DNA from: a virus
Lineage: Duplodnaviria; Caudoviricetes
DNA: 60,578 nt
Strand: one strand, 5' to 3'
Virus record (IMG/VR): IMGVR_UViG_3300006735_005646
Coordinates: 1 to 60,578 of that record
Shown: one piece after another, positions 1 to 60,578 of the stretch
Position numbering within the stretch: the stretch's first letter is position 1
How the letters are laid out: each line of letters opens with the position of its first letter
Program-made: the position numbers and the translations under genes
The notes under the pieces: generated by a model
Told to the model about the DNA's origin: nothing
What the model saw: only the letters and a program-made list of their open reading frames with translations
Databases searched by the model: none

Positions 1-2
1 AC

Positions 3-314
3 GAAAACAAAAGCAGCAATCCAATGCACGCAGACGGAAAACCGGACATGAGCAAACCAGTGACAGATAGTGTAGACGAGATCGTAGCAAAGGCAGCAGC
101 GGCACTTGGTGCAGGTAAAGCATTCGGTGGTTGGACTGATGCAGTCGAGGAAGGTAACAATTCACCACTCGTCAAGACTGGTCCAGACTCATCCCGTCCA
201 ACTAAAGATCAGCAATATACCAAGACTATTCGTCCTTCTGATATTGGTAATACAATGTCAAGAGTCAGAAATATTGCAAAACGCACAATGAACAGCGTAA
301 AAAAAAACAAGTGA
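3..314 (+). CDS. 5'-truncated hypothetical virion/internal protein
   Basis: Frame is open from the window edge; contains the module DSVDEIVAKAAAALGAG with an X-X-E site; ends just after a 9-A run (299-307). Confidence 0.6.
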   Translation, partial: ENKSSNPMHADGKPDMSKPVTDSVDEIVAKAAAALGAGKAFGGWTDAVEEGNNSPLVKTGPDSSRPTKDQQYTKTIRPSDIGNTMSRVRNIAKRTMNSVKKNK

Positions 315-454
315 ATGAGATTGCTTTCCTTGCACCACTTGCAATGAAGGCTGCTGGTATGGTAGGAAGACACCTAGCAGGGAAAGCAGTGGGTAAAATG
401 TTCAAGAAAAGCAAAACTGCTGGTGAGGATTCAACGGTGCCAAATGAACAGTAG
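311..454 (+). CDS. short ORF VNEIAFLAPLAMKAAGMVGRHLAGKAVGKMFKK..., probably the -1 frame continuation of the upstream gene
   Basis: Read by hand; resembles the QLDEIAPLLLG module of the next gene; stop TAG at 452-454. Confidence 0.5.
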   Translation: MNEIAFLAPLAMKAAGMVGRHLAGKAVGKMFKKSKTAGEDSTVPNEQ

Positions 455-455
455 A

Positions 456-1364
456 ATGTACAACCAACATCAACTCGATGAGATCGCTCCGCTTCTTCTC
501 GGCATCGGTTCTGCGGCAGCAAGGTTAGCACCTTGGGCGGCGAAAGCAGGACGATGGGCGTTTGGTGGTTCAAAGTCTGCTAAATTTGCAAGAGGTGCGG
601 CAACTGCTGCGGGTGTTCTTGGTGCTGTAAATAAGATGAAGGGTTCCGGTTCACTTGCAGGTGGAGGTGCAGAGGGTGATGGAACCAGCGGAAGAGACTG
701 GGAAGCATATAGAGATTCATCGAACACAAGGTCTCGAAAATTATCCTCCTTAATAGATCCAAGAGAGGTTGGTTACGATGGTAAACTGGGAGATGATGAT
801 GAGTCTAAAGAACCAGGTCCCCCCGAAAGACCAGATCCACGGGGAAGATACGCAAAACCAAGTAAGGAAAAAGTAATGAAAGAATCAACAATAAATGAGT
901 CATGGGCAAAAAAAATTGCAGGTGTTGCAAGAGGTGTTGCAAAAGGTGCAGGAACAATCGGAAGAGGAGCAATGGCCGCTTCAAGAATTCCTGGCGCTAA
1001 AGCAGTTGCTGGTGGTGCAGTCCTTGGTGGTGCATTAGCAGCAAGATCGAAGTTTCTTAAAAATAGAAAAGCGGACTCTTCTGCCACTTACGGTGGTGGT
1101 GGTAGCAACAATCCATATGCAAGAAGAAGTATTATGAATAGAATGACAGAGAACGAAAATGTACAAGAGGGTATCATTGGTGGTGCGTTAAAAGGTGCGG
1201 CACTTGCTGGAGCAGGATATGCAGCATACAGAGGAGCAAAGGCACTAAGAAACCCTGAGACAAGAGCAAATATCGGTGGTATGGCGAGAAAGGTTGGCGG
1301 AGCAGTTCGTGGTGGAATTTCAGCACTCGCAAGCAAATGGAAAAAGGCAAAACCAGCAGGTTGA
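456..1364 (+). CDS. Gly/Ala/Lys-rich modular internal head protein
   Basis: ORF 423..1364 with likely start ATG 456; repeated LDE/INE/VQE sites each followed by amphipathic Gly-Ala-basic helices. Confidence 0.7.
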   Translation: MYNQHQLDEIAPLLLGIGSAAARLAPWAAKAGRWAFGGSKSAKFARGAATAAGVLGAVNKMKGSGSLAGGGAEGDGTSGRDWEAYRDSSNTRSRKLSSLIDPREVGYDGKLGDDDESKEPGPPERPDPRGRYAKPSKEKVMKESTINESWAKKIAGVARGVAKGAGTIGRGAMAASRIPGAKAVAGGAVLGGALAARSKFLKNRKADSSATYGGGGSNNPYARRSIMNRMTENENVQEGIIGGALKGAALAGAGYAAYRGAKALRNPETRANIGGMARKVGGAVRGGISALASKWKKAKPAG

Positions 1365-1394
1365 AAACACAACTACATATTATGAAGATTGTTC

Positions 1395-1422
1395 TTGAAA
1401 TTTAATACAATGGAGTTATACT
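1395..1422 (+). promoter_or_regulatory. sigma70-like early promoter TTGAAA-N16-TATACT
   Basis: Sequence match upstream of the exonuclease. Confidence 0.5.
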
Positions 1423-2100
1423 ATGAATATGCAGAAGAAGTTTACACATACTAGTCCCCCCGTTGAACTCAAAGAGTTCAGAAGTTTCACAGACAATACC
1501 GGCACTCGTTTCTACGAATCGCCTGGTGGAAAGTATCCTAGTGTGACTACTGTGACTGGGTTTGAGAAGAAAGCATTCTTTGCAGAATGGCGAAGAAAGA
1601 ATCCGAAAGAGTCGAGACGAGTACTCAATCGTGGAAATAAACTTCACAAACTCATTGAGGATTACCTTAACAATGAAGACATAGATTTGCTCTCCTACGG
1701 ACCATTAGTGGCATCTTTGTTCACACAAATGAAAAGCACACTTGATAACATTGATAATATTCAAGCACTCGAAGTACCACTCTGGAGCGACACACTGGCA
1801 CTTGCTGGTAGGGTAGATTGTGTTGCAGAGTATAATGGTAAACTCAGCATCATTGACTTCAAGGGTAGTACTCGACAGAAACGAGAAGAAGACATTGACA
1901 ACTACTACCTGCAAGGTACTGCATATGCAATCATGTGGCATGAAAGAACAAACACTCCCATTCGTGAGTTCAATATCATAGTTGGATCTGAAAATGGACA
2001 ACCATGTCAAGTGTTTACTGGTAATCCTGTGAAGTATGTGCCAAAACTATACAGAACAATTCAGAATTATCACAATGCTAATCCTGCACTCCTAGTATGA
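1423..2100 (+). CDS. PD-(D/E)XK exonuclease of T4-like phages
   Basis: YPSVTTV, RGNKLH, LAGRVDCVAEY, IIDFKGS and YYLQGTAY motifs. Confidence 0.9.
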   Translation: MNMQKKFTHTSPPVELKEFRSFTDNTGTRFYESPGGKYPSVTTVTGFEKKAFFAEWRRKNPKESRRVLNRGNKLHKLIEDYLNNEDIDLLSYGPLVASLFTQMKSTLDNIDNIQALEVPLWSDTLALAGRVDCVAEYNGKLSIIDFKGSTRQKREEDIDNYYLQGTAYAIMWHERTNTPIREFNIIVGSENGQPCQVFTGNPVKYVPKLYRTIQNYHNANPALLV

Positions 2101-2106
2101 ATAATG

Positions 2107-2114
2107 TATAAATA
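2107..2114 (+). promoter_or_regulatory. T4-type late promoter TATAAATA
   Basis: Exact consensus in the intergenic gap. Confidence 0.7.
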
Positions 2115-2145
2115 GTTTCATAGAAAGCCATTATTGGAGAATGAT

Positions 2146-3501
2146 ATGAAAACATTTAGAACATTGCTTAACGAAATAATGTCTGTGAATAATTCTGGAT
2201 CAGCAGATGCGGGTACAGATTCCGGTGGTATTGCAAACATAATTAGTTCAGATGGTAAAGGTAGTGATGGTAAAGGAAATGTCATCCCATCGAAACCTAA
2301 TGCTTCTCCGCCTACTGGAAAAATACGAAAAGCAGGTATAGGTTGGGGACTCGACGCAGAACAGTATAGTAATCTTGTTGCACAAGCAAAGGCTTCTGGA
2401 ATCGAGTTTGATGAATCAGATCCTAGCAACATAATGAGAGCAATAAATCAGAAAAAACTTAAAGACTTAGTGCAATCCTCAAAGGAACTGGCTAAGTCAT
2501 TCTCCACATCAATTGATTTTGAAGGAAGAGATGACAGGGGACTCGAAGATTTAGACAAAGCAAAGGCCGACTTTGCTAAACATGCAGAATCGGTTACAGA
2601 CAAAATTCATAAAACCAATTCTGAATTGATGACGAATAGGTGGTCTAAACCAGGCGACTTCAACAAAGATAATGCAGAAGATTATGTTGGATGGGACATC
2701 AAAGATACTGGTGAAGCACAACAGAGAAGTAATCCTTCTGGTGGTCCCGATGAACCTGATGATCCCAATGACGAAGAGCAGGATGAAAACGAAGAGCAGG
2801 ATGAAAACGAAGAGCAGGATGACAATGATGTAGATCCTGATAATGACTTCACTCCTCAACAAAATCAACAGTATCGTCGATGGAGACAGGATCAACTAAA
2901 TCCGAATCAACGACCAGATAAATATGCTCCTAGATTCCCTAACGATCCTACAGAGGGTAATCCTGTTGAAACACATCCACTGGATCCCGGCTACACCATT
3001 CCTCAAAATGCTAAACCCGTTAAACCGAATTATTATCACCGTGACAGAGTTGATCCGAGTCAATTCGTTCCGTGGGATGATCTCAACAATGATCCAAATC
3101 ATCAGCAGCCGGGATATGAAATGCCTAAGCCTAAACCACCGGGATATCAAATAGCACCGCACTGGTGGAGTCCCCTACACGGTAAACCAAAGCCGATAGA
3201 TCCGAATGATCCCGATTTACCCTTCCCAGGCTTACCGTATGTGAACCCGAAGCCGGCGCCCCACAAACCAATCGGGCCCCCGCACAGGCCTTGGTGGGAT
3301 TACATCAGACAGTTCTTTAATCCGTACAACGGACCCGGCGAAGCAACTCCGGGGTTTAGTTCTCCATCCGGGCCCACATGGCCAAACTACAATCAACTTC
3401 CCAACAGGCCGAGGATGCCGTTTTACTTTGGAAAAAATGAAGGAACAATAGTGAAAAAGACTATGAAATCATTCATGGAGTACATTTCAGAAACATCATG
3501 A
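2146..3501 (+). CDS. Pro/Asp-rich low-complexity protein with CTS-like N-terminus (MKTFRTLLNE)
   Basis: ORF 2134..3501 with ATG 2146 after GGAG; acidic repeat followed by a Pro-rich C-half. Confidence 0.75.
   Translation: MKTFRTLLNEIMSVNNSGSADAGTDSGGIANIISSDGKGSDGKGNVIPSKPNASPPTGKIRKAGIGWGLDAEQYSNLVAQAKASGIEFDESDPSNIMRAINQKKLKDLVQSSKELAKSFSTSIDFEGRDDRGLEDLDKAKADFAKHAESVTDKIHKTNSELMTNRWSKPGDFNKDNAEDYVGWDIKDTGEAQQRSNPSGGPDEPDDPNDEEQDENEEQDENEEQDDNDVDPDNDFTPQQNQQYRRWRQDQLNPNQRPDKYAPRFPNDPTEGNPVETHPLDPGYTIPQNAKPVKPNYYHRDRVDPSQFVPWDDLNNDPNHQQPGYEMPKPKPPGYQIAPHWWSPLHGKPKPIDPNDPDLPFPGLPYVNPKPAPHKPIGPPHRPWWDYIRQFFNPYNGPGEATPGFSSPSGPTWPNYNQLPNRPRMPFYFGKNEGTIVKKTMKSFMEYISETS
2771..2824 (+). repeat. 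3x 18-bp tandem repeat (ACGAAGAGCAGGATGAAA) encoding NEEQDE-type units
   Basis: Seen directly; in-frame coding repeat. Confidence 0.9.
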
Positions 3502-4700
3502 AAGGGTTCTTGGAGTTCATCTCGGAAGCAGCGAAGAATGTCCACATGACACATGTTGAGGACTTGGTGTTTGAGGGCAGTAAAAGAGCAGAGGAAGCAG
3601 TTTCATTTTTGGAAGAGATTGCAAAGATGCTCGATGGTAACAGCAAGTCCAGAACAAATGCAACAGTCAAGTGGGACGGTGCGCCTGCAATTGTATGTGG
3701 TATCAATCCAGAGAATGGTAAGTTCTTTGTTGGTTCAAAGAGTGTATTCAACAAGACACCGAAGATTAACTACACCATTTCTGACATACGAAAGAATCAT
3801 AAAGGTGGAGTCGCAGATAAACTGGCAGTAGCATTGAAGTACCTGAAGAAACTTCCCATCAAAGGAATACTCCAAGGTGACATGATGTTTGGACCGGGTG
3901 ATATAAAAACGAAGAACATCAATGGTGAATCACACTACACCTTCGCACCAAATACAATTACATATGCACTACCCGTTGACTCTGATGCCGGTAAAAAAGT
4001 TAACCGGGCGAAGATGGGAATTGTGTTTCACACAACATACACTGGTAGCAGCATGTCTAAACTGTCTGCATCGTTTGGTGCAAACGTAAAGAATCTAAAA
4101 AGAAATAGTTCCGTTTGGGTTGATGATGCAGATTTCAAAGACGTAAGTGGAACAGCAACACTAACAAAGACAGAATCAAGTTCACTCTCCTCCGTACTAT
4201 CTACAGCAAAGGGTCAATTAAAATCAGCAAAATCGTTTTTAGATGAAATTGCAATGAACAAGAAAGTAATTGACAATGTAAATATTTACGCCAACTCTAA
4301 AGTAAGACAAGGTTCAACAACTCTTTCTACCAAGGAATTCATAACATTCATGAATGACAAAATACAGAAAGAAATTGACGGTCTTAAATCTGAAGAGGCA
4401 AAGAAGAGAAGAGAATCAACAAGGGATCAGATGGTAACATATCTAAATACCAAAAATAAAGAACTGGATTCTGTCTTCTCTTTACATGCCTCACTTACAG
4501 AAGCAAAGATAATTCTTGTAAGGAAATTAGAGTCGGTGAAGTCAATTGGAACATTCATTCAAACCTCGGATGGTTTCAAGGTGACTGCACCAGAGGGGTT
4601 CGTTGGTATTGATAAGTATACTAGTAATGCAGTGAAACTTGTTGACCGTTTAGAATTTAGTAAAGCCAACTTCACTGTACCAAAAAACTGGTCTAAGTGA
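3498..4700 (+). CDS. DUF6267-like protein (KxDG ligase/nucleotidyltransferase-like motif) with CTS-like N-terminus
   Basis: KNVHMTHVEDL, TVKWDGAPAIVCG, LQGDMMF, PEGFV and KLVDRLEFS motifs, typical of marine T4-like phages. Confidence 0.8.
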   Translation: MKGFLEFISEAAKNVHMTHVEDLVFEGSKRAEEAVSFLEEIAKMLDGNSKSRTNATVKWDGAPAIVCGINPENGKFFVGSKSVFNKTPKINYTISDIRKNHKGGVADKLAVALKYLKKLPIKGILQGDMMFGPGDIKTKNINGESHYTFAPNTITYALPVDSDAGKKVNRAKMGIVFHTTYTGSSMSKLSASFGANVKNLKRNSSVWVDDADFKDVSGTATLTKTESSSLSSVLSTAKGQLKSAKSFLDEIAMNKKVIDNVNIYANSKVRQGSTTLSTKEFITFMNDKIQKEIDGLKSEEAKKRRESTRDQMVTYLNTKNKELDSVFSLHASLTEAKIILVRKLESVKSIGTFIQTSDGFKVTAPEGFVGIDKYTSNAVKLVDRLEFSKANFTVPKNWSK

Positions 4701-4725
4701 AAGTTGACTGTTGAAGGAGAAAGAT

Positions 4726-5073
4726 ATGAACAAAGACTTAGTAAACAGAAGAAACAGTAAAACATGGGTTAAAATGAACGATAACAGCAAGTCCCATGTA
4801 TGGAGAGGTAAATTTGTTGAAGAACATGGTGGAGAATTTGTAAAAAAAGGTAGGTTCTGGGAGTGGCAAACTATACATAGTAGTGAATCCCAAGAGGTGA
4901 TTGAAAAGACGCCGATGTATGAGTTTAAGGATAATGAAGGTAAAACGCATTTAGTTGATAATCTAATGAAGTTTTGCCGGGAAAACGACTTAAACAAATC
5001 AGCCATCTATAAAGTGATGGGAGGCGAAAGGAAGCACCACAAAGGATTTACTTGCAGGAAGGTTTATAAATAA
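4726..5073 (+). CDS. small protein with homing-endonuclease-type C-terminal DNA-binding module
   Basis: NLMKFCRENDLNKSAIYKV...HHKGF resembles the module at GIY-YIG/HNH C-termini; no catalytic motif; AAGGAG SD. Confidence 0.6.
   Translation: MNKDLVNRRNSKTWVKMNDNSKSHVWRGKFVEEHGGEFVKKGRFWEWQTIHSSESQEVIEKTPMYEFKDNEGKTHLVDNLMKFCRENDLNKSAIYKVMGGERKHHKGFTCRKVYK
5065..5072 (+). promoter_or_regulatory. T4-type late promoter TATAAATA
   Basis: Exact consensus upstream of the 40-aa ORF. Confidence 0.7.
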
Positions 5074-5090
5074 TCATTTAGGAGAAACTC

Positions 5091-5213
5091 ATGGAATTTT
5101 TACACTCAGCACTCGGAACAGTATTTTACACAATCGTTGTATTTGTCGCTGGCGCCTTGATAGGAACGCCTCTGTGGACCTGGGTAAAAACAAAATTACC
5201 GTGGAGTAAATGA
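5091..5213 (+). CDS. 40-aa single-pass membrane peptide MEFLHSALGTVFYTIVVFVAGALIGTPLWTWVKTKLPWSK
   Basis: Below the ORF-track cutoff; AGGAG SD, ATG..TGA, hydrophobic core. Confidence 0.75.
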   Translation: MEFLHSALGTVFYTIVVFVAGALIGTPLWTWVKTKLPWSK

Positions 5214-5220
5214 TAAAATA

Positions 5221-5296
5221 AACCCCACCGACTTTCAGTTTTTGAGAGGAGGTGGTCCAGATATAACTGAACCTACGGATGAAAGTCGGTGGGGTT
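5221..5296 (+). ncRNA. candidate structured RNA: 17-bp stem with a 42-nt loop complementary to the 16S rRNA 3' end
   Basis: Perfect inverted repeat 5221-5237/5280-5296; loop contains GAGAGGAGGTGGTCCAG-N11-CCTACGG. Confidence 0.7.
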
Positions 5297-5303
5297 AAAA
5301 TAC

Positions 5304-5346
5304 AAAACTGGGGAGTGTACTTGTATGTATACTCTCCAGTTTTTTT
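5304..5346 (+). terminator. intrinsic terminator
   Basis: ACTGGGGAGTGTAC/GTATACTCTCCAGT hairpin followed by a T-run. Confidence 0.75.
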
Positions 5347-5378
5347 ATACATATAGGGATGCATTTAGGAGTCTTTAA

Positions 5379-8300
5379 ATGAAAAAAATTGTTTTTACAT
5401 TCGGTAGATTCAACCCACCTACTACTGGTCATTACCTACTTGCCACTCGCGTGAAAGAAGAGGCGAGAAAAAGGAATGCTGAATATAGGATTTACGGTAG
5501 CAACACCAAAGATCCAAAGAGAAATCCCCTCTCACCAACAAGCAAATCAAAATTCATGAAGAAGGTTCTGAACGATAGAAACGTCGTGGTGAACAAGGAC
5601 TCTGGTAATCCATATGCAGTGCTTCAGAAATTGAGTGCAGAAGGATATAGTGATGTCACTATGGTAGTGGGTTCCGATAGAGTTCCTGAATTCAAAAGAG
5701 GAATCAAGAAGTATATTGGCAAAAAGGGATACGAGAACATCAAAAATTTTGAAGTGGTATCTGCTGGTGATAGAGATCCAGATGCAGAAGGTGTTGAAGG
5801 TATGTCTGCATCTAAGATGAGAGCAGCGGCAGCAGAGGGAAATATAGATGCGTTTCGGTTGGGAGTCCCATCTCATGTGTCAAGTAAAGATGTGATGGAT
5901 TTGTTTTATGCAGTCCGAAGAGGTATGGGTATCCGAGGAAAGATTGAAGAGTCGTGGTTCAACTATGACGAGTTTGCAGAGTTTGTCAATGAACAATCAG
6001 AGTTGAACGAATTAACACTTCAGGCAAGAAGAAAACTTTCTATGCGTATGAAGAAGACTGCAAAGAAACGTGCTAGGGTTAGAAAACTTCGAGAGAAGAG
6101 AAGAAAAACAAAAGTACAATTGGTTGCAAGAGCAAACAAGCAAGCGATTAAGAAAATTCGCTCAAGGTTTCATAAGGGTAGATCATGGTCTGAAGTTTCA
6201 TTCATGGAAAGAGAAAGAATCAGCGAAAAACTAAAAAAGAAGAAGAAAGCAATTCAAAGAATTTCAAAACGACTCATTCCTGCAATGAACAAAGCAGAGA
6301 AGGAAAGACTAGATAAGGTTAGAAAACGAATGACTAGTAAAGATCCTGTAAAAGCAATCGCACCGACTAACGAACACATCGACATCATGTTTGAAGAATA
6401 CTTGGAGGAGATAGCAGTTCCGAGAGCGAGACCTAGAGACAAAGTTTCTAGTAGAGTTGCGGCACAGGATAAGGTAAATAGAGAAAAGCAAAAAGCACAG
6501 GACAGAGGACTGGATGCTAAGAAGGTAGATGCAGCAAGAAAAAGAGGTGAACGAGCAGACGGTAAAACTGATAATCGTTCTGACAAACAGAAAAAGTTTC
6601 CCAACCTACAACCAACCGATCCTGTAGAAATACAAAGAGGAGATGAGGTTGAGATTGTTCTATTCAAAGATGCCAAAATAGATCAAATCAAATCTTCAAA
6701 ACCAGTAAAACCAGGTCAAGCAAAATCAATTTCAAATAAGCCAGGATTTGTTTGTGGTGAAACAGCACAATCATTGGGTGTCAATTGTGACAAGGTTGCA
6801 CAGGCGCAACAGACAGAAAAAGGACAACAGGGACAGCAAGCACCAGAACAGGAAGTAAATCCAGAACTACAAAAGGCGTCCGATGCACAACAAATTGCTC
6901 AGTCAAAACTTAGCACTGCTCAAGCAAATCAACAACTTGCTGACATGGAAGCACAGCAGCAACAACAAAAAGATGCAAGAGAAGCAGAGTTAGCACAAGC
7001 ATACAAAAACCCATATGCGAAACAATTCGGAATTGAAAGCAAACCCCTACCCAAAGGGAAGAAAGATAAACAAAAGGGAGACACATTCCCCTCTTCTGGA
7101 CACAAGGCGGTAGATGCAGAGTTCGCTCTAGTCGCTGCTGCACATGGTTGTCACGATTTGACTGGTAAAAAAATGAAAGCATGTTTAGATGCTGCGGACA
7201 TAAGTGCAGGAGATCAAAAAATATTAGCACAGAGTGTGACACTAACAGGTGCTGGTAGAAGAATGTGGGATACTCTGGGTAAACTTATACCAGAAAACTT
7301 TGAAGCAAAACACTATGGTAAGGGTGGACCTCCTATCACTTTGTCTGACACTTGGCAAAGAAATAAAGCAGGAGATAAAACACCAAAGACTGATTTGTAT
7401 TGGGAAGATAAAAAGACCGGAGAGTCAATAAGAGCATCAATGAAAATTGGTGATGGACAACTCATGTCTGGTGGTGCAGAAGAATCCATGGCAACACTCG
7501 AAACTGCGATGAACCGTATGCGTGGTTGCAAGGGAGTCGATAAAGACGGACAAGGAACTGATTGCAAACGAACTCCAATGTCAGGTGAAGCGAAAGCAAT
7601 AAAAGCGATTCAATCAATCAAAGAGGACATTGCTAAATCATACGACAGAGATAGTCTTGGTGCGGGTATGGGTCCAACGTCATGGTGGTTGGACGGTGGT
7701 GTCGTAAAAACACCAGGCGATAGAGAACCAGATTGGTGGAAGAAGGACGGATCACCAGGCTCCAAGGGTGTCAAGTGGAAAGATGTAGTTGGTAAACCAC
7801 CAAACAAAGCAGACTTTCCAAACTACAATGAAAAGACAATCGATAGATTGAAGAATGCAAACTCTTCTCATAAGAGGATCATGGGTAATATTGAAAATCT
7901 ATTCGAGGAGAGTGAAGAGTTCAAGAGACATGTAATTTACGAATCATTAACTGGTTGTGGTAAATTCTGTGGTTGTTGTGGTCAGGATGTGTGTAATGAT
8001 TGTCAAGAGAAAGCAATGGCGACTCACATGGTTACTGCTGAGAAAGATGGAACAAAGGCAGCACTCACAGAAATCGGTGGACCGAATAGTCCGTTCGTAA
8101 CTAAACTACTGAAGCAAGTGAACGTATCCGTGCGTCTCAAGAGCAGTCAAAAAATATCCAAAGCAACCGGGAAAGAAGGAAACTATAGTTGGTGGTCTGT
8201 TCTTGGACTCACCACAAGTGGCGGATTCATGGGTGAAGAAAATGTACAGGCATTTCTTGAGTTCAATGGTGATACAGAACATCCAAAAAACCAAGTGAAA

Positions 8301-10010
8301 AAAGCAATGGAGTCTATTGGGGATGATCCACAAAAACTCCTAGAGTTCTTCGGTGCTGAAATTGAAATGGATGTAACACACGGAAATCTAGCAGACACAT
8401 TCGCAGAGAATACATCTGGTAAGCACACTGAGATTGTAATCAACGGAAAGACAACAAGAATTCCAATCGAAAATCCAGAGGATTATAGAGATTACCAGAA
8501 GGAAGCAGAAGAAGGCGAAGACCTAGACGAATCATTCCGTGTGCTGACTGAACCAGACATTCTTGACAGACTGGTAACACAGTTGAGAGATAAAGGAATG
8601 GAAAAAAATAAAGCATACGCAGTCGCCACTTCACAGTTGCAAAAACGTGGTGTTCTTAAAAAGGGAACGAACGACTTGACTACACATGGAGAAAAGAGAG
8701 ACTCGATGGGTGCCGCAGGTAGAGCAAAGGATAGAGCAGCGAAGAAGGATGGTAAGTCTCCGAAGGATTATAACTATAATCCAAGAACAAACATTGCAAC
8801 ACAGAAAGAAGATTGTGGTTGCATAAATGAAGACAACACCGCCGCAATTGCAAAGCAAGTTAAGCAAGCAGTAAAGAAGTATGTGACTGGTACTCCCAGA
8901 GTTCAATCCAAGGGTGGTAAGGTTCGTTTCATTATGCTACGAGCAGACAAAATTGACAACAAACTTCGCAAGATGATTCTTGATGTTGAACATCCAAACG
9001 CAAAGGTTCGTGATAAGAATAATATCTCTTATGGAAACATCAGCGATAGAATTATCAGTGCGGGTGCAGATGTATGGATGGATGCACTTGGGTTGAAAGA
9101 ATCCGTTCAATTGAATGAATGTTGGGACACACATGTTCAACAAGGATATAAAATGAAAGGTGGGAAGAGAGTTCCAAACTGCGTACCAAAAGGTTCTGCA
9201 ACTAAATTTGGAGAGTCAACCACACATGGTATTGGAACATTTGCAAAAATAGACATTCAAGAGGGAGCAACCATAAGTCTATATCTCTTGGACTTGATGG
9301 AAAATACACCCACATACCAACGAACAGACTTCTGTAGATTTACAAATCACTCACACAAAAATGCCAATATAACTCTCGAACGAGTTGATGGTGGTCTTCA
9401 TGCTACAGCAACCAGAGATATTCAGGAAGGAGAGGAGTTCTTCATAGACTACTTCCATGTTCTTGACAATATCGGGACTAACATGAGCATCATTGAAGAT
9501 GTTCTAAGATGGACAGAAGGATATGAAAACCTATACATTCCAGAGGATACAATCCAGTCCTTCGCACATGAATTATCATACTTTGTAAGTATAGGTGATT
9601 GCCCTGAACTGTCCGAGGAGTTCTTGAAAATTCTTCCTGAGTACACAGTATCGGAAGATGAAGATCCGGTGAAGAGAGCAAAAAGGCAAAAAGAATATAA
9701 CGCAAGACCAGAACAAAGAGCAAGAAGAAGTTCAAGAACAAATGAGAGAAACAAGAGAATAAGAAAAGGACAGGTGAAGGTCGGTGACGGGAAGGATATA
9801 GATCACAAGGACGGTAATCCACTAAACAACTCCTCTTCCAATATAAGCATAACATCTGCGAATTACAACAGAGGACGAAATAATAACAAGGGCAGAACCA
9901 ACGAAGAACATGGTGCCGGTGATATGGGAACAAAGGAATTGCTAAAAAAATATCTAAAAAATACACCCCATATGACTATTGATGCTAAGTTCAAGAAAGA
10001 GATGGATTGA
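5379..10010 (+). CDS. 1543-aa multidomain protein: N-terminal cytidyltransferase-like (HxGH) domain, basic helical module, PD-(D/E)XK-like domain, SET domain, C-terminal HNH-like motif
   Basis: FGRFNPPTTGH/VVGSDR/MSASKMR; TPKTD...ASMK; STTHGIGTFA..FTNHS..ATRDIQEGEEFFIDY; DIDHKDGNPLNN..NRGRN. Confidence 0.85.
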   Translation: MKKIVFTFGRFNPPTTGHYLLATRVKEEARKRNAEYRIYGSNTKDPKRNPLSPTSKSKFMKKVLNDRNVVVNKDSGNPYAVLQKLSAEGYSDVTMVVGSDRVPEFKRGIKKYIGKKGYENIKNFEVVSAGDRDPDAEGVEGMSASKMRAAAAEGNIDAFRLGVPSHVSSKDVMDLFYAVRRGMGIRGKIEESWFNYDEFAEFVNEQSELNELTLQARRKLSMRMKKTAKKRARVRKLREKRRKTKVQLVARANKQAIKKIRSRFHKGRSWSEVSFMERERISEKLKKKKKAIQRISKRLIPAMNKAEKERLDKVRKRMTSKDPVKAIAPTNEHIDIMFEEYLEEIAVPRARPRDKVSSRVAAQDKVNREKQKAQDRGLDAKKVDAARKRGERADGKTDNRSDKQKKFPNLQPTDPVEIQRGDEVEIVLFKDAKIDQIKSSKPVKPGQAKSISNKPGFVCGETAQSLGVNCDKVAQAQQTEKGQQGQQAPEQEVNPELQKASDAQQIAQSKLSTAQANQQLADMEAQQQQQKDAREAELAQAYKNPYAKQFGIESKPLPKGKKDKQKGDTFPSSGHKAVDAEFALVAAAHGCHDLTGKKMKACLDAADISAGDQKILAQSVTLTGAGRRMWDTLGKLIPENFEAKHYGKGGPPITLSDTWQRNKAGDKTPKTDLYWEDKKTGESIRASMKIGDGQLMSGGAEESMATLETAMNRMRGCKGVDKDGQGTDCKRTPMSGEAKAIKAIQSIKEDIAKSYDRDSLGAGMGPTSWWLDGGVVKTPGDREPDWWKKDGSPGSKGVKWKDVVGKPPNKADFPNYNEKTIDRLKNANSSHKRIMGNIENLFEESEEFKRHVIYESLTGCGKFCGCCGQDVCNDCQEKAMATHMVTAEKDGTKAALTEIGGPNSPFVTKLLKQVNVSVRLKSSQKISKATGKEGNYSWWSVLGLTTSGGFMGEENVQAFLEFNGDTEHPKNQVKKAMESIGDDPQKLLEFFGAEIEMDVTHGNLADTFAENTSGKHTEIVINGKTTRIPIENPEDYRDYQKEAEEGEDLDESFRVLTEPDILDRLVTQLRDKGMEKNKAYAVATSQLQKRGVLKKGTNDLTTHGEKRDSMGAAGRAKDRAAKKDGKSPKDYNYNPRTNIATQKEDCGCINEDNTAAIAKQVKQAVKKYVTGTPRVQSKGGKVRFIMLRADKIDNKLRKMILDVEHPNAKVRDKNNISYGNISDRIISAGADVWMDALGLKESVQLNECWDTHVQQGYKMKGGKRVPNCVPKGSATKFGESTTHGIGTFAKIDIQEGATISLYLLDLMENTPTYQRTDFCRFTNHSHKNANITLERVDGGLHATATRDIQEGEEFFIDYFHVLDNIGTNMSIIEDVLRWTEGYENLYIPEDTIQSFAHELSYFVSIGDCPELSEEFLKILPEYTVSEDEDPVKRAKRQKEYNARPEQRARRSSRTNERNKRIRKGQVKVGDGKDIDHKDGNPLNNSSSNISITSANYNRGRNNNKGRTNEEHGAGDMGTKELLKKYLKNTPHMTIDAKFKKEMD

Positions 10011-10660
10011 TGGGAGTAGATCATTGGATCGAATTGGGAGTTGCTATAGGAGCAATCGTAGTGGGAGTGACTTTTGGCATATATAAAGTGCTGAAAGGGA
10101 AAAGTGTAATGCTATTAGACACATTGAAAACCAAGGAACAGTTGAAGTTCCCCACATCTTGCTTCTGGCAAACTCACACCAGAGTCCATGAGACTCTCAC
10201 TGAATTAAGAGTCAAGACAGATTGTGCAAGAGGTCAATTGGTTCAATTCCATAATAGTGGTCATTTCTTAGACGGTATCTCGATGAAAAAGATGTCCCTT
10301 ACTCATGAATCACTCGAAAAGGGAGTTTCATCTGAGATGGGAATCAAGAAAGACTTACTTCTTTCTATGTGCATAGATGGTTTAAACTTGCTTCTTGAGG
10401 ACGATCCACAACTATACATGGTATCGGATATGGAAGATTCTTGGTGTAAGCAGTTCATGGAGAATAGTAATGTCATATCATTCTCATTCCTTCCCATTAG
10501 AAGACAGGGATTAGTAATAGGATATATCATGTGTCAGTGGTGTAGTTGGACAAAAACTGATATAATCGATATAGAGGAAGTAGTTTCTGAAATAACAACT
10601 GCAAGAAATCTAATCGAAATACAACTGGAACAGGAACTGGCAGGAACTAAAAAACAATAA
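10007..10660 (+). CDS. N-terminal TM plus GAF-like domain protein (T4 holin T-like architecture)
   Basis: One N-terminal TM; FHNSG..SMKKMSLTHE and FLPIRRQGLVIGYI GAF-like strands; 217 aa. Confidence 0.55.
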   Translation: MMGVDHWIELGVAIGAIVVGVTFGIYKVLKGKSVMLLDTLKTKEQLKFPTSCFWQTHTRVHETLTELRVKTDCARGQLVQFHNSGHFLDGISMKKMSLTHESLEKGVSSEMGIKKDLLLSMCIDGLNLLLEDDPQLYMVSDMEDSWCKQFMENSNVISFSFLPIRRQGLVIGYIMCQWCSWTKTDIIDIEEVVSEITTARNLIEIQLEQELAGTKKQ

Positions 10661-10695
10661 ATAGTAGGGTAAACCACAATCTACTGGAGATAAAC

Positions 10696-11166
10696 ATGAA
10701 AAGTTATAAAGAATTACAAGAAAATCTAAAACCAATCACCGAAGGACAAGAAACTTCCGGTGGTGCTGCTAGAAGCGCCCACAGTGATTTCGGTGTTCAT
10801 AGAATCGAACACCCAGAGCAATTAGGAAGACTCAATGCATTCTTAAATGCGTTTACTCAAATGGAGTTCATGGAACCAAAGGCAGCGATTGCGACGATTC
10901 GTCACAAACTCAATCTAGCAGGACTTGATTTTGAATGGAACAACACATCAACATACACACCAGAGGAAAACTTAAAACTTCCACTCAATAGGTATGGTGG
11001 TTCTTTCGGAACAACTCCCACACATGATCTAAGACAAGGGTTCTATAAAGGTGATAATATCTCCGAGTTCAATGGTGGAGTTGGTATGGCTTTATCTATA
11101 GATGTATATCAGGAGGATAGTGGATTGTATCAAATGGATGCAAAAATTATTCCAAACGCTGAATAG
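10696..11166 (+). CDS. conserved T4-like hypothetical protein, CTS-like start (MKSYKELQE)
   Basis: ORF with GGAG SD, after an AATAAATA late-like box. Confidence 0.75.
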   Translation: MKSYKELQENLKPITEGQETSGGAARSAHSDFGVHRIEHPEQLGRLNAFLNAFTQMEFMEPKAAIATIRHKLNLAGLDFEWNNTSTYTPEENLKLPLNRYGGSFGTTPTHDLRQGFYKGDNISEFNGGVGMALSIDVYQEDSGLYQMDAKIIPNAE

Positions 11167-11186
11167 TCAATCTTCTTTTTTTTATT

Positions 11187-11567
11187 ATGGATTTTAAGTC
11201 ACTCGACAAAAACAATTTTATGATGTTCGCAATGAAGATGTACACCAATCCTCAGTGTTTGGGTATGGATGAGTTTTACGAAGACTTAAATCGAATAAAG
11301 TATATAAAGAGGTTGCTGGGAAGATACGATAAGAAAGGTTTACTGAGAGAGAGACTAGTATTGAATCATATCATCATATTAAGTAACGTATTTGGTGCAG
11401 AGGCAAGTTCTAGAATACTTTTTCACAAGATAGAAGATAGGTTTCATTCATATTTAAAATCATTTCTAGAATATCTAAATCTACTACCAGTCCAGATACC
11501 AGAAGTAAAATTACAAGAAATTCCAACAGATCATAAAATCAATACAATGCTAAGAGGATTGAAATGA
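11187..11567 (+). CDS. conserved hypothetical protein of marine T4-like phages
   Basis: FAMKMYTNPQC..EFYEDLNRIKYIKRLL..LVLNHIIIL..NVFG motif. Confidence 0.8.
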   Translation: MDFKSLDKNNFMMFAMKMYTNPQCLGMDEFYEDLNRIKYIKRLLGRYDKKGLLRERLVLNHIIILSNVFGAEASSRILFHKIEDRFHSYLKSFLEYLNLLPVQIPEVKLQEIPTDHKINTMLRGLK

Positions 11568-12019
11568 TACTAAAAGAAAATAATTTATATGAAGCAGGAG
11601 ACATGAGCGATGCAAGTCGAGTGATCAGTGCATTTACTGTCTTTAAATTTATTAAAATTATATCCGATCCTTTCACTAAGATGGAAGCATATAAACTAGG
11701 AATCATCGACGCAAAGGGAAAATTTCTCAAGAAAGTAGATGAGTTAGAGACTAAAAAAGAAAGAGACTCAGTGAGTCCCTTCAACAGACTCATGATTAAC
11801 TTAAAGAAGGCAATGGATCGGGTTCCTGATCCAAAATTTAGGGCACAACTCAGAACTCTACCCACTGCAATGATTCTTCTCAAGGATGAAGCGGAGAAGG
11901 TAGGTGCAGATGGTGAAATGGTATTAGGTGAAATTAGAAATTATCTATTCGAGAATGGAGTTGATGTGGATAGTCTTTCAACTAACGAAGAATTCAAGGA
12001 ACTTCTTCAAGGAGAATAG
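11564..12019 (+). CDS. conserved T4-like hypothetical protein
   Basis: FKFIK...PF..EAYKLGIIDAKGK motif. Confidence 0.8.
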   Translation: MILKENNLYEAGDMSDASRVISAFTVFKFIKIISDPFTKMEAYKLGIIDAKGKFLKKVDELETKKERDSVSPFNRLMINLKKAMDRVPDPKFRAQLRTLPTAMILLKDEAEKVGADGEMVLGEIRNYLFENGVDVDSLSTNEEFKELLQGE

Positions 12020-12021
12020 AA

Positions 12022-12402
12022 ATGGCAAACAATAGAGAGATACCAGAAGAATTTCTAAACGGAGACTTTGATTTTGGTTTTACTGCGGCAGATGAGGATG
12101 AACTCAACGCACTTGTAGAACTAGATGATCCCACAACACCAGACGAAATCAAAGAGATGCAGGACAAGTTAGATTTGATTCTGCAAATGAACTCCACATG
12201 TGATGGTGCAAACCAAGTAAAAGAACAATACGATGAACTTCTCAAAGCAAAATTGGAAGAGATCGAAAAGGCCACTCTTCCTCTTCTGTTGAACCTCAAA
12301 AAGAACAAACAGAAAGATTATTTGTATTGGCCGGGAGGTCAAAGAGAAACACAATGTGAACTACAGATACAGAAGATACTCAATGTAACGAGGAATGTCT
12401 GA
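12022..12402 (+). CDS. conserved T4-like hypothetical protein
   Basis: FDFGFTA..LPLLLNLKKN..YLYWP motif. Confidence 0.8.
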   Translation: MANNREIPEEFLNGDFDFGFTAADEDELNALVELDDPTTPDEIKEMQDKLDLILQMNSTCDGANQVKEQYDELLKAKLEEIEKATLPLLLNLKKNKQKDYLYWPGGQRETQCELQIQKILNVTRNV

Positions 12403-12632
12403 TGGGATGTGGGTGTAACAAAAGAAGAAAGAAAAGAAGGCAGTCTTCAAGGATGCCTGTTTCACCAAATCAAAAGCAAGCAACAACTATCGGTGGTATC
12501 AAACTTCCTACCAATCCGTCTTTTGATGAAAGACGAAGTGCTGTTGCAAAAATAAACAACGGAAAGATAAACAAAGCAAGAAAACAAACCGTTGCTGATC
12601 GTGTGAAAGCAAGAAAAGAATCGGAAGGATAA
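12402..12632 (+). CDS. small basic protein (MGCGCNK start)
   Basis: ORF translationally coupled to its neighbours. Confidence 0.65.
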   Translation: MGCGCNKRRKKRRQSSRMPVSPNQKQATTIGGIKLPTNPSFDERRSAVAKINNGKINKARKQTVADRVKARKESEG

Positions 12633-12633
12633 G

Positions 12634-13428
12634 ATGGCAAAAACTCCTGCTTATCTTAGAGGTCCAAACGCAGTTGATGTAGAGACAAACCCGAAACCAT
12701 CAACAACTCCAGATCCAGATAATTATCCTCGTATCAACACATGCTGTCCTTGCATGGAATGTTTGGATGACTGTATCAAAGAAAGAGAGAGTGGTGGGGA
12801 AGGTTCTCCTGTTACCAATCCCTCCAACCTTAAACCAGATCCAGATCATACAGGATGTGATGCACCGGCCACTGGATGTGAAACAGGTCTTGGTTGTGAT
12901 TGTGGTCCTTATCAAATAGATCATCAAGACTATGTTCACGATATATGCGGTCCTGTAGGACCATGTTCAAACGGTGATGGTGGTTATGATAATAGTTGTT
13001 GTGAAGTCTGTGCGGATGGATACGGAGAATCATTATGTCAACCATGCGGAAACGATGCGGCGTGTTGTGAAGAGAAAGAAAGAAGAAGTAAAAAATTAAT
13101 GGATTGTTGGAGGAGAAGATACACAAGAAATCCTGCCTGCAAGGGACATGGTCCGATTATACACCCAACCGATCCAGACTCTGGACCTTGTTTTACTTGT
13201 GAAGACATAGCAAGAATGCACAATGGTGGTCCGAAGGGACATTGTAATAAAAACACAGAGGGTTATTGGAATAAAATCAAAGCATGTATGGCAAGGAAGT
13301 GTGGGTTTGCTTCAACAGAATCTGGCGAAGCGTGTGCAGATGTTGAAGTAAATAAGAGCAAACGTACAGAAACAAACCAAACTCGTTATTACGAAAGGTG
13401 GAAGATCATGAATCCAAAAGATCCATGA
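12634..13428 (+). CDS. Cys-rich invertebrate-type (destabilase) lysozyme-like protein, candidate endolysin or virion lysin
   Basis: C..ERESGG, CGPYQI..Y..D, TCEDIARMHNGGPKG and TEGYWNKIKAC motifs of i-type lysozymes. Confidence 0.75.
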   Translation: MAKTPAYLRGPNAVDVETNPKPSTTPDPDNYPRINTCCPCMECLDDCIKERESGGEGSPVTNPSNLKPDPDHTGCDAPATGCETGLGCDCGPYQIDHQDYVHDICGPVGPCSNGDGGYDNSCCEVCADGYGESLCQPCGNDAACCEEKERRSKKLMDCWRRRYTRNPACKGHGPIIHPTDPDSGPCFTCEDIARMHNGGPKGHCNKNTEGYWNKIKACMARKCGFASTESGEACADVEVNKSKRTETNQTRYYERWKIMNPKDP

Positions 13429-13430
13429 TG

Positions 13431-13438
13431 TATAAATA
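13431..13438 (+). promoter_or_regulatory. T4-type late promoter TATAAATA
   Basis: Exact consensus, 5 nt before ATG 13444. Confidence 0.7.
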
Positions 13439-13443
13439 CTACT

Positions 13444-13839
13444 ATGAAGACCTTTAAACAATTATTACAGAATTTGCCAGAAGATGTTGCCAACTCAATG
13501 GGTGGTGGTGGTTTCGGTGTAGGACAGGCAGCACAGACTTCAAACCCCAACCTTGCGGGATATGATCCTGTTATGGGACTGGGTGGAAGAAAAAAGAAAA
13601 AGAAAAAAGTACAAGAGAAATTTGCAGGTTGTGCCGTGTTCAATTTAACCAGCGAAGAATACAATAAATGTATGCGTGGTAGAATGAAATACGAAAGATG
13701 GAGTAAGAAAATGAATATGGAAGATATCAACAACCAAGATATCCGAACATATTGTCATCGAAATCCAGGTCAGCCTGTTGTTATTAAAGATTCAACCACG
13801 GGAATAATGGCATACCTTATTCCACCATCAAAAAGGTAA
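13444..13839 (+). CDS. conserved T4-like hypothetical protein with CTS-like start (MKTFKQLLQ..PE)
   Basis: EDVANSMG and RGRMKYERWSK motifs. Confidence 0.75.
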   Translation: MKTFKQLLQNLPEDVANSMGGGGFGVGQAAQTSNPNLAGYDPVMGLGGRKKKKKKVQEKFAGCAVFNLTSEEYNKCMRGRMKYERWSKKMNMEDINNQDIRTYCHRNPGQPVVIKDSTTGIMAYLIPPSKR

Positions 13840-13842
13840 AAT

Positions 13843-14289
13843 ATGCTTACATCATTTTTAACACCAGAGTTTCTTACTCTGATTGGTAGCAGTTTAACAG
13901 GATTTCTGTTTAGATACCTAGCAGAGAAGAGAAAAGATCAGAAAGAAATGTTCGAGAGAGCAATGGCACGATCCAAGAGACAGGACGAAAGTGCTGATCT
14001 CGCTGTTAAACGAGTAAGTGTTGACGCTGGTAAAATCATCAGAAGAATTATTGTTGTTACTATATTGTTCGGTACAATACTTGCACCATTCATTCTACCA
14101 TTCTTTAGCATTCCTACGGTGGTAGAGGTTACAGAGAAGAGTGGTTCATTCCTTGGTATCTTTGGTGGTAATACTAGCATCAAATTCCAAGAGGTATATG
14201 GTTATCTGTTCACCGAAGAGAACAGACAGATTCTTTTAACCATTGTAGGATTCTACTTTGGTAATGCTGCTGGAAAGGCTTCGACATGA
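13843..14289 (+). CDS. multi-TM holin-like membrane protein
   Basis: Three hydrophobic segments; C-terminal IVGFYFG as in 3TM holins. Confidence 0.55.
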   Translation: MLTSFLTPEFLTLIGSSLTGFLFRYLAEKRKDQKEMFERAMARSKRQDESADLAVKRVSVDAGKIIRRIIVVTILFGTILAPFILPFFSIPTVVEVTEKSGSFLGIFGGNTSIKFQEVYGYLFTEENRQILLTIVGFYFGNAAGKAST

Positions 14290-14501
14290 ATAAATTAGTT
14301 TTGCTTATGATTTTGTTTTTAACTGGGTGCAGTGATGCGATGCGAATAAAATCAACAACACCAGTGGGAAAAATTCCGCAACAAACGGCAGAACAAACAA
14401 CAGAATCCTTATCTCATAATGGTATGTGGATTACTGTGTGGTTGATTTGTGTTCTTGTTGCTACTGTTCTTGTGTTCAGGACATTCAAAAAAGAATCTTA
14501 G
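14286..14501 (+). CDS. lipoprotein with C-terminal TM (unimolecular spanin-like)
   Basis: Lipobox LTGC plus C-terminal TM MWITVWLICVLVATVLVF. Confidence 0.55.
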   Translation: MNKLVLLMILFLTGCSDAMRIKSTTPVGKIPQQTAEQTTESLSHNGMWITVWLICVLVATVLVFRTFKKES

Positions 14502-15067
14502 AATGTGTATGAGTCAAGTACTTTATCATGCAGGTACTTGCAAATATAATAAGAATCAACAATATCGGAAACAGGGTTATCCACTGTTCCTTTGTCTGGA
14601 GTTATTTCTTGCTTCAGATCGATACCAGTATCAGTTTTAAAGAATTTATGCATCATAGTTTTGTCTGCATTACCTTTACCAGTTGCAAACTTCTTCACTG
14701 TTGTTGGAGGAATAACTTCGAGTGGAACGCCGCTATTGTATATCTTATACTTAAGAACACCAGTGTTCTCTGCGATATGAAAAACTTTACCCTTTGAACC
14801 ATAAGAGTATCCTTCTATTGCGATGTGTTCACATCCTAGAAGGTTATCCATCGCCCAGTCTGCAATGCTTTTATATCTCTGGTATTCACAGTTCCAATCT
14901 TGAAATCTGGAACCATATACATTGGTTAAAAAGAATTCTGCATACTTCTTTGTTTCGGTTAGAAAATAAAACTTACATCTTTCAAATGTAAACGCTTCCT
15001 TTTCTGTCCCCGCAAATACACATATACTTGGACTTCTCATACTGTAGTCTATTCCTGCAATAATCAT
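14498..15067 (-). CDS. RuvC-like (RNase H fold) resolvase/nuclease
   Basis: AGIDYS, IAIEGYS, PTTVKKFATGKGNADK and DIVDSY motifs. Confidence 0.8.
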   Translation of the reverse strand: MIIAGIDYSMRSPSICVFAGTEKEAFTFERCKFYFLTETKKYAEFFLTNVYGSRFQDWNCEYQRYKSIADWAMDNLLGCEHIAIEGYSYGSKGKVFHIAENTGVLKYKIYNSGVPLEVIPPTTVKKFATGKGNADKTMMHKFFKTDTGIDLKQEITPDKGTVDNPVSDIVDSYYICKYLHDKVLDSYTF

Positions 15068-15168
15068 TAGAATCTCCTACAACTATTTATCTCCAGTTTC
15101 TTCTATTCGATATGATAGAATGATTAGCGATATTAAAAGTGCTAGTTCTATCAAGTCTAAATTCAAAA

Positions 15169-15297
15169 CTAATTTCCTTGTATAAATTTTACCAATAGTA
15201 TTCCCGCGACGAATGATGCTATCGCTACAATCGCTCCACTTGGAGTTGAAAGTTGATGCACCTTACTATCTATCCATTGTTTCCAGTAATTGTTCAT
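15169..15297 (-). CDS. 42-aa membrane peptide MNNYWKQWIDSKVHQLSTPSGAIVAIASFVAGILLVKFIQGN
   Basis: Read by hand; GAGG SD; hydrophobic C-half. Confidence 0.5.
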   Translation of the reverse strand: MNNYWKQWIDSKVHQLSTPSGAIVAIASFVAGILLVKFIQGN

Positions 15298-16024
15298 TTT
15301 TTATTTCCTCTATCCAACTTTTATAATATTCAACACTTGCACAAGCGTTCTCAAATATTAGTCCACCAGTCACACTGAAGTTTGCCATGATACCTATGAG
15401 TTTGTTTTCTCTGGTTAGGACTGCACCACCAGAGTCACCGAACCAGATAGATGCCTTTAGTGGGAGCATGACCATGAACTGCGGGTTTGAGATGAGTCTA
15501 CCGTAGTACCAAAAGGTGCCAGAGTTACTGTATCTCTTAATACCATGGCCATGCCCCACTGTAGTAAGAGGCATTCTCTTATAAACTGAGTCGTCAGGTT
15601 CGAGTAATTCTACGGGAGACTCATCTGATGGATGTTCCAAAACTATGATCGCTATATCGTGAAATCCGTAAACGCCGGGAATATGTTCTGTGTAATAAAT
15701 CACCTCCTTGATACAGATTTTATCACCGTCCGTTTCTGTCCAAACCAAATCTTCCTTCCCTTCTGTAACATGTGCAGCAGTAAGAACCAATGTTGGTTCA
15801 ATTAAAACACCAGTACCAATGAGTTTGTTGTTTTCTGAATAGTTAATTGAACCAACAAACTGATATGGATCAGGCCACAAATCTCTGAGGAGATATGTGA
15901 ACGGACCCGGTGGTTTCGGGGTTTCTTTTATTTCTATTTTTTGTGGCGGAGGAGTTATGGTAGTTGCTGTGCAACTTGTTAAACATAGTAAGGACGCTAA
16001 AACATATAAAATTGTCTTTCTCAT
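15266..16024 (-). CDS. trypsin-like (S1) serine protease, lipoprotein
   Basis: Lipobox LTSC; VLTAAH, HDIAII and GDSGG catalytic triad motifs. Confidence 0.9.
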   Translation of the reverse strand: MRKTILYVLASLLCLTSCTATTITPPPQKIEIKETPKPPGPFTYLLRDLWPDPYQFVGSINYSENNKLIGTGVLIEPTLVLTAAHVTEGKEDLVWTETDGDKICIKEVIYYTEHIPGVYGFHDIAIIVLEHPSDESPVELLEPDDSVYKRMPLTTVGHGHGIKRYSNSGTFWYYGRLISNPQFMVMLPLKASIWFGDSGGAVLTRENKLIGIMANFSVTGGLIFENACASVEYYKSWIEEIKNEQLLETMDR

Positions 16025-16061
16025 TCCATATATTATGTATAAGAGAAATGGCTAATAATAA

Positions 16062-16090
16062 GAAAAAACCTCTTAGAAAGAGGCTTTTTC
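16062..16090 (-). terminator. intrinsic terminator (possibly bidirectional)
   Basis: CCTCT/AGAGG stem flanked by A- and T-runs. Confidence 0.55.
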
Positions 16091-16144
16091 CCGTGTGACT
16101 AATTATCTTTTTATTACGTTAACTTTCTCTATGTGTATATCACA

Positions 16145-17557
16145 CTACTTTTTCGAGGATCTAACATCTGGTTTACCAGGCATGTCTTGTCTATTAGTTA
16201 CAGTTTTTTTACCACCAGGTCCAACGGCAGTAATTTCATGTCCAATTTTAGTTGCGGGATTTAGTTTTATCTTTACTGCTTCTTTGATTGCATTCTTTTT
16301 ATTTGATTTGAAACCATTTGTTCCGAAAACATTGTTATTGATTGCAGGGATACCAACTCCTGCACCTTTCATGTTGTATTTTTGTAATTCTTTTGGGCAT
16401 TGGTAGTCTTCGCCTAATCTTTCCTTCGCTTTCATAAGACCTTTTGCTCGTCTGTTTGTGCTTGGTTTGTGCTTACCTTGATCTGTGTAAAGGTCTCTTG
16501 TTATTTGAGTTCTTGCTTTAGTTGCATAACTTCGGAGAGTTTTTTTATCTAATTCGTTAAGTGAACCTTCACCCAACTTTAGTTTTATGTTTGCTTTTTT
16601 CTGTTGTAATTGGCGAACTCTGTTTAGTTTTTGGGTTGCTTGTCTCTCAGTTTTTCCACGGCTTATAACTTTATCACCCTTGCTGACATCATACTTATCG
16701 AATCCGTGTCTGTCTTGCTTACCTGTATTTTGTGCCTTATACTTTCCATACACCATACTGCTTGCTTCACCAAGTTTCTTGACTGCCCTTTGAATTCCAC
16801 TTTGTCTCTTTTTTGTTATTCGTTCTGTTTTGCGGTAATCTCGTATTGCGGTGTTCTTTGCTCTTGCCGCGAGTTGCCTGACATTTCTTCTAGTTGGATT
16901 AGGTGCAGCGGCATTCATTGTATCATCAGCATCTTTAAATCTTTGTCCGGCGCGTCCTGATTCGTACCCCGATCTTTTAATGCTACCAGCAGCCTTATTG
17001 ATATAACTTCCGAGTGTGGACTTCTTCAACTCATCTAGATTCTCACCTTCTTCTGGCTCATGGTCTTCATGCACCTCACTTACAAGAATTTTAAGACTAT
17101 CGGTGGGAACTCCCTTTTCAACACCATGTTCAAACATGACATCGTACCAAGCAATTTGTCCATTCTCATCTGGCGTTGCATGTTTAGAATGAATGCATTG
17201 TCCTTCGCCATATTGTGTGTGTTCTACATGAGTGGCACAATCATGCTTTCCTTTTTTCTTTTTCTTCTCTTCAAGTTCAACAGATTCCTTCACAATGTCT
17301 TCAGCCTCATTCTCACCGGGTTGTTTCTTATTCTTGGTATCGCCTGAGATTTCCATGTCTCTAGCAGGTATATTCTTCGTAGTACCATCTTCAAATTTAA
17401 CCCTGTAGAACTCGTCACCTTCCGTCTCACCGTCTTGAGACACTTCTTTTCCAACTACCCCTCTCTTACCATTCACGATTACAGTTTTACCCTTCATGTG
17501 GTCTTCATTGAGGTTAATGATAGATTCTAACAGGTTTTGAAATTGCTTAGTTTCCAT
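16145..17557 (-). CDS. modular internal head protein with multiple X-X-E sites
   Basis: KHDCATHVEH..WYDVMFEHG module; repeated LDELKKSTLGSY/LNELDKKTLRSY modules. Confidence 0.75.
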   Translation of the reverse strand: METKQFQNLLESIINLNEDHMKGKTVIVNGKRGVVGKEVSQDGETEGDEFYRVKFEDGTTKNIPARDMEISGDTKNKKQPGENEAEDIVKESVELEEKKKKKGKHDCATHVEHTQYGEGQCIHSKHATPDENGQIAWYDVMFEHGVEKGVPTDSLKILVSEVHEDHEPEEGENLDELKKSTLGSYINKAAGSIKRSGYESGRAGQRFKDADDTMNAAAPNPTRRNVRQLAARAKNTAIRDYRKTERITKKRQSGIQRAVKKLGEASSMVYGKYKAQNTGKQDRHGFDKYDVSKGDKVISRGKTERQATQKLNRVRQLQQKKANIKLKLGEGSLNELDKKTLRSYATKARTQITRDLYTDQGKHKPSTNRRAKGLMKAKERLGEDYQCPKELQKYNMKGAGVGIPAINNNVFGTNGFKSNKKNAIKEAVKIKLNPATKIGHEITAVGPGGKKTVTNRQDMPGKPDVRSSKK

Positions 17558-17589
17558 GAGATTCTCCTATAGTGTATGCTATATGTATA

Positions 17590-17623
17590 AAAAACAACCC
17601 CCCGTCCGAGGACAGGGGGGTTG
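17590..17623 (-). terminator. intrinsic terminator after the porin gene
   Basis: CAACCCCCC..GGGGGGTTG stem with a T-run on the minus strand. Confidence 0.8.
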
Positions 17624-17651
17624 CGTGAAGTGCCGGGATAAGTCCCGTATA

Positions 17652-18830
17652 TCAGAAACTAACGCTAAGTTGTGTTCTGAGTAGATACTGACCATTGGAG
17701 TCGCCTGCATTCCAACCGGAACGATAGAGATTCCATTCAGTACCAATAGCATCGAATGCATAACCAAGAGTAGTAGTCCAACGGACGTACTTATTGATGT
17801 CAACATTCGCACCAACCTCAAGGACGTTTAGATCAGAATCGGAAACACCAAGTTTACCGTACTGATAATTAACGAAACCTGTGAGGTTATCGGTGCATTG
17901 GTATGCAACTTCGGCGTTGAAACCGTAGTTCTTACCATATCCACCTACTGCATAATCAGCAGAAACCCATGAGACTTGTGCATTTAGAGGACCGTTGCTA
18001 TAACCAAAGTCAACGGTATAAGTGCCATAATCTTCGAGTTCTGACTGGTATGCGTATGCGGCTCCCAACTGGAAACCACCACCAAAGTCAACGTCACCAC
18101 GGACGCTGATACCATAATCATTATCTACAATGAATACATTCTCTGTACCGAATCCATCATTGTATGAAACAGAGAGGTCCAACCAGTCAAAGTCCTTGCT
18201 GAACTGGACACCCTGTGATCTTCCTTGACCAAACGTAGTAGCGAGAATGGTGTATTCACCTTCAACATTATCCAATGGTGAATCGGTGAAGTCCTTATAG
18301 AACGCAGTGACAAACTGTCCTGCTTGGAAGTCAACACCCCAACCCAAGTCCATTGTGGTATAGGCGTCAACGAGTTCCATAGTGCCATTTGTATAGTCAC
18401 TAAACTCACCACTTACATAATAACCAATCTTTCCTAGAATCTCACCCGAAACTTCGAGACGAGCATAGGGAATACTGAACTGATTATTTTCAGCGACACC
18501 ACCATCGTTGTTATAACTCCAACGAGTAATGGCAAAACCACCCACGTTAACAGTGACGGGTTGTGCATCCGCCATCATCATTGTGCGTGCATCAGCATCA
18601 GCCATGACATCTTGTACCATAGCCTTTACTTCTTCGCTTCGACGAGTTTCCAACCAACTTGGTTCTTGGTTCGCATCCAATGTTGCGATCTTTGCTTCTG
18701 CTGCATCGAGACGAGCCTGTAGATCCTCATATGAAGGACCGTCAGCAAGTGCAGGTGCAGCGAATGATGCTACAACAATTGCAGCAGCAAGACCACCGTA
18801 CATCATCCACTTTTTCTTTGAAATATTCAT
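17652..18830 (-). CDS. outer-membrane beta-barrel porin (OprO/P-like, Phycisphaerae-type)
   Basis: Signal peptide (ALA), coiled-coil WLETRRSEEVKAMVQDVMADADAR, amphipathic strands, C-terminal QLSVSF with terminal Phe. Confidence 0.8.
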   Translation of the reverse strand: MNISKKKWMMYGGLAAAIVVASFAAPALADGPSYEDLQARLDAAEAKIATLDANQEPSWLETRRSEEVKAMVQDVMADADARTMMMADAQPVTVNVGGFAITRWSYNNDGGVAENNQFSIPYARLEVSGEILGKIGYYVSGEFSDYTNGTMELVDAYTTMDLGWGVDFQAGQFVTAFYKDFTDSPLDNVEGEYTILATTFGQGRSQGVQFSKDFDWLDLSVSYNDGFGTENVFIVDNDYGISVRGDVDFGGGFQLGAAYAYQSELEDYGTYTVDFGYSNGPLNAQVSWVSADYAVGGYGKNYGFNAEVAYQCTDNLTGFVNYQYGKLGVSDSDLNVLEVGANVDINKYVRWTTTLGYAFDAIGTEWNLYRSGWNAGDSNGQYLLRTQLSVSF

Positions 18831-18860
18831 AGGATTACCTCCTTGAATCGAATGAACGAC

Positions 18861-19055
18861 TCAGGTTCCTACTGCGTTTGTTGCAGCGTGCCAAAGAGAC
18901 TGGACTGCATCTGCAACCCAAACAACACCACCCCATGAATATGGAAGAAGTGCAAGAGTGATTAGCATACTACGGCAGATGCCAACCTTACCAAGAGTTT
19001 TTGTAACAACGTCGTTTTCGCATCCCACGACAGGACACTTACTTGTATTAGCCAT
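18861..19055 (-). CDS. 64-aa Cys-containing membrane peptide co-transcribed with the porin
   Basis: AAGGAG SD; hydrophobic segment. Confidence 0.65.
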   Translation of the reverse strand: MANTSKCPVVGCENDVVTKTLGKVGICRSMLITLALLPYSWGGVVWVADAVQSLWHAATNAVGT

Positions 19056-19197
19056 ATTATTTCTCCTTATAAGAAAATGAAACCCCGGCTAAAGGGTTGG
19101 TGCTGAATGCACCATGAGTCAACTCCGACTCAGTAATGTGTCACTTATATAGTGACTTAGTATTCTCAACAAACCTTGAAGAGATAATTAACCTCCC

Positions 19198-19225
19198 ATT
19201 ATAGTTCTATAACGGGACATGTCAA
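19198..19225 (-). promoter_or_regulatory. consensus sigma70 promoter TTGACA-N16-TATAAT with overlapping palindrome
   Basis: Both hexamers are perfect consensus. Confidence 0.8.
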
Positions 19226-19242
19226 ACTAAAATTAATATTTT

Positions 19243-21171
19243 TTATTTCGTTAAATCGACGATTTCACATGAACCACCGCTACAAGCGAGGGTTTGAGAA
19301 CCAGATGTGTTATCTTCTTTCTCATAATCTGATAATTTTTCCCAATCCACACCTGTTGGCATCTTTTTAAGAAGTTCCTCATAGTCCTTCTTTGTGCAGT
19401 CTTGGTATGGTGCTTGTCTATAATTATGATCCGAATGTGGTAGGAATGAAACGCCACTCACTTCATCGAAGTGCTTGTAAACCCATGCACCTACTTCCAT
19501 CCACTCATGTTCCTTCACAGTTACAGTAACACTTGGTTTATGTTCACACCAATGTCTTTGGTATAGAAGCCAATGTTCAAGTTGTTCGATTGCTGTCATT
19601 TCTGTTCTCACAACACAACCATCTGGTGCCTTTACTGGGAAAGAAAATACCATAGTATGTTCTGGTTTCATTACATCTGGTTCCGCAGGGAATCCCTTAT
19701 CGATCATAAATTTACACAATGGATCTTTAACATCTGCACGAACTGTACGAATGTAATATTCAGAGTGTCGAGCATGAATACCTGAAGAAGCATCAACCAA
19801 TTGTGAGACAGTACCACTCGGTTTTACACAGGTGATCGCGGCCGATTGGTTGATATTAAACTTCTTCGCAAGTTGCTTGTTCGTTTCCACCGCAGTTTCA
19901 CGAAGAGTCTTCAGTGTCTTCTCAAGAACTTCTGTTCCTTTTCTACCATTCATGAGATCATTGTCCATAATACCAGTAAGCGAAACACCAAGAAGTCTTT
20001 CTTCTTCGCAGTTGTTCTTCCACTCACTTGAAAGATAACGGAAGTTTGTAAGAGTAGATTGCCATGTTCCAAGAATAGTGGCAAGTCGAACCTTCTCCTT
20101 CAGAGTTTCAACCGTGTCTTCTTTACGAACCACCACTTCGGTAAGATTACAGAACTCTCTATCACGAAGAAGAATCTCGGAACAAGGATTGCAACCAAAA
20201 TCATAATTAGGATCACGGCGATCTGAAAGTTTCTCTACGGTCTTCTTAGCAGCATCACGATTGAAAATACCACGTTCACCACTCTTGGACTTATAGAGTG
20301 AAACCCACTCGTCCATAAACGTACCAATCTCTGGTTTTTCTTTGTATGCTACTGAGTTGTTCGACAATGCTCGCTGTGGGTTTTCATGCCACCACTGACC
20401 AGTTTTCGCTTCCCGCATTCGTTCATCCGTAAGAGACGATAACGAAATAAGGGCACTTCTTCGTACTCCCCCGACAACGACAACTTCCGCAATCTTACAG
20501 ATGATATCATGGCATTCGATAGAGGTGAGTTTTCGTCCAGAAGCCTTCTTATAGGTATCCACCGTGAATTTGAACAGATCATCCAGTGGTTCTGGTCCCG
20601 AACTTCTACCACCGAAAGTTTTAAGTCGTTCCCCCGCAGGACGGACTTTCGATACATCCCATTGAGGAATTTGACCACTAATGAGTAACGATGTAAGTTC
20701 CTTGTAGGCTTTCGCCCAACCCAACTTGCTATCCTGTACCACAATTGTTGTATCACTGTCTTCAAACTCCTCTGCAATCGTAGCCAACTTTCCTAAGAAA
20801 TCTCTTTCGACACTGAAACCAACACCAGTACCACACATGAGAATGTAAAGAATTTCATCAAAGGAACGGACTCTTCCTGCACTCACATACGCACAGTTGT
20901 ATCCTGCAACATGATCACGCTTCAGTGCTTCTCCTGCGGTCATCAATGCTCTCATCGAAGGCATGACATTTAAATCAATGATTGCACTTTGCAATTCTTC
21001 TCTTTCTTTCTTAGATACTTTGTAGTTCTGACTCTCTTCTAGGTGTTCTACAAAAAAATCGAAGTAGCGAGAAACAGTTTCTTCCCATGTTTCTCTTCTA
21101 CCCTTCTCGTCTATCCAACGAGAATATCGGCTCAAATGTATAAAATCTTGAAAGGGTGTTGGTAATGACAT
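19243..21171 (-). CDS. nrdJ: class II (B12-dependent) ribonucleotide reductase
   Basis: MPSMRAL, GCNPCSEI, KPSGTVSQL and C-terminal CSGGSC; no beta subunit nearby. Confidence 0.9.
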   Translation of the reverse strand: MSLPTPFQDFIHLSRYSRWIDEKGRRETWEETVSRYFDFFVEHLEESQNYKVSKKEREELQSAIIDLNVMPSMRALMTAGEALKRDHVAGYNCAYVSAGRVRSFDEILYILMCGTGVGFSVERDFLGKLATIAEEFEDSDTTIVVQDSKLGWAKAYKELTSLLISGQIPQWDVSKVRPAGERLKTFGGRSSGPEPLDDLFKFTVDTYKKASGRKLTSIECHDIICKIAEVVVVGGVRRSALISLSSLTDERMREAKTGQWWHENPQRALSNNSVAYKEKPEIGTFMDEWVSLYKSKSGERGIFNRDAAKKTVEKLSDRRDPNYDFGCNPCSEILLRDREFCNLTEVVVRKEDTVETLKEKVRLATILGTWQSTLTNFRYLSSEWKNNCEEERLLGVSLTGIMDNDLMNGRKGTEVLEKTLKTLRETAVETNKQLAKKFNINQSAAITCVKPSGTVSQLVDASSGIHARHSEYYIRTVRADVKDPLCKFMIDKGFPAEPDVMKPEHTMVFSFPVKAPDGCVVRTEMTAIEQLEHWLLYQRHWCEHKPSVTVTVKEHEWMEVGAWVYKHFDEVSGVSFLPHSDHNYRQAPYQDCTKKDYEELLKKMPTGVDWEKLSDYEKEDNTSGSQTLACSGGSCEIVDLTK

Positions 21172-21203
21172 AATTCACTTCTCCATGATACGGTGTATGA
21201 ATT

Positions 21204-21211
21204 TATTTATA
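21204..21211 (-). promoter_or_regulatory. T4-type late promoter TATAAATA upstream of nrdJ
   Basis: Exact consensus on the minus strand. Confidence 0.55.
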
Positions 21212-21973
21212 TTAGTTTGTAAGTTCGGACCAGGAAACTGGGAATAAAGGTTTTATAATTTTTCCAACTGCTTCTGCATACTGTTGAATTTCCCATTGAG
21301 CGTGTTCGTCAATTCGTTGCTTATAGAATCTTGCGTATGCGGCAAGAGAACCAGTCCAGTACCATTCAGTGTACATTGCTTGAGGTAAAGCAAATCGTGC
21401 TTGCTCTGGTGCAACATTCGATGAAAGCAACTCTTCATATGTACGCAATGCACTTTGCATTGTTGCTTTGTATGATTCATATAAGGGATGGGTAGCAAAT
21501 CCTCCAGATGTTTCACCACCACCATCTCTACATTCTAATAGTCCACCACTACCCTGTTTCATAGATTTGTCTGGTCTTGAACGCCACTGTGGAAAATAGA
21601 ACTCGGGTGCTTCATCAACATATCTGCGACTGACTTCGTTTTCTACGAATCCTTGCTTGTGCTTAAAGAACTGAGTCCGAATTGAAATCGGTGCTTTGAT
21701 TCTGAGAGTAATCTGTGGGTGAGCGAATGGTGTCCAGTGATTGTGTTTCGCAAGATATCGAATGAGTTTCACATCACGATCTGGTAGTTTACGAACATCA
21801 GAAGGACGAAACCTAGAGTTGCTTTTCTTCAGTCTAGTTTCTACTTCCTTGTCAACTTCCCATTCACTTTCATTGTTAAATGAAACACGGGCAGAGTTAC
21901 ACACAGTCAAATCACTTCCCATGCTGTCAACAAGATGCACATGACCATTATCTAATACATTCTCTTTGTTCAT
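21212..21973 (-). CDS. thyX: flavin-dependent thymidylate synthase
   Basis: NSARVSF, HWTPF, NEVSRRY, APEQARFALP and HAQWEI motifs. Confidence 0.95.
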   Translation of the reverse strand: MNKENVLDNGHVHLVDSMGSDLTVCNSARVSFNNESEWEVDKEVETRLKKSNSRFRPSDVRKLPDRDVKLIRYLAKHNHWTPFAHPQITLRIKAPISIRTQFFKHKQGFVENEVSRRYVDEAPEFYFPQWRSRPDKSMKQGSGGLLECRDGGGETSGGFATHPLYESYKATMQSALRTYEELLSSNVAPEQARFALPQAMYTEWYWTGSLAAYARFYKQRIDEHAQWEIQQYAEAVGKIIKPLFPVSWSELTN

Positions 21974-22025
21974 TTCTTTTTTCTCCTCTTCCACCATAGC
22001 AACAATCTACCAAAGAAATCAATCC

Positions 22026-23081
22026 TCATACTTTTCTCCATTCTCTAAACCGTAGTCTCGCTTCAAGTCCTCTGTATGTGTTATCATCAATCAATTTTTG
22101 AATTTTACGAGTTGACATTCTATACACCATATCATTGATATCTTTCTCTGAAATATTATCTGGCCAAATACAAACGTCTCTGTCTAACTCAATCAATTTT
22201 TCAATGTATGCACAAATCTGTCGGTTGCGTGGCTCGTTATCGAGAATGTAAGTCATCTCCGAATTTTCAAATCGTAGTGGAACTTCTTTTAACGCACCTG
22301 CACCAACCATTGCTGTTGAATTTTCCAAGAATAAACTATCAATCGGACCTTCTACCACATACACACGTTTCTTTGGATCTACTCTCCAAAGTCCATACCA
22401 CAATCGGTCAATACTTTTATCACCTTTAATTGTAATATACTTAACTGTCTCTCTTGCCCTAACCTCATCTGCCATATTCAACGCTCTACCCTGACAAGCA
22501 ACAACATTTCCATGACTATTAAAGAAAGGAATTACCAACCTTTCCTCTTTGCCATAAAGTGTGTTATCTTCATCTAGGTTACCTGCAAATGTAGTGAAAT
22601 CATCTGTATAATACAACAACTTGAAATGTTGTTTTGGAATCATTCTCATGTTTGCAAACTTAACTGCTACATGTTCTTCAGGTAATTCAGTAAGACAAAC
22701 CAAGTCATCAAGTAGTTTATCTTTCTTTTTAAATTTTGGTTTTGAGTTTTTGAATCTGAACAAATCTTCTTCCTTGGGTTTCTTATAATTTGACTTTCCG
22801 TTCTCTCCGTTTCGATATCTCTCTAGAGAATATTCTTTACACAACGAAGGTGCAACATCCTTTAAGAAATTATATAGGTTGTGTCCCACACTACAGTTGT
22901 GACATTTATAGAAAAAATCATTTCCTTTTTGATAAAAGAATCCTCTTGCTTTGTTCTTGTTCTTTGATGAGTCTCCACAAATAGGACATCTACAGTTTGC
23001 TAGGTTTTCCTTCTTCCACTTAAAGTTTTGAAGTTGTGCAGAAACCATGTTTATGAATTTTTTATCAATATAAGTACTCAT
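22026..23081 (-). CDS. gp61: DNA primase (T4 gp61-like)
   Basis: CPICGDS..KCHNC zinc finger; VVEGPIDSLF; DNEPRN. Confidence 0.95.
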   Translation of the reverse strand: MSTYIDKKFINMVSAQLQNFKWKKENLANCRCPICGDSSKNKNKARGFFYQKGNDFFYKCHNCSVGHNLYNFLKDVAPSLCKEYSLERYRNGENGKSNYKKPKEEDLFRFKNSKPKFKKKDKLLDDLVCLTELPEEHVAVKFANMRMIPKQHFKLLYYTDDFTTFAGNLDEDNTLYGKEERLVIPFFNSHGNVVACQGRALNMADEVRARETVKYITIKGDKSIDRLWYGLWRVDPKKRVYVVEGPIDSLFLENSTAMVGAGALKEVPLRFENSEMTYILDNEPRNRQICAYIEKLIELDRDVCIWPDNISEKDINDMVYRMSTRKIQKLIDDNTYRGLEARLRFREWRKV

Positions 23082-24496
23082 CAAATATTCCAACTGGTGA
23101 ACTTCTCTTTTGTCACCTTAAACTTATCCTCGAAATTATCACCGTCGAAACCAGAACCCAATGTACTAGTTTCGGTTTGATTCGATTCAACCAACCCAAC
23201 CTGTTCGTCTCTCTTTACATCAGACAATTTCATCTTTGCACGATTGATTCCCAGAATGAATTTGCGGTTTGCTACTGTGTCATTATAACGGTTCTTGAGT
23301 TGCTTTACAAGAACTTGATTCTGCTCATCCAATTCTTCTGTAGAAATCAACGCAACCATAAAGTCAGCGGTTGCAGGAAGTCCAAAGGACTCTGATGTAT
23401 CTTCTAGTCCGACATCAGTGCTGGAGTAACCTGTTCTGTTTGTCTGTGTCGCAGACCAGATAGGAACATTATACTGTACCGCCAAACCACGGAGTTCTTC
23501 TGCAATAGACTTGATATATGAATAGGAATTGACATTGCTTCCTTGCTTAATTCGTGAGGACGCACAGATGTTTAAGTAATCAATAAAGATAATATCAGGC
23601 TTAAACTTCTTCTTGATGTTCAATTCGTCGAGAAGAATACGAAAGTGATTTGAATTTGCAGTAGCAGTTGGATACTCTTTGATAATAAGTTTACCAGTAA
23701 TACCTGCTGTAGTTGTATTCAGTTTACTATCATACATTTGTTTTGGCAAATCCTTCAGGTTATCCATAGTAATATCCATAAGGTTTGCGTCAATACGTTC
23801 TGCAATTCGTTCTTCTGCCATCTCACATGTGATATAAAGAACATTGAGATTTTGAGAAAGACAGTTTGCTGCATGGTGACACATAAACAATGACTTACCA
23901 ACACCAGTTCCCGCCATCACAATATTCAATGTCTTCTGTGGTGTTCCACCGTTCGTGATTGTGTTAAAGAAGTCCAGATCAAATGGGACTCTCTTCTCTA
24001 CCTTGTGGTAGAAATCATATCGTTCATCTGAGTCTTCGATGTAGTCGTGTCCAATGTTGGTATCAAAGGAAACTGCGAGAGCATCCGAGAGTATTTCTGG
24101 AATTGCATTCTCTGTCTTTGTTGATGACTTCCCATCAATGATGTGAATCGATTCCATGATGGCATTATAAACTGCCTTGTCTTTGCAGAATTCTTCTGTT
24201 TCTGTTATTAACCAATCGAAGTCTGGTAAATTATCTTTCTTCTCCAGACTTTCCATCAGTTCTACGATTCCTTTATATTCGTCCTCGCTGATAGATTTAT
24301 TTTTATCCACATCGATGACAACTGCCTCCTTTGTGGGGAGGTTGTTGTACTTGAGTATAAAGTTACTTATCGTCTCGTAGAGAATCTTCTCTGTTCTATC
24401 GTGAAAATATTCATCTTTTAGAAAGGGAACCACTCTCCGAGAGTATTCATCATTATACAATAAGTTTTCCAAAATTACATGTTCAACTGTCTTCAT
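23081..24496 (-). CDS. gp41: replicative DNA helicase (T4 gp41-like)
   Basis: AGTGVGKS, EMAEERIAERIDAN, IDYLNIC and SESFGLPATAD motifs. Confidence 0.95.
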   Translation of the reverse strand: MKTVEHVILENLLYNDEYSRRVVPFLKDEYFHDRTEKILYETISNFILKYNNLPTKEAVVIDVDKNKSISEDEYKGIVELMESLEKKDNLPDFDWLITETEEFCKDKAVYNAIMESIHIIDGKSSTKTENAIPEILSDALAVSFDTNIGHDYIEDSDERYDFYHKVEKRVPFDLDFFNTITNGGTPQKTLNIVMAGTGVGKSLFMCHHAANCLSQNLNVLYITCEMAEERIAERIDANLMDITMDNLKDLPKQMYDSKLNTTTAGITGKLIIKEYPTATANSNHFRILLDELNIKKKFKPDIIFIDYLNICASSRIKQGSNVNSYSYIKSIAEELRGLAVQYNVPIWSATQTNRTGYSSTDVGLEDTSESFGLPATADFMVALISTEELDEQNQVLVKQLKNRYNDTVANRKFILGINRAKMKLSDVKRDEQVGLVESNQTETSTLGSGFDGDNFEDKFKVTKEKFTSWNI

Positions 24497-24797
24497 AGTT
24501 TGGAGTGATCCCGGATCTGAGAAAATCTTCGTCAAGTTCATCTATCTCTTCTGCAAGAATATCAATTAGAATTTCTCCCAAATGATTTACGAAAATTTTA
24601 TCTTCAATCAAACCATCTGGTTTTTCTAGAACATTATATTCAAACTTACAATTAATAGAATCATCCAATTCGTTGAAAGATACTGAACCATATGTGAATA
24701 CAGTTCCTTTGTATGCTCCCTCTGTAATCTTAACTGGAATATTCTGATCTATACCAACAGAATAATTGTCATCATATTCATATATCTTGCTCATCAT
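24483..24797 (-). CDS. gp40-like small protein (head vertex assembly chaperone position)
   Basis: Synteny between uvsX and gp41, size, G.Y.GTVF.YG.V motif. Confidence 0.55.
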
Positions 24798-25836
24798 TTT
24801 TCTCCTCTACGGTTTCTTCTGCTTCAATTGTACCATACTTGAATTCCTTTGCAACCGCCTCTTCAAGTCTTTCCATAACTTCAGGAGTGAAATACTTTTC
24901 GGGATCGTTGTTGATTGACTTTTCAAAGGCAGTCTTACCATCAGGCAGTTCAATGCGAGTTGAAACCTTCTTGAAGATATCATACTTCACTGCAATCGGA
25001 ACAAGACCATAATATGGATTCAGTCCGGTGTCATAGTTCAACTGAACTTCAACAATCTTGTTCTCTTTCGTCAACCTACCCTTGAACAACTTACACTTGA
25101 TAATATTACCGATGATATCTGTTCCATCCTTATCCTTCTTCTTTGAAAGATAGACAATTGTAGATGCGGCGTACTTCAAACCAGAACCACCACCCATCTC
25201 CTTCATTGGAACATAAGCACCGACAACATCGTAGGTGTGGTTTGTCATGATAAGAGGAATACCTGCTTTACCCAACTTGAGAGTAAGTACACGGAATGTC
25301 GCCTTGATCACTTGGGCGCGTGTCATGTCACGGGTTGACTTACCTTCTGCGGTATCGTTCATTTCTTTCTCTGTGGAAAGCATACCAAGTGAATCAAGAA
25401 CAACAAAGACAGGTTTGGTGTCTTTTGTCTCGATGTACTTGTCAACGATACTGATTGCTTGGTGTCGGAAAGTCTCGACTGTAGCAACAGGGAAGATTGC
25501 AACTCTTGTTGGATCCATACCTCTCTCACGAATCATATCCGAAGTAATCGCTTGTTCGGTGTCAAAATACAGAACCACTCCTTCTGGGTTATCATCGAGG
25601 AACTTCTTACACATACCCAATGCAAAGTATGTCTTACCAGTCGCAGATTCACCCGCAAGTGCCATGATCTTATTGTTTGGAATACCACCATACAATGAAC
25701 CTGACAACAATGCGTTGAACACATGACTTCCTGTGTTTATGAATCCAGTAACATCGCTACCTTCAATACCATCCGAGGCAATACCTGCAAACTCGTTTCC
25801 AGATTCTTTGATTAAACTCTTTAGTAGATCACTCAT
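24778..25836 (-). CDS. uvsX: RecA-like recombinase
   Basis: [20 protein letters not shown] and MGGGSG motifs. Confidence 0.95.
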
Positions 25837-26027
25837 ATTTGTTTCTCCATTTCTCTTATAGCATACTCTAATTTTTCACAAAAGTCTAGTTGATTTTCAT
25901 AAGTTTCCCTTGAACAATGAACATCTCGTTGACACTTTGTTAACCTCTGCCTAGATTTATCCAATTGTGTTTCTAATACACCCTTAATAAACAATACTGT
26001 TTTATATTCTATATGTCCAATATTCAT
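25833..26027 (-). CDS. hypothetical protein
   Basis: ORF with AGGAG SD, coupled to uvsX. Confidence 0.6.
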
Positions 26028-26038
26028 TTTAAATACTC

Positions 26039-28594
26039 CTACCCAAAGAAACTTTCTAGAGTAGAAACATGTTCATGATTCCACCCTATCTTCTCTAGTA
26101 TATTTTTTATAGGTTCAAGAAATGACTTTCCAAACTGAGTATCATAATCTATAAACTCAATCAATCCAAACTCCTTTGGAAGGCTGTTTGGAAAAGCAAC
26201 AACTTGATCTGTTCCTGCAATACCACCTAACGGATTTGGTGACTTTAGGTGCAGGAATTTAATCTTATCTCCATCGATAATTTTACGATACTTCTTCCCA
26301 AGGTTCAATTCATTGAGATAGTAATTATAAATCAAAGAACCTTTCACCGCAATCGGTGTTGACTTTGTATATATCATCGAAGTGTCTTGGTATTTCTCCA
26401 TACCATTTACACCTCTCGGAAAGGCGATATCTTCTGGATCAAATTTATTAAAAGTGTTTCTAAAATCATCAATGAATTCGATCACGGTGTCTTCGTCTGT
26501 AGTAAGAATCAAGTCGATTGCTTTCTTCAGGGCGTCACGAACAACCTGTGGTGTGGAACTACGGGTCGTTTCAATACCCATGATCTTCAACTTAGGTTCA
26601 TCATAACGAATTCCCTCCGAGTCAAACACCTGCATCATGTAACGCTTCTTAGCGGTCCATACTCCCTTGTCTGCGATACACTCACGATCCATTACCATCT
26701 TGTTTTCGTATGCATTCATTATCGATGCAAGTTCATCATACTTCTTTTTGATGAATGGAAGAATTATTTCTTCCGACGCTTTGTCGAGGAATTCAACCAC
26801 CTTCGATTTGGAGGTGTCCCCACATACTTTGTCCACCAATAACCCAAGGCGAAGATACACAGAATCTGTATCACTTGCTGTAACATAATCGTAGTCCTCC
26901 GTACCGACTGTCTTATTTAGAAATTCGTTCAGTTTGTCGGCGATCCAACGAATGCTCAACTGTCCCGACAGAGTGATTGCTTCTGCCATGTCAACATTGA
27001 AGTAACGAAACCATTCATTACCAATCGCACCATAAGCGGAGTTCAATTGAATCTTACGAACCAACTGGAAGTTGTTGTACTTTGCAATCTCTTTGTCGAG
27101 TCTCTTACATGCAGCACCCTTACCCATCGCTACAGTGTTGGACTTCATAATCTTCTGTCGTTCCTTCTGACACTCGATCATCTTCTTCTTGTACATCTTA
27201 CGTTCTTTGTACAACTTCTCCATGAGTGCAGGAAGAAAACCTTGATGCTCTTTTGTGTATCGGGTTCCGTTTGCGGCGACAGAGTAACCATCGTGCATGA
27301 TAGTTTTACCCTCAAGAACTGAGTCGGGAGATATAGAAGAATCTTTGCTGTTCGGAACCATCGTTTCGGGACTGATGTTGTACTGCATAATCAAGTGAGG
27401 ATACAGACTGTTCAAGTCGAATGAAACAATCCAATCATGCATACCCACAATAGGATCTTTCACATAAGCACCAGCGTACTGAGCATCTTTCTTACTTGTT
27501 CTCTTTGGGGGAATCACAATATTATGTTCCATGAGATAGTGATAGATGATACAATCCCATGTTCGCACCTGTCCGAACACATCCATATAATTTACTTTAG
27601 CGGAATATGCAAGTGACACCGCGAGTTCAAGCAACTTCATCTTGTCTTCAAGATTCTTGACAAGTTCAACATCCTTGACATTGTATTCTATAAACTTTTG
27701 AAAGTCATTTTTATAGAATGTTGCCATACTGTCATACTCATCATACGACAACTTCTTCTCACCAAGTTCCACGAATGCAATATGATCAAGTCGATAGGAC
27801 TCTTGATTGACGTAAGTGAATGTTTGATACAGTTCATAGTAATCGAGTGTAGCAATACCCGCTATTTCAAAAGTTTGGTTTTCGCGGTTCATCTTACGAA
27901 CAGTTCGTTCTTTCAAGAACTTCCAAGGAGACAACCTCTTTGCATCCGATTCGCCTAGGACATTTGCAATACGATTTATAAGATAGGGAATGTCAAAGAA
28001 ACGAACATTCCAACCCGTTACTACATCAGGTGATTCTAATTCCCAAGTAGATAGGAAAGACTCAAGCAATTCCTCTTCACTATCGAATTTGAATTGTCTC
28101 AGTTTACCTTCATATGGGGACTCTGCAAGATTGAAGTCACCTAAACCATATACATAAATCCAACCATTGAAGTCAACAGTGATTGCATTGATTCTCTCGT
28201 TTGCATTCTCTGGTTTTGGAAACCCATGTTCCGACTCACATTCAATATCGATATAAGCAACTTTGATTTTTGAAAAGTCGTAATCAACTTCGCCGCTATA
28301 ATTATCCCCAATGAACTGATATACAAAGTCATTGTTTCCATAAATATCAAATCCCTTGATATCCTGATACTTGTTTATGAATTCACGGGTGTCTGGAATA
28401 TTACCAGGCTGAACTGGTTCAACGTACAACCCATCGAGTGTTCTGTATTTAGTCTTCTTATTAGAAGGCACATACATCGTGGGATAGAATTCCTCTCTTC
28501 TTTGAAATCGAGTTCCATCCTCAGAGACGCCTCGATAAAGAATAAACTTTCCTCGTTGCGTTATGTTTGTATAGTATTCATTCACTTTATTCAC
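26039..28594 (-). CDS. gp43: family B DNA polymerase (T4 gp43-like)
   Basis: DIEC exonuclease motif, SFDLNSLYP, KIQLNSAYG, DTDS, KKRY; no intein seen. Confidence 0.97.
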   Translation of the reverse strand: MNKVNEYYTNITQRGKFILYRGVSEDGTRFQRREEFYPTMYVPSNKKTKYRTLDGLYVEPVQPGNIPDTREFINKYQDIKGFDIYGNNDFVYQFIGDNYSGEVDYDFSKIKVAYIDIECESEHGFPKPENANERINAITVDFNGWIYVYGLGDFNLAESPYEGKLRQFKFDSEEELLESFLSTWELESPDVVTGWNVRFFDIPYLINRIANVLGESDAKRLSPWKFLKERTVRKMNRENQTFEIAGIATLDYYELYQTFTYVNQESYRLDHIAFVELGEKKLSYDEYDSMATFYKNDFQKFIEYNVKDVELVKNLEDKMKLLELAVSLAYSAKVNYMDVFGQVRTWDCIIYHYLMEHNIVIPPKRTSKKDAQYAGAYVKDPIVGMHDWIVSFDLNSLYPHLIMQYNISPETMVPNSKDSSISPDSVLEGKTIMHDGYSVAANGTRYTKEHQGFLPALMEKLYKERKMYKKKMIECQKERQKIMKSNTVAMGKGAACKRLDKEIAKYNNFQLVRKIQLNSAYGAIGNEWFRYFNVDMAEAITLSGQLSIRWIADKLNEFLNKTVGTEDYDYVTASDTDSVYLRLGLLVDKVCGDTSKSKVVEFLDKASEEIILPFIKKKYDELASIMNAYENKMVMDRECIADKGVWTAKKRYMMQVFDSEGIRYDEPKLKIMGIETTRSSTPQVVRDALKKAIDLILTTDEDTVIEFIDDFRNTFNKFDPEDIAFPRGVNGMEKYQDTSMIYTKSTPIAVKGSLIYNYYLNELNLGKKYRKIIDGDKIKFLHLKSPNPLGGIAGTDQVVAFPNSLPKEFGLIEFIDYDTQFGKSFLEPIKNILEKIGWNHEHVSTLESFFG

Positions 28595-28624
28595 CTAATA
28601 CAGTATACCACATAATTGATATTT

Positions 28625-29548
28625 TCAAAGTTCAATCTTAGTAAATGGATTTATTATCTTAGCCATTTCTTTGTTTCTAAATTTTGGCTTATACCCTGTT
28701 GTAAACATTACTTCTGTTAGAATTTCTTTTAATTCCTCTTCAGTTATCCTGTCTTCTGACATGAAATGATCTATCATATCATCGAGTTCTAAGGATAATT
28801 CCATATGACCGATAAAGTAGTTTCTTATTCTTGACTTTATGCTTAGTGGATATGGAGGTCCTTCTGGTCTTGGAAACCTATGAAGCCATCTTAAGAAAGG
28901 CAAACACAAAGTCCTTGCTCCGTGCTGTCTGAATTTCTCATGAATATATCCTTCTTCTCCACCAAACTCTCTGAAGTGTTCATTGAATCCTAACCAGGCA
29001 TCTTTCCTGCAAGAAAAAAGACCAAGGCCCATCGATGGTATATCGAAAGGATTGTCGTCTGGATTACTTCCGTTTTCATCATGGGTTTGCCATGTTCCCC
29101 ACATAGATTCCCTCCAAGTTAAATCGAAGTGTGTGCTTATGTGCTTAGACATTCTATCCCAAACCAAAGGGCCCTGCAACAAATCTTTTGTGTTTGGATT
29201 TCTTTCATAGTAATCTATCAATCTTTTCAGACTTCCCGACTCTAACAGGACATGACAATCTAAACACAAAACAGCAGGAGCGTTTGCAAATTCAAAAAGT
29301 TTTGATCTAACTCCACACCCACTATACTCTTCAAATGGAATGTATGTTGAATTAGGTACGCTCTTCTTAAGAAACCTTTTCAATTCTTTAGAATCATTAC
29401 CATTCGGATTGTTATCAATTACAATAAATTCAATATCGTCAACCACCTCTGGGTGATAAAAACGAATTGATTGTATTGTAAAATATGTACCATGAAAGTC
29501 ATCGTAGGTACACATTCCTATTGTCAATTTTGGTTTATTCTTTTCCAT
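28625..29548 (-). CDS. GT2-family glycosyltransferase
   Basis: LTIGM.TYDD, VIDNNP, DCH and FGGEEGY motifs. Confidence 0.8.
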   Translation of the reverse strand: MEKNKPKLTIGMCTYDDFHGTYFTIQSIRFYHPEVVDDIEFIVIDNNPNGNDSKELKRFLKKSVPNSTYIPFEEYSGCGVRSKLFEFANAPAVLCLDCHVLLESGSLKRLIDYYERNPNTKDLLQGPLVWDRMSKHISTHFDLTWRESMWGTWQTHDENGSNPDDNPFDIPSMGLGLFSCRKDAWLGFNEHFREFGGEEGYIHEKFRQHGARTLCLPFLRWLHRFPRPEGPPYPLSIKSRIRNYFIGHMELSLELDDMIDHFMSEDRITEEELKEILTEVMFTTGYKPKFRNKEMAKIINPFTKIEL

Positions 29549-29852
29549 GCAAGAAACCACTCAATAGAATCATGTAATTGATAATATCAAGAATAGCATC
29601 TTCGTATGATTCGTTATCTACTTTCAATTCGCCTGCTTCTACAAATGTAGAGAGACGAGAAACCTTATCTACAACTCGGACGAGAAAACCTTGTTCTGTG
29701 GAACAAATTCCCATTGCTTCACATCTCTCGAAATTTGCAAAAGGAGTTTCACCACCCTTACCTGCATAGTCATGGTTCTTCTTCTTCATGATTTCTTTTG
29801 CAGTGCTGCAAAGATAGTCATGGTGCTTCAATAGTTCTTCACGATTCATCAT
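29535..29852 (-). CDS. DUF1599/nucleotide-modification-associated domain protein
   Basis: KKNHDYAG..PFANF, DKVSRL and ESYEDAILDIINY motifs. Confidence 0.7.
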   Translation of the reverse strand: MMNREELLKHHDYLCSTAKEIMKKKNHDYAGKGGETPFANFERCEAMGICSTEQGFLVRVVDKVSRLSTFVEAGELKVDNESYEDAILDIINYMILLSGFLHGKE

Positions 29853-30391
29853 TTAACTCCTGTTGAGCCAAAACCACCAACCCTGTCAGTCTTTTGTTCT
29901 GGGACATCCTTTGTTTCTTCAATACTATATGAGTAGGTTTTTACCAACTCACCCTGTGCAATTCTCTCACCGTTCTCAATCAATACTTCATCTGCACTTG
30001 CATTGTAAAGCATCACGAAGGTTTGGTGATAGTAATCAGAATCTATTATACCTTCTCCGTTGGGCATAATCAATCCCTTTTTCAAAGAAATACTCGACCT
30101 TGTGTGAAGTCTTACTGAATGTCCTTCAGGAATATCAAGAATTAAGCCTGTGGGAACGAGAACTCTGTCGCCTGGACGAATTCTAATTCTTACATCTTCT
30201 TTTCTTTCTTTTTCTTTGTAACCTTCTGTTTTGATTGTACTCTTGGTGTTGTCCATTTCATAGACAGTAACAGAATCGCCCTTCTTCAGATGTGCATGAA
30301 TATCAAAACACGCTGCACCCTCTGTTGCTAGATGTGGTTCCTGAACACCACCGTTCATCTTATAATATTTAAGTTTCATATTCACCGGCAT
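29849..30391 (-). CDS. dut: trimeric dUTPase
   Basis: AACFDI, RSS, GIIDSDY, ERIAQ and RVGGFGSTG motifs; likely start ATG 30391 after GGAG. Confidence 0.95.
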   Translation of the reverse strand: MPVNMKLKYYKMNGGVQEPHLATEGAACFDIHAHLKKGDSVTVYEMDNTKSTIKTEGYKEKERKEDVRIRIRPGDRVLVPTGLILDIPEGHSVRLHTRSSISLKKGLIMPNGEGIIDSDYYHQTFVMLYNASADEVLIENGERIAQGELVKTYSYSIEETKDVPEQKTDRVGGFGSTGVK

Positions 30392-30404
30392 AATATACTC
30401 CATA

Positions 30405-30472
30405 ATAAAAAAAGGAGAGACGGGGGCGGGACGCACGATGCAATACCCTATCAACCCCCATCCATCCTTCGT
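30405..30472 (-). ncRNA. candidate small RNA or attenuator hairpin with U-tail
   Basis: AAGGA-T-GGATGGGGG pairs with CCCCCGTCT-C-TCCTT, followed by a T-run, directly after a promoter. Confidence 0.45.
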
Positions 30473-30477
30473 ATTTT

Positions 30478-30505
30478 ATTGTATCAGATTGAAATTGAAA
30501 GTCAA
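30478..30505 (-). promoter_or_regulatory. sigma70-like promoter TTGACT-N16-TACAAT
   Basis: Near-consensus hexamers. Confidence 0.6.
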
Positions 30506-30536
30506 TTATCTATATGATAACTTTCTAAAAGTTCAA

Positions 30537-31673
30537 TCAACTCACACTCACTTTTTCTAACAGTCCAGTATGACCAACTGCACCAATGTCTCGTTTGTTT
30601 GTGAACGATAGTCCGGGGAATGTTGTTGGATGTGCAGCAGAACGACATGCGGCTCCACCACCGGCGGTTCCATTTAATCTAAAATCACCATTGTCTCCAT
30701 CTACAAATGGATCGGCAGTTAAATCAATGGTTCCATATACATCATTAGTAGCACCAAAACCAGTCATATGATTTGAATCCCCACCCCAATTACCCATTGC
30801 ATTGTTTATGAAAACTGGACCAACCGTGGTGGTAGAGTCGGTGTTCTTAATACCACTACCTCCACCATCACCCCAAAAGATATTATTTGAAACTAGCACA
30901 GCACTATCTTCATCAAATATAGGCAATTCACGAAAATCTATTCCCGCATTATTTGCATGATATACTGTGTTATGTGATATAGTACAGGTTTTAACTTCGC
31001 TGGCGCTGTTCTGTAAGTCTATCTCTATTCCTTTTGTCATGTTTCGATTTGGTGCATCGTAGAAAATACAATTAGTAATTGATATACCCCTACCACCCGG
31101 AATTGCTCCAATTCCTTTAGATCCGCGAATCGAACAACCATCTATTATTAATTGATCACCACCAGTAATTCTCACTGCTCCACTGGCAGGTGTTGTTATG
31201 TTTCCATCGGAAATGATTTCACAGTTTGTTATAATTGCTGTTTGATTTACATACACTGCTGGATAATTTCCTGTCTGGGTATTATATAATCGACAGTTGT
31301 GAATATGAACATTGTCTGCATTTGAATCTACCTGAAGAACACCATCTGCTCCGGCGGAGAATTCTATATCAAAATTTCTAAAAACAATACTCCTAGCATC
31401 AACATCAAATCTTTCTGCATATTCAAACTTAATATTATCGCCGGGTGTTGATCCATATCCTTCAATGATTGTCATTGTTGTTGCACTACCATTAATACCA
31501 GTAGCAAAATCAAGAACACCATCGTCGTGTCGAGACGAAGTTTTCTTGACGTAGAGAAGATCACCACCTGAGATGGAGGCTATTGCAGTTGATAAATCTT
31601 GATATGCATTCGCTTCCGAAGTTCCATCATTATCTCCACTAGCCAAATCTGGATTACAATACTTAGTTGCCAT
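30537..31673 (-). CDS. right-handed beta-helix (pectin-lyase-like) protein, probably virion-associated
   Basis: NDGTSEANAY start, repeated I.NC/NN strands, ADPFVD..GDFRL..DIGA end. Confidence 0.75.
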   Translation of the reverse strand: MATKYCNPDLASGDNDGTSEANAYQDLSTAIASISGGDLLYVKKTSSRHDDGVLDFATGINGSATTMTIIEGYGSTPGDNIKFEYAERFDVDARSIVFRNFDIEFSAGADGVLQVDSNADNVHIHNCRLYNTQTGNYPAVYVNQTAIITNCEIISDGNITTPASGAVRITGGDQLIIDGCSIRGSKGIGAIPGGRGISITNCIFYDAPNRNMTKGIEIDLQNSASEVKTCTISHNTVYHANNAGIDFRELPIFDEDSAVLVSNNIFWGDGGGSGIKNTDSTTTVGPVFINNAMGNWGGDSNHMTGFGATNDVYGTIDLTADPFVDGDNGDFRLNGTAGGGAACRSAAHPTTFPGLSFTNKRDIGAVGHTGLLEKVSVS

Positions 31674-33268
31674 TAACTTCTAACTCCTAGTGTGACTATT
31701 AAACAAAAATTACTGTGACTTCCTGCATTTCCCGTGACATCCACCACCAAATATGTAATACTATTATCTTCACCAATATTTGGATTTGTTATGGAACTGG
31801 TTCCGTGGTGATATTGTCCCCCCAAAGGAATTGCAATTGTTTCTATTGTTTCTTCAATCGTAGGTGATGCTGCTTCAAGGTTTGTTGCTCTTCGGATTCC
31901 TTTCAATGCAACCTGCAATGAGTCTCCAGAACCAGAAGGAGAAACATCATCTGATCTCAGATCCAATCTTGTCACTACCATATTACTATAAGGAACTCTA
32001 TAAATCGCTTTATATCTAATACCAGTAGCAAGAGGAATGTCTGAGTCAACAACAAAACTGGTTGAGTCTGTGTGTGGTTCAAATTTAAGATCACCATCAC
32101 TACCAACCAGCAACATGTTTCCTTCACTGGGCGCACTTGTTGGAAAATTGTAGTTATCATTTACGGATAGATTGGCAAATGTTACACCACCTGCAACATA
32201 AATACCACTATCGGCAGTAATTCCACCACCACTAACATGTAATCTATCTGTGGGTGCTTTCGTTCCAATTCCGACTTCGCCCGTATTGAGTAGAGTCATC
32301 TTCATATCATTCTGCACAGCAAACTGTAAATCATTGAATGAACTTGATGTGTTTAAGAAACCAGAATTGCTTAATGAATTAGTAAATATTTGACCTGCAT
32401 CACCAACTATACCAAGAGTGAAATTACCTTCACTGCCGTCTTGTCCCATTTTTATAATTGGATTATCATTTTCTCCAGAGTTGTCTGTGTCTGCGATTAG
32501 GTTGAGTGTTACATCACCCGTACTAGTTGCTGTTACTGTTCCATTTGCTGTTAGTGTTCCATCGAATATTGTCTCACCTGAAACCTGAAGAACATCTGCT
32601 GTCAAACCTCCAGTAACATCAACTCCCATTCCTCCAAATGTTGCTCCACCCGCCGCATAAATACCACCATCCGCAGTGATACCAACCCCAAAATGTACTT
32701 GGGTTGGAACAATATCAATAGCATCCACACCACCCGCCGCTAGTGTTATCTGATCAGTTTGAAACTCTAGGTGAGTATTACTATCTCCAAAGTGTTGAAC
32801 ATATCTGTCAATCGTAACTTCATTTGCTCTCATTTGCAATTCTGCACCACCACCGTTGAATGCGATGTGTTCAGTATCACCACCAATTTTGATGGTTTCG
32901 TCCTCTGTCATGATGATATCACCACCAACTGTAAGATCACCACCTACGTTAACATTACTACCTAATGTCACACCACCCGCCGCATAAATACCACCACCCG
33001 CAGTGATACCACCACGAACATCTAGCATCTCAGTTGGACCAGATGTTCCTATTCCTACTTTATCTCCATCATAGAAGAATGCAGTAGCACCCGCGATGGT
33101 ACTTCCCTTACCGGAGTAAAATGCAACTTCTCCAGTATTACCTTCAGTGTTGCCAGTCTCGTCGGTAGCGGCACTCTTTTCCCATGCAACACCGTTATAC
33201 TTCCATGTTGTTGATAGGTAAGTATAAGTATCGTTTGTATTTGCACTTTTGGGAAAATTAATTGACAT
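31673..33268 (-). CDS. tail fibre/adhesin-like protein
   Basis: INFP..WKYNGVAW start, VGIGT..P motifs, three GITA.GGIY.AGG.T repeats. Confidence 0.75.
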   Translation of the reverse strand: MSINFPKSANTNDTYTYLSTTWKYNGVAWEKSAATDETGNTEGNTGEVAFYSGKGSTIAGATAFFYDGDKVGIGTSGPTEMLDVRGGITAGGGIYAAGGVTLGSNVNVGGDLTVGGDIIMTEDETIKIGGDTEHIAFNGGGAELQMRANEVTIDRYVQHFGDSNTHLEFQTDQITLAAGGVDAIDIVPTQVHFGVGITADGGIYAAGGATFGGMGVDVTGGLTADVLQVSGETIFDGTLTANGTVTATSTGDVTLNLIADTDNSGENDNPIIKMGQDGSEGNFTLGIVGDAGQIFTNSLSNSGFLNTSSSFNDLQFAVQNDMKMTLLNTGEVGIGTKAPTDRLHVSGGGITADSGIYVAGGVTFANLSVNDNYNFPTSAPSEGNMLLVGSDGDLKFEPHTDSTSFVVDSDIPLATGIRYKAIYRVPYSNMVVTRLDLRSDDVSPSGSGDSLQVALKGIRRATNLEAASPTIEETIETIAIPLGGQYHHGTSSITNPNIGEDNSITYLVVDVTGNAGSHSNFCLIVTLGVRS

Positions 33269-33292
33269 ACATTTATTCCTTTACACTATTTA

Positions 33293-34351
33293 TCAGAATT
33301 CTATCCATGCTTCCTGAGAAGATGAAAATGTAAATAGTTTTCCTGAGTCTGTTTCGTGCCATCTATCTCCATTTGATGGGTTTGATGGAGCAGAAGCAGA
33401 TTCTGTATATGTTCCTCCACCTGTGAAAGTTAATTCAACATCCTTTCCTCTTCGTTCGAGAGAAACACCAGTTCCTTTAAAAATTAAATCCGACACCGAC
33501 TTCGATAAGTAAATATCATTCGATGCAGTTCTATCTCGAACACCAACAGCACCACCACCGGCGAGTGCTACCCAATCTATATTTTGTGCTTGTGCGGGGG
33601 TGACAAGTTTCTGCAAAACCTTCGTGTCCACACTAATTCTTTTTGTTTCTTTATTGTACTTGAGTGGAAATTGAGCGACTGCAATTCCACTATCTCCATC
33701 TTCACCTTTATCTCCGGGATCACCTTTGTCCCCTTTGTCCCCTTTGTCGCCTTTCGATCCTTTTATTCCTGCTGGTCCAGCAATTCCTCTTTCACCCCTT
33801 ACACCTTTAGCACCCGCTTTTCCTTGTTTTCCTTCTTTTCCATTTTCTCCTTTGTCACCTTTCGTTCCAGCGACTCCCTGCTCACCTCTCTCGCCTTTCT
33901 CTCCCTGAGATCCAACTTCACCTTGAATTCCCTGAGGTCCAACTTCACCTTGAATTCCTTGAGGTCCAACTTCACCTTGAATTCCTTGAGGTCCAACTTC
34001 TCCGGGTTCTCCTTGGGGTCCAACTTCTCCGGGTTCTCCTTGGGGTCCAACTTCACCCTGAATTCCTTGAGGTCCAACTTCTCCGGGTTCTCCGGGTTCT
34101 CCTTGATCACCTTTTTTACCATCTTGACCTGGGATGCCTGGAACTCCTGAGTCACCTCTATCTCCCTTTGGACCAGGAAGTCCTTGATATGTACGGATTG
34201 GTTTTTCTATTTCTTCTACCACTTCAACTGGTTTAATCTGTTTAATCAAATCTTCCCCTCTAGGAAGATTGTGTATAGAAAAAGAATCAGAAATTTCTTC
34301 TGGTGTTTCTTCTACTTTATGATATTGATTAAAACCTTTTAGGTCTGACAT
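33293..34351 (-). CDS. collagen-like (Gly-X-Y) fibre protein
   Basis: Long GXY tract; C-terminal APSNPSNGDRW motif. Confidence 0.9.
   Translation of the reverse strand: MSDLKGFNQYHKVEETPEEISDSFSIHNLPRGEDLIKQIKPVEVVEEIEKPIRTYQGLPGPKGDRGDSGVPGIPGQDGKKGDQGEPGEPGEVGPQGIQGEVGPQGEPGEVGPQGEPGEVGPQGIQGEVGPQGIQGEVGPQGIQGEVGSQGEKGERGEQGVAGTKGDKGENGKEGKQGKAGAKGVRGERGIAGPAGIKGSKGDKGDKGDKGDPGDKGEDGDSGIAVAQFPLKYNKETKRISVDTKVLQKLVTPAQAQNIDWVALAGGGAVGVRDRTASNDIYLSKSVSDLIFKGTGVSLERRGKDVELTFTGGGTYTESASAPSNPSNGDRWHETDSGKLFTFSSSQEAWIEF
33911..34102 (-). repeat. 27-bp tandem repeats encoding GEVGPQGIQ/GEVGPQGEP
   Basis: Seen directly inside the collagen gene. Confidence 0.85.
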
Positions 34352-34360
34352 AAACAAACC

Positions 34361-34501
34361 TCATAAAAACAATGTCTGAGTTACATCCTTCTTCTTCAAT
34401 GTAACTGATGGCACTTTGTATGTGTTAGCATTTGAATGTCTGACAGAAACCATCTTTGTTGATTTCTTTTCGGTTGTGTGTTCGGTAACTTTAATTTTCA
34501 T
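34361..34501 (-). CDS. 46-aa basic hypothetical protein MKIKVTEHTTEKK...
   Basis: Read by hand; fills the gap, ATGA overlap with the upstream gene. Confidence 0.5.
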   Translation of the reverse strand: MKIKVTEHTTEKKSTKMVSVRHSNANTYKVPSVTLKKKDVTQTLFL

Positions 34502-34956
34502 CGAGTTACCTCACCCGGACATTCAAATCTTCCGTCTAAGAGTCGTGTGGTGGAACCTGTGGGGATATATTTGAGTTCTAAATCATAAATATGTCTTCCA
34601 TCGGGAATCAGAGATGTTGCTGTTGCACCTGCAATGATAAGGATTCCTCCAGTTTGATCTCCACTATTTCCTGCGTTTCTGTTCAAGAATATTCCACCGG
34701 TCACTCCAAATGTCATACCCTTCAAACCAAGAGAAGAAGCAGTTGAACCTGCGGTAATACCGATAGTAAAACTATCTCCCCCAGAACCAGTAAGATGGAG
34801 AACAGTGCTAGTATCGTCACCCAAAAAAGACCTTTTTACTTTCATCTCAGCAGTATATTGATTCAAGTCGATAGCAGAGTCATCTGTGTTGGTATACAAC
34901 AGATGAAGATTCAGAGTTTCACCCTGATTCGATACTATATCATGTCTTGCTGGCAT
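34498..34956 (-). CDS. Ig-like baseplate/fibre-associated protein
   Basis: QGET..IDL..YTAEMKVK and GRHIYDLEL..RLLDG..EVTR motifs. Confidence 0.7.
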   Translation of the reverse strand: MPARHDIVSNQGETLNLHLLYTNTDDSAIDLNQYTAEMKVKRSFLGDDTSTVLHLTGSGGDSFTIGITAGSTASSLGLKGMTFGVTGGIFLNRNAGNSGDQTGGILIIAGATATSLIPDGRHIYDLELKYIPTGSTTRLLDGRFECPGEVTR

Positions 34957-35000
34957 ATGTTTACTCCAATTTCCCTACCACTATATATGCATTAAAGAAT

Positions 35001-36305
35001 CTATCTTTTGGCTTTAGGACGACTTTTTCCTCTCTTGTTCTGATTGGATTTTGTTCCTTTTTTGGGAGTATTTCTTTTTGCAATCTTTTCTTGCTTCTTT
35101 GCTTCCTCTTCTTGGATTTTCCTTTGTGCTTCTTGTTGTGCCTGTTCTGTTTGAATTTGCATAACTATTCTTTCGTATTGATTGAAATTTTCTACAATTC
35201 TAGCACGATGATCAGGAGGAATGAGATTTTCATCAAGGAGTCGCTTACATGCATGATAACCAACGTGAGGTTTACCTGCATAGAAAGCAGTTGCACCAAT
35301 TTCATCTAGTATTTGCCACTTATAGACATCATCACTAATGAATAGAATATCATTTTCTGGATATGGTATCTCTAGAGCCATTCTTGCAAAGATATATCCC
35401 AACTTTGGTTTATCGTGAACTTGTCTATAGAGTCTTGCAATCTGAAACAAAGGTTCTGCACGGTGTGGTCTATACTCATAGCAATCCAAGAACGACTGCT
35501 GAATAACAGGCCAAGGTTCATCTATAAGAGCATTGAGAATTGCAACTCTAAAATAGGAATAGTATACTTCTTCTTCCCAACCACCCATAGTGGTTCTTTT
35601 CTGGTACGCTTCTCTTGACTTTTCAAACTGCTGTGAGTCAAAATATGATTGAGCAAGATAGAATTGATAGCGAGCGTTTTCAGGTTCTTCTTTCAATGCT
35701 TCTTCTAGATTTTCTGCATCTCTTTCATATTTTTCTTTGGTTGTGATTCCAACATTTCTAGCACCAAGAGTTCTGGCAGCAATATTATATTTGGGGTTTA
35801 GAATTCTCTCTGTGCTTGCTGCCGGATTTGACTTACATTCTGCAAATTCGTGGAGAACACCAACATAACTCCAGTCAATTCCAGTCTTGAATATTTGATT
35901 TCTCCACCAACTGAAATCTTCTCTTCCGATACGAAGACTATAAGAATCTGCTGTCATGTTTTCTGGAAATTGAAAATCACCTTCAACAAAATCATCTGCA
36001 TCAATTACCCAGGCATAATCTGCCTTTCCATCACAATTTCTGAGTGATTCTGTTCTACTTCCAATCTTACCTGCATGATCACCAAATCCCTTCCAGTCAG
36101 AACGATAAACTTCTCCAGGCACACCATTCTCTTCCATGAACTGTTCAATCAATTCTGGTGTTCCATCATCAGAACCTGTGTCTGTTATGTCATAGCGATC
36201 AATATATGGCAGCATAGACTCAAGACATTCTTTAATGATATGAGTTTCATTCTTCACAATCATGCACAATGTGATGGTTTTATCTTTTGGTGTTTTCTTT
36301 TTCAT
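35001..36305 (-). CDS. GT2 plus TPR glycosyltransferase (protein-glycosylating SunS-like architecture)
   Basis: LCMIVKNE, DTGSDDGT, IDADD, GVLHE, FYLAQSY and TPR-like helices. Confidence 0.85.
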   Translation of the reverse strand: MKKKTPKDKTITLCMIVKNETHIIKECLESMLPYIDRYDITDTGSDDGTPELIEQFMEENGVPGEVYRSDWKGFGDHAGKIGSRTESLRNCDGKADYAWVIDADDFVEGDFQFPENMTADSYSLRIGREDFSWWRNQIFKTGIDWSYVGVLHEFAECKSNPAASTERILNPKYNIAARTLGARNVGITTKEKYERDAENLEEALKEEPENARYQFYLAQSYFDSQQFEKSREAYQKRTTMGGWEEEVYYSYFRVAILNALIDEPWPVIQQSFLDCYEYRPHRAEPLFQIARLYRQVHDKPKLGYIFARMALEIPYPENDILFISDDVYKWQILDEIGATAFYAGKPHVGYHACKRLLDENLIPPDHRARIVENFNQYERIVMQIQTEQAQQEAQRKIQEEEAKKQEKIAKRNTPKKGTKSNQNKRGKSRPKAKR

Positions 36306-37195
36306 AGTCTTCTTTCACTTTCAAGTATTCTTAATATATTATCACAAGTTCCTTCAAGTGTAAAATACTTAGTATAAACTTCTTTCACTTTAGTTTTCAT
36401 ACTGTTATATTCTTCGTCTATTATTGCCTGAAGTCTTTCATATAAACTATTTATCTCGCCTGGAGCATCAGAAACTAGAACACAAAATTCTTCCCAGTTC
36501 ACATCATGGTTCCACGGAAGCCACAAATCATCACTAACATAAACCGGAACTGCATCCAACTGCATTGCTTCGTATAATCTGAAACTTGCAGGACCATATC
36601 CCCTCGGACAAAGAACAAATTTACTTTCCAAAGATGTCTGAATGAAATCATCGAGTCTATCATCCGAAACATTCATGTTCCAACCATCCGAACTTATCTT
36701 TACTTCTGGTTTACCTTGTAAGGAGTTTATCATCTTTTGTCGAATAGGATGTGTGCTTGAACCAACAAAAGATGCAAGATACTTCTTTGTTTTCTTTTTG
36801 TGTTCTGGTAGTTCTCCACAGATGAGAGGAGTGGGAACAGTCATTCTCGTCTTTACTCTTCCTCCCGCAGAAAACACAACAGTATTTTCGGGGATAGAAT
36901 GCATCGGTGCATCATCGTGTTGACATACTGTGAAGTAAGAGTCGCTAGAATCGAGAGTATTTAACTGTGCTTGCATCTGAAGCATATTCACTTTGTCACC
37001 CCACTCTGGAAGTGCGCCGTTGTTGTAACAATTCGTCCAATAAACAGGAATGTATTTCCTGTCTAATTTATGGAACCTGTCTTTATTTCTTTCATAGTAA
37101 TCAAAGAAATATTCTTCCAAATACTTACCTGTATGATAAGGAGGATATGCAGGACAAGTTGATTCTGGTCTTAACTCTTCAAACAACAAACCCAT
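36302..37195 (-). CDS. exostosin-like GT47 glycosyltransferase
   Basis: FVGS, SKFVLCPRGYG..SFRLYEA..VPV motifs. Confidence 0.85.
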   Translation of the reverse strand: MGLLFEELRPESTCPAYPPYHTGKYLEEYFFDYYERNKDRFHKLDRKYIPVYWTNCYNNGALPEWGDKVNMLQMQAQLNTLDSSDSYFTVCQHDDAPMHSIPENTVVFSAGGRVKTRMTVPTPLICGELPEHKKKTKKYLASFVGSSTHPIRQKMINSLQGKPEVKISSDGWNMNVSDDRLDDFIQTSLESKFVLCPRGYGPASFRLYEAMQLDAVPVYVSDDLWLPWNHDVNWEEFCVLVSDAPGEINSLYERLQAIIDEEYNSMKTKVKEVYTKYFTLEGTCDNILRILESERRL

Positions 37196-37198
37196 TAT

Positions 37199-38137
37199 CT
37201 ATACCATCGATTCTTTGTATGATGTAACCCAGTCTTCGAGAACTACCTTTGGATTCCATTTTAAAATTTCATGTGCCTTTGAACAGTCAGAAAGTGTTTC
37301 TCTTGACTCTCCAGGTCTTTCGGGAATATGAACAAACTTTGCATCTTCTCCTCCGACAAGGTTAACAATGTCGTGAATGTTGTGGTTTGAACCAGAACCA
37401 ATATTAAATATTTCACCAATAGCATCTTCGTTGTCTGTGAATGCTGCTAGAATATTTGCTTCAACAACATCTGAAACGTGAGTGAAATCTCTCCTCTGCA
37501 TACCATCACCCACAACTGTCATTGGTTCTCCCTTTGCATACTGTCTTTGAAACAAACCAATTACTGGTGCATATTGTCCTTTCACTGGTTGTCTTTCGCC
37601 ATAGACATTAAAGTATCTAAAGGTTACTGTTTCCAACCCAAACAATTTGGTATACATCTGACAAAGTTCTTCTCCAGATGTCTTTGAAACTGAGTATGGA
37701 TTCAGACAATCCTTTACCATATCTTCCTTGTTTGGAATTGGATTTGCCAAACCATACGCAGAAGATGTTGAAGAGTATATAACTCTCTTCACACCATTTT
37801 TTCTTGCGGCTTGTAGTATGTTACAAGTTCCAAGAACATTTGTCTTTACCGCAAGAACTGGATCTTCGATTGCAGGTTGGATTCTTGATTCTGCTGCCAA
37901 GTGGAATATATAGTCCACTCCATCAAACAACTTTTCTAGTAAATCATATCCCGAACCAACTCCACCAACATCCCATCTATAATATTGTGCTTTGCTGTTG
38001 TAATAAAAACTCTCATGTGCGTCGGAAGATTCATTATCCACAACAAGGACTTCATGTCCGTCTTTTACCAATCTATCTACTAGATTTGAACCAATGAATC
38101 CCGAACCACCTGTTACTATCACTTTACTCATAACCAT
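37199..38137 (-). CDS. NAD-dependent sugar epimerase/dehydratase
   Basis: GGSGFIGS, YSVSK and RYFNVYG motifs. Confidence 0.9.
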   Translation of the reverse strand: MVMSKVIVTGGSGFIGSNLVDRLVKDGHEVLVVDNESSDAHESFYYNSKAQYYRWDVGGVGSGYDLLEKLFDGVDYIFHLAAESRIQPAIEDPVLAVKTNVLGTCNILQAARKNGVKRVIYSSTSSAYGLANPIPNKEDMVKDCLNPYSVSKTSGEELCQMYTKLFGLETVTFRYFNVYGERQPVKGQYAPVIGLFQRQYAKGEPMTVVGDGMQRRDFTHVSDVVEANILAAFTDNEDAIGEIFNIGSGSNHNIHDIVNLVGGEDAKFVHIPERPGESRETLSDCSKAHEILKWNPKVVLEDWVTSYKESMV

Positions 38138-38865
38138 CTCCTATAGAATAACTCTGAACTATTTATAAGTTCTTTTGGAATTGATAATCTATTAATTAAA
38201 TCATTACGAACATAGATCAGATTTCCAGTATGACATATCAACGAATACTCCATTTCTTCTGCAACAGAAAGACTATAAGAGAAAGAAGATGTTCCGCCAT
38301 CATTCTTCTCTGTAGATTCTGGTGGAATAGAACTGTTTATTTCAATTACTACAATCTTTGGTTTATATTTTTTATGATGTTTCCATATAGGATGATCACA
38401 AACATCTGTGTCTATGTTCAATACATCATAGTCTTCTGGGATTTCAGTCTTGTCTAAAATTTCATCAAGTTCCATTCCTTCTAATTTTTCTTTTCTTGGT
38501 TTTCCCCACCGGGTATCATTTTCTTCTATTACTCTGAGTGTTTGTTCTTTTTCCTCATCTGTATATGATGGAGGAATCACAGCATAATTGAAAACAATAA
38601 CATTTGGAAATTCTTTTGGTAAATCTACGAGATGTTCAAATTTTGGTTCTCCTCCACCACCCACAATAGATGGTTCAATCATTACTGCATTTGCACCTTG
38701 ATTTATAAACTGACGAACATTACTATATGCAATTCCATCATATGCACCCACATCAACACACCAAGAACTTGATGGTTTAATGTCTAATTCACTCATAAGT
38801 CTAAGAAGAACTCCGTCTTCTCCGTTCTGACTTAATATATTCATTTTGAATTTATCGTAATACAT
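38128..38865 (-). CDS. FkbM-like SAM methyltransferase
   Basis: SQNGEDG, DVGAYDG, LNIDTD and VIEIN motifs. Confidence 0.75.
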   Translation of the reverse strand: MYYDKFKMNILSQNGEDGVLLRLMSELDIKPSSSWCVDVGAYDGIAYSNVRQFINQGANAVMIEPSIVGGGGEPKFEHLVDLPKEFPNVIVFNYAVIPPSYTDEEKEQTLRVIEENDTRWGKPRKEKLEGMELDEILDKTEIPEDYDVLNIDTDVCDHPIWKHHKKYKPKIVVIEINSSIPPESTEKNDGGTSSFSYSLSVAEEMEYSLICHTGNLIYVRNDLINRLSIPKELINSSELFYRRWL

Positions 38866-38868
38866 TAA

Positions 38869-39879
38869 CTAAAACCCTCTTTCCATAACAAGTTCTAACA
38901 TCTCAATAGCAGTTTCTTTCATTAATTCCTTAATGTTAGTATTTGGTTTCCATTGTAATTTTGTCTGTATTTTCTTTATTGAACCCAATGAACTTTTGTT
39001 TGTTTCTTTTGCCACAACTTCTTTAAGTAAAGGATATTCCCCCTCAAATAATTTTGGATATGAATCCCACAATTTATGGGATTCTCTATAAACTGGTTCG
39101 ATTTCTGATTGAAGTGCATTCTTCACAGTTTCTGATATTTCCTTCACCGAAACTGCCGTTCCTGTGCAAACATTAAATATATCATTTGGTTTTCTCTCCA
39201 TACACAGTTCCACCATTCTAATAACATCATCAACATGAATATAATCTCTAGATTGATTTCCATCCGAATGTAGGATTGGTTTTCTGTTGTTTGAAAATTC
39301 ACGAACAAGATAATTCAACAGTGGTGGACTCGTTCTATGAATGTCCTGCCGCGGACCGAACACATTGAAAAATCGAAGTGTAGTAATGTTCATTTTATAA
39401 TTTTCTCTATACGAATTACAAAGGCCTTCTGCCATTTGTTTGGTGATAGAATACATTAAAGTGGGACTCGTAACCAAAGACTCTTCCAACAGCGGAGAAT
39501 TATTGTTCTCATAAATTGCACTGGTGCTTGCAAATATAAAACTAGAAATGCCCCTGTCCTTTGCAAAATTCAAAAGGTTAAGAGTCCCATTAACATTAAT
39601 AGAAAGGGCTTCTTCTGGATTGCTCTCACAATCTGGTAGAGCGGTGACTGCTGCCAAATGAATCACATGGTCAAATTTAATATCTTTCCACAAGTTACTT
39701 AAATCTTCTTCGATGGAGAGGTTTACCCAATCACCAAGTAACTCGTCATTTTCATACAGATTTTCCTTATAACCATTTCTGAGGTTATCAATTAAATATA
39801 AATTATGATTATTATTCTTTAGTTTTCTTGCAAGAGTTGAACCTATTCCTCCCGCGGCACCTGTGATTAAAATATTCAT
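38869..39879 (-). CDS. NAD-dependent sugar epimerase/dehydratase
   Basis: GAAGGIGS, YSITK and RFFNVFG motifs. Confidence 0.9.
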   Translation of the reverse strand: MNILITGAAGGIGSTLARKLKNNNHNLYLIDNLRNGYKENLYENDELLGDWVNLSIEEDLSNLWKDIKFDHVIHLAAVTALPDCESNPEEALSINVNGTLNLLNFAKDRGISSFIFASTSAIYENNNSPLLEESLVTSPTLMYSITKQMAEGLCNSYRENYKMNITTLRFFNVFGPRQDIHRTSPPLLNYLVREFSNNRKPILHSDGNQSRDYIHVDDVIRMVELCMERKPNDIFNVCTGTAVSVKEISETVKNALQSEIEPVYRESHKLWDSYPKLFEGEYPLLKEVVAKETNKSSLGSIKKIQTKLQWKPNTNIKELMKETAIEMLELVMERGF

Positions 39880-40937
39880 TTAGTCAAAAACTCCTCAAGA
39901 TTATCACTGTTTCTAGAAATATTTATTGCCTTTGCTGACGGGTAGAGGTTGGTTGGAGCAAAATCATTTATCAGAATTCTTTCGCAATGGGGTAAACCCA
40001 TTACCATGTTATGATAATTAATTCCATTTCTCTTCAATTCTTCTTCCGTTTCCTTTCTGGAAGATTCTGGTCTACTTGTTGTAATTATAACATAAACAAA
40101 ACCAGAGTCAAACATTTTATTAATAGTATCGGCATTTCTCTTTAAGAGTTTACCTGACCCCCGATATGGTGGTAAATATTCTCCTGTGTTTTCTATCAAT
40201 GTGCCATCCAAATCCACAAAAACTGTTTTGAACTTAGATTTAAACTCATTCCAATGATCACTTGTTCCATAATCTTCAAAAGTTAAACATTCGAGACCAT
40301 AAAAATCTTTGCCTTGAAGAAGCATCTCATAAATTATGTGACTGATGTAGCATTCTCCTTCCATCATTTTAAGTGAATCGTATATATTACAAAATTCTGT
40401 TGCAGAAGAAAAACAATATCCTCCAACAGAGAATGTTGAACTTATCACCTTTTTCTCAACAATGTTGGTGATTACACCCCCTTGATCCATTTCAATGTAA
40501 CTCTTAGAACCTGCATCCAATTTGCCAACGGAATTTAAGTCACAGTAACATACTTGGTTTTTTTCATTGTTTATGATAGTTTCAAACTTTCCGTCTGAGT
40601 CCTTCACACATATAAAACCTTCAATTTTTTCTTCTTTGATTGCTTGATATATTGTTTCGGATTGCGAGTCGGTTTTTTCTTTTAAATAAAGAATTTTAGA
40701 TTTATCCAAAATACCAATGCCATCTAATTGTCGTTTTAATCCATTTGTAAAGTTAAACTTTTTTTCGTGGTCTTCCAGTGTAACAAAAATGATTCTATCA
40801 AAGAAGTCTAAATTAATACCAGAAATTGATTCCACCACCATAAAAAAATTACTACTTGGGTGTGTCAACATCCATTTTGGTTTTTGATTTGGAAATCTAC
40901 TAGACTTTCCTGCCATTGGTATCATTAAAGTTTTCAT
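39876..40937 (-). CDS. nucleotidyltransferase-HAD phosphatase fusion
   Basis: PMAGKSSRF..PKW at the N-terminus; VDLDGTL..TTSR..IND at the C-terminus. Confidence 0.8.
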   Translation of the reverse strand: MKTLMIPMAGKSSRFPNQKPKWMLTHPSSNFFMVVESISGINLDFFDRIIFVTLEDHEKKFNFTNGLKRQLDGIGILDKSKILYLKEKTDSQSETIYQAIKEEKIEGFICVKDSDGKFETIINNEKNQVCYCDLNSVGKLDAGSKSYIEMDQGGVITNIVEKKVISSTFSVGGYCFSSATEFCNIYDSLKMMEGECYISHIIYEMLLQGKDFYGLECLTFEDYGTSDHWNEFKSKFKTVFVDLDGTLIENTGEYLPPYRGSGKLLKRNADTINKMFDSGFVYVIITTSRPESSRKETEEELKRNGINYHNMVMGLPHCERILINDFAPTNLYPSAKAINISRNSDNLEEFLTK

Positions 40938-41751
40938 AATAAGTTGTTCCTTTTAATATGTCCTCAAAAACATTTCTCTGGCGTTCATTTTTAAGATATG
41001 GTTCTATACGAAGAATGTTTAGTATGTCAAAAAAGATAAACCACTCGCTGTCGATTATATCTTTATTTTGCTCATATATTCTTTTCCAAATATATCTCTT
41101 ACTTTGAGTCGTCCTAATGTTATCAGTACTATCTACTTTCCCCGACCAATTATAGTATAAGTCTTGTTTGAGTTTTGTTAAATCCAAAAGATATGAATTT
41201 ATGAAAGTATCTAAAAAGTCAATAAAATATAATCTATTCTTATGGAAGAGTATGTTTGAAAATGTTAAATCACCATGACAAAAACTATAAGGTATTTCTT
41301 CTGCATTCATCGTCTCTAATTTTTTAAGAAGATAGTCGTTGATATCTTTATGTTTTGTTTGATTTCTAAGAGATTTTATCTTATCCTTTATAAGTTTTGA
41401 TGTTCCTGAATTGTAGAACTTGGACCTATCTTTTAAAAACAAGATATAATCACACAATGAATCTGCTATAAAATTTACATCTTTTCTTGTTGCGTTGTTA
41501 AGAAATTCATCGAAAGATTTTGCCTTAATATATTCCATCTTGATAAAATTTTTACCGACTTCTATTACCTTTGGCGTTGAAATGTTTTTCAAAATAAAAT
41601 TTGAAAATAATGATTGCTTGTTTCCTTGTGCATTGATTCTTTTTTCGTAAGAATTTACATTGGTAGTTTTTGTTACAATTCCGTCTTCGCCCAAAACAAC
41701 ATCGCAACCAGAAATACCACCAGTTAGTTTTATATCAGGACACATTATCAA
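40900..41751 (-). CDS. aminoglycoside/choline-kinase-like phosphotransferase
   Basis: CHGDLTFSNIL and FIDF motifs. Confidence 0.8.
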   Translation of the reverse strand: MIMCPDIKLTGGISGCDVVLGEDGIVTKTTNVNSYEKRINAQGNKQSLFSNFILKNISTPKVIEVGKNFIKMEYIKAKSFDEFLNNATRKDVNFIADSLCDYILFLKDRSKFYNSGTSKLIKDKIKSLRNQTKHKDINDYLLKKLETMNAEEIPYSFCHGDLTFSNILFHKNRLYFIDFLDTFINSYLLDLTKLKQDLYYNWSGKVDSTDNIRTTQSKRYIWKRIYEQNKDIIDSEWFIFFDILNILRIEPYLKNERQRNVFEDILKGTTYYENFNDTNGRKV

Positions 41752-42734
41752 TGTTTAACTTCATAATAATCTAACCAATAATCTACCATCTCATGCATCA
41801 TACTCTCAAATGTATATTCTGGCTTCCATCCTAACACTTTCTTTGTCTTGCTACAATCACCTTTTAGATATTTTAGTTCTTCTGCTCGCATGTACTTTGG
41901 ATTCTGCACAACATAATCTTTATAATCCATATCGAGGTAACTAAACACTACTTCACATAAATCTCGAACAGAATGAGTTTCACCAGTGGAAACAACAAAA
42001 TCGTCTGGGGTGTCGTGGTTAATAATTTGAAGCATTGCTCTTGTATAATCTTTAGAATGTCCCCAGTCTCTATAAGAATCCATATTACCAAGTTCAAGTT
42101 TATCCACTAGACCAAGTTTAATTTGTACGGCTGTCTTAACAACCTTACTTGTTACGAAGTTGGAACCTCGTCTTGGTGATTCGTGATTGAATAGAATTCC
42201 GTTACATGCATGTAGTTTGTATGCATTACGATAGTGTCTTATCAAACTATAGGCAAGTAACTTTGAACATCCATAAGGACTCACTGGGTTCATTGGAGTT
42301 GTTTCTCTTTGAAATTCATCTTCATCAAAACTGTTTCCAAACATCTCTGAGGAACTTGCTTGATAGAATTTTGCTTCTGGTGCAAACTCTCTATAAACCT
42401 CAAGTAAGTTTAAAACACCAAGACCATTTGTTTGAATTGTATAAGAGGGAACATCGAAACTAATTCGTACATGACTCATGGCACCCAAGTTAAAAATGTG
42501 TGTGGGTTTAATGGATGTGACTAAGCGAGTCAAAGATGGAACATCTGTTAAATCTGCGTAATAAGTATGTACAGAGTCTTCAATATGTTCTAATCTCGAT
42601 TCTTGATTCTCAGAAGTTGATTGTCTTCGTACCATTCCATGAACATCATATCCCTGTTCTAGTAGATGCTCAGACAAATAACTGCCATCCTGTCCCGATA
42701 TACCTGTAATCAATGCAACTTTTCTATCACTCAT
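41748..42734 (-). CDS. gmd: GDP-mannose 4,6-dehydratase
   Basis: GISGQDGSYL, QASSSEMFG, NHESPRRG and RDWGH motifs. Confidence 0.95.
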   Translation of the reverse strand: MSDRKVALITGISGQDGSYLSEHLLEQGYDVHGMVRRQSTSENQESRLEHIEDSVHTYYADLTDVPSLTRLVTSIKPTHIFNLGAMSHVRISFDVPSYTIQTNGLGVLNLLEVYREFAPEAKFYQASSSEMFGNSFDEDEFQRETTPMNPVSPYGCSKLLAYSLIRHYRNAYKLHACNGILFNHESPRRGSNFVTSKVVKTAVQIKLGLVDKLELGNMDSYRDWGHSKDYTRAMLQIINHDTPDDFVVSTGETHSVRDLCEVVFSYLDMDYKDYVVQNPKYMRAEELKYLKGDCSKTKKVLGWKPEYTFESMMHEMVDYWLDYYEVKH

Positions 42735-43630
42735 TTTCTAGCATCCTCATAATTTTCATTAAACCATTCTATAGTTTTTTGTAATCCAATTTCAATTGGA
42801 ATAAATTTGTAATCAGGAATCAATCTTTTCAATAAACTATTATCAGAGGGTTTCCTGAGTTGTCCCTCTCTCTCACCATTATATATGATGTTTCCTTCAA
42901 ACCCCATTCTCCATGAAATCTCTTGTGCAATTACCGAAATAGATGATTCTTCATCAGGAGAGATGACAAAGGGTTCTGGTTCGTTATAATTTTCTAAAAT
43001 CCATTCTGCAATGTGTGTGACATCTTTAGAGTAAATAAATTCACGGTAGGCCTTACCATTCCCCCAAATTTCAAAATCTGTATTGTTCTTTTTTGCTAAA
43101 TAACATTTATGGATAAGGGAGGGAATCACATGGCCGTCTTCCAAACTAAAATTGTCATTTGGACCGTAAATGTTGCAGGGAATTACGGTAACGAAATTAC
43201 ACCCGTACTGCTCTCTGTATGCTCTACTCTGAACTTCTAACATTCTCTTTGCATACGCATAGGCATAGTTTGTTGTGTGCGGTTCTCCCTTATGCATCTG
43301 TTCTGGATGAAGAGGATAAGATACATCATCTGGAAATACACAAGTTGACATAAAAGAAACGACTTTGTTTACATTTGTAATTCTTGCGGCTTCTAGAACA
43401 TTTGAATTTAAAATGATATTGTCATAAAAGAACTCGCCGGGTTTTGTGGTGTTTGCTTTGATTCCACCAACCTTTCCTGCACAATGGATGATTGAATCAA
43501 TGTTGTGCGTTGTAATATACTTTATGATTTCATTTAGGTTCATAAGGTCTAAACTTTTTCGAGTTGGTTTAAATTTTGATTCCATAGCAGAACCAACTAG
43601 TCCTGCTCCACCTGTAATTAATGTTCTCAT
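42731..43630 (-). CDS. fcl: GDP-L-fucose synthase
   Basis: AGKVGGI..N, YAYAKR, PCNIYGPNDNF and HVIPSLI motifs. Confidence 0.93.
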   Translation of the reverse strand: MRTLITGGAGLVGSAMESKFKPTRKSLDLMNLNEIIKYITTHNIDSIIHCAGKVGGIKANTTKPGEFFYDNIILNSNVLEAARITNVNKVVSFMSTCVFPDDVSYPLHPEQMHKGEPHTTNYAYAYAKRMLEVQSRAYREQYGCNFVTVIPCNIYGPNDNFSLEDGHVIPSLIHKCYLAKKNNTDFEIWGNGKAYREFIYSKDVTHIAEWILENYNEPEPFVISPDEESSISVIAQEISWRMGFEGNIIYNGEREGQLRKPSDNSLLKRLIPDYKFIPIEIGLQKTIEWFNENYEDARK

Positions 43631-44214
43631 TTAAATACCTCCATATTTCTCAAGTCGGGCCAATCTTCCAGTACCCATTGTCGAGGAGTTGTGTGAATTG
43701 CATTTGGTAATTTTTCTAATCCCAACTTTGCTGTTTCAGGAGTCATATAATAATGATATCCTAAAGTTTTTATGTTTTGTTCTCTCCACGGAACATCCGA
43801 TTTTCTTCCATCATAGGACATCATTTTAAGTTCCTCGTAAGCAATTTCATTATCTGTTAATATCATTCCACCCTTACCAAGACTAAGATGTTTTTGAAAT
43901 TGAAAACTCAAACACATAAAACTATTGGAAATATAACTATTCTCTCTCCACAATACAGCGGCGTCATATATGTTTGTGTTTCCAATTGAGTAATAGTCAC
44001 TCCACTCTTCTTCTTTCCATTTCCAATTTAAATTTAACTTCATAGCAAGAAAGGGAATGGAGATATAAGTTCTTGTGGGAATCGTAATATTGTCTGCATT
44101 AGTATAACGCAAACAAAGTTCAATTGCATGTGTACAACAATCTACAGCAACTGCGTATGGTGAACCAAAAAACTTTGCTATCTCTTTTTCAAATTGCTCT
44201 ACCGTAGGATTCAT
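43627..44214 (-). CDS. short DegT/DnrJ-family PLP aminotransferase
   Basis: FEKEIAKF.GSPYAVAV, DAA and SFQFQKHL..GKGG motifs; only 195 aa. Confidence 0.8.
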   Translation of the reverse strand: MNPTVEQFEKEIAKFFGSPYAVAVDCCTHAIELCLRYTNADNITIPTRTYISIPFLAMKLNLNWKWKEEEWSDYYSIGNTNIYDAAVLWRENSYISNSFMCLSFQFQKHLSLGKGGMILTDNEIAYEELKMMSYDGRKSDVPWREQNIKTLGYHYYMTPETAKLGLEKLPNAIHTTPRQWVLEDWPDLRNMEVFK

Positions 44215-44747
44215 TTTGTTGCTTCAACATTCAAACTTATCAATGTTCCATTTTCCTTATCCATATGTGGAATATATGCCTGAGAATGATCATCAAATTC
44301 TGAATGTTCCGTTTCTCTCCAATCATATTGAGTTACATTATTAAATCCGCATGTCAGTAATGTTTCTTTTAGATCAGGAAAATCATACACAGTTTTGTGA
44401 TATATTGTGTCATCGCCCATTACCATCTTACCATACAATGGTCCTAAAATTTCCAAAAGTTCAACTGAACCGTCAACGTATAACTCACACATTGCTTTAA
44501 AATTTGGAACTGCAATTCTTAGTTTACCTTTAGGTTTCAGAACTCTCCCCCATTCCAGCAGAGCATCAAGCACAGATTCTCTATCAAAATATTCAATAAC
44601 ATGAGAAGCATATATTAAATCTGCACTGTTATTTTCATACGGTAAAGAAACAATGTCATGATTCTCTGTATGTGAATAATTACCGGCATCAATATGAATC
44701 CAATCGGAACCAAAATTTCTCCAACCACAACCTATATGTAATTTCAT
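44211..44747 (-). CDS. class I SAM methyltransferase
   Basis: LHIGCG, SHVIEY and RVLKPKG motifs. Confidence 0.85.
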   Translation of the reverse strand: MKLHIGCGWRNFGSDWIHIDAGNYSHTENHDIVSLPYENNSADLIYASHVIEYFDRESVLDALLEWGRVLKPKGKLRIAVPNFKAMCELYVDGSVELLEILGPLYGKMVMGDDTIYHKTVYDFPDLKETLLTCGFNNVTQYDWRETEHSEFDDHSQAYIPHMDKENGTLISLNVEATK

Positions 44748-45148
44748 AACAATTCCTTATCCTTTGATTTCCCTAAATATGGACCATTTTTAAATTCATA
44801 TACTAATGCATCATCTAAACATTCGTAATTGTGTCCACCACCAAAAGTAACTGTGCAGTCACCCTCTTCTAAAATAGTTGTCGCTATCAATTCAGAATTT
44901 GTGTCATAGTAATATACCTTGACTCTGCCCTTTATTACCACCCAAGATTCCTGAGTAATTGTAGTTTCCCGAATATTTTCTATGTGCTGGTGAGCATCAA
45001 ATTTTTTCCCCCCTTTCAAATTCAAACAAGAAATTTGCATGAATTCCTCTGATGGACATATATCAATTCTGTTGTCTGTAAAAGAAGAAGAGTTAAAATA
45101 AATATGAAGTAATTTACCGTCTTTTGAAAATATTTTTTCTATTGACAT
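44744..45148 (-). CDS. WbuC-like cupin
   Basis: AHQH, TQE, GGHNY and EFKNGPY motifs. Confidence 0.8.
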   Translation of the reverse strand: MSIEKIFSKDGKLLHIYFNSSSFTDNRIDICPSEEFMQISCLNLKGGKKFDAHQHIENIRETTITQESWVVIKGRVKVYYYDTNSELIATTILEEGDCTVTFGGGHNYECLDDALVYEFKNGPYLGKSKDKELL

Positions 45149-45149
45149 A

Positions 45150-46028
45150 TTATAAATTTTCCTTTAATATTGTTTCTATTTCTGACCAAAGATTGTACTT
45201 GTCCATTATTAACTCTCTTGCCTTTTTAATTGCATCAATATTTTCTTCCGTTGGGGGGTTTTTAATTATCTCCAAAACTTTTTTGACAGATTCAAAATCA
45301 TCTATATCCTCTATGTGGTGATAACTTCCCTCTGGAAGATAATCTGAAACATTAGGACATCCCCAATAAATAGGCATAGTCCATGAAAGTAGAGCATCAA
45401 ATGCCTTTTCACTAACACAATTGTAGTTACTAGAATTTTCAAAAGCAATTGTGTAGTGATATGGATATAAACCTTCAAATTTACAATAACTATTATATTC
45501 CAATTTCCCTTTAAAGCACGAATTAATATTTCCAAATTTTTCTATACCGTATGCACCAAAAATATCAATGTCTTTGGTGTGTTCCACCAAAGTTGATAAA
45601 AAGATTATTCTCTTTTTGTGTCCATATGTATCTACCTTACCACTAGTAATAGAACTAACCATGTGCATCTTGTCTTGCCGATTGTAATTTAAATTTTTTA
45701 AGAAATCATATGATTTTAGAACTCTCCAAACAGAAACCAAATGATGCTTTCTATCTGTGTATGTTCCTTGAAAAAATAAATTATCCGGCCAGTCCAGTTT
45801 GGGAGGTTTTACCTCTGGTTCTTCTCTCTGTAAATATATAACCCTGTCAAACGAAACATTATCTGGTATACCCCCATCCATTACTATATGATAATCCGCG
45901 TCATTTATGTTTGTAGTACATTCAATATCATTCCACACTCCACTCTCATTTGGAGTCTGGAGTTTATATGTGTTTAGCAAATCTTCACTAGAACATCCCC
46001 AATCACAATGAAACATTATTTTTATCAT
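45150..46028 (-). CDS. GT10 fucosyltransferase-like protein
   Basis: IAFENS..VSEK..DA..PIYWG motif. Confidence 0.85.
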   Translation of the reverse strand: MIKIMFHCDWGCSSEDLLNTYKLQTPNESGVWNDIECTTNINDADYHIVMDGGIPDNVSFDRVIYLQREEPEVKPPKLDWPDNLFFQGTYTDRKHHLVSVWRVLKSYDFLKNLNYNRQDKMHMVSSITSGKVDTYGHKKRIIFLSTLVEHTKDIDIFGAYGIEKFGNINSCFKGKLEYNSYCKFEGLYPYHYTIAFENSSNYNCVSEKAFDALLSWTMPIYWGCPNVSDYLPEGSYHHIEDIDDFESVKKVLEIIKNPPTEENIDAIKKARELIMDKYNLWSEIETILKENL

Positions 46029-46032
46029 AAAA

Positions 46033-46638
46033 TCATATCTCCGTAATAACACAACAGGCTTCTTGGCCCTCTGTGTGTGCTACCCAATCATATTTTATTC
46101 CAGTTTCAGAAACAAATTCATTCCATGCTTTATATTCGTGTAAATGAAAATTATTATAATTGTGAAACTCATCAAACATTATAATTGTCCCCACTATTAA
46201 TTTAGATTTGATGTTATCGAAAATAGTTTTAGTGGAAGAATATAAGTCGCAATCCACATGAACAAATGCTATTTCATATTCATCCTCACAAAATAAAGGT
46301 AAAGTTTCTTCAAACAATCCGTTGATAATCTTTAAGCCATCTATAGATGGTTCTATTCCAAACTTTTTTTGGCCGAATATAGTTCCTTCAGAATGAACAA
46401 CATTTTCCGAAACCACCCAATCTTCTGGAAGACCTTTGAACCAATCAAAACCATAAAGAACATCATTTTTGTTTGGGAGATGTTTTATTATCTCCTTTGA
46501 TGTTTCTCCACTAGCAACACCAAACTCCATCCACAATCCGTCAACACTTACGGAATCCATACAATATTTACCGTAAGTGTTCCACCTTTGATGAAATTTA
46601 AGTGCAGGGTATTTTTTTGATAGTCCAAAATCAATCAT
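46033..46638 (-). CDS. TylF/MycF-like sugar O-methyltransferase
   Basis: EFGV..G, GFD.F.GLPE, HVDCDLYSS and FDE motifs. Confidence 0.85.
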   Translation of the reverse strand: MIDFGLSKKYPALKFHQRWNTYGKYCMDSVSVDGLWMEFGVASGETSKEIIKHLPNKNDVLYGFDWFKGLPEDWVVSENVVHSEGTIFGQKKFGIEPSIDGLKIINGLFEETLPLFCEDEYEIAFVHVDCDLYSSTKTIFDNIKSKLIVGTIIMFDEFHNYNNFHLHEYKAWNEFVSETGIKYDWVAHTEGQEACCVITEI

Positions 46639-47894
46639 ATTTTACTCAATCTATTATAAACTTCTTTTGCCTCGATTACATTATCTTCAATAGAACAATA
46701 CTTCCATCCACCATATCGTCCTATTGAATAAATTCCTAAATTAGTAAGCATATCATTCTTATTCTTAAAATCTGTCAAAGAGTCTTTTGTTATATGAACA
46801 TATGCCGGATTCATGACAACTTCATGACTACTAATCAATTTTTGATTTCTTATTATACCGCACTTTTTTAAATCCGTCAACACTATTTTCTTAATGTTAT
46901 CTAAATCTATCTCTTCTTCTGTCTTTAATCCAATCTCAACATAAAGGCTCATTCTGTCTCCCTGAATAATATTATTATAGAATCCAACCCTATAAAAACA
47001 TATATCCTTATCTGCAAAATAAATCCAATGAGATTTGATTGGAGTATCACTATCAAATCCTAAATTAAAAACTAAAACTTTGTTGCTTGTATAGATTGTA
47101 GAGTCATATTCGATTTCGCATATATCCATAAGCCTAGGAAAAGGAATGCTTGAAATTAAAAATTCATAACTTACAACTAGGCCGTTCTCAAAAGTAGCCG
47201 TTTTATTTTTGGTGTCAATACTTTTAACTTTATGTTCTACAAAAATTCTATCAGTATTCAGGTCTGTAAGTAAACTTAGTATGAATTCAAAAGTTCCTTC
47301 TTTGGGATATATGAAAGTAGAATTATAACTACTATTATCCTGACACTTGAAATTTTTCACTATTTCATCGACACTGGCGTGCGGAAAAAATCTGCCCATT
47401 GCATCCATATCTAAAGAATTTAAATCACAAGAATATAATTTTTCATTATACGGTTTTAAAAATTTATCTGTGATGGATTTGCCAAATTTGCTGTATAACA
47501 TCTGCAAAAAATTCTGTGGTAGGATTTCTTCTCTTTGAAATAAATCGAATAAACAATCAATAAACTCAGATTTTTCAAGTTGATGTATGTTCTTTTGGAA
47601 AGGAAAATCTATAAATTTTTCTTGATGATAAATTTTTGTGTTCTTCTTGACTGTAATTATATCCGAATCCTTCATTTTATCCAAGAACAGATTCTTTACA
47701 AATTCCTTACTGAAATGAAAAAAGTGGCCGCTGTAGTCCCAAACGAAACCATCTTGTTTTATGGTTTTACAAAACCCACCCACTTTAGCACTAGAATCAA
47801 ATACTAAATAATCATCGTCTTTTACAAAATTAGCAAAAGCCAGGCCGGTGACTCCTCCACCTATTATTAAATATTTACAATGTTTATTCGCCAT
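46635..47894 (-). CDS. FAD-dependent oxidoreductase (UGM/protoporphyrinogen-oxidase-like, LPS-cluster type)
   Basis: IIGGGVTGL, DYSGHFFH and IGRYGGWKY motifs. Confidence 0.8.
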   Translation of the reverse strand: MANKHCKYLIIGGGVTGLAFANFVKDDDYLVFDSSAKVGGFCKTIKQDGFVWDYSGHFFHFSKEFVKNLFLDKMKDSDIITVKKNTKIYHQEKFIDFPFQKNIHQLEKSEFIDCLFDLFQREEILPQNFLQMLYSKFGKSITDKFLKPYNEKLYSCDLNSLDMDAMGRFFPHASVDEIVKNFKCQDNSSYNSTFIYPKEGTFEFILSLLTDLNTDRIFVEHKVKSIDTKNKTATFENGLVVSYEFLISSIPFPRLMDICEIEYDSTIYTSNKVLVFNLGFDSDTPIKSHWIYFADKDICFYRVGFYNNIIQGDRMSLYVEIGLKTEEEIDLDNIKKIVLTDLKKCGIIRNQKLISSHEVVMNPAYVHITKDSLTDFKNKNDMLTNLGIYSIGRYGGWKYCSIEDNVIEAKEVYNRLSKI

Positions 47895-48678
47895 AAATTT
47901 CTTCTATCCAATTTCTGTCGTCCCATTCTTCTTTATAATTTCCTATTTCTTCCGGTCTATCACCATACAGTTCTCGGACGACTCTCTTATCTTCTTCTCT
48001 CATACCCAAAACATTTAATTTATTTGGATATTGTTTATCGCTAATGAGTTCTATTTTTTTCACACACCATTTATCTGCTGAACCCAATATCTTGTAACCA
48101 TCGTCTTCTGCCAATTTACCTCCAATTATTTCCCAATCGTGTGGCGACCAATCTCTTTGTAGATTTTTAAGAAAATACTTTCTGTTCCATATGGAAAATT
48201 GTCCTGTTATTCTATAGATAAATGAAGTAACAGATTTTTGTCTAAGTTCTAATATTTTAAAATCATGAAACTCTTTATAAACACTAACATCCTCTGGATT
48301 TCTGCCATGTTGAATTGATGGTTGCAAGTCTATTCTCCCAACCTTCTCGTCAACAGTTTCCTTCAAGAGAGTTTCATATAATTCTCTATCAAAAGGCCTT
48401 GCCATGTAAAAATCATCAATGCCAAAAATAAAATGCTCATCATCAATCGACTCGAAAAAATCTATAAGATAGTTAGACCAACCCTTTGCTCCACCAATTT
48501 GCTGATTCCCCAATGATATAAATTCAAAATTAGACGGTAGATTGAAATCTGGTTTTGAAAATCCTAAAACCTTAACATTAAAATCATCACCCCAATATTT
48601 GTTAAAAAAATATGCGAAACCTTCTATGGCAAACAAATGAGAATCGCAAGTTGGTATATAAACATTTAAATTATTCAT
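47884..48678 (-). CDS. GT-A-like hypothetical glycosyltransferase
   Basis: WS..L..FGIDDFY and SIWNR..PHDWE motifs; cluster context. Confidence 0.6.
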   Translation of the reverse strand: MNNLNVYIPTCDSHLFAIEGFAYFFNKYWGDDFNVKVLGFSKPDFNLPSNFEFISLGNQQIGGAKGWSNYLIDFFESIDDEHFIFGIDDFYMARPFDRELYETLLKETVDEKVGRIDLQPSIQHGRNPEDVSVYKEFHDFKILELRQKSVTSFIYRITGQFSIWNRKYFLKNLQRDWSPHDWEIIGGKLAEDDGYKILGSADKWCVKKIELISDKQYPNKLNVLGMREEDKRVVRELYGDRPEEIGNYKEEWDDRNWIEEIYGE

Positions 48679-49445
48679 TATTCTACCTCAACAACAGGAA
48701 CATCAGTTGCGAAAGAAATGTCCGTATAATGTGGATTCTTCCTAATTCCTTGTTTTCTAATCAAAGACCAAGTCTCATATTCTAAACCAACATATTCTGT
48801 TTGTTTTTGTGTTTGATGAACATGCCACCTCAATAAAGAATGACTTGATAATTTGTGCTTATTTTCTGGTTTCTCTCCCGGACTTACTTCATTTAAAGAT
48901 AAAACATATTTTTCATAATCACTACCATCCTCCAAATATGAGTCTAAATTTTTATAAATCGTTGACATCTTTACCATGTTTTCTTGGTTGCAAACAAACC
49001 AAGGATCATTATATCCATAGTTACAATAATTTTGCCACCAATTTGTTATAAAGAAATTATCGTTATTCAAATTTTCAAACTTTAAAAACTTGTTGTAAAA
49101 TACCATGTCGAACCTACAAGACAAAACGAAATCATATTTCTTTCTTGATTCGACAAGTGCATCAATGCTTTTGGAAAAAGAATACCATCTACTATAAACT
49201 GAATGCTTTTTGCTTTTGTCTCCTCCATCAAATTCTATCTGATTATCAATCATATAATTGGTAGGATTATACTCATTTATAAGACTATCAGTAGAACTCC
49301 CGGACCATGTATGAAAGAAAAAATCAACATCATAATGTGCAGACACATGTTCCTTTAAACTTGATATACCATCATCAAATGATACCATATCTCCTTTATC
49401 GTTAGACCCAGACGACAGACCATGTAAACAAATTGCTACTTTCAT
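48678..49445 (-). CDS. hypothetical glycan-biosynthesis protein (GT-like)
   Basis: KVAICLHG, FFHTW and YDFVLSCRFD motifs. Confidence 0.6.
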   Translation of the reverse strand: MKVAICLHGLSSGSNDKGDMVSFDDGISSLKEHVSAHYDVDFFFHTWSGSSTDSLINEYNPTNYMIDNQIEFDGGDKSKKHSVYSRWYSFSKSIDALVESRKKYDFVLSCRFDMVFYNKFLKFENLNNDNFFITNWWQNYCNYGYNDPWFVCNQENMVKMSTIYKNLDSYLEDGSDYEKYVLSLNEVSPGEKPENKHKLSSHSLLRWHVHQTQKQTEYVGLEYETWSLIRKQGIRKNPHYTDISFATDVPVVEVE

Positions 49446-50695
49446 AAAACACTTCCTATTAATTCAACATCCCTCACATCTTTTGGTTCATTTCTCTTTT
49501 GTTTTAATTCTTTTATTACTCCAAGAGATGCAATCTTTACTCCATCATACCAGAAATGGTTATTGGGGTTGTATATGATATCATCTCTTGTTTTTGTGTA
49601 ATTATGAATTTCTTGATTATGACTATGAATATCTTCGTGGCCGTCGATGGTATCTCCATCATGCAGGTAATCTAAATCTTGTCCTTCTCTCAGACCATAT
49701 GTTGACAAAACAGAACTGGCAGTAATACAATACTTATCTGGGTTCAGATTATTATCTGTGATGTATTTTTTGTAATACTCAAACTGCTCTTGAAACTTTG
49801 GATAGTAAATATAGTTTGAATTGTTCAAGTGATGAACACTATTATCATTGAAGAACACTCTAACAATTCTCATTGTTTCTTCGTGTGTGTCATTAATATG
49901 ACATGAATGTTTACCACAACCAAAAATAGCACGGATGTCTTCTTTTAATTCTACTGGACTTTTAGAATCTGATATTTTAACAAGGAAAGCAACAACTGGT
50001 GCATCATTTGTAAAACACAATTCTGCCTTTCTAGCAAATCCAGCGAAATTTTCATTCCATCCAAGGCCCCAATCTTCTCCCAAATACAATTGTCGAATAA
50101 TATTCAATGGACCAATATTGTTATGAGGGAACTGTTTGATATGAATAATTTCACAGTGTTTCTCCAATATATTGAGAACTTCTCCCATCTTATTCTGGAT
50201 GGTTGCAGAAGGAAATATAGTTATCACCTTAGTATCTTCATCCATTGATGCATACTCTACTGCAATAGAATCCAGATAAAAATGAGATAGTCCCCTACTC
50301 CTAAAGTAATGACTGGAACAATCCAGTTGACCTTCTCCTAAAGATTTTGCAATATGACATTCTACTTCTTTATCATAAAGTATAGAGGCTGTCAACCTAT
50401 GTCCACCATTCAACAGAGACATATGTTCTGTTATTGGTAAAGTTCCCAAAGAAGAATCAAACCCAGTTTCTTTAATTGAGTCTAAAATTCTATCAAATTC
50501 ATATTCAAAGTCTTCATAGCAATTTTTATTTGGATTGTCTATTTCGTTAAAATTGTTCCAAACACCTAAATGATTTTTATAGACATCCTTTCCAAATGAA
50601 GTATCATAATTATTTTCTCGATGTCTTGCATATAAGTGTTTTGCTGCGACATCGAATCTATTATGATTTAACAGTTGTAGTGCTTTTATTTTCAT
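49442..50695 (-). CDS. hypothetical protein typical of glycan clusters
   Basis: RFD..AK, NGGHRL, HINDT and GLRE..DLDY motifs. Confidence 0.6.
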   Translation of the reverse strand: MKIKALQLLNHNRFDVAAKHLYARHRENNYDTSFGKDVYKNHLGVWNNFNEIDNPNKNCYEDFEYEFDRILDSIKETGFDSSLGTLPITEHMSLLNGGHRLTASILYDKEVECHIAKSLGEGQLDCSSHYFRSRGLSHFYLDSIAVEYASMDEDTKVITIFPSATIQNKMGEVLNILEKHCEIIHIKQFPHNNIGPLNIIRQLYLGEDWGLGWNENFAGFARKAELCFTNDAPVVAFLVKISDSKSPVELKEDIRAIFGCGKHSCHINDTHEETMRIVRVFFNDNSVHHLNNSNYIYYPKFQEQFEYYKKYITDNNLNPDKYCITASSVLSTYGLREGQDLDYLHDGDTIDGHEDIHSHNQEIHNYTKTRDDIIYNPNNHFWYDGVKIASLGVIKELKQKRNEPKDVRDVELIGSVL

Positions 50696-51422
50696 AATGT
50701 TCTAACCTTTCATATGGTTTTCTTTCTTTCAACATCGCTTCTATTCTTAACTGTTCGTGTGGAACCTTTCTCCAATCGGAATTTTCATTCCCTTCATTAT
50801 AGACATAAAGTGGTTCTGGTATGAATTGAAATCTTTCTCCAGACATTTCTAACATAGGCCACATGAAAGTTAAATCTCCGGCTGCTTTGAACCATTCACC
50901 GTCAATATCAACGAAATCATCTGGATTTATATTTAAAACTAATTCTCTTCTAAAAGTTCGCAAATGTGTTGCTCTCCAGTCTACCTTTCTAAAACTGTTT
51001 TCCCGTATAACATCATCTGGATATCTACCAAATCCATTAGTTTGATTGTCTGATGTTTTTACATACGAACCATATGTCATCCATACATCATCGTTGTAGT
51101 AATTTTCCAATGTAGAAAGAACATTTTTGTGGGGGAACCAATCATCAAAATCTAAAGTTACTATGATTGAACCTTTTTTTGCCATCATTGAACCTTCATA
51201 AACATTTTGAGTTTGATATTTTCTTTTTTCATTTCTTACTACCGTTAAATTATCATGCAACTTTTCTTGTTCTAGAAGATACTCATATGTTCCATCATCT
51301 GTCATTGCATCAATTGCAATGACATCAAAGTTTTGATAGTCTTGATGTAAAGCAGAATTCAAACAATCGGATATCCATTGTGAAGAATTGTGTCCCATCA
51401 TTAAAATAGTATAATGATTCAT
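50661..51422 (-). CDS. GT2 glycosyltransferase
   Basis: IDAMTDDGT, LDFDDW and HLRTFR motifs. Confidence 0.85.
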   Translation of the reverse strand: MNHYTILMMGHNSSQWISDCLNSALHQDYQNFDVIAIDAMTDDGTYEYLLEQEKLHDNLTVVRNEKRKYQTQNVYEGSMMAKKGSIIVTLDFDDWFPHKNVLSTLENYYNDDVWMTYGSYVKTSDNQTNGFGRYPDDVIRENSFRKVDWRATHLRTFRRELVLNINPDDFVDIDGEWFKAAGDLTFMWPMLEMSGERFQFIPEPLYVYNEGNENSDWRKVPHEQLRIEAMLKERKPYERLEHYENKSTTTVKS

Positions 51423-52246
51423 GTCTGTTCTACCACCAAATTTAACAGTCTATTAATGATTTCATGATACTCTCCATATGGTCTTACAGAGTGTGCATCA
51501 ATGTAAAATCCATCTTTTACTTTATCTTCATGATATATCCAAGAGCCTCTATTAATTCTTCTATGATTTTCAAATGGAGGACAATGAACGTATTCTCCCG
51601 AAGAAATTAATCTGGTTAATTCCCTTGTCATCAAAACCTCATCAACATTCCAATTTAAAAGGCCTTCACCTTCCCAGTTTTCTGGGGTGTGTGTTCTATC
51701 AAGCCAAGTTCCACTTTGTTCTTTAGTTTCTTTTATACACCGTTTCACAAAATGAATAAAAGAGTCTTCTATTTTCAAAACATCCTTAAAGGATTTTCCT
51801 AATGCAATATTATAACATATTGGAAAATAATTATTTCCTTTATAATCTTCATCTACCCAAGAATATTCAGAAGATACGGATGCATTTAAATTTGTCCAGA
51901 CTGGTTTATTCTCTACCCATTCATTTATTACATTTAACCAATATTTTAACGACAACGGAAACATGTCAATATCATTTGTTATCCACAAGACATCTGGTTC
52001 ATTAATTGGATACCACATTCTTGCTAATTGTGCTTGTGTGTGAATATCAACAGATTTGTCTGGTTTTATGCTATGCACTTCTCCGAACTCATCACTTACC
52101 TCTTTTTCCCCAACATGAACTAAAACTGGAGTTATATTGAAAACCTCTTTCCATAATTTAGACATTGGTTTCCAAAAGTCAAGATAGTACGGATTATCAT
52201 CACATGAATGAATTACCTTTACATTTGGTATTGATTGTTTATTCAC
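51419..52246 (-). CDS. GT-A-like hypothetical glycosyltransferase
   Basis: NPYYLDFW, AQLAR and DIDMFP (DxD) motifs. Confidence 0.6.
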   Translation of the reverse strand: MNKQSIPNVKVIHSCDDNPYYLDFWKPMSKLWKEVFNITPVLVHVGEKEVSDEFGEVHSIKPDKSVDIHTQAQLARMWYPINEPDVLWITNDIDMFPLSLKYWLNVINEWVENKPVWTNLNASVSSEYSWVDEDYKGNNYFPICYNIALGKSFKDVLKIEDSFIHFVKRCIKETKEQSGTWLDRTHTPENWEGEGLLNWNVDEVLMTRELTRLISSGEYVHCPPFENHRRINRGSWIYHEDKVKDGFYIDAHSVRPYGEYHEIINRLLNLVVEQT

Positions 52247-53075
52247 TACTAAAATTCTCTAACAAAAATTTGACTCTCTTATCATATGTGTGTCTCTTAG
52301 ACAACTCATAACCACGATTAGAGATTTCACTTACATCATCATTCTTCACTCTATTTATAAGACTTATCAAATCTTCCTGATTCCTATACATCAAACAATT
52401 TACATCATGTTCAAATCCAAGTTCTTCGTATTGGTGATTATAATTTGTCAGAAGAAGTGTTCTGCACCCAATCGTTTCAAACGATCTATAATTTATATCG
52501 TTATCAATATTCAGATTAAAGTGGCATTTGTATGAATTGATTGCCTTTACCATATCGTCACCTATTACAAAAATATCTAAGTGTAATCCGTGGGTGGATT
52601 CTAGATACTCTAATATAGTTCTTCTATTCACATAGTTTCCACAAAAACCAATGTCTATAGTTTTCTCAATCTCCGTAGGATAAATTAAAGAATCATCAAA
52701 CGCATTCGGAAACCAAGTATGGTGTTCTTCCTTGACAAAATCTTGTGTGGAGTGTAACAGATGATCGTATTCACCATCCCTAAAAACTTTTTCTACAGAT
52801 TCAATTCCTTGAACGTGTGCATCGATGCTCCAGAAAAATTTCTTGGGATTTTTAACATGTCTTAAGGAAGGAACCCAACCACTATCATACTGTTCTAAAT
52901 TTATTATCCAATCATATGATTCCCAATCTGGGGTATTGTCAAAATTTTCATGTAAATTTCCCCACACTTCACACAAATGACCTAACCTAGAAAACGATCT
53001 CTGTAAACTGAAACACTCTCTGAATTTTCTATTCTTGTCGTGATGACCATTTTCTTGTATTAGAAGTATCTTCAT
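52239..53075 (-). CDS. CgeB-like GT-B glycosyltransferase
   Basis: FCG, INYRSFE..G..LLT and HTYDKR motifs. Confidence 0.75.
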   Translation of the reverse strand: MKILLIQENGHHDKNRKFRECFSLQRSFSRLGHLCEVWGNLHENFDNTPDWESYDWIINLEQYDSGWVPSLRHVKNPKKFFWSIDAHVQGIESVEKVFRDGEYDHLLHSTQDFVKEEHHTWFPNAFDDSLIYPTEIEKTIDIGFCGNYVNRRTILEYLESTHGLHLDIFVIGDDMVKAINSYKCHFNLNIDNDINYRSFETIGCRTLLLTNYNHQYEELGFEHDVNCLMYRNQEDLISLINRVKNDDVSEISNRGYELSKRHTYDKRVKFLLENFSSE

Positions 53076-53896
53076 TTCAAATCTTTCATTATATGGGAAT
53101 ACTTTTCCCTTTCCTCTTTATTCGGAGTCCTCACTTTTCCAATATAATCATTGTCGTGATATTCTCCACAAGCAGGACATTTAAAGAAACAATGCCCAGA
53201 TCCATCTCCAAACCAATGTCCATAATTATTTTCATCGTCCTCTATTCCACTGTGCCACTCTGGAAAAGGTCCCTTATCCCAACCCTCTCCACGAAGTCTG
53301 GGAATAGGGAATGGATGTTTTTCTTCGTGTGTAAATCCATTAGGAAACCAATCATCATGAATATATGCTTCTTTCCAGAAAGAAGGATAAATGTCCTTGG
53401 ATAACCATATCTGATCAATTCCATGCTTGTTGTTTATCATCTTATAGTCGAAATCATCAATGAAGTTTTTAATTTCACAAAGTGCATGATCCTTTGCTCC
53501 CCACGCACCACCGCAAATTTCCCAACCGTGCTGACAATTATCTCGCATTATATGAATACCTTTATCAGTACCAATCCATTCTTCTACAGCAGACTTGTCT
53601 CGAACACCAATTCTAGAATCTGTGTCTCTGAAGATTGCAACACTGACATCAGGATCACTAGAGGCATAGAATCTCCAAAACATACCGTTCCATGATTCGT
53701 CTTGTTGCATTCTTACAACTTCAACATTATCCCTTGACTCTAGTTCTTCCACAGCAGATTCAGGAACATTTGGTGAAACATAAAACCTACAAATCCACCC
53801 AGGCCATTCCTTCTCTGCAATGTCTGCATTTAGTATTGCACCAAGAACATATACTACATCATTACCCCATAAACTAAATGATATTACTTTTTTCAT
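53072..53896 (-). CDS. GT-A-like protein (ISFSLWG family), paralog 1
   Basis: ISFSLWG, MFWRF, RDTDSR and HIMRD motifs. Confidence 0.7.
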   Translation of the reverse strand: MKKVISFSLWGNDVVYVLGAILNADIAEKEWPGWICRFYVSPNVPESAVEELESRDNVEVVRMQQDESWNGMFWRFYASSDPDVSVAIFRDTDSRIGVRDKSAVEEWIGTDKGIHIMRDNCQHGWEICGGAWGAKDHALCEIKNFIDDFDYKMINNKHGIDQIWLSKDIYPSFWKEAYIHDDWFPNGFTHEEKHPFPIPRLRGEGWDKGPFPEWHSGIEDDENNYGHWFGDGSGHCFFKCPACGEYHDNDYIGKVRTPNKEEREKYSHIMKDLK

Positions 53897-53900
53897 CTTT

Positions 53901-54761
53901 TCAACTCCAATCTGTGTAGATTAACTCGTCTCTCTTTTTTATTAAACGAGCATATTCTTCGTGTGGTTTGTCGTGTTCATCATAAACCTGACCTATGAAG
54001 TTATTCCAATCCTTTCCTCTCATTGAAGGAAATCCTGTATTAAATTCTTTATCGTGTCCTCCACGATAATAATCAAATCTTCCAGACCACGCATTGTACA
54101 TCGGATATGCATCTTGAATATGTGCTTCCTTTAGTGCAAGTGGGTATATAATTGCTCGAAGAAATCTTTGATCAATTCCCTTTGTGTGATAATTTTCAAC
54201 AGTCATTGCATTTTGTTCATGTCTTTCGGTTCTTCTCCATTCAACCAACATCCAGTTTTCTACGACTTTCTGCAAGTTTGTTGTGGGTTCTAGATTGTGT
54301 TTTTCGTAAACATCTTTGTTGATAATATCAATGAGTTCTTTTGGTTTACATCCCCACATACCACCCATGATTGGTTCGGTGTGATACGGATGATCTCTCA
54401 TGATGTGAAGACATTTTCCTGAGTTCATCCACTCTCTGGTTGCTTCATATTCTCTTGATGTTATTCTTGAATCTGTGTCTCGGAAAACAATATATTCAAT
54501 GTCTTCTTCTGTGTTTACACCATAGAATCTCCAGAACATTCCCTGCCAATCATTGGGTGTTCCTGTCATATCGACAATTTCTACATTCGAGAAAGACTTC
54601 AATCTATCCAGAGTTTCCCTTGGGACATCACTACCAATATAGAACCTAGCAGTCCAATCAGAAGGATAAACATCTGACATGAGTTCTGCATTTCTGATTG
54701 CACCAACATTATACATGGGGATATCTCCCCACAAACTAAAACTAACTATCTTCTTGGACAT
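53901..54761 (-). CDS. GT-A-like protein (VSFSLWG family), paralog 2
   Basis: Same motifs plus IMGGMWG and DQRFL. Confidence 0.7.
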   Translation of the reverse strand: MSKKIVSFSLWGDIPMYNVGAIRNAELMSDVYPSDWTARFYIGSDVPRETLDRLKSFSNVEIVDMTGTPNDWQGMFWRFYGVNTEEDIEYIVFRDTDSRITSREYEATREWMNSGKCLHIMRDHPYHTEPIMGGMWGCKPKELIDIINKDVYEKHNLEPTTNLQKVVENWMLVEWRRTERHEQNAMTVENYHTKGIDQRFLRAIIYPLALKEAHIQDAYPMYNAWSGRFDYYRGGHDKEFNTGFPSMRGKDWNNFIGQVYDEHDKPHEEYARLIKKRDELIYTDWS

Positions 54762-56277
54762 GATATTCTTTCCTATGAGTTCTAGACTCTTCTTCACTGA
54801 AGTAATAATGGTATAAAACTGGTGTTGTTTGACCTGTTTGGATTATAGACTCTCTTCTGATCAACCCAGATGCTAAAAGCCTATCAGAGTAATCGGAATC
54901 TTCTCCATGATTCTTGTCTACAAATCCAATTTGACGAGCAATCGAAGTTCTCACAGGATTCAAATGGTTACAAGGTCGGTACTGTATATTGTTCTGGTCT
55001 CTGAAGTTTCCACCATATGTGTTTGCATGTTTAAATATCATAGATGGAATCCCATTTATGTAATATTTACCTGTAAATCCTACAGAGTCTAATCTTCTTT
55101 CTCTCTCTATACAATTCACAATCCATTGCACATACTTGTCGCAAATTAAATCATCATCATCTACGAAACATATAAATCTACCATTCGCAGAAAATAGAAT
55201 CTCATTTCTTTTTTGACCTACACTCTTTTCTCCACTGTCTGCATTGATCATTATCTCAACCTTGTCCATGTATTCTTGTGGAGTTTTTTCCTGAATATTC
55301 TTTAACAAGGCTTCTAACTTTTCTTTTCTTTCATTTAAGTGGCAGATACCAATCGTGAGAAGTTTTGGTTTTTTTTCGTCTTCTAGCATTCCAATCTCAC
55401 GAATGATTGCTTCTTTCACTCTATCCGAAAAAGGTCTAGAATACTCTCTTGCTCTTCTGTAGTTCTCATCAATGAATGGTTTCATTTTTTCATATGTTTC
55501 AGAAGTTATGTTGTTACAAACCTCAACAATATCCGTTTCGCTATCAACGATTATCATTCCTCTTGCATCGAAGAAGTCACCGATGTTTGGACATCCCCAA
55601 TAGATTGGAACTGTCTTTGTAATCAGTGCATCAATCAATTTCTCTGAGAAATAGTTTGTTACTGAACTACTTTCAACTGTAATGTGAAACTGAGAATCGA
55701 AAAGATACTTCTTGTCATCTTCTGGTAGAACATTCGGTGAGATTGGATGACGGGTACTGCTATAGAAAAGAGTGGGATTTTCAAATTCGCTTCTCTTTGA
55801 CCATATCTCTTTTCTCTTATCATACCCCTCTAGACTTCGTGCATGATTCGAGCATAGAAAACTAATTTCAAATCTCTTATTCTCATGCAGTTCGTCGAGA
55901 GATTCGTCGTACTCTCCAAAACTATCGGGATGATCTATTTTTCCTTTGTTTAACCATGTGGAACCATAGGGAAACATCATTGCGTTTGGACATTGTTCTA
56001 GAATTTCAACATCAGTGGTAAGAATCAAATCATACTGATTGGCATTCTTTATTACAGTTTCAATTGGTTCTCTATTTGGTGATGTGCTTGGTTCTGTTGT
56101 GTTTAAGTAAACCTTGAATACATCAGGGTTATCAAAAGGAACCTTATAGTCAACTGTTGGAAGAGTAACAAATTGGTTGTTGTGAAAACGAGAAACATGA
56201 ATCTCGACAGGGAAGTCGAAATTCATTGAGTCCTCTTCAAACATATAATGTGCATTATATACAGTCGCTTTGTTCAT
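54742..56277 (-). CDS. GT10-GT2 fusion glycosyltransferase
   Basis: YFSEKLIDA..PIYWG in the N-half; VGQKRN..FVDDDD..GEDSDY in the C-half. Confidence 0.8.
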   Translation of the reverse strand: MNKATVYNAHYMFEEDSMNFDFPVEIHVSRFHNNQFVTLPTVDYKVPFDNPDVFKVYLNTTEPSTSPNREPIETVIKNANQYDLILTTDVEILEQCPNAMMFPYGSTWLNKGKIDHPDSFGEYDESLDELHENKRFEISFLCSNHARSLEGYDKRKEIWSKRSEFENPTLFYSSTRHPISPNVLPEDDKKYLFDSQFHITVESSSVTNYFSEKLIDALITKTVPIYWGCPNIGDFFDARGMIIVDSETDIVEVCNNITSETYEKMKPFIDENYRRAREYSRPFSDRVKEAIIREIGMLEDEKKPKLLTIGICHLNERKEKLEALLKNIQEKTPQEYMDKVEIMINADSGEKSVGQKRNEILFSANGRFICFVDDDDLICDKYVQWIVNCIERERRLDSVGFTGKYYINGIPSMIFKHANTYGGNFRDQNNIQYRPCNHLNPVRTSIARQIGFVDKNHGEDSDYSDRLLASGLIRRESIIQTGQTTPVLYHYYFSEEESRTHRKEYHVQEDS

Positions 56278-56278
56278 A

Positions 56279-57037
56279 TTAAACCTCTACTTTTTCAGGA
56301 AGATACCAAATACCTGCTTTCTTCATACTATTTATCTTGTCGTGTGTACCCAGTCTAAAATTGCAATGAACCACACATTCATTTCCCGTGGTTGTTTCTT
56401 GACTGAAGTAGTGATGTCCGTTCGTCACAAAACTACATGGATATAAAGCAAAGTTGAAGTTAGGAATTAAATTATTTCCGAGTACATTTCTCATAATGAT
56501 TTGATCACAAGTATCCGGGTTTGAATCATTTATTGCTATTCTTGCTAACTCATAAATTTTAGTGAAGAATTCTTTTGTACCTTCAATGTTTTTTATGTTC
56601 ATAAATCCTGCACACAACTCATTTGGTCCCCCATGAGATTCAAAAACCAAAGAATCATTTGAAAAAATTACATTGATATTATACTCTTTAGAAGTAATAT
56701 CATCTGCTATCTTTAATACTTCCTCTGGATTATGTTTAAAGACAACATCACAATCTGTATATACAAAATTATATCTAGATTTAAGTTCTTCTAAGATTAT
56801 CTTTACCTTTGTTGTCATTAAAGATTTAAATTCTTTAGAACCGTATGAGTGGTATTCTTCAGAAATATAAGAATCAAAAGATTTCAATTCGCATTTAAAA
56901 TCAGACAATCCATCATTTGAGAATTCATCAAGTGTATACACAGTTATATCTTCTTCGATACCAACATTTCTGGCACTCAACAACATGTTTTTGCAGATAT
57001 CCAAGGAACCTTTGTTTGTAAATGTAATATACTTCAT
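56279..57037 (-). CDS. GT77-like nucleotide-diphospho-sugar transferase
   Basis: YTDCDVVF, CAGFM, DQ and VHCNF..K motifs. Confidence 0.75.
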   Translation of the reverse strand: MKYITFTNKGSLDICKNMLLSARNVGIEEDITVYTLDEFSNDGLSDFKCELKSFDSYISEEYHSYGSKEFKSLMTTKVKIILEELKSRYNFVYTDCDVVFKHNPEEVLKIADDITSKEYNINVIFSNDSLVFESHGGPNELCAGFMNIKNIEGTKEFFTKIYELARIAINDSNPDTCDQIIMRNVLGNNLIPNFNFALYPCSFVTNGHHYFSQETTTGNECVVHCNFRLGTHDKINSMKKAGIWYLPEKVEV

Positions 57038-58023
57038 TGTAATTCCTTTATTTTCTTTACTAGCATTTCATCTGCCATTTGTAGTTTCTTTACTCTTTCA
57101 AAATTATCTTTGATTGCATTCATTCTATCATAATACATCGAAGGAGTCAATGAATTTACGACATCATTGGCCTTTTCTATATCCTTTGGAATCTGAATAA
57201 TACCATCAGGATTGAAATATTTTCCAATATTTTTTGTTCCCCAGTAAATTGGAATTGTACCAGTTGCGAAGCAGTCAGTTATCTTTTCTGTGAAATAATC
57301 GTCACACTGAGCGTTCTCAAGGACTACAGAGAACATGTAATCATTTAGTGCTTGACTCTTATCATGCCAATCTGGTGCATTAAAAGGAAGATGACAGCCT
57401 GGATTGTGTCCAAAAGGTTTTCCTAAAATGCTTCCGTAAACATCTATAGAGGTTTCATCTGCTTTTCTCCATACTTTTCCTTTGTACTCAATATCTACGA
57501 TACCTTCTTGTTTTTTCTTAAATCTCTCATGTAAGGCATGACGAAATCTGTGTCCTTCACACATCAATTTTGAAGAGCAAATGAAAGAAACTATCTTTGA
57601 CTTTTCGTAAATTTTGTAATTCTCTTTCTTTGTCCACGGAAGATTGCTTCCTGTATAGCAGAAATGTATCTTTTCATGTCTATCCACCAGTTCTTTCTCT
57701 GGTGTGAAGATTCCATCATATACATCTATGAGTTTCTGAAACTGAACTTCATCGTCGAACATTGCTCTGATTTCAGGAATAATGGCATTTGACTCACACA
57801 ACCAGGCCCATCTTTTTTCATATTCTGGTTTTTCTATATCAATTCCTCTTGCAATGTCCATGTCCAAAAACACAACATTGTTGGTCGCTATTTGTGTCCA
57901 TTGAAAAGTTTCTGGCTTATGGTTTGAACAAGAAGACTGATGAAGACTGAATGGCGCACCAATGATACTTACCATGTCATCACCGACTTTTGGAAAGGAT
58001 TCTCTGTATTTCAACTCCATCAT
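57034..58023 (-). CDS. GT10 fucosyltransferase-like protein
   Basis: YMFSVVLEN..YFTEKITDCF..IPIYWG motif. Confidence 0.85.
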   Translation of the reverse strand: MMELKYRESFPKVGDDMVSIIGAPFSLHQSSCSNHKPETFQWTQIATNNVVFLDMDIARGIDIEKPEYEKRWAWLCESNAIIPEIRAMFDDEVQFQKLIDVYDGIFTPEKELVDRHEKIHFCYTGSNLPWTKKENYKIYEKSKIVSFICSSKLMCEGHRFRHALHERFKKKQEGIVDIEYKGKVWRKADETSIDVYGSILGKPFGHNPGCHLPFNAPDWHDKSQALNDYMFSVVLENAQCDDYFTEKITDCFATGTIPIYWGTKNIGKYFNPDGIIQIPKDIEKANDVVNSLTPSMYYDRMNAIKDNFERVKKLQMADEMLVKKIKELQ

Positions 58024-58658
58024 TTTACATCTCCCGGTGATTGCCACTCAATTAAATCTTCTGCCATACCCAATTTTCGTAATGACTCTTTCTTTGACTC
58101 TGCATCTGCAAGTCCCATCGTCACACAAGTATTTTCATTCGTGTGTCCCGGCCAGATACAATACTCTGGTCCAACAAACTTCATGTTCATTTTCTTTGAA
58201 TATTCTGCAACAATACCAAACAAGGGTTCGTGATCAAAGACACCCTTGTCATTTTCAAGAATGTCCTTTGTGGTTGAAATCCACACATTCAACAGTTCTC
58301 TCGCCATTTCAGTATTACCAAAATACAAAGGAGATGCTTTAATACCAGAGAGAAGTCCATTTGCTGTAGCAACCACCATGTCAACAGATTCATCAAACTG
58401 ATCGAAAATATCAAGTGGTTTATGAACTTTGCTGTCGATATCCATCCACAGAAGTGGTCGATTTAATTCATTCAATCTGTCTAGGATGTATTGCGGTTTA
58501 CTGAGACAATTCAATTGGTATGTACCAAGAGTCTCTTTTTCTTGTATGTCATGCGGAATACCTAAAGACTTACATTCACCAATAAGTCGTTTGGCATTAT
58601 CGCTGTAATATGTTCGTTCTTCTATATCGCTATAGAAACTTATCAAAAGTGTGTTCAT
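58020..58658 (-). CDS. GT-A-like hypothetical glycosyltransferase
   Basis: KP.YI..LLWMDIDS (DxD) motif. Confidence 0.6.
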   Translation of the reverse strand: MNTLLISFYSDIEERTYYSDNAKRLIGECKSLGIPHDIQEKETLGTYQLNCLSKPQYILDRLNELNRPLLWMDIDSKVHKPLDIFDQFDESVDMVVATANGLLSGIKASPLYFGNTEMARELLNVWISTTKDILENDKGVFDHEPLFGIVAEYSKKMNMKFVGPEYCIWPGHTNENTCVTMGLADAESKKESLRKLGMAEDLIEWQSPGDVK

Positions 58659-58673
58659 AATATAAATCCATAA

Positions 58674-59078
58674 TCAACTGTTTCCTATATGATATTTAGG
58701 TATCAATTCCCAATCATCTTTATCTTTATAAGACAAAATCTTTATTTGTCCTATATTCGCCATTGGTTCTTCTTCAAACCCCTCGTCAATCACTTGCAAT
58801 AATTCCCATTCTTCTAGAAGGTCTACTATCGTGTTTCTTCTAGCAATATCATTATCTGATGTGTTGCTTTCGAGTCCATCCATTTCAAACAATTCTTTGA
58901 AGTGCATAATTGTATATCTCCCCCGTTTATGGAGGATATGACAAGATTGGTATAATTTTTTTTCTTTTCGGGATGATATTCCAATTCTCGTAAGTGTCTC
59001 TTTGATTTTCAAAAAGTCTTCTTCCGAGTTTAATTTGATTTCAACACCTAGTCCCTTAAAGATATCTTCATTTTCCAT
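58674..59078 (-). CDS. regA: translational repressor RegA
   Basis: FLKIKETLTRIGI..LYQSCHILHKRG and WELIPKY motifs. Confidence 0.95.
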   Translation of the reverse strand: MENEDIFKGLGVEIKLNSEEDFLKIKETLTRIGISSRKEKKLYQSCHILHKRGRYTIMHFKELFEMDGLESNTSDNDIARRNTIVDLLEEWELLQVIDEGFEEEPMANIGQIKILSYKDKDDWELIPKYHIGNS

Positions 59079-59123
59079 AATTTTCTTCCTATTATCACGT
59101 TTGCTGACGTAATATGTATGTAA

Positions 59124-59513
59124 TTATGGATTTATACCCCCTCCAGATAGATATAAACGCATTTCTTCTATATCTTCGGAGGTTAGAAGTGACATTATCT
59201 CTTTCGTCTTGGAGTTTGAATAGCCATAATATTCTTTCACTATGTCAAATTCATCTCCCATCTCATTCTTTACCCATTTACTGAATCTTTTTCTCTTACG
59301 AATGGCACTTTGTAGATAGTCGAATTGCATCTTCTTATCTGTTTGTGCGAATTGATTCATCTGATTAGCATGTAGGATGGTGTCTATGAAATATGAAAGA
59401 CATCGATTCACAACATACGGAGTATATCGTTTCTCTACTTGCTCATCTTCTGTATGCATGAGAGATTCTTTGGAGTAATTTATGGCGTTAAGATAATCAG
59501 TCAGTTTCATCAT
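59124..59513 (-). CDS. gp62: clamp loader small subunit
   Basis: YLNAIN, VNRCLSYF.DT, RKRFSKW and YYGYS motifs. Confidence 0.9.
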   Translation of the reverse strand: MMKLTDYLNAINYSKESLMHTEDEQVEKRYTPYVVNRCLSYFIDTILHANQMNQFAQTDKKMQFDYLQSAIRKRKRFSKWVKNEMGDEFDIVKEYYGYSNSKTKEIMSLLTSEDIEEMRLYLSGGGINP

Positions 59514-59802
59514 AAACCACTGCTACTACATGTTCTCTTTTAATAATATCAAAGTCCGCATGGAGTCCAATTCTGGATCTAGCATCGTATAGAACGGAAT
59601 CTCCCACCTCATATTTTATTGGAGCGATCTGACCAAGTGCATCTGGGACACCAGGTCCCATTGAAAGAATCTTTGCTTCTGCAAAAGAACTATCGAGGAC
59701 TTGACTTGCCTTGATAATGATACCACTATCTGTTGTTTGTTCTTTATCATAATCAGTTTTTTCGACGATAAGATAATCGCCTTGTGCTAAAATTTTACTC
59801 AT
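59497..59802 (-). CDS. GroES-like co-chaperonin
   Basis: GDYLIVE..TTDSGII mobile loop, GPG and VGDSVLY motifs. Confidence 0.8.
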   Translation of the reverse strand: MSKILAQGDYLIVEKTDYDKEQTTDSGIIIKASQVLDSSFAEAKILSMGPGVPDALGQIAPIKYEVGDSVLYDARSRIGLHADFDIIKREHVVAVVYDETD

Positions 59803-60578
59803 TTGAATTCACATCCCATCATAAGTTCGACGATACACGCCACTAGGTTAATTTCTTGATCTGCTACGAATGCAGACTTGTATTGATATTCTGCAAGAAT
59901 CAGAACTGCTTGGGGAATAGAGGATGGTGTTAAATGTTCATATAGTCCATCATAAACTTTTCGGAACAACTCAGACGGGGAATTGTCTAGGTTTTCAACT
60001 GCCCACTTTCTTGCACTGGTGAAGTCCTTACTCTTCATGTACTCCACCAAATCTTTAATATGTATCTCACCAATCTGAGTAAGAATACCAACATCAATAG
60101 AACCAGAAATTGAGTATCTCTGTAGTTCATTCAGAACTCTACGGAAATCAGGAAAGTGCTTCATAATCAATTCAGCAACAACCTTCTCTTCGTAAGGAAT
60201 ACCCTCATTGTCTAGAACATATTTTACTCTGTCCATAAACTGAGAAGCCATCTTTGGTTTCTCTTTCTTTGGAACAGAGAAGTTTATTGATGTACATCGA
60301 GAATGAAGAGGTTCGATGATACGATTTTTGAAGTTGCATGTCAAAATAAATCGACAATTGTTGCTAAACTCTTCAATAAAGCCGCGGAGTGCGGGTTGGG
60401 TAGATTGTGCGTTTGAATAATCAAACTCATCGAGAATCACAATCTTCTTTGCACCAGACAATGAAACTGTACTAGCGAAATTACGAATTTTCGTTCTGAG
60501 GGTATCGATGTTACCGTCTTCAGAACAGTTAATAATAATGTTGTCGGTGTCCAACTCATTACAAAGGGCTTTTGCAAT
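59799..60578 (-). CDS. gp44: clamp loader large subunit (5'-truncated by the window)
   Basis: ILDEFDY, QPALRGFIEEFS, PLHSR and FPDFRR motifs. Confidence 0.95.
   Translation of the reverse strand: MAKALCNELDTDNIIINCSEDGNIDTLRTKIRNFASTVSLSGAKKIVILDEFDYSNAQSTQPALRGFIEEFSNNCRFILTCNFKNRIIEPLHSRCTSINFSVPKKEKPKMASQFMDRVKYVLDNEGIPYEEKVVAELIMKHFPDFRRVLNELQRYSISGSIDVGILTQIGEIHIKDLVEYMKSKDFTSARKWAVENLDNSPSELFRKVYDGLYEHLTPSSIPQAVLILAEYQYKSAFVADQEINLVACIVELMMGCEFK

What the first reader, a model, noticed from the sequence alone, without database searches (positions are those of the whole stretch)
5221..5296. Candidate phage RNA antisense to the 3' end of host 16S rRNA (anti-SD plus helix 45), displayed in a 17-bp stem
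Seen: a perfect 17-bp inverted repeat (5221-5237/5280-5296) encloses GAGAGGAGGTGGTCCAG (5244-5260), 11 nt, then CCTACGG (5272-5278). Known: the typical bacterial 16S end reads CCGUAGG-GGAACCUGCGG-CUGGAUCACCUCCUUUC, whose complement is GAAAGGAGGTGATCCAG-N11-CCTACGG. The + strand RNA can therefore form 17 contiguous pairs with the anti-SD tail. Both differences are A>G and give G-U wobbles, as expected if selection acts on RNA pairing of this strand. It forms 7 more pairs with the 5' strand of helix 45 in the native 11-nt register, while the 11 nt facing the h45 loop (KsgA-methylated GGAA) and 3' strand are not complementary. No start codon lies at SD distance (ATA TAA follows). The element sits in a self-contained unit: late promoter 5065, 40-aa peptide, stem-loop, terminator 5304-5346. 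Inference: a ribosome-binding RNA that clamps or sequesters the 30S anti-SD or opens h45, to shut off or re-tune host translation or block 16S maturation.
Basis: partly seen in the sequence, partly recalled or inferred. Interest (0 to 1): 0.92.

Follow-up and report, generated by a model that had tools for sequence, protein, structure and literature searches.

The report
Phage hairpin matching the 16S tail
A small clade of uncultured marine T4-like phages keeps a long hairpin whose loop matches the ribosome's mRNA-docking tail, but it is still open which DNA strand makes the working RNA.

Summary
The sequence facts are right. A perfect 17-bp inverted repeat (5221-5237/5280-5296) encloses GAGAGGAGGTGGTCCAG, which forms 16 contiguous pairs with a real 16S 3' end.

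The element is single-copy and conserved in 18 distinct variants from related marine phage contigs. It always lies between a 40-aa membrane-peptide gene and an intrinsic terminator.

- **Loop:** the only invariant block is AGGAGGTG[G/A]TC. Complementarity to the 16S tail is 13-17 nt in all 17 variants computed.
- **Stem:** it covaries, with 8 of 18 pairs changed on both sides.
- **No RBS:** no start codon lies at initiation distance.

The helix-45 part (CCTACGG, 11-nt register) is not conserved and instead forms an inner helix. The late promoter at 5065 is window-specific. RNA evidence over the element is lacking.

The substitution pattern unexpectedly favours the minus strand. Every non-Watson-Crick pair in the stem is A.C on + and so G.U on -. 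The - fold is the more stable in 17 of 17 variants. A U-rich tract follows the hairpin only on -. The neighbouring + terminator shows the opposite bias.

My best reading (0.42) is a leftward RNA whose terminator hairpin displays a 16S-tail (anti-SD) mimic. The trimmed first reading, a + strand 3'UTR site that docks 30S, stays a strong rival (0.3).

The parts
5091..5213 (+). Gene for a 40-aa single-helix membrane peptide. The element lies in the 3' untranslated region of its + strand mRNA.
   Evidence: The ORF is listed. Homologous 37-43 aa peptides stand upstream of the element in all 17 variants examined. Window versus L001 differs at 4, 1 and 15 of 40 first, second and third codon positions, which is the pattern of a real gene.
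5205..5220 (-). A-rich on +, so U-rich on -. On the minus strand it directly follows the hairpin, like a terminator tail.
   Evidence: In the 10 nt after the stem, T averages 5.8 on - and 2.6 on +. The count is higher on - in 18 of 18 variants. GATAAA next to the stem is nearly invariant in alignment A1.
5221..5237 (.). 5' arm of the outer stem (on +).
   Evidence: Perfect 17-bp inverted repeat. 8 of 18 aligned pairs show changes on both sides, none on one side only, 92% of cells are paired, and 0 of 500 shuffles reach the covariation score.
5238..5279 (.). 42-nt loop. Its length is 37-50 nt in relatives.
   Evidence: Apart from the core block, the loop varies in sequence and length.
5247..5257 (.). 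Invariant core. It reads AGGAGGTGGTC on + (complement of the 16S tail) and GACCACCTCCT on - (copy of the tail).
   Evidence: It is the only invariant loop block in 17 variants. One column is G in 16 and A in 1. L315 also has A there.
5245..5260 (+). 16-nt run of contiguous pairing with a real 16S 3' end, 2 pairs being G.U.
   Evidence: The predicted duplex is -29.3 kcal/mol here and -21.7 to -32.8 across 17 variants.
5252..5276 (.). Inner hairpin of the loop (5252-5260 with 5267-5276). It has one C.A on +, which is U.G on -.
   Evidence: Minimum-energy and consensus folds. Its apical loop varies in length and sequence. CAG/CUG is replaced by AAUU/AAUU in L035. On the - strand the hairpin is continuous and leaves CCUCCU unpaired, with probability 0.94-1.0.
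5280..5296 (.). 3' arm of the outer stem. It starts with ATG 5279-5281.
   Evidence: The codon at this place is ATG in 10, TTG in 3, CTG in 3 and ACG in 2 of 18 variants, read. It is therefore not a conserved start.
5304..5346 (+). Intrinsic terminator of the + strand transcript: core stem 5308-5320/5327-5339 and T7 run 5340-5346.
   Evidence: Fold. The hairpin carries 1-3 G.U pairs on + in 17 of 17 variants. It is 3.7-9.0 kcal/mol more stable on + than on -.
5346..5353 (+). TATACATA, conserved directly after the terminator. It may be the promoter of the next gene (inference).
   Evidence: TATACATAT is present after the T run in 15 of the 17 variants printed (L002 TATACATAA, L120 TATATATAT). 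Function not tested.
5065..5072 (+). TATAAATA (T4-type late promoter consensus, recalled). It is not conserved in relatives.
   Evidence: There are 6 copies in the window against 3.9 expected. By my reading, 4 of the 6 lie just upstream of ORF starts on the same strand. Relatives have TATCAATA, TATCATTA or nothing similar at this place.

Best explanation
The element is a conserved, single-copy structured RNA element of a narrow clade of uncultured marine T4-like myoviruses. It acts through Shine-Dalgarno/anti-Shine-Dalgarno type base pairing.

**Most likely form and action.** I think the hairpin is kept in shape on the minus strand.
- There it is the 3'-terminal hairpin, an intrinsic terminator, of a leftward transcript: a G+C-rich 13-18 bp stem followed by a U-rich tail.
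- Its large loop holds a small inner hairpin followed by an unpaired CCUCCU(Y)(Y)C.
- This is a copy of the single-stranded 3' tail of 16S rRNA, GA(C/U)CACCUCCU.
- Such an exposed anti-SD-like loop would pair with SD regions of mRNAs and block ribosome access. Alternatively it would act as a decoy for something that recognises the 16S tail.
- The + strand copy is transcribed anyway as the 3'UTR of the peptide mRNA. It then carries an 11-17 nt super-SD as the mirror image.

**Shown**
- the structure and its covariation
- the invariant core
- the absence of a start codon at initiation distance
- the strand bias of the substitutions
- the U tract on the minus side

**Inferred**
- that a leftward RNA exists
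- that it ends here
- what it pairs with
For: 1. **Conserved structure.**
   - 18 distinct variants stand in the same gene order.
   - 8 of 18 stem pairs changed on both sides.
2. **Invariant loop block.**
   - The only invariant loop block is the 11-mer matching the 16S tail.
   - L120 and L315 have an otherwise unrelated loop yet keep it.
3. **Strand bias of the outer stem.**
   - It has 0 G.U pairs on +.
   - All departures are A.C or C.A on +, so G.U on -.
   - There are four independent internal events (L008/L009, L038/L118, L118, L315) and two terminal ones (L035, L117/L119).
4. **Consensus folds.**
   - The - strand gives 17 pairs at -26.6 kcal/mol, with 10 one-sided G.U cells.
   - The + strand gives 13 pairs at -19.9 kcal/mol, with none.
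5. **Single-sequence folds.**
   - The - fold is more stable in 17 of 17 variants, by 0.2-6.0 kcal/mol.
   - The adjacent + terminator carries 1-3 G.U on + in 17 of 17 and is 3.7-9.0 kcal/mol more stable on +. Wobble pairs therefore do accumulate in this lineage on the strand that is used.
6. **Inner hairpin.** Its C.A on + is U.G on -, and it becomes C-G in L008.
7. **U tract.** In the 10 nt after the stem, T averages 5.8 on - and 2.6 on +, and is higher on - in 18 of 18.
8. **Accessibility.** On -, CCUCCU is predicted unpaired at 0.94-1.0 in the window type.
Against: - No promoter for a leftward RNA was found. The one sigma-70-like site at 5989-5962(-) is not conserved: no site at that place in L035-L038, elsewhere 0-2 each.
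- All neighbouring genes from 423 to 14289 lie on +.
- The 37-50 nt loop is far larger than usual for an intrinsic terminator.
- The strand inference rests on six substitution events. If either direction were equally likely, the two-sided chance is about 0.03 (my arithmetic).
- On +, the alternative inner helices predicted for L035 and L038 use 2-3 G.U pairs.
- No RNA evidence covers the element.
Confidence: 0.42

Rival explanations
1. The + strand RNA is the active one. As part of the 3'UTR of the peptide mRNA, the hairpin loop shows a non-initiating extended SD. This SD pairs with the whole single-stranded 16S tail and docks 30S subunits. The effect would be stabilisation of the 3'-terminal RNA (like STAB-SD), tethering of ribosomes to the message, or titration of 30S late in infection. 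No helix-45 invasion is involved.
For: - The + RNA is certain to be made. The element lies between a conserved gene's stop codon and a + strand terminator.
- All 17 variants computed have 13-17 contiguous pairs with a real 16S end. Predicted duplexes are -21.7 to -32.8 kcal/mol.
- GGAG is mostly unpaired in the window-type + fold, at 0.65-0.86.
- The variable positions inside the run are A/G opposite U.
- The phage's own genes use SDs of the TAGGAG/AAGGAG type, so the host reads SDs.
- STAB-SD shows that a non-initiating SD can bind 30S with an effect on mRNA (PMC4113751, passages read).
Against: - The stem shows no G.U on +, only A.C, while the + terminator 7 nt away is rich in G.U.
- The + fold is the weaker in 17 of 17 variants.
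- The U tract on the minus side stays unexplained.
- In L008, L023, L031 and L038 the + fold buries much of the core.
- No RNA contig covers the element.
Confidence: 0.3
2. The hairpin is only a transcription insulator. It would be a minus-strand terminator set back to back with the plus-strand terminator, or a DNA-level inverted repeat. The 16S-like loop block would have no function through pairing and would be kept for another reason, such as protein binding.
For: - The stem is strictly Watson-Crick or minus-wobble, with a U tract on -.
- A NUMOD-like DNA-binding ORF (PF22083, 27 bits) lies next door. An HNH domain lies at the end of the giant downstream ORF.
Against: - I estimate the chance that an invariant 11-mer fits the 16S tail in some register, with G.U allowed, at below 1e-4. 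This is my own arithmetic, not a tool result.
- The loop is kept at 37-50 nt with the block in all 18 variants, although a terminator needs no such loop.
- The 12-mer is absent from five other relatives' contigs totalling 736,906 bases.
Confidence: 0.13
3. It is the ribosome-binding site of a mini-ORF. The start would be the ATG at 5279, brought near the SD by the inner hairpin, as I recall for T4 genes 38 and 25. Alternatively the start would be the GTG inside the core.
For: - An ATG or TTG stands at the first position of the 3' arm in 13 of 18 variants.
- The inner hairpin lies between the SD and that codon.
Against: - The codon is CTG in 3 variants and ACG in 2.
- It is buried in the 13-18 bp stem.
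- The ORF is 25 codons in the window. By my reading of the printed sequences it is 6-7 codons in L032 and L023.
- Indels of 1-3 nt change the frame.
- The peptide would be dictated by the stem sequence.
Confidence: 0.05
4. It is an RNase III processing site. A long, perfectly paired stem would be cut to release or stabilise flanking RNA. This reading can coexist with either strand reading.
For: The stem is 13-18 bp with almost only Watson-Crick pairs, and it carries an internal loop and an upper helix. I recall that T7 and SP82 use such sites.
Against: It does not explain the invariant loop core. No nuclease data exist, and no RNA ends were mapped.
Confidence: 0.05

Closest known systems
STAB-SD of Bacillus thuringiensis cry3A (non-initiating SD that binds 30S)
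   Same: An SD-like sequence complementary to the 16S 3' end that does not start translation. This holds if the + strand is the active one.
   Different: STAB-SD lies near the 5' end of a 5'UTR and blocks 5'-3' decay by RNase J1 (PMC4113751, passages read). The present element lies in a 3'UTR, inside the loop of a long hairpin. Its match is 11-17 nt rather than a normal SD length, and its host is unknown.
C-rich or anti-SD-like hairpin loops of regulatory RNAs: RNAIII, RsaE/RoxS (recalled), and the icaR 3'UTR anti-SD motif (PMC3868564, search listing and abstract only)
   Same: An unpaired pyrimidine-rich CCUCC-type sequence is shown in a hairpin and can pair with SD regions. This holds if the - strand is the active one.
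   Different: Here the match to the 16S tail runs to 11-17 nt, beyond what SD pairing needs. The motif sits in the loop of the terminator hairpin itself. No promoter or target is known.
Rho-independent (intrinsic) terminator
   Same: A G+C-rich stem is directly followed by a U-rich tract, on the minus strand.
   Different: The loop is 37-50 nt with its own inner hairpin and an invariant 11-mer. Ordinary terminators have loops of a few bases.
Split ribosome-binding sites of T4 genes 38 and 25 (recalled)
   Same: A hairpin lies between an SD and a distant start codon in a T4-type phage.
   Different: The start codon is not conserved, it is buried in the outer stem, and no conserved ORF follows.

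Membership tests
Canonical ribosome-binding site | ATG/GTG/TTG 4-13 nt downstream of the SD, opening a conserved ORF | tested here: not met
   No such codon appears in the window or in the other variants as printed. The GTG inside the core has no spacing from the SD and opens frames of 3-5 codons in several variants, by my reading.
STAB-SD-type non-initiating SD | SD-like sequence complementary to the 16S 3' end that does not direct initiation | tested here: met
   Runs of 13-17 nt in all 17 variants computed, with no start codon at initiation distance.
STAB-SD-type non-initiating SD | Location near the 5' end of a 5'UTR, protecting the downstream message from 5'-3' decay | tested here: not met
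   The element lies after the stop codon (5211-5213) and before the terminator (5308-5346).
STAB-SD-type non-initiating SD | Binding of 30S and stabilisation of the RNA | not testable with these tools
   This needs 30S binding and RNA half-life assays.
Intrinsic terminator (minus strand) | G+C-rich stem directly followed by a U-rich tract | tested here: met
   The stem base is GGUGGGG followed by UUUAUUUUAU on -. T is higher on - than on + in 18 of 18 variants.
Intrinsic terminator (minus strand) | Short loop (3-8 nt) | tested here: not met
   The loop is 37-50 nt. The site was not listed by the terminator scan.
Anti-SD-like regulatory RNA loop | Unpaired CCUCC-type motif displayed by a hairpin | tested here: met
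   On the - strand the unpaired probability of CCUCCU is 0.94-1.0 in the window type, 0.6-1.0 in L035 and L116, and 0.68-0.95 in L038. It is partly paired in L117, L120 and L315.
Anti-SD-like regulatory RNA loop | Own promoter and a transcript on that strand | tested here: inconclusive
   No conserved sigma-70-like site was found on -. The RNA contigs do not cover the element and carry no strand information.
   The heptamer is kept in 10 of 18 variants, with spacing of 9-12 nt. It is altered or absent in 8.
Any Rfam family | Match to a curated covariance model | tested here: not met
   Window 4000-6500 was searched on both strands with E up to 10. There were seven chance-level hits, none on the hairpin at its gathering score.
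PeSL-type repeated promoter/stem-loop cassettes of T4-type phages (recalled) | Many near-identical copies per genome | tested here: not met
   There is one copy per contig in 198,501 bases of the window and 12 related loci. The stem and core words occur once in the window.

The most novel reading that the evidence does not exclude
The + strand copy, made as the 3'UTR of a late phage message and protected by two strong hairpins, pairs with the entire single-stranded 3' tail of host 16S rRNA over 11-17 nt. It thereby docks or sequesters 30S subunits. This would be a phage RNA that acts directly on the ribosome's anti-SD.

In small marine cells, which I recall have few ribosomes, such an RNA could re-tune translation. 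I found no such phage RNA in print, but I made only three full-text searches. That is not proof of absence.
Probability: 0.3. Interest if true: 0.85.

Novelty: new variant of a known kind. Interest (0 to 1): 0.6.

Why it matters
SD/anti-SD pairing is the main handle by which bacterial ribosomes pick up messages.

- **If the + strand is active:** a phage element that carries nearly the full complement of the 16S tail, with no gene to start, would be a direct RNA-level grip on the host ribosome.
- **If the - strand is active:** the element would be an RNA mimic of the ribosome's docking tail.

Either would be a new tool in phage control of translation, and a compact part for synthetic biology.

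The element also shows how the direction of wobble substitutions can overturn a strand assignment made from gene order alone.

If it is only an odd terminator, its interest is small.

Tried and rejected
**Searches that gave nothing useful**
- **Rfam:** nothing relevant over 4000-6500 on both strands.
- **Cultured phage records:** blastn of 5085-5400 gave no real hit. No phage with a known host carries the element. The DNA polymerase is at most 53% identical to cyanomyovirus polymerases, so the host stays unknown.
- **Host clue:** the porin-like gene found nothing in genome contigs.
- **Minus-strand promoter:** not found conserved in four relatives.
- **Terminator scan:** it listed neither hairpin, because of its loop and stem rules. 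I rely on the folds.
- **Extra copies:** the covariance model R1 found no second copy in 198,501 bases. It found no element in the 81 of 85 more distant loci searched.
  - Of the 80 metagenome loci, I searched only 16 with the model.
  - The pairing-run scan covered all 193 loci held at that time.
- **Stem-pattern scans of IMG/VR:**
  - One search gave 3 loci: one new variant (L315), one already known and one unrelated.
  - One search gave 26 loci: 12 known element copies and 14 unrelated, mostly G+C-rich matches without the core.
- **More distant relatives:** five contigs totalling 736,906 bases, two of them complete genomes, lack AGGAGGTGRTCC.
- **Neighbouring protein:** a PDB sequence search with the DUF6267 protein gave only chance-level hits.

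**RNA runs**
- Nine metatranscriptome runs held 7-20% of the sampled words of 4700-5700.
- I laid contigs of four of them. They cover 4835-5224 and 5394-5425 only.
- No contig covers the element, and one contig ends at 5224.
- Contigs show neither strand nor ends, so I draw no conclusion about expression.

**Ideas considered and dropped**
- A coding ORF on the minus strand (5089-5364, 91 aa). Indels of 1-3 nt in the loop and spacers among close relatives break the frame.

**Literature**
- Three full-text searches found no phage RNA described as binding or mimicking the anti-SD.
- Only the STAB-SD passages of PMC4113751 were read.
- All other papers named are from search listings or recalled.
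- Supplementary files were not opened.

Full report
**What is in the window**

The window is a 60.6-kb fragment of an uncultured marine T4-like myovirus, estimated at 33% of a genome.
- Its DNA polymerase is at most 53% identical to those of cyanomyoviruses, so the host is unknown.
- A porin-like gene points to a Gram-negative host.
- Genes from 423 to 14289 lie on + and the rest on -.

The finding lies between two genes.
- Upstream is a 40-aa membrane-peptide gene (5091-5213).
- Downstream is a 1543-aa ORF (5379-10010) with a cytidylyltransferase-like start, a SET domain and an HNH end.

**Check of the observation**

Every sequence statement holds.
- The arms 5221-5237 and 5280-5296 are a perfect 17-bp inverted repeat with 42 nt between them.
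- The loop holds GAGAGGAGGTGGTCCAG (5244-5260) and, 11 nt later, CCTACGG (5272-5278).

As the 16S reference I used the end of a real bacterial SSU rRNA gene that one of my pattern scans happened to fetch. It is L004, where RF00177 ends at model position 1533.
- Against it, the + strand forms 16 contiguous pairs, 2 of them G.U.
- This is the longest such run on either strand of the window.

The next best run, 14 nt, lies inside a trypsin-like protease gene. In 743,033 bases of related loci there are four other unbiased runs of 13 or more. A single occurrence is therefore not compelling, and the case rests on conservation.

**Relatives**

I found 18 distinct variants of the element, always between the peptide gene and a terminator, by three routes.

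| Route | Distinct variants |
|---|---|
| Protein synteny, blind to the RNA | 12, including the window |
| Loop pattern | 5 more |
| Stem pattern, blind to the loop | 1 more (L315) |

- A second stem-pattern scan returned the 12 known carriers with that stem. It also returned 14 unrelated contigs without the core.
- The next more distant relatives (L039-L041) have the peptide gene abutting the next gene, with no hairpin and no terminator.
- Five further relatives' contigs lack the 12-mer altogether.
- The element is single-copy and matches no Rfam family.
- The peptide gene evolves like a gene. Window versus L001 differs at 15 of 40 third codon positions. The element between the same two phages differs only in the loop flanks.

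**What is conserved**

- **Outer stem.** It covaries. 8 of 18 pairs changed on both sides, 92% of cells are paired, and 0 of 500 shuffles reach the covariation score.
- **Loop core.** The only invariant block is AGGAGGTG[G/A]TC. L120 and L315 have an otherwise unrelated, longer loop yet carry AAAGGAGGTGATCC or GAAGGAGGTGATCC.
- **Pairing with 16S.** Contiguous pairing with the 16S tail is 13-17 nt in all 17 variants computed. Predicted duplexes are -21.7 to -32.8 kcal/mol.
- **No start codon.** None stands at initiation distance. The codon that begins the 3' arm is ATG in 10, TTG in 3, CTG in 3 and ACG in 2 variants, and the frames behind it differ. It is therefore not a ribosome-binding site of a conserved ORF.

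- **Helix-45 part.**
  - CCTACGG is kept in 10 of 18 variants, and its spacing varies from 9 to 12 nt.
  - It is CCTACAC, CCCGCTG or absent in the others.
  - Where present, it pairs with GGTGG of the core to form an inner hairpin whose apical loop is free to vary.
  - This also explains the G at 5255 without any appeal to wobble with 16S.
- **Late promoter.** TATAAATA at 5065 may work in this phage, since 4 of the 6 copies in the window lie just before ORF starts on the same strand. In the relatives that place reads TATCAATA, TATCATTA or nothing similar. The self-contained unit is therefore not a conserved feature.

**The strand problem**

Gene order says the + RNA is made. The substitutions say something else.

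| Feature | Element hairpin | Adjacent + terminator (7 nt downstream) |
|---|---|---|
| G.U pairs on + | 0 in any variant | 1-3 in 17 of 17 |
| More stable strand | - in 17 of 17, by 0.2-6.0 kcal/mol | + in 17 of 17, by 3.7-9.0 kcal/mol |

- Every departure from Watson-Crick in the element's stem is A.C or C.A on +, which is G.U on -. There are four independent internal events and two terminal ones.
- The consensus fold of the - strand has 17 pairs at -26.6 kcal/mol with 10 one-sided G.U cells. The + strand has 13 pairs at -19.9 kcal/mol with none.
- The inner hairpin has a C.A on + that is U.G on -, and that becomes C-G in L008.
- The hairpin is followed by a U-rich tract on the - strand only. 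In the 10 nt after the stem, T averages 5.8 on - and 2.6 on +, and is higher on - in 18 of 18 variants.
- On the - strand the fold is regular in the window, L008, L023, L032, L035, L116 and L038 types (L117, L120, L315 fold differently). It has an outer stem, an inner hairpin ending in GGACCAC or GACC, then unpaired CCUCCU (probability 0.94-1.0 in the window type), and then the U tail.

**Reading**

The shared conclusion is that the element works through SD/anti-SD type pairing. I estimate the chance that an invariant 11-mer fits the 16S tail at below 1e-4. This is my own arithmetic.

- **Best reading (0.42).** The folded, selected molecule is a leftward RNA. Its terminator hairpin shows a copy of the 16S tail, an anti-SD-like loop that could pair with SD regions or act as a decoy.
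- **Against it.** I found no conserved leftward promoter, there is no minus-strand gene nearby, and the strand inference rests on six events.
- **Main rival (0.3).** The + strand 3'UTR carries a non-initiating super-SD that docks 30S. The closest known case is STAB-SD (PMC4113751), but the present element lies in a 3'UTR loop rather than a 5' leader.
- **Mixed case.** The stem could serve leftward termination while the loop serves the + RNA. This is not excluded.
- **Lesser rivals.** They are a mere insulator or DNA-level repeat (0.13), a mini-ORF binding site (0.05) and an RNase III site (0.05, not exclusive of the others).

**RNA evidence**

Contigs from four metatranscriptomes cover 4835-5224 and 5394-5425 but not the element. 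This settles nothing.

**Verdict**

The conserved, non-initiating 16S-tail match is real. The helix-45 clamp and the promoter unit are not. The active strand is open and, on present evidence, more likely the opposite one.
- Novelty: a new variant of known SD/anti-SD-based RNA elements.
- Interest: 0.6.

Noticed in passing
IMG/VR loci L195-L274 (for example L205, L220, L224, L240, L249, L255, L256, L265): 80 viral loci carry the perfect 14-mer AAAGGAGGTGATCC. In 25 of them ATCT starts 0-5 nt after it, against about 2 expected, and only 4 of those belong to one coding family. Several have no ORF behind the SD but an intrinsic terminator. AUCU(CC) can pair back onto GGAGGU. This may be a wider class of sequestered or non-initiating super-SDs.
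   Followed up: partly
IMG/VR loci L226, L243, L246, L261: The same 14-mer precedes tiny ORFs of 15-18 codons rich in Lys and Gly, in four unrelated contigs.
   Followed up: no
window 5379-10010 (+): A giant 1543-aa ORF has a cytidylyltransferase-like N-terminus, a SET domain (1310-1358) and a weak HNH match at the C-terminus. PHROG 455 spans both this N-terminus and the upstream DUF6267 protein. The two may therefore be fused or adjacent in other phages.
   Followed up: no
window 4711-5073 (+): A 120-aa ORF has a NUMOD-like DNA-binding domain of homing endonucleases. Its C-terminal motif also precedes the peptide gene in L035 and L038. It is missing in L039 and L041, the closest relatives without the hairpin, where DUF6267 runs up to the peptide gene. 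The ORF and the hairpin-terminator pair look like clade-specific insertions on either side of the peptide gene.
   Followed up: partly
window 5308-5339 and the same hairpin in relatives: The + terminator has a polypurine 5' arm (GGAGAG or GGGGAG type) and a polypyrimidine 3' arm (CUCUCC, and CCCUCC in L120). It therefore resembles an SD/anti-SD pair itself. Whether it can swap partners with the loop was not tested.
   Followed up: no
window 17652-18830 (-): A porin-like gene (Porin_O_P, Porin_4) lies in the phage, with the strongest SD of the window (AAGGAGGT). No relative was found in genome contigs.
   Followed up: partly
window 15696-15709 (-): A 14-nt run complementary to the 16S tail (AAGGAGGTGATTTA) lies inside the trypsin-like protease gene, in frame as K-E-V-I. 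It is probably chance.
   Followed up: partly
window 15791-15805 / 15843-15857: A perfect 15-nt inverted repeat with a 37-nt spacer lies inside the same protease ORF.
   Followed up: no
window 5346-5353 and relatives: TATACATAT is conserved directly after the terminator's T run in 15 of the 17 variants printed (L002 TATACATAA, L120 TATATATAT). It is a possible promoter of the giant gene.
   Followed up: no

Follow-up and report, generated by a model that had tools for sequence, protein, structure and literature searches.

A predicted early-gene cassette with a porin, a small partner protein and a structured leader RNA in an uncultured T4-like phage from marine samples

Two open reading frames on the minus strand together fill positions 17652-19055 of the window, by which we mean the whole 60,578-nt stretch of DNA analysed here. 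One encodes a porin of 392 aa (17652..18830) and the other, upstream of it, a small protein of 64 aa (18861..19055). The gene before them on the same strand codes for a class II (B12-type) ribonucleotide reductase (19243..21171), assigned by Pfam and locus comparison. Behind them follow, again on the minus strand, a Lys-rich gene of 470 aa (16145..17557), a gene for a trypsin-like serine protease (15266..16024; Pfam and PHROG), the N-terminus of which (LCLTSC) looks by eye like a lipoprotein signal, and a gene for a RuvC-like resolvase (14498..15067; PHROG and locus comparison).

The window comes from an IMG/VR virus record, a 33%-complete fragment of an uncultured marine T4-like myovirus. It carries T4-type genes for DNA polymerase, UvsX, primase, helicase and exonuclease, and the porin gene is therefore phage-borne, as a reading made from the sequence alone (the sequence-only reading) had held. 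The DNA polymerase is closest to those of Synechococcus phages (53% identity), a DUF6267 protein shares 47% identity with its counterpart in Pelagibacter phage HTVC008M, and a collagen-like tail fibre is the sole virion gene within this fragment. These genes place the phage among the T4-like myoviruses, in the marine clade around the cyanomyoviruses and pelagimyoviruses. psbA (PF00124) was not found in any of five large porin-bearing viral records, so that there is no sign of a cyanophage identity in these records, which are incomplete (70-87%).

The porin was characterized from the list of open reading frames, by Pfam and with AlphaFold2. Its N-terminus, MNISKKKWMMYGGLAAAIVVASFAAPALA/DGPS, reads by eye as a Sec signal peptide (residues 1-29). 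The AlphaFold2 model (mean pLDDT 74.9) has two helices (residues 34-53 and 59-84), which form a helical stalk (34-84), followed by a barrel of 16 strands over residues 95-391 and a terminal Phe. The motif WLETRRSEEVKAMVQDVMADADAR occupies residues 59-82, and the protein ends in GWNAGDSNGQYLLRTQLSVSF. The signal peptide, helical N-terminal region and C-terminal motif described in the sequence-only reading were thus recovered, the quoted motifs in the translation itself and the helices as a prediction. When the model was compared with classical trimeric porins in Foldseek, TM scores of 0.55-0.70 were obtained, and the barrel is predicted to belong to this fold class. Porin_O_P (PF07396) matched with 33.3 bits (cut-off 20.9), over residues 107-177 only (71 residues; profile positions 16-92 of 370), while Porin_4 remained under its cut-off (26.2 versus 27 bits). 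The polar motifs GQF..F, GQGRSQG and DGF are invariant in 34 viral porin sequences.

The 64-aa protein (open reading frame list and alignment A6) has Cys residues at its N-terminus and a single hydrophobic segment, RSMLITLALLPYSWGGVVW, from which we infer that it probably spans the inner membrane once. Residues D15, G25, R28, S29, L36, P38, W41, G43, V44, W46 and W55 are invariant in alignment A6. Homologues form at least 579 clusters among metagenome proteins, but no Pfam, PHROG or NCBIfam family was matched, and the ESM Atlas gave no usable match. The small gene adjoins the porin gene in 73 of 80 loci, 64 with the small gene first and nine in the reverse order, and occurs without a porin in the other seven. 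No homologue was found next to cellular porins in any of 95 loci (best E 0.059). Complex prediction with the mature porin and the small protein (alignments A7 and A6) returned a score of 0.00, which is uninformative either way. Ratios of dN/dS against relatives were 0.06-0.16 for the porin (four pairs, 64-79% identity), 0.28 in the near-identical pair formed with the locus L001, and 0.11-0.26 for the small open reading frame. Since these values lie well below 1, both are real, constrained genes.

Upstream of the small gene lies a predicted sigma-70-type early promoter, TTGACA-16-TATAAT (19198..19225, minus strand), which agrees with the consensus at 12 of 12 positions. This perfect pattern occurs once in the 60.6-kb window, compared with 0.05 expected. 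Among 52 non-redundant related loci, 38 have a promoter with at least 10 of 12 matches and 21 a perfect one; about 8% of shuffles reach 10. At the other end is an intrinsic terminator (17589..17619, minus strand) with a 9-bp G/C-rich hairpin (17619..17598), CCCCCCTGTCC/GGACGGGGGG, followed by a T run. A strong promoter and a terminator of its own had been ascribed to the porin gene, and the unique consensus match together with this terminator bears that out at the level of prediction.

Between promoter and small gene we found a structured, cassette-specific 5' leader RNA (19053..19155, minus strand) with three covarying hairpins that ends at the ATG of the small gene. The covariance model R1 scored 89 bits at the leader of the window and matched in 36 of 58 sources, once in each and invariably at the leader position. 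Both sides had changed in 13 of 15 base pairs, 98.9% of the cells were paired and none of 500 shuffles equalled this, values that come from a hand-defined structure and a covariance model, with an alignment biased towards that model. RNAalifold recovered one hairpin from a plain MAFFT alignment, and the minimum free energy has a z-score of -3.3. In the last hairpin, the loop sequence UUAGCC shows complementarity to UGGCUAA at the start of the small gene, which makes the leader a compact candidate for a translational control element. A control with mismatched pairs of loop and start was uninformative, because most sequences have the identical start. Within the leader, the box CTA.ATAAG was considered as a late promoter and dropped, with three matches in the window against 1.65 expected.

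The cassette occupies a fixed slot, the edges of which are the ribonucleotide reductase and RuvC genes, and dozens of independent viral contigs, the longest 157 kb, carry it there. The Lys-rich gene is a variable insert between cassette and protease gene; a relative was seen at 13 of 80 loci, and L001 lacks the gene. The protease gene is a frequent downstream neighbour (42 of 80 loci). Fourteen runs contained half or more of the words sampled from the stretch, and some part of it was present in 20 rows from 15 studies. RNA-library contigs covered the porin in all four metatranscriptome runs examined, which is weak evidence because the runs had been selected with this very stretch; uncovered parts around the cassette were given no weight. 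The GC content of the porin gene (44.6%) exceeds the mean of the window (37.5%), as it would if the porin were a cellular fragment brought in by mis-assembly, or a passenger gene in decay. We regard this as very improbable, given the recurrence of cassette and slot in independent contigs, the runs and studies that hold the stretch, the low dN/dS and an intact frame with all porin hallmarks present.

Comparison of related loci points to exchange. Among the 80 nearest relatives of the reductase, the porin was present in 14 and absent in 51, with 15 not assessable. Identities of reductase and porin are uncoupled: they amount to 95% and 48%, respectively, in L095, but to 29% and 99.5% in L001, and porin alleles fall to 34-48% identity where the reductases are 81-95% identical. 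The DNA shared with L001 extends from 19113 to 17589. It stops just past the terminator, which thus forms its right-hand border; on the left it ends within the leader and so short of the promoter. In some relatives a PiT-like permease (matching PDB 6l85 with E 2.9e-5) is encoded in the same slot, in others a PAP2 phosphatase; no transporter adjoins the cassette in this window. By these comparisons the cassette is an accessory unit in a hyperplastic slot, shuffled among close relatives.

Presence/absence polymorphism and fast allele turnover would be expected of a gene for host interaction or exclusion no less than of a metabolic gene. In superinfection exclusion, for which the sequence-only reading had proposed that the receptor is replaced or masked, the early porin, with or without the small protein, would replace, mix with or cover the host's receptor porin, so that later phages or nearby progeny fail to adsorb or inject. 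Imm and Sp of T4 and Llp of T5 are early membrane proteins of analogous purpose. Such masking would fit an early, strong and autonomous unit, a porin found in only 14 of the 65 assessable close relatives, alleles that diverge between phages with similar reductases, and a partner that is a small membrane protein of no known family. We consider it possible but on the unlikely side, as conservation falls on polar barrel motifs of the kind seen in functional channels, no homology of the small protein to known exclusion proteins was found with PHROG or Pfam, and mixing with host porin monomers requires a host that has this porin family.

The porin belongs to a large clade found only in viruses. This clade comprises 105 IMG/VR matches (34-99% identity) and 180 metagenome protein clusters, viral open reading frames scored 335-655 bits compared with at most 211 bits for cellular ones, and the nearest ESM Atlas cluster consists of viruses to 100%. 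No match was obtained by tblastn in 50,697 GenBank phage records, and no member of the viral clade was found among 185,579 species genomes. A scan of genome contigs with the single porin protein also gave no match; the cellular matches came from an alignment-based scan. Counting as full-length those that cover at least 300 of 384 profile positions, we obtained 85 distinct cellular matches, of which 68 are labelled Planctomycetota, eight are from genomes drawn from that phylum and nine have another label or none. Matches at E ≤ 1e-8 occurred in about 55 of 401 sampled Planctomycetota genomes (counted by hand) compared with 5 of 401 in a control phylum; a phylum search centred on genome G008 sampled the phylum of G006 and was used solely as a larger sample.

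The closest cellular relatives are thus porins of Planctomycetota, mostly labelled Phycisphaerae, with 25-27% identity; full-length alignments gave 27% (E 1e-26) for L005 and 25% (E 3e-23) for L008. Viral and planctomycete porins have in common the motif W..R..E...LV.DVLADAD.R, GQF and the C-terminal G(Q/E)...R.Q....F, and the helical-stalk porins of planctomycetes match Porin_O_P as well, with 49-66 bits. They differ in length, viral porins having 340-410 aa and most cellular matches 390-570 aa (a few about 760 aa), and in the partner gene, which was not found alongside the cellular porins. A quick tree placed the viral clade (11 representatives, support 97) as sister to the cellular clade (24 representatives, support 97), not nested in it; supports are SH-aLRT only, the root was set by eight partial porins of Gemmatimonadota, Bacteroidota and Acidobacteriota, and long-branch effects are possible. 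Low identity and sister placement therefore indicate an old shared origin, not a recent capture from a host.

The proposal that this porin is of a Phycisphaerae type and points to a planctomycete host was accordingly upheld in part. Similarity search and phylogeny, named as its check, confirmed Planctomycetota as the source of the best cellular matches and of the common motifs, but placed the viral clade outside the planctomycete one. Independent evidence for such a host was not found: tRNA genes, also proposed as a check, were absent from the window, and its GC content of 37.5% compares with 52-68% in 13 planctomycete loci. T4-like phages are frequently lower in GC than their hosts, and the GC gap is for that reason weak as host evidence.

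A role in phosphate or anion uptake, with a likeness to OprO/P, had also been proposed. The Pseudomonas aeruginosa porins OprP and OprO select for phosphate and pyrophosphate. In Foldseek, OprP (2o4v) ranked ninth for the porin model (TM 0.60/0.58) and 4rjw gave TM 0.57/0.52. OmpF, OmpC, PorB and Omp32 matched as well as or better than OprP/OprO, and the 16-strand trimeric-porin fold is therefore not specific to OprP. A profile of 15 porin sequences retrieved no porin from the PDB at E ≤ 1, and hence neither OprP nor OprO. The OprP pore owes its anion and phosphate selectivity to an arginine ladder and a lysine cluster, and to our knowledge OprP and OprO have no N-terminal stalk. The viral barrel has a net charge of -25, with seven Arg and six Lys as opposed to 38 acidic residues (Asp plus Glu); the family median is -20 in 34 sequences. 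Four Arg are conserved: in the 34-sequence alignment R103 and R244 do not vary, while R124 and R204 reach at least 90%, and in a 15-sequence alignment all four are invariant. Judged by its composition, this acidic barrel is unlike that expected of an anion channel. Together with the short Pfam match and the missing PDB match, it leaves phosphate or anion uptake unsupported.

We therefore consider it unlikely that an OprO/P-type phosphate/anion porin was captured from a planctomycete host by planctomycete phages that boost phosphate uptake. The PF07396 match above cut-off, the higher scores of the planctomycete homologues, the kinship with Planctomycetota and the PiT-like and PAP2 genes as occasional neighbours in related phages would all fit such a capture. 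It is opposed by the 25-27% identity, the sister position in the quick tree, the 185,579 species genomes without a clade member, the absence of an OprP/OprO match and the acidic barrel. In addition, none of three other viral members tested has a Pfam match at E ≤ 0.01, the promoter is a plain sigma-70 consensus with no Pho box seen by eye in the printed cassette sequence, and GC lies 15-30 points off the planctomycete loci, a weak argument.

Our best guess is that the cassette is a self-contained early-gene unit of an uncultured marine T4-like myovirus and installs a phage-specified solute channel; for this explanation as a whole we see about even chances. Host RNA polymerase would transcribe the cassette soon after infection, and the leader would tune translation of the small gene. 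The porin would be exported by Sec and inserted into the outer membrane by the host's Bam machinery, where it would add a solute channel and raise the supply to the infected cell; the small protein may be its partner at the inner membrane. The promoter and terminator are predictions from sequence, as are export and insertion into the membrane. A channel function would agree with the invariant polar motifs and with the PiT-like permease or PAP2 phosphatase that some relatives encode in the slot. A bolder version appears to us quite unlikely: that the cassette marks a large uncultured marine T4-like lineage infecting Phycisphaerae-like Planctomycetota, that stalked porin and tail-anchored partner form a trans-envelope device for uptake or gatekeeping, and that a pseudoknot of the last leader loop with the start codon sets its synthesis.

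If the proposed channel function is true, infected cells have the permeability barrier of their outer membrane remodelled by some marine T4-like phages, which bears on nutrient flow via infected cells and on competition between phages. Over 100 viral contigs and numerous marine metagenomes contain the porin clade, whose members mostly lack a database annotation. Its planctomycete kinship is the only current host lead for a lineage without a cultured member. In the literature on marine, phage and viral porins, supplementary tables aside, this family was not found described. Porins carried by phages have been known before, and so have early cassettes that are shuffled; in the present case an entire virus-only porin clade is accompanied by one constant small partner and by a structured leader of its own.

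Among known RNAs, the leader resembles the Rfam freshwater-2 RNA (RF02980), both having three short hairpins, a last loop with UAG, and then AAGGAGAAA and AUG. Full-length alignments to RF02980 always ended at the ATG of the small gene and scored 28.6 (window), 27.9 (L001) and 26.5 bits (L121), below the gathering score of 49.9; no Rfam family reached gathering level. In 120 viral loci selected by pattern, 107 freshwater-2-like sites precede unrelated proteins starting with MGRP, and neither the porin nor the small gene was present in the first 80 of those loci. Membership of the leader in this family was rejected on gene context and sub-threshold scores.

Among phage-borne porins, Lc is carried by the lambdoid phage PA-2. 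Viruses from oxygen-depleted waters have an OmpL-like porin gene behind glnK-amtB (Gazitua et al. 2020, PMC8115048). The OmpL-like porin, Lc and the present porin are all phage-carried outer-membrane beta-barrel channels, read as altering envelope permeability or surface. The present porin differs in porin family and gene context, and in that its clade is large, virus-only and accompanied by a fixed partner and leader.

The cassette as a whole resembles, in its sequence architecture, the PeSL (promoter-early stem-loop) cassettes from hyperplastic regions of T4-type phages, as two papers describe them (Arbiol et al. 2010, PMC2839356; Comeau et al. 2014, PMC4122927). Both hold non-essential cargo between core genes, and in both this cargo is bounded on one side by a strong sigma-70-like early promoter and on the other by a G/C-rich (GGGG...CCCC) stem-loop terminator. 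Close relatives may have the cassette, lack it or have exchanged it, and the borders of exchange fall at regulatory elements. For the phages studied here, whose hosts are marine bacteria, recombination at PeSL-like elements is suggested by one comparison, that with L001. The cargo of the described PeSL cassettes is a single orphan open reading frame, whereas the present cargo is an envelope module of two genes, preceded by a structured leader of its own.

The interval 17652-19055, for which the sequence-only reading had quoted porin motifs, corresponds to two minus-strand genes: a 64-aa small ORF (18861..19055) and a 392-aa porin ORF (17652..18830), whose translation contains those motifs. Computation showed both to be constrained genes. 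The Pfam family Porin_O_P matched at 33.3 bits (cut-off 20.9), with only residues 107-177 aligned, while Porin_4 spanned nearly the whole protein at 26.2 bits, slightly below its cut-off of 27. An AlphaFold2 model built from 15 sequences (mean pLDDT 74.9) comprised a signal-peptide helix, two low-confidence helices (34-53 and 59-84) and 16 strands between residues 95 and 391. When this model was compared by Foldseek with classical 16-strand trimeric porins, TM scores of 0.55-0.70 were obtained; the matches included Omp-Pst1, PorB, Omp38, OmpK36, OmpF and Omp32, with OprP (2o4v) at rank 9. The protein is thus computationally predicted to adopt a porin fold, and in our reading signals for export and insertion appear to be present.

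A metagenome protein search with the porin returned 180 clusters, the 120 listed being 38-98% identical to it. Scanning IMG/VR with a profile yielded 105 relatives, 80 of which were retained (34-99% identity, contigs of at most 157 kb). When one profile was applied to every ORF of all fetched loci, viral ORFs scored 335-655 bits and cellular ORFs at most 211 bits. No member of the viral clade was found in a pattern scan of 185,579 species (one genome each), in which identity across the best segments of the top cellular matches was 22-39%; the scan rests on two conserved peptide patterns, and very divergent relatives of other phyla might escape it. The nearest ESM Atlas cluster was 100% viral. 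Three of three other viral clade members examined had no Pfam match at all, which may be why the family goes unannotated.

Cellular relatives were collected as 85 distinct ORFs covering at least 300 of the 384 profile positions. Most (68) carried a Planctomycetota label, mainly Phycisphaerae and Phycisphaerales with some Isosphaeraceae and Planctomycetia; 8 came from genomes sampled from the Planctomycetota phylum, and 9 had another label or none. In the phylum of the Phycisphaerales genome, 77 of 301 sampled genomes matched at E <= 1e-3, with a top score of 191 bits. A larger sample gave about 55 of 401 genomes at E <= 1e-8 (a hand count from the table), and in a control sample, centred on a genome with the label Alphaproteobacteria and drawn from its phylum, 5 of 401 reached 1e-8, with a best score of 52 bits outside the centre genome. 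The window porin is 27% identical to a Phycisphaerales porin and 25% to an Isosphaeraceae porin, and all three have the N-terminal motif W..R..E...LV.DVLADAD.R in common; the sequence-only reading was therefore right about the resemblance to planctomycete porins. A quick maximum-likelihood tree was calculated from 11 viral rows (65 distinct sequences clustered at 62%), 24 cellular rows (85 sequences clustered at 45%) and 8 outgroup rows hand-picked from 22 partial non-planctomycete matches. It placed the viral clade (97) as sister to the planctomycete clade (97). This placement is compatible with an old acquisition from a planctomycete lineage or a relative of it, and a long-branch artefact could mask a nested position. 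Planctomycete genomes also contain tandem arrays of 3 to 6 porin copies (loci L083, L006, L019, L022, L054). Planctomycete-type porins were also present on MAG contigs labelled Limnohabitans (L042/L175, genome G008), Bifidobacterium (L020) and Klebsiella (L075). These labels look wrong, or the bins mixed; the 'Limnohabitans' genome shares its phylum group with the Phycisphaerales genome.

The small protein belongs to a strongly conserved family (alignment A6) with at least 579 clusters among metagenome proteins, but without a family in Pfam, PHROGs or NCBIfam. It was absent beside cellular porins in the 95 loci examined. The small ORF was present in 76 of 80 porin-centred loci, and a contig end cuts 3 of the 4 misses. 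Conversely, the porin adjoined in 73 of 80 loci centred on the small ORF (64 with the small ORF first, 9 with the porin first). Four of the 80 had an adjacent PAP2-family gene on the opposite strand and no porin, one had a different beta-barrel-like protein after the small ORF, and two had another context. In L354 (2812-4913, +), as also in L437, the small ORF precedes a 261-aa beta-barrel-like protein ending in RFGLRFSF and then a 320-aa membrane protein with kinship to the PiT phosphate transporter; the L354 permease matched PDB 6l85 at E 2.9e-5 and Pfam PHO4 only at E 0.014. PAP2 genes lie beside the small ORF on the opposite strand, or 3' of the porin, in L303, L304, L396, L397, L398 and L381; the phosphatase of L303 (6618-7214, -) scored 30.8 bits against a cut-off of 27.2. 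Among porin-centred loci, PiT-like and PAP2 genes each occurred in 3 of 80. Such neighbours hint faintly at a phosphate or envelope theme, and at no more than that. One small-protein cluster, P0157, was recorded on a 281,941-base contig, which exceeds expectation for this phage type.

The two genes are preceded by a promoter, TTGACA-16-TATAAT, which matches the motif at 12 of 12 positions (19225..19198, -). This perfect pattern occurs once in the window (0.05 expected). Upstream matches of at least 10/12 were present in 38 of 52 non-redundant loci, 21 of them perfect; about 8% of shuffles get to 10. On the 3' side lies a terminator-like G/C-rich hairpin of 9 bp followed by a T run (17619..17598, -), and similar elements can be seen in most of the stretches 3' of the porin that were inspected by eye. 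Computation shows the cassette to stand as a unit of its own, under a promoter of early type. A 10-bp hairpin, TCCCGTTATAG...CTATAATGGGA (window 19194-19217, -), covers the promoter spacer and the -10 box.

The gap of about 135 bases between promoter and small ORF contains a leader. A three-hairpin covariance model matched 36 of 58 sources, once per source and ending at the small ORF's ATG every time; of five large viral records, three contained it, again once per genome. Across these 58 sources and 5 records, the leader was seen only before the small ORF/porin operon. Both-side changes occurred in 13 of 15 pairs and 98.9% of cells were paired, as measured on an alignment fitted to the model itself; 0 of 500 shuffles reached the observed pairing, and slid controls were 28-51% paired. 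In most sequences the last-hairpin loop, UAGCC, and the start-codon stretch UGGCUA are complementary, and in L001 and L092 both sides are altered together (UAGGC, UGCCUA). Since this is one compensatory event, we put forward a pseudoknot between loop and start-codon region only as a hypothesis. The Rfam RNA freshwater-2 was rejected as the leader's family (26.5-28.6 bits against a threshold of 49.9; typical sites before unrelated genes). Sites with its core pattern and then AAGGAG and ATG numbered 107 in 120 IMG/VR loci (L179-L298). Because the downstream proteins (30-440 aa) all start with MGRP(L/I/V), save one MARG, this orphan motif seems to be the leader of one phage gene family.

The gene order in the 80 porin-centred loci was helicase, primase, ThyX, reductase, small ORF, porin, sometimes a Lys-rich gene, trypsin-like protease and RuvC. 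Of the 80 viral contigs ranking highest in reductase similarity (71-95% identity), 14 carried the porin and 51 lacked it, and 15 had too little downstream DNA to judge. Reductase and porin identities were uncoupled among loci: 95% and 48% in L095, 72% and 79% in L084, 29% and 99.5% in L001. L001 matches the window at 96% nucleotide identity over 19113..17589 and at 93% over 16030..15291; it is without the Lys-rich gene, and its upstream region is unrelated. The cassette is thus, as computation shows, accessory and shuffled among relatives, not a core gene. Two types of ribonucleotide reductase, sharing only about 29-30% identity, alternate at this position in porin-centred loci of phages that are otherwise related (for example L001, L092, L100, L108 versus L095, L142). 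The trypsin-like serine protease (window 15266-16024, -), the usual downstream neighbour (42 of 80 loci), has a lipoprotein-like N-terminus (LCLTSC) and may be another envelope-directed phage protein.

The porin is carried by a phage. The window spans an entire IMG/VR virus record of 60,578 bases (genome completeness estimate 33%) with a T4-type DNA polymerase 53% identical to those of Synechococcus myoviruses, a UvsX-like recombinase, primase, DnaB-like helicase, exonuclease, ThyX, a class II ribonucleotide reductase and a collagen-like tail fibre. Its DUF6267 protein shares 47% identity with the counterpart in Pelagibacter phage HTVC008M; 50,697 GenBank phage records contained neither a closer relative nor the porin gene. 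Positions 35001-58047 (-; GC just 31-37%) hold a long series of sugar-nucleotide and glycan genes, a polysaccharide-synthesis block that is large for a phage; among its products are GDP-mannose 4,6-dehydratase, several NAD-dependent epimerases, two GT10 fucosyltransferase-like proteins, one glycosyltransferase, one kinase-like protein and one amine-oxidase-like protein. A 1543-aa ORF (5379-10010, +) is an unusual fusion of an N-terminal cytidylyltransferase with SET-domain (residue ~1310) and HNH-like (residue ~1470) matches.

The observation is real and more than chance. Contigs of four metatranscriptome libraries covered the porin at 95-99% identity; the runs were picked using the cassette stretch itself, and such contigs are no proof of transcription. 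We infer that, at an early stage of infection, the porin would be installed in the outer membrane of the host. There it would provide an added solute channel, the reading we favour because the polar barrel motifs are invariant throughout the viral clade. Exclusion or receptor masking would fit nearly as well, given the turnover pattern of the cassette. As to the solute of the favoured channel, phosphate selectivity, also proposed in the sequence-only reading, is unsupported, since the barrel is acidic, a search for a sequence match to OprP/OprO found none and general porins match the fold equally; the planctomycete-type motifs and the promoter and terminator from the same reading stood. Regarding the proposed planctomycete host, no tRNA gene was found in the window, and its GC content of 37.5% against 52-68% in planctomycete loci is indecisive for T4-like phages.

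Literature searches, supplements excluded, returned no published description of this virus-only porin family. The idea of a phage porin is already known; new is the virus-only clade with its partner and leader. In architecture and behaviour the cassette resembles the promoter-early stem-loop (PeSL) cassettes of T4-type phages, as these are described in two published reports (PMC2839356; PMC4122927).
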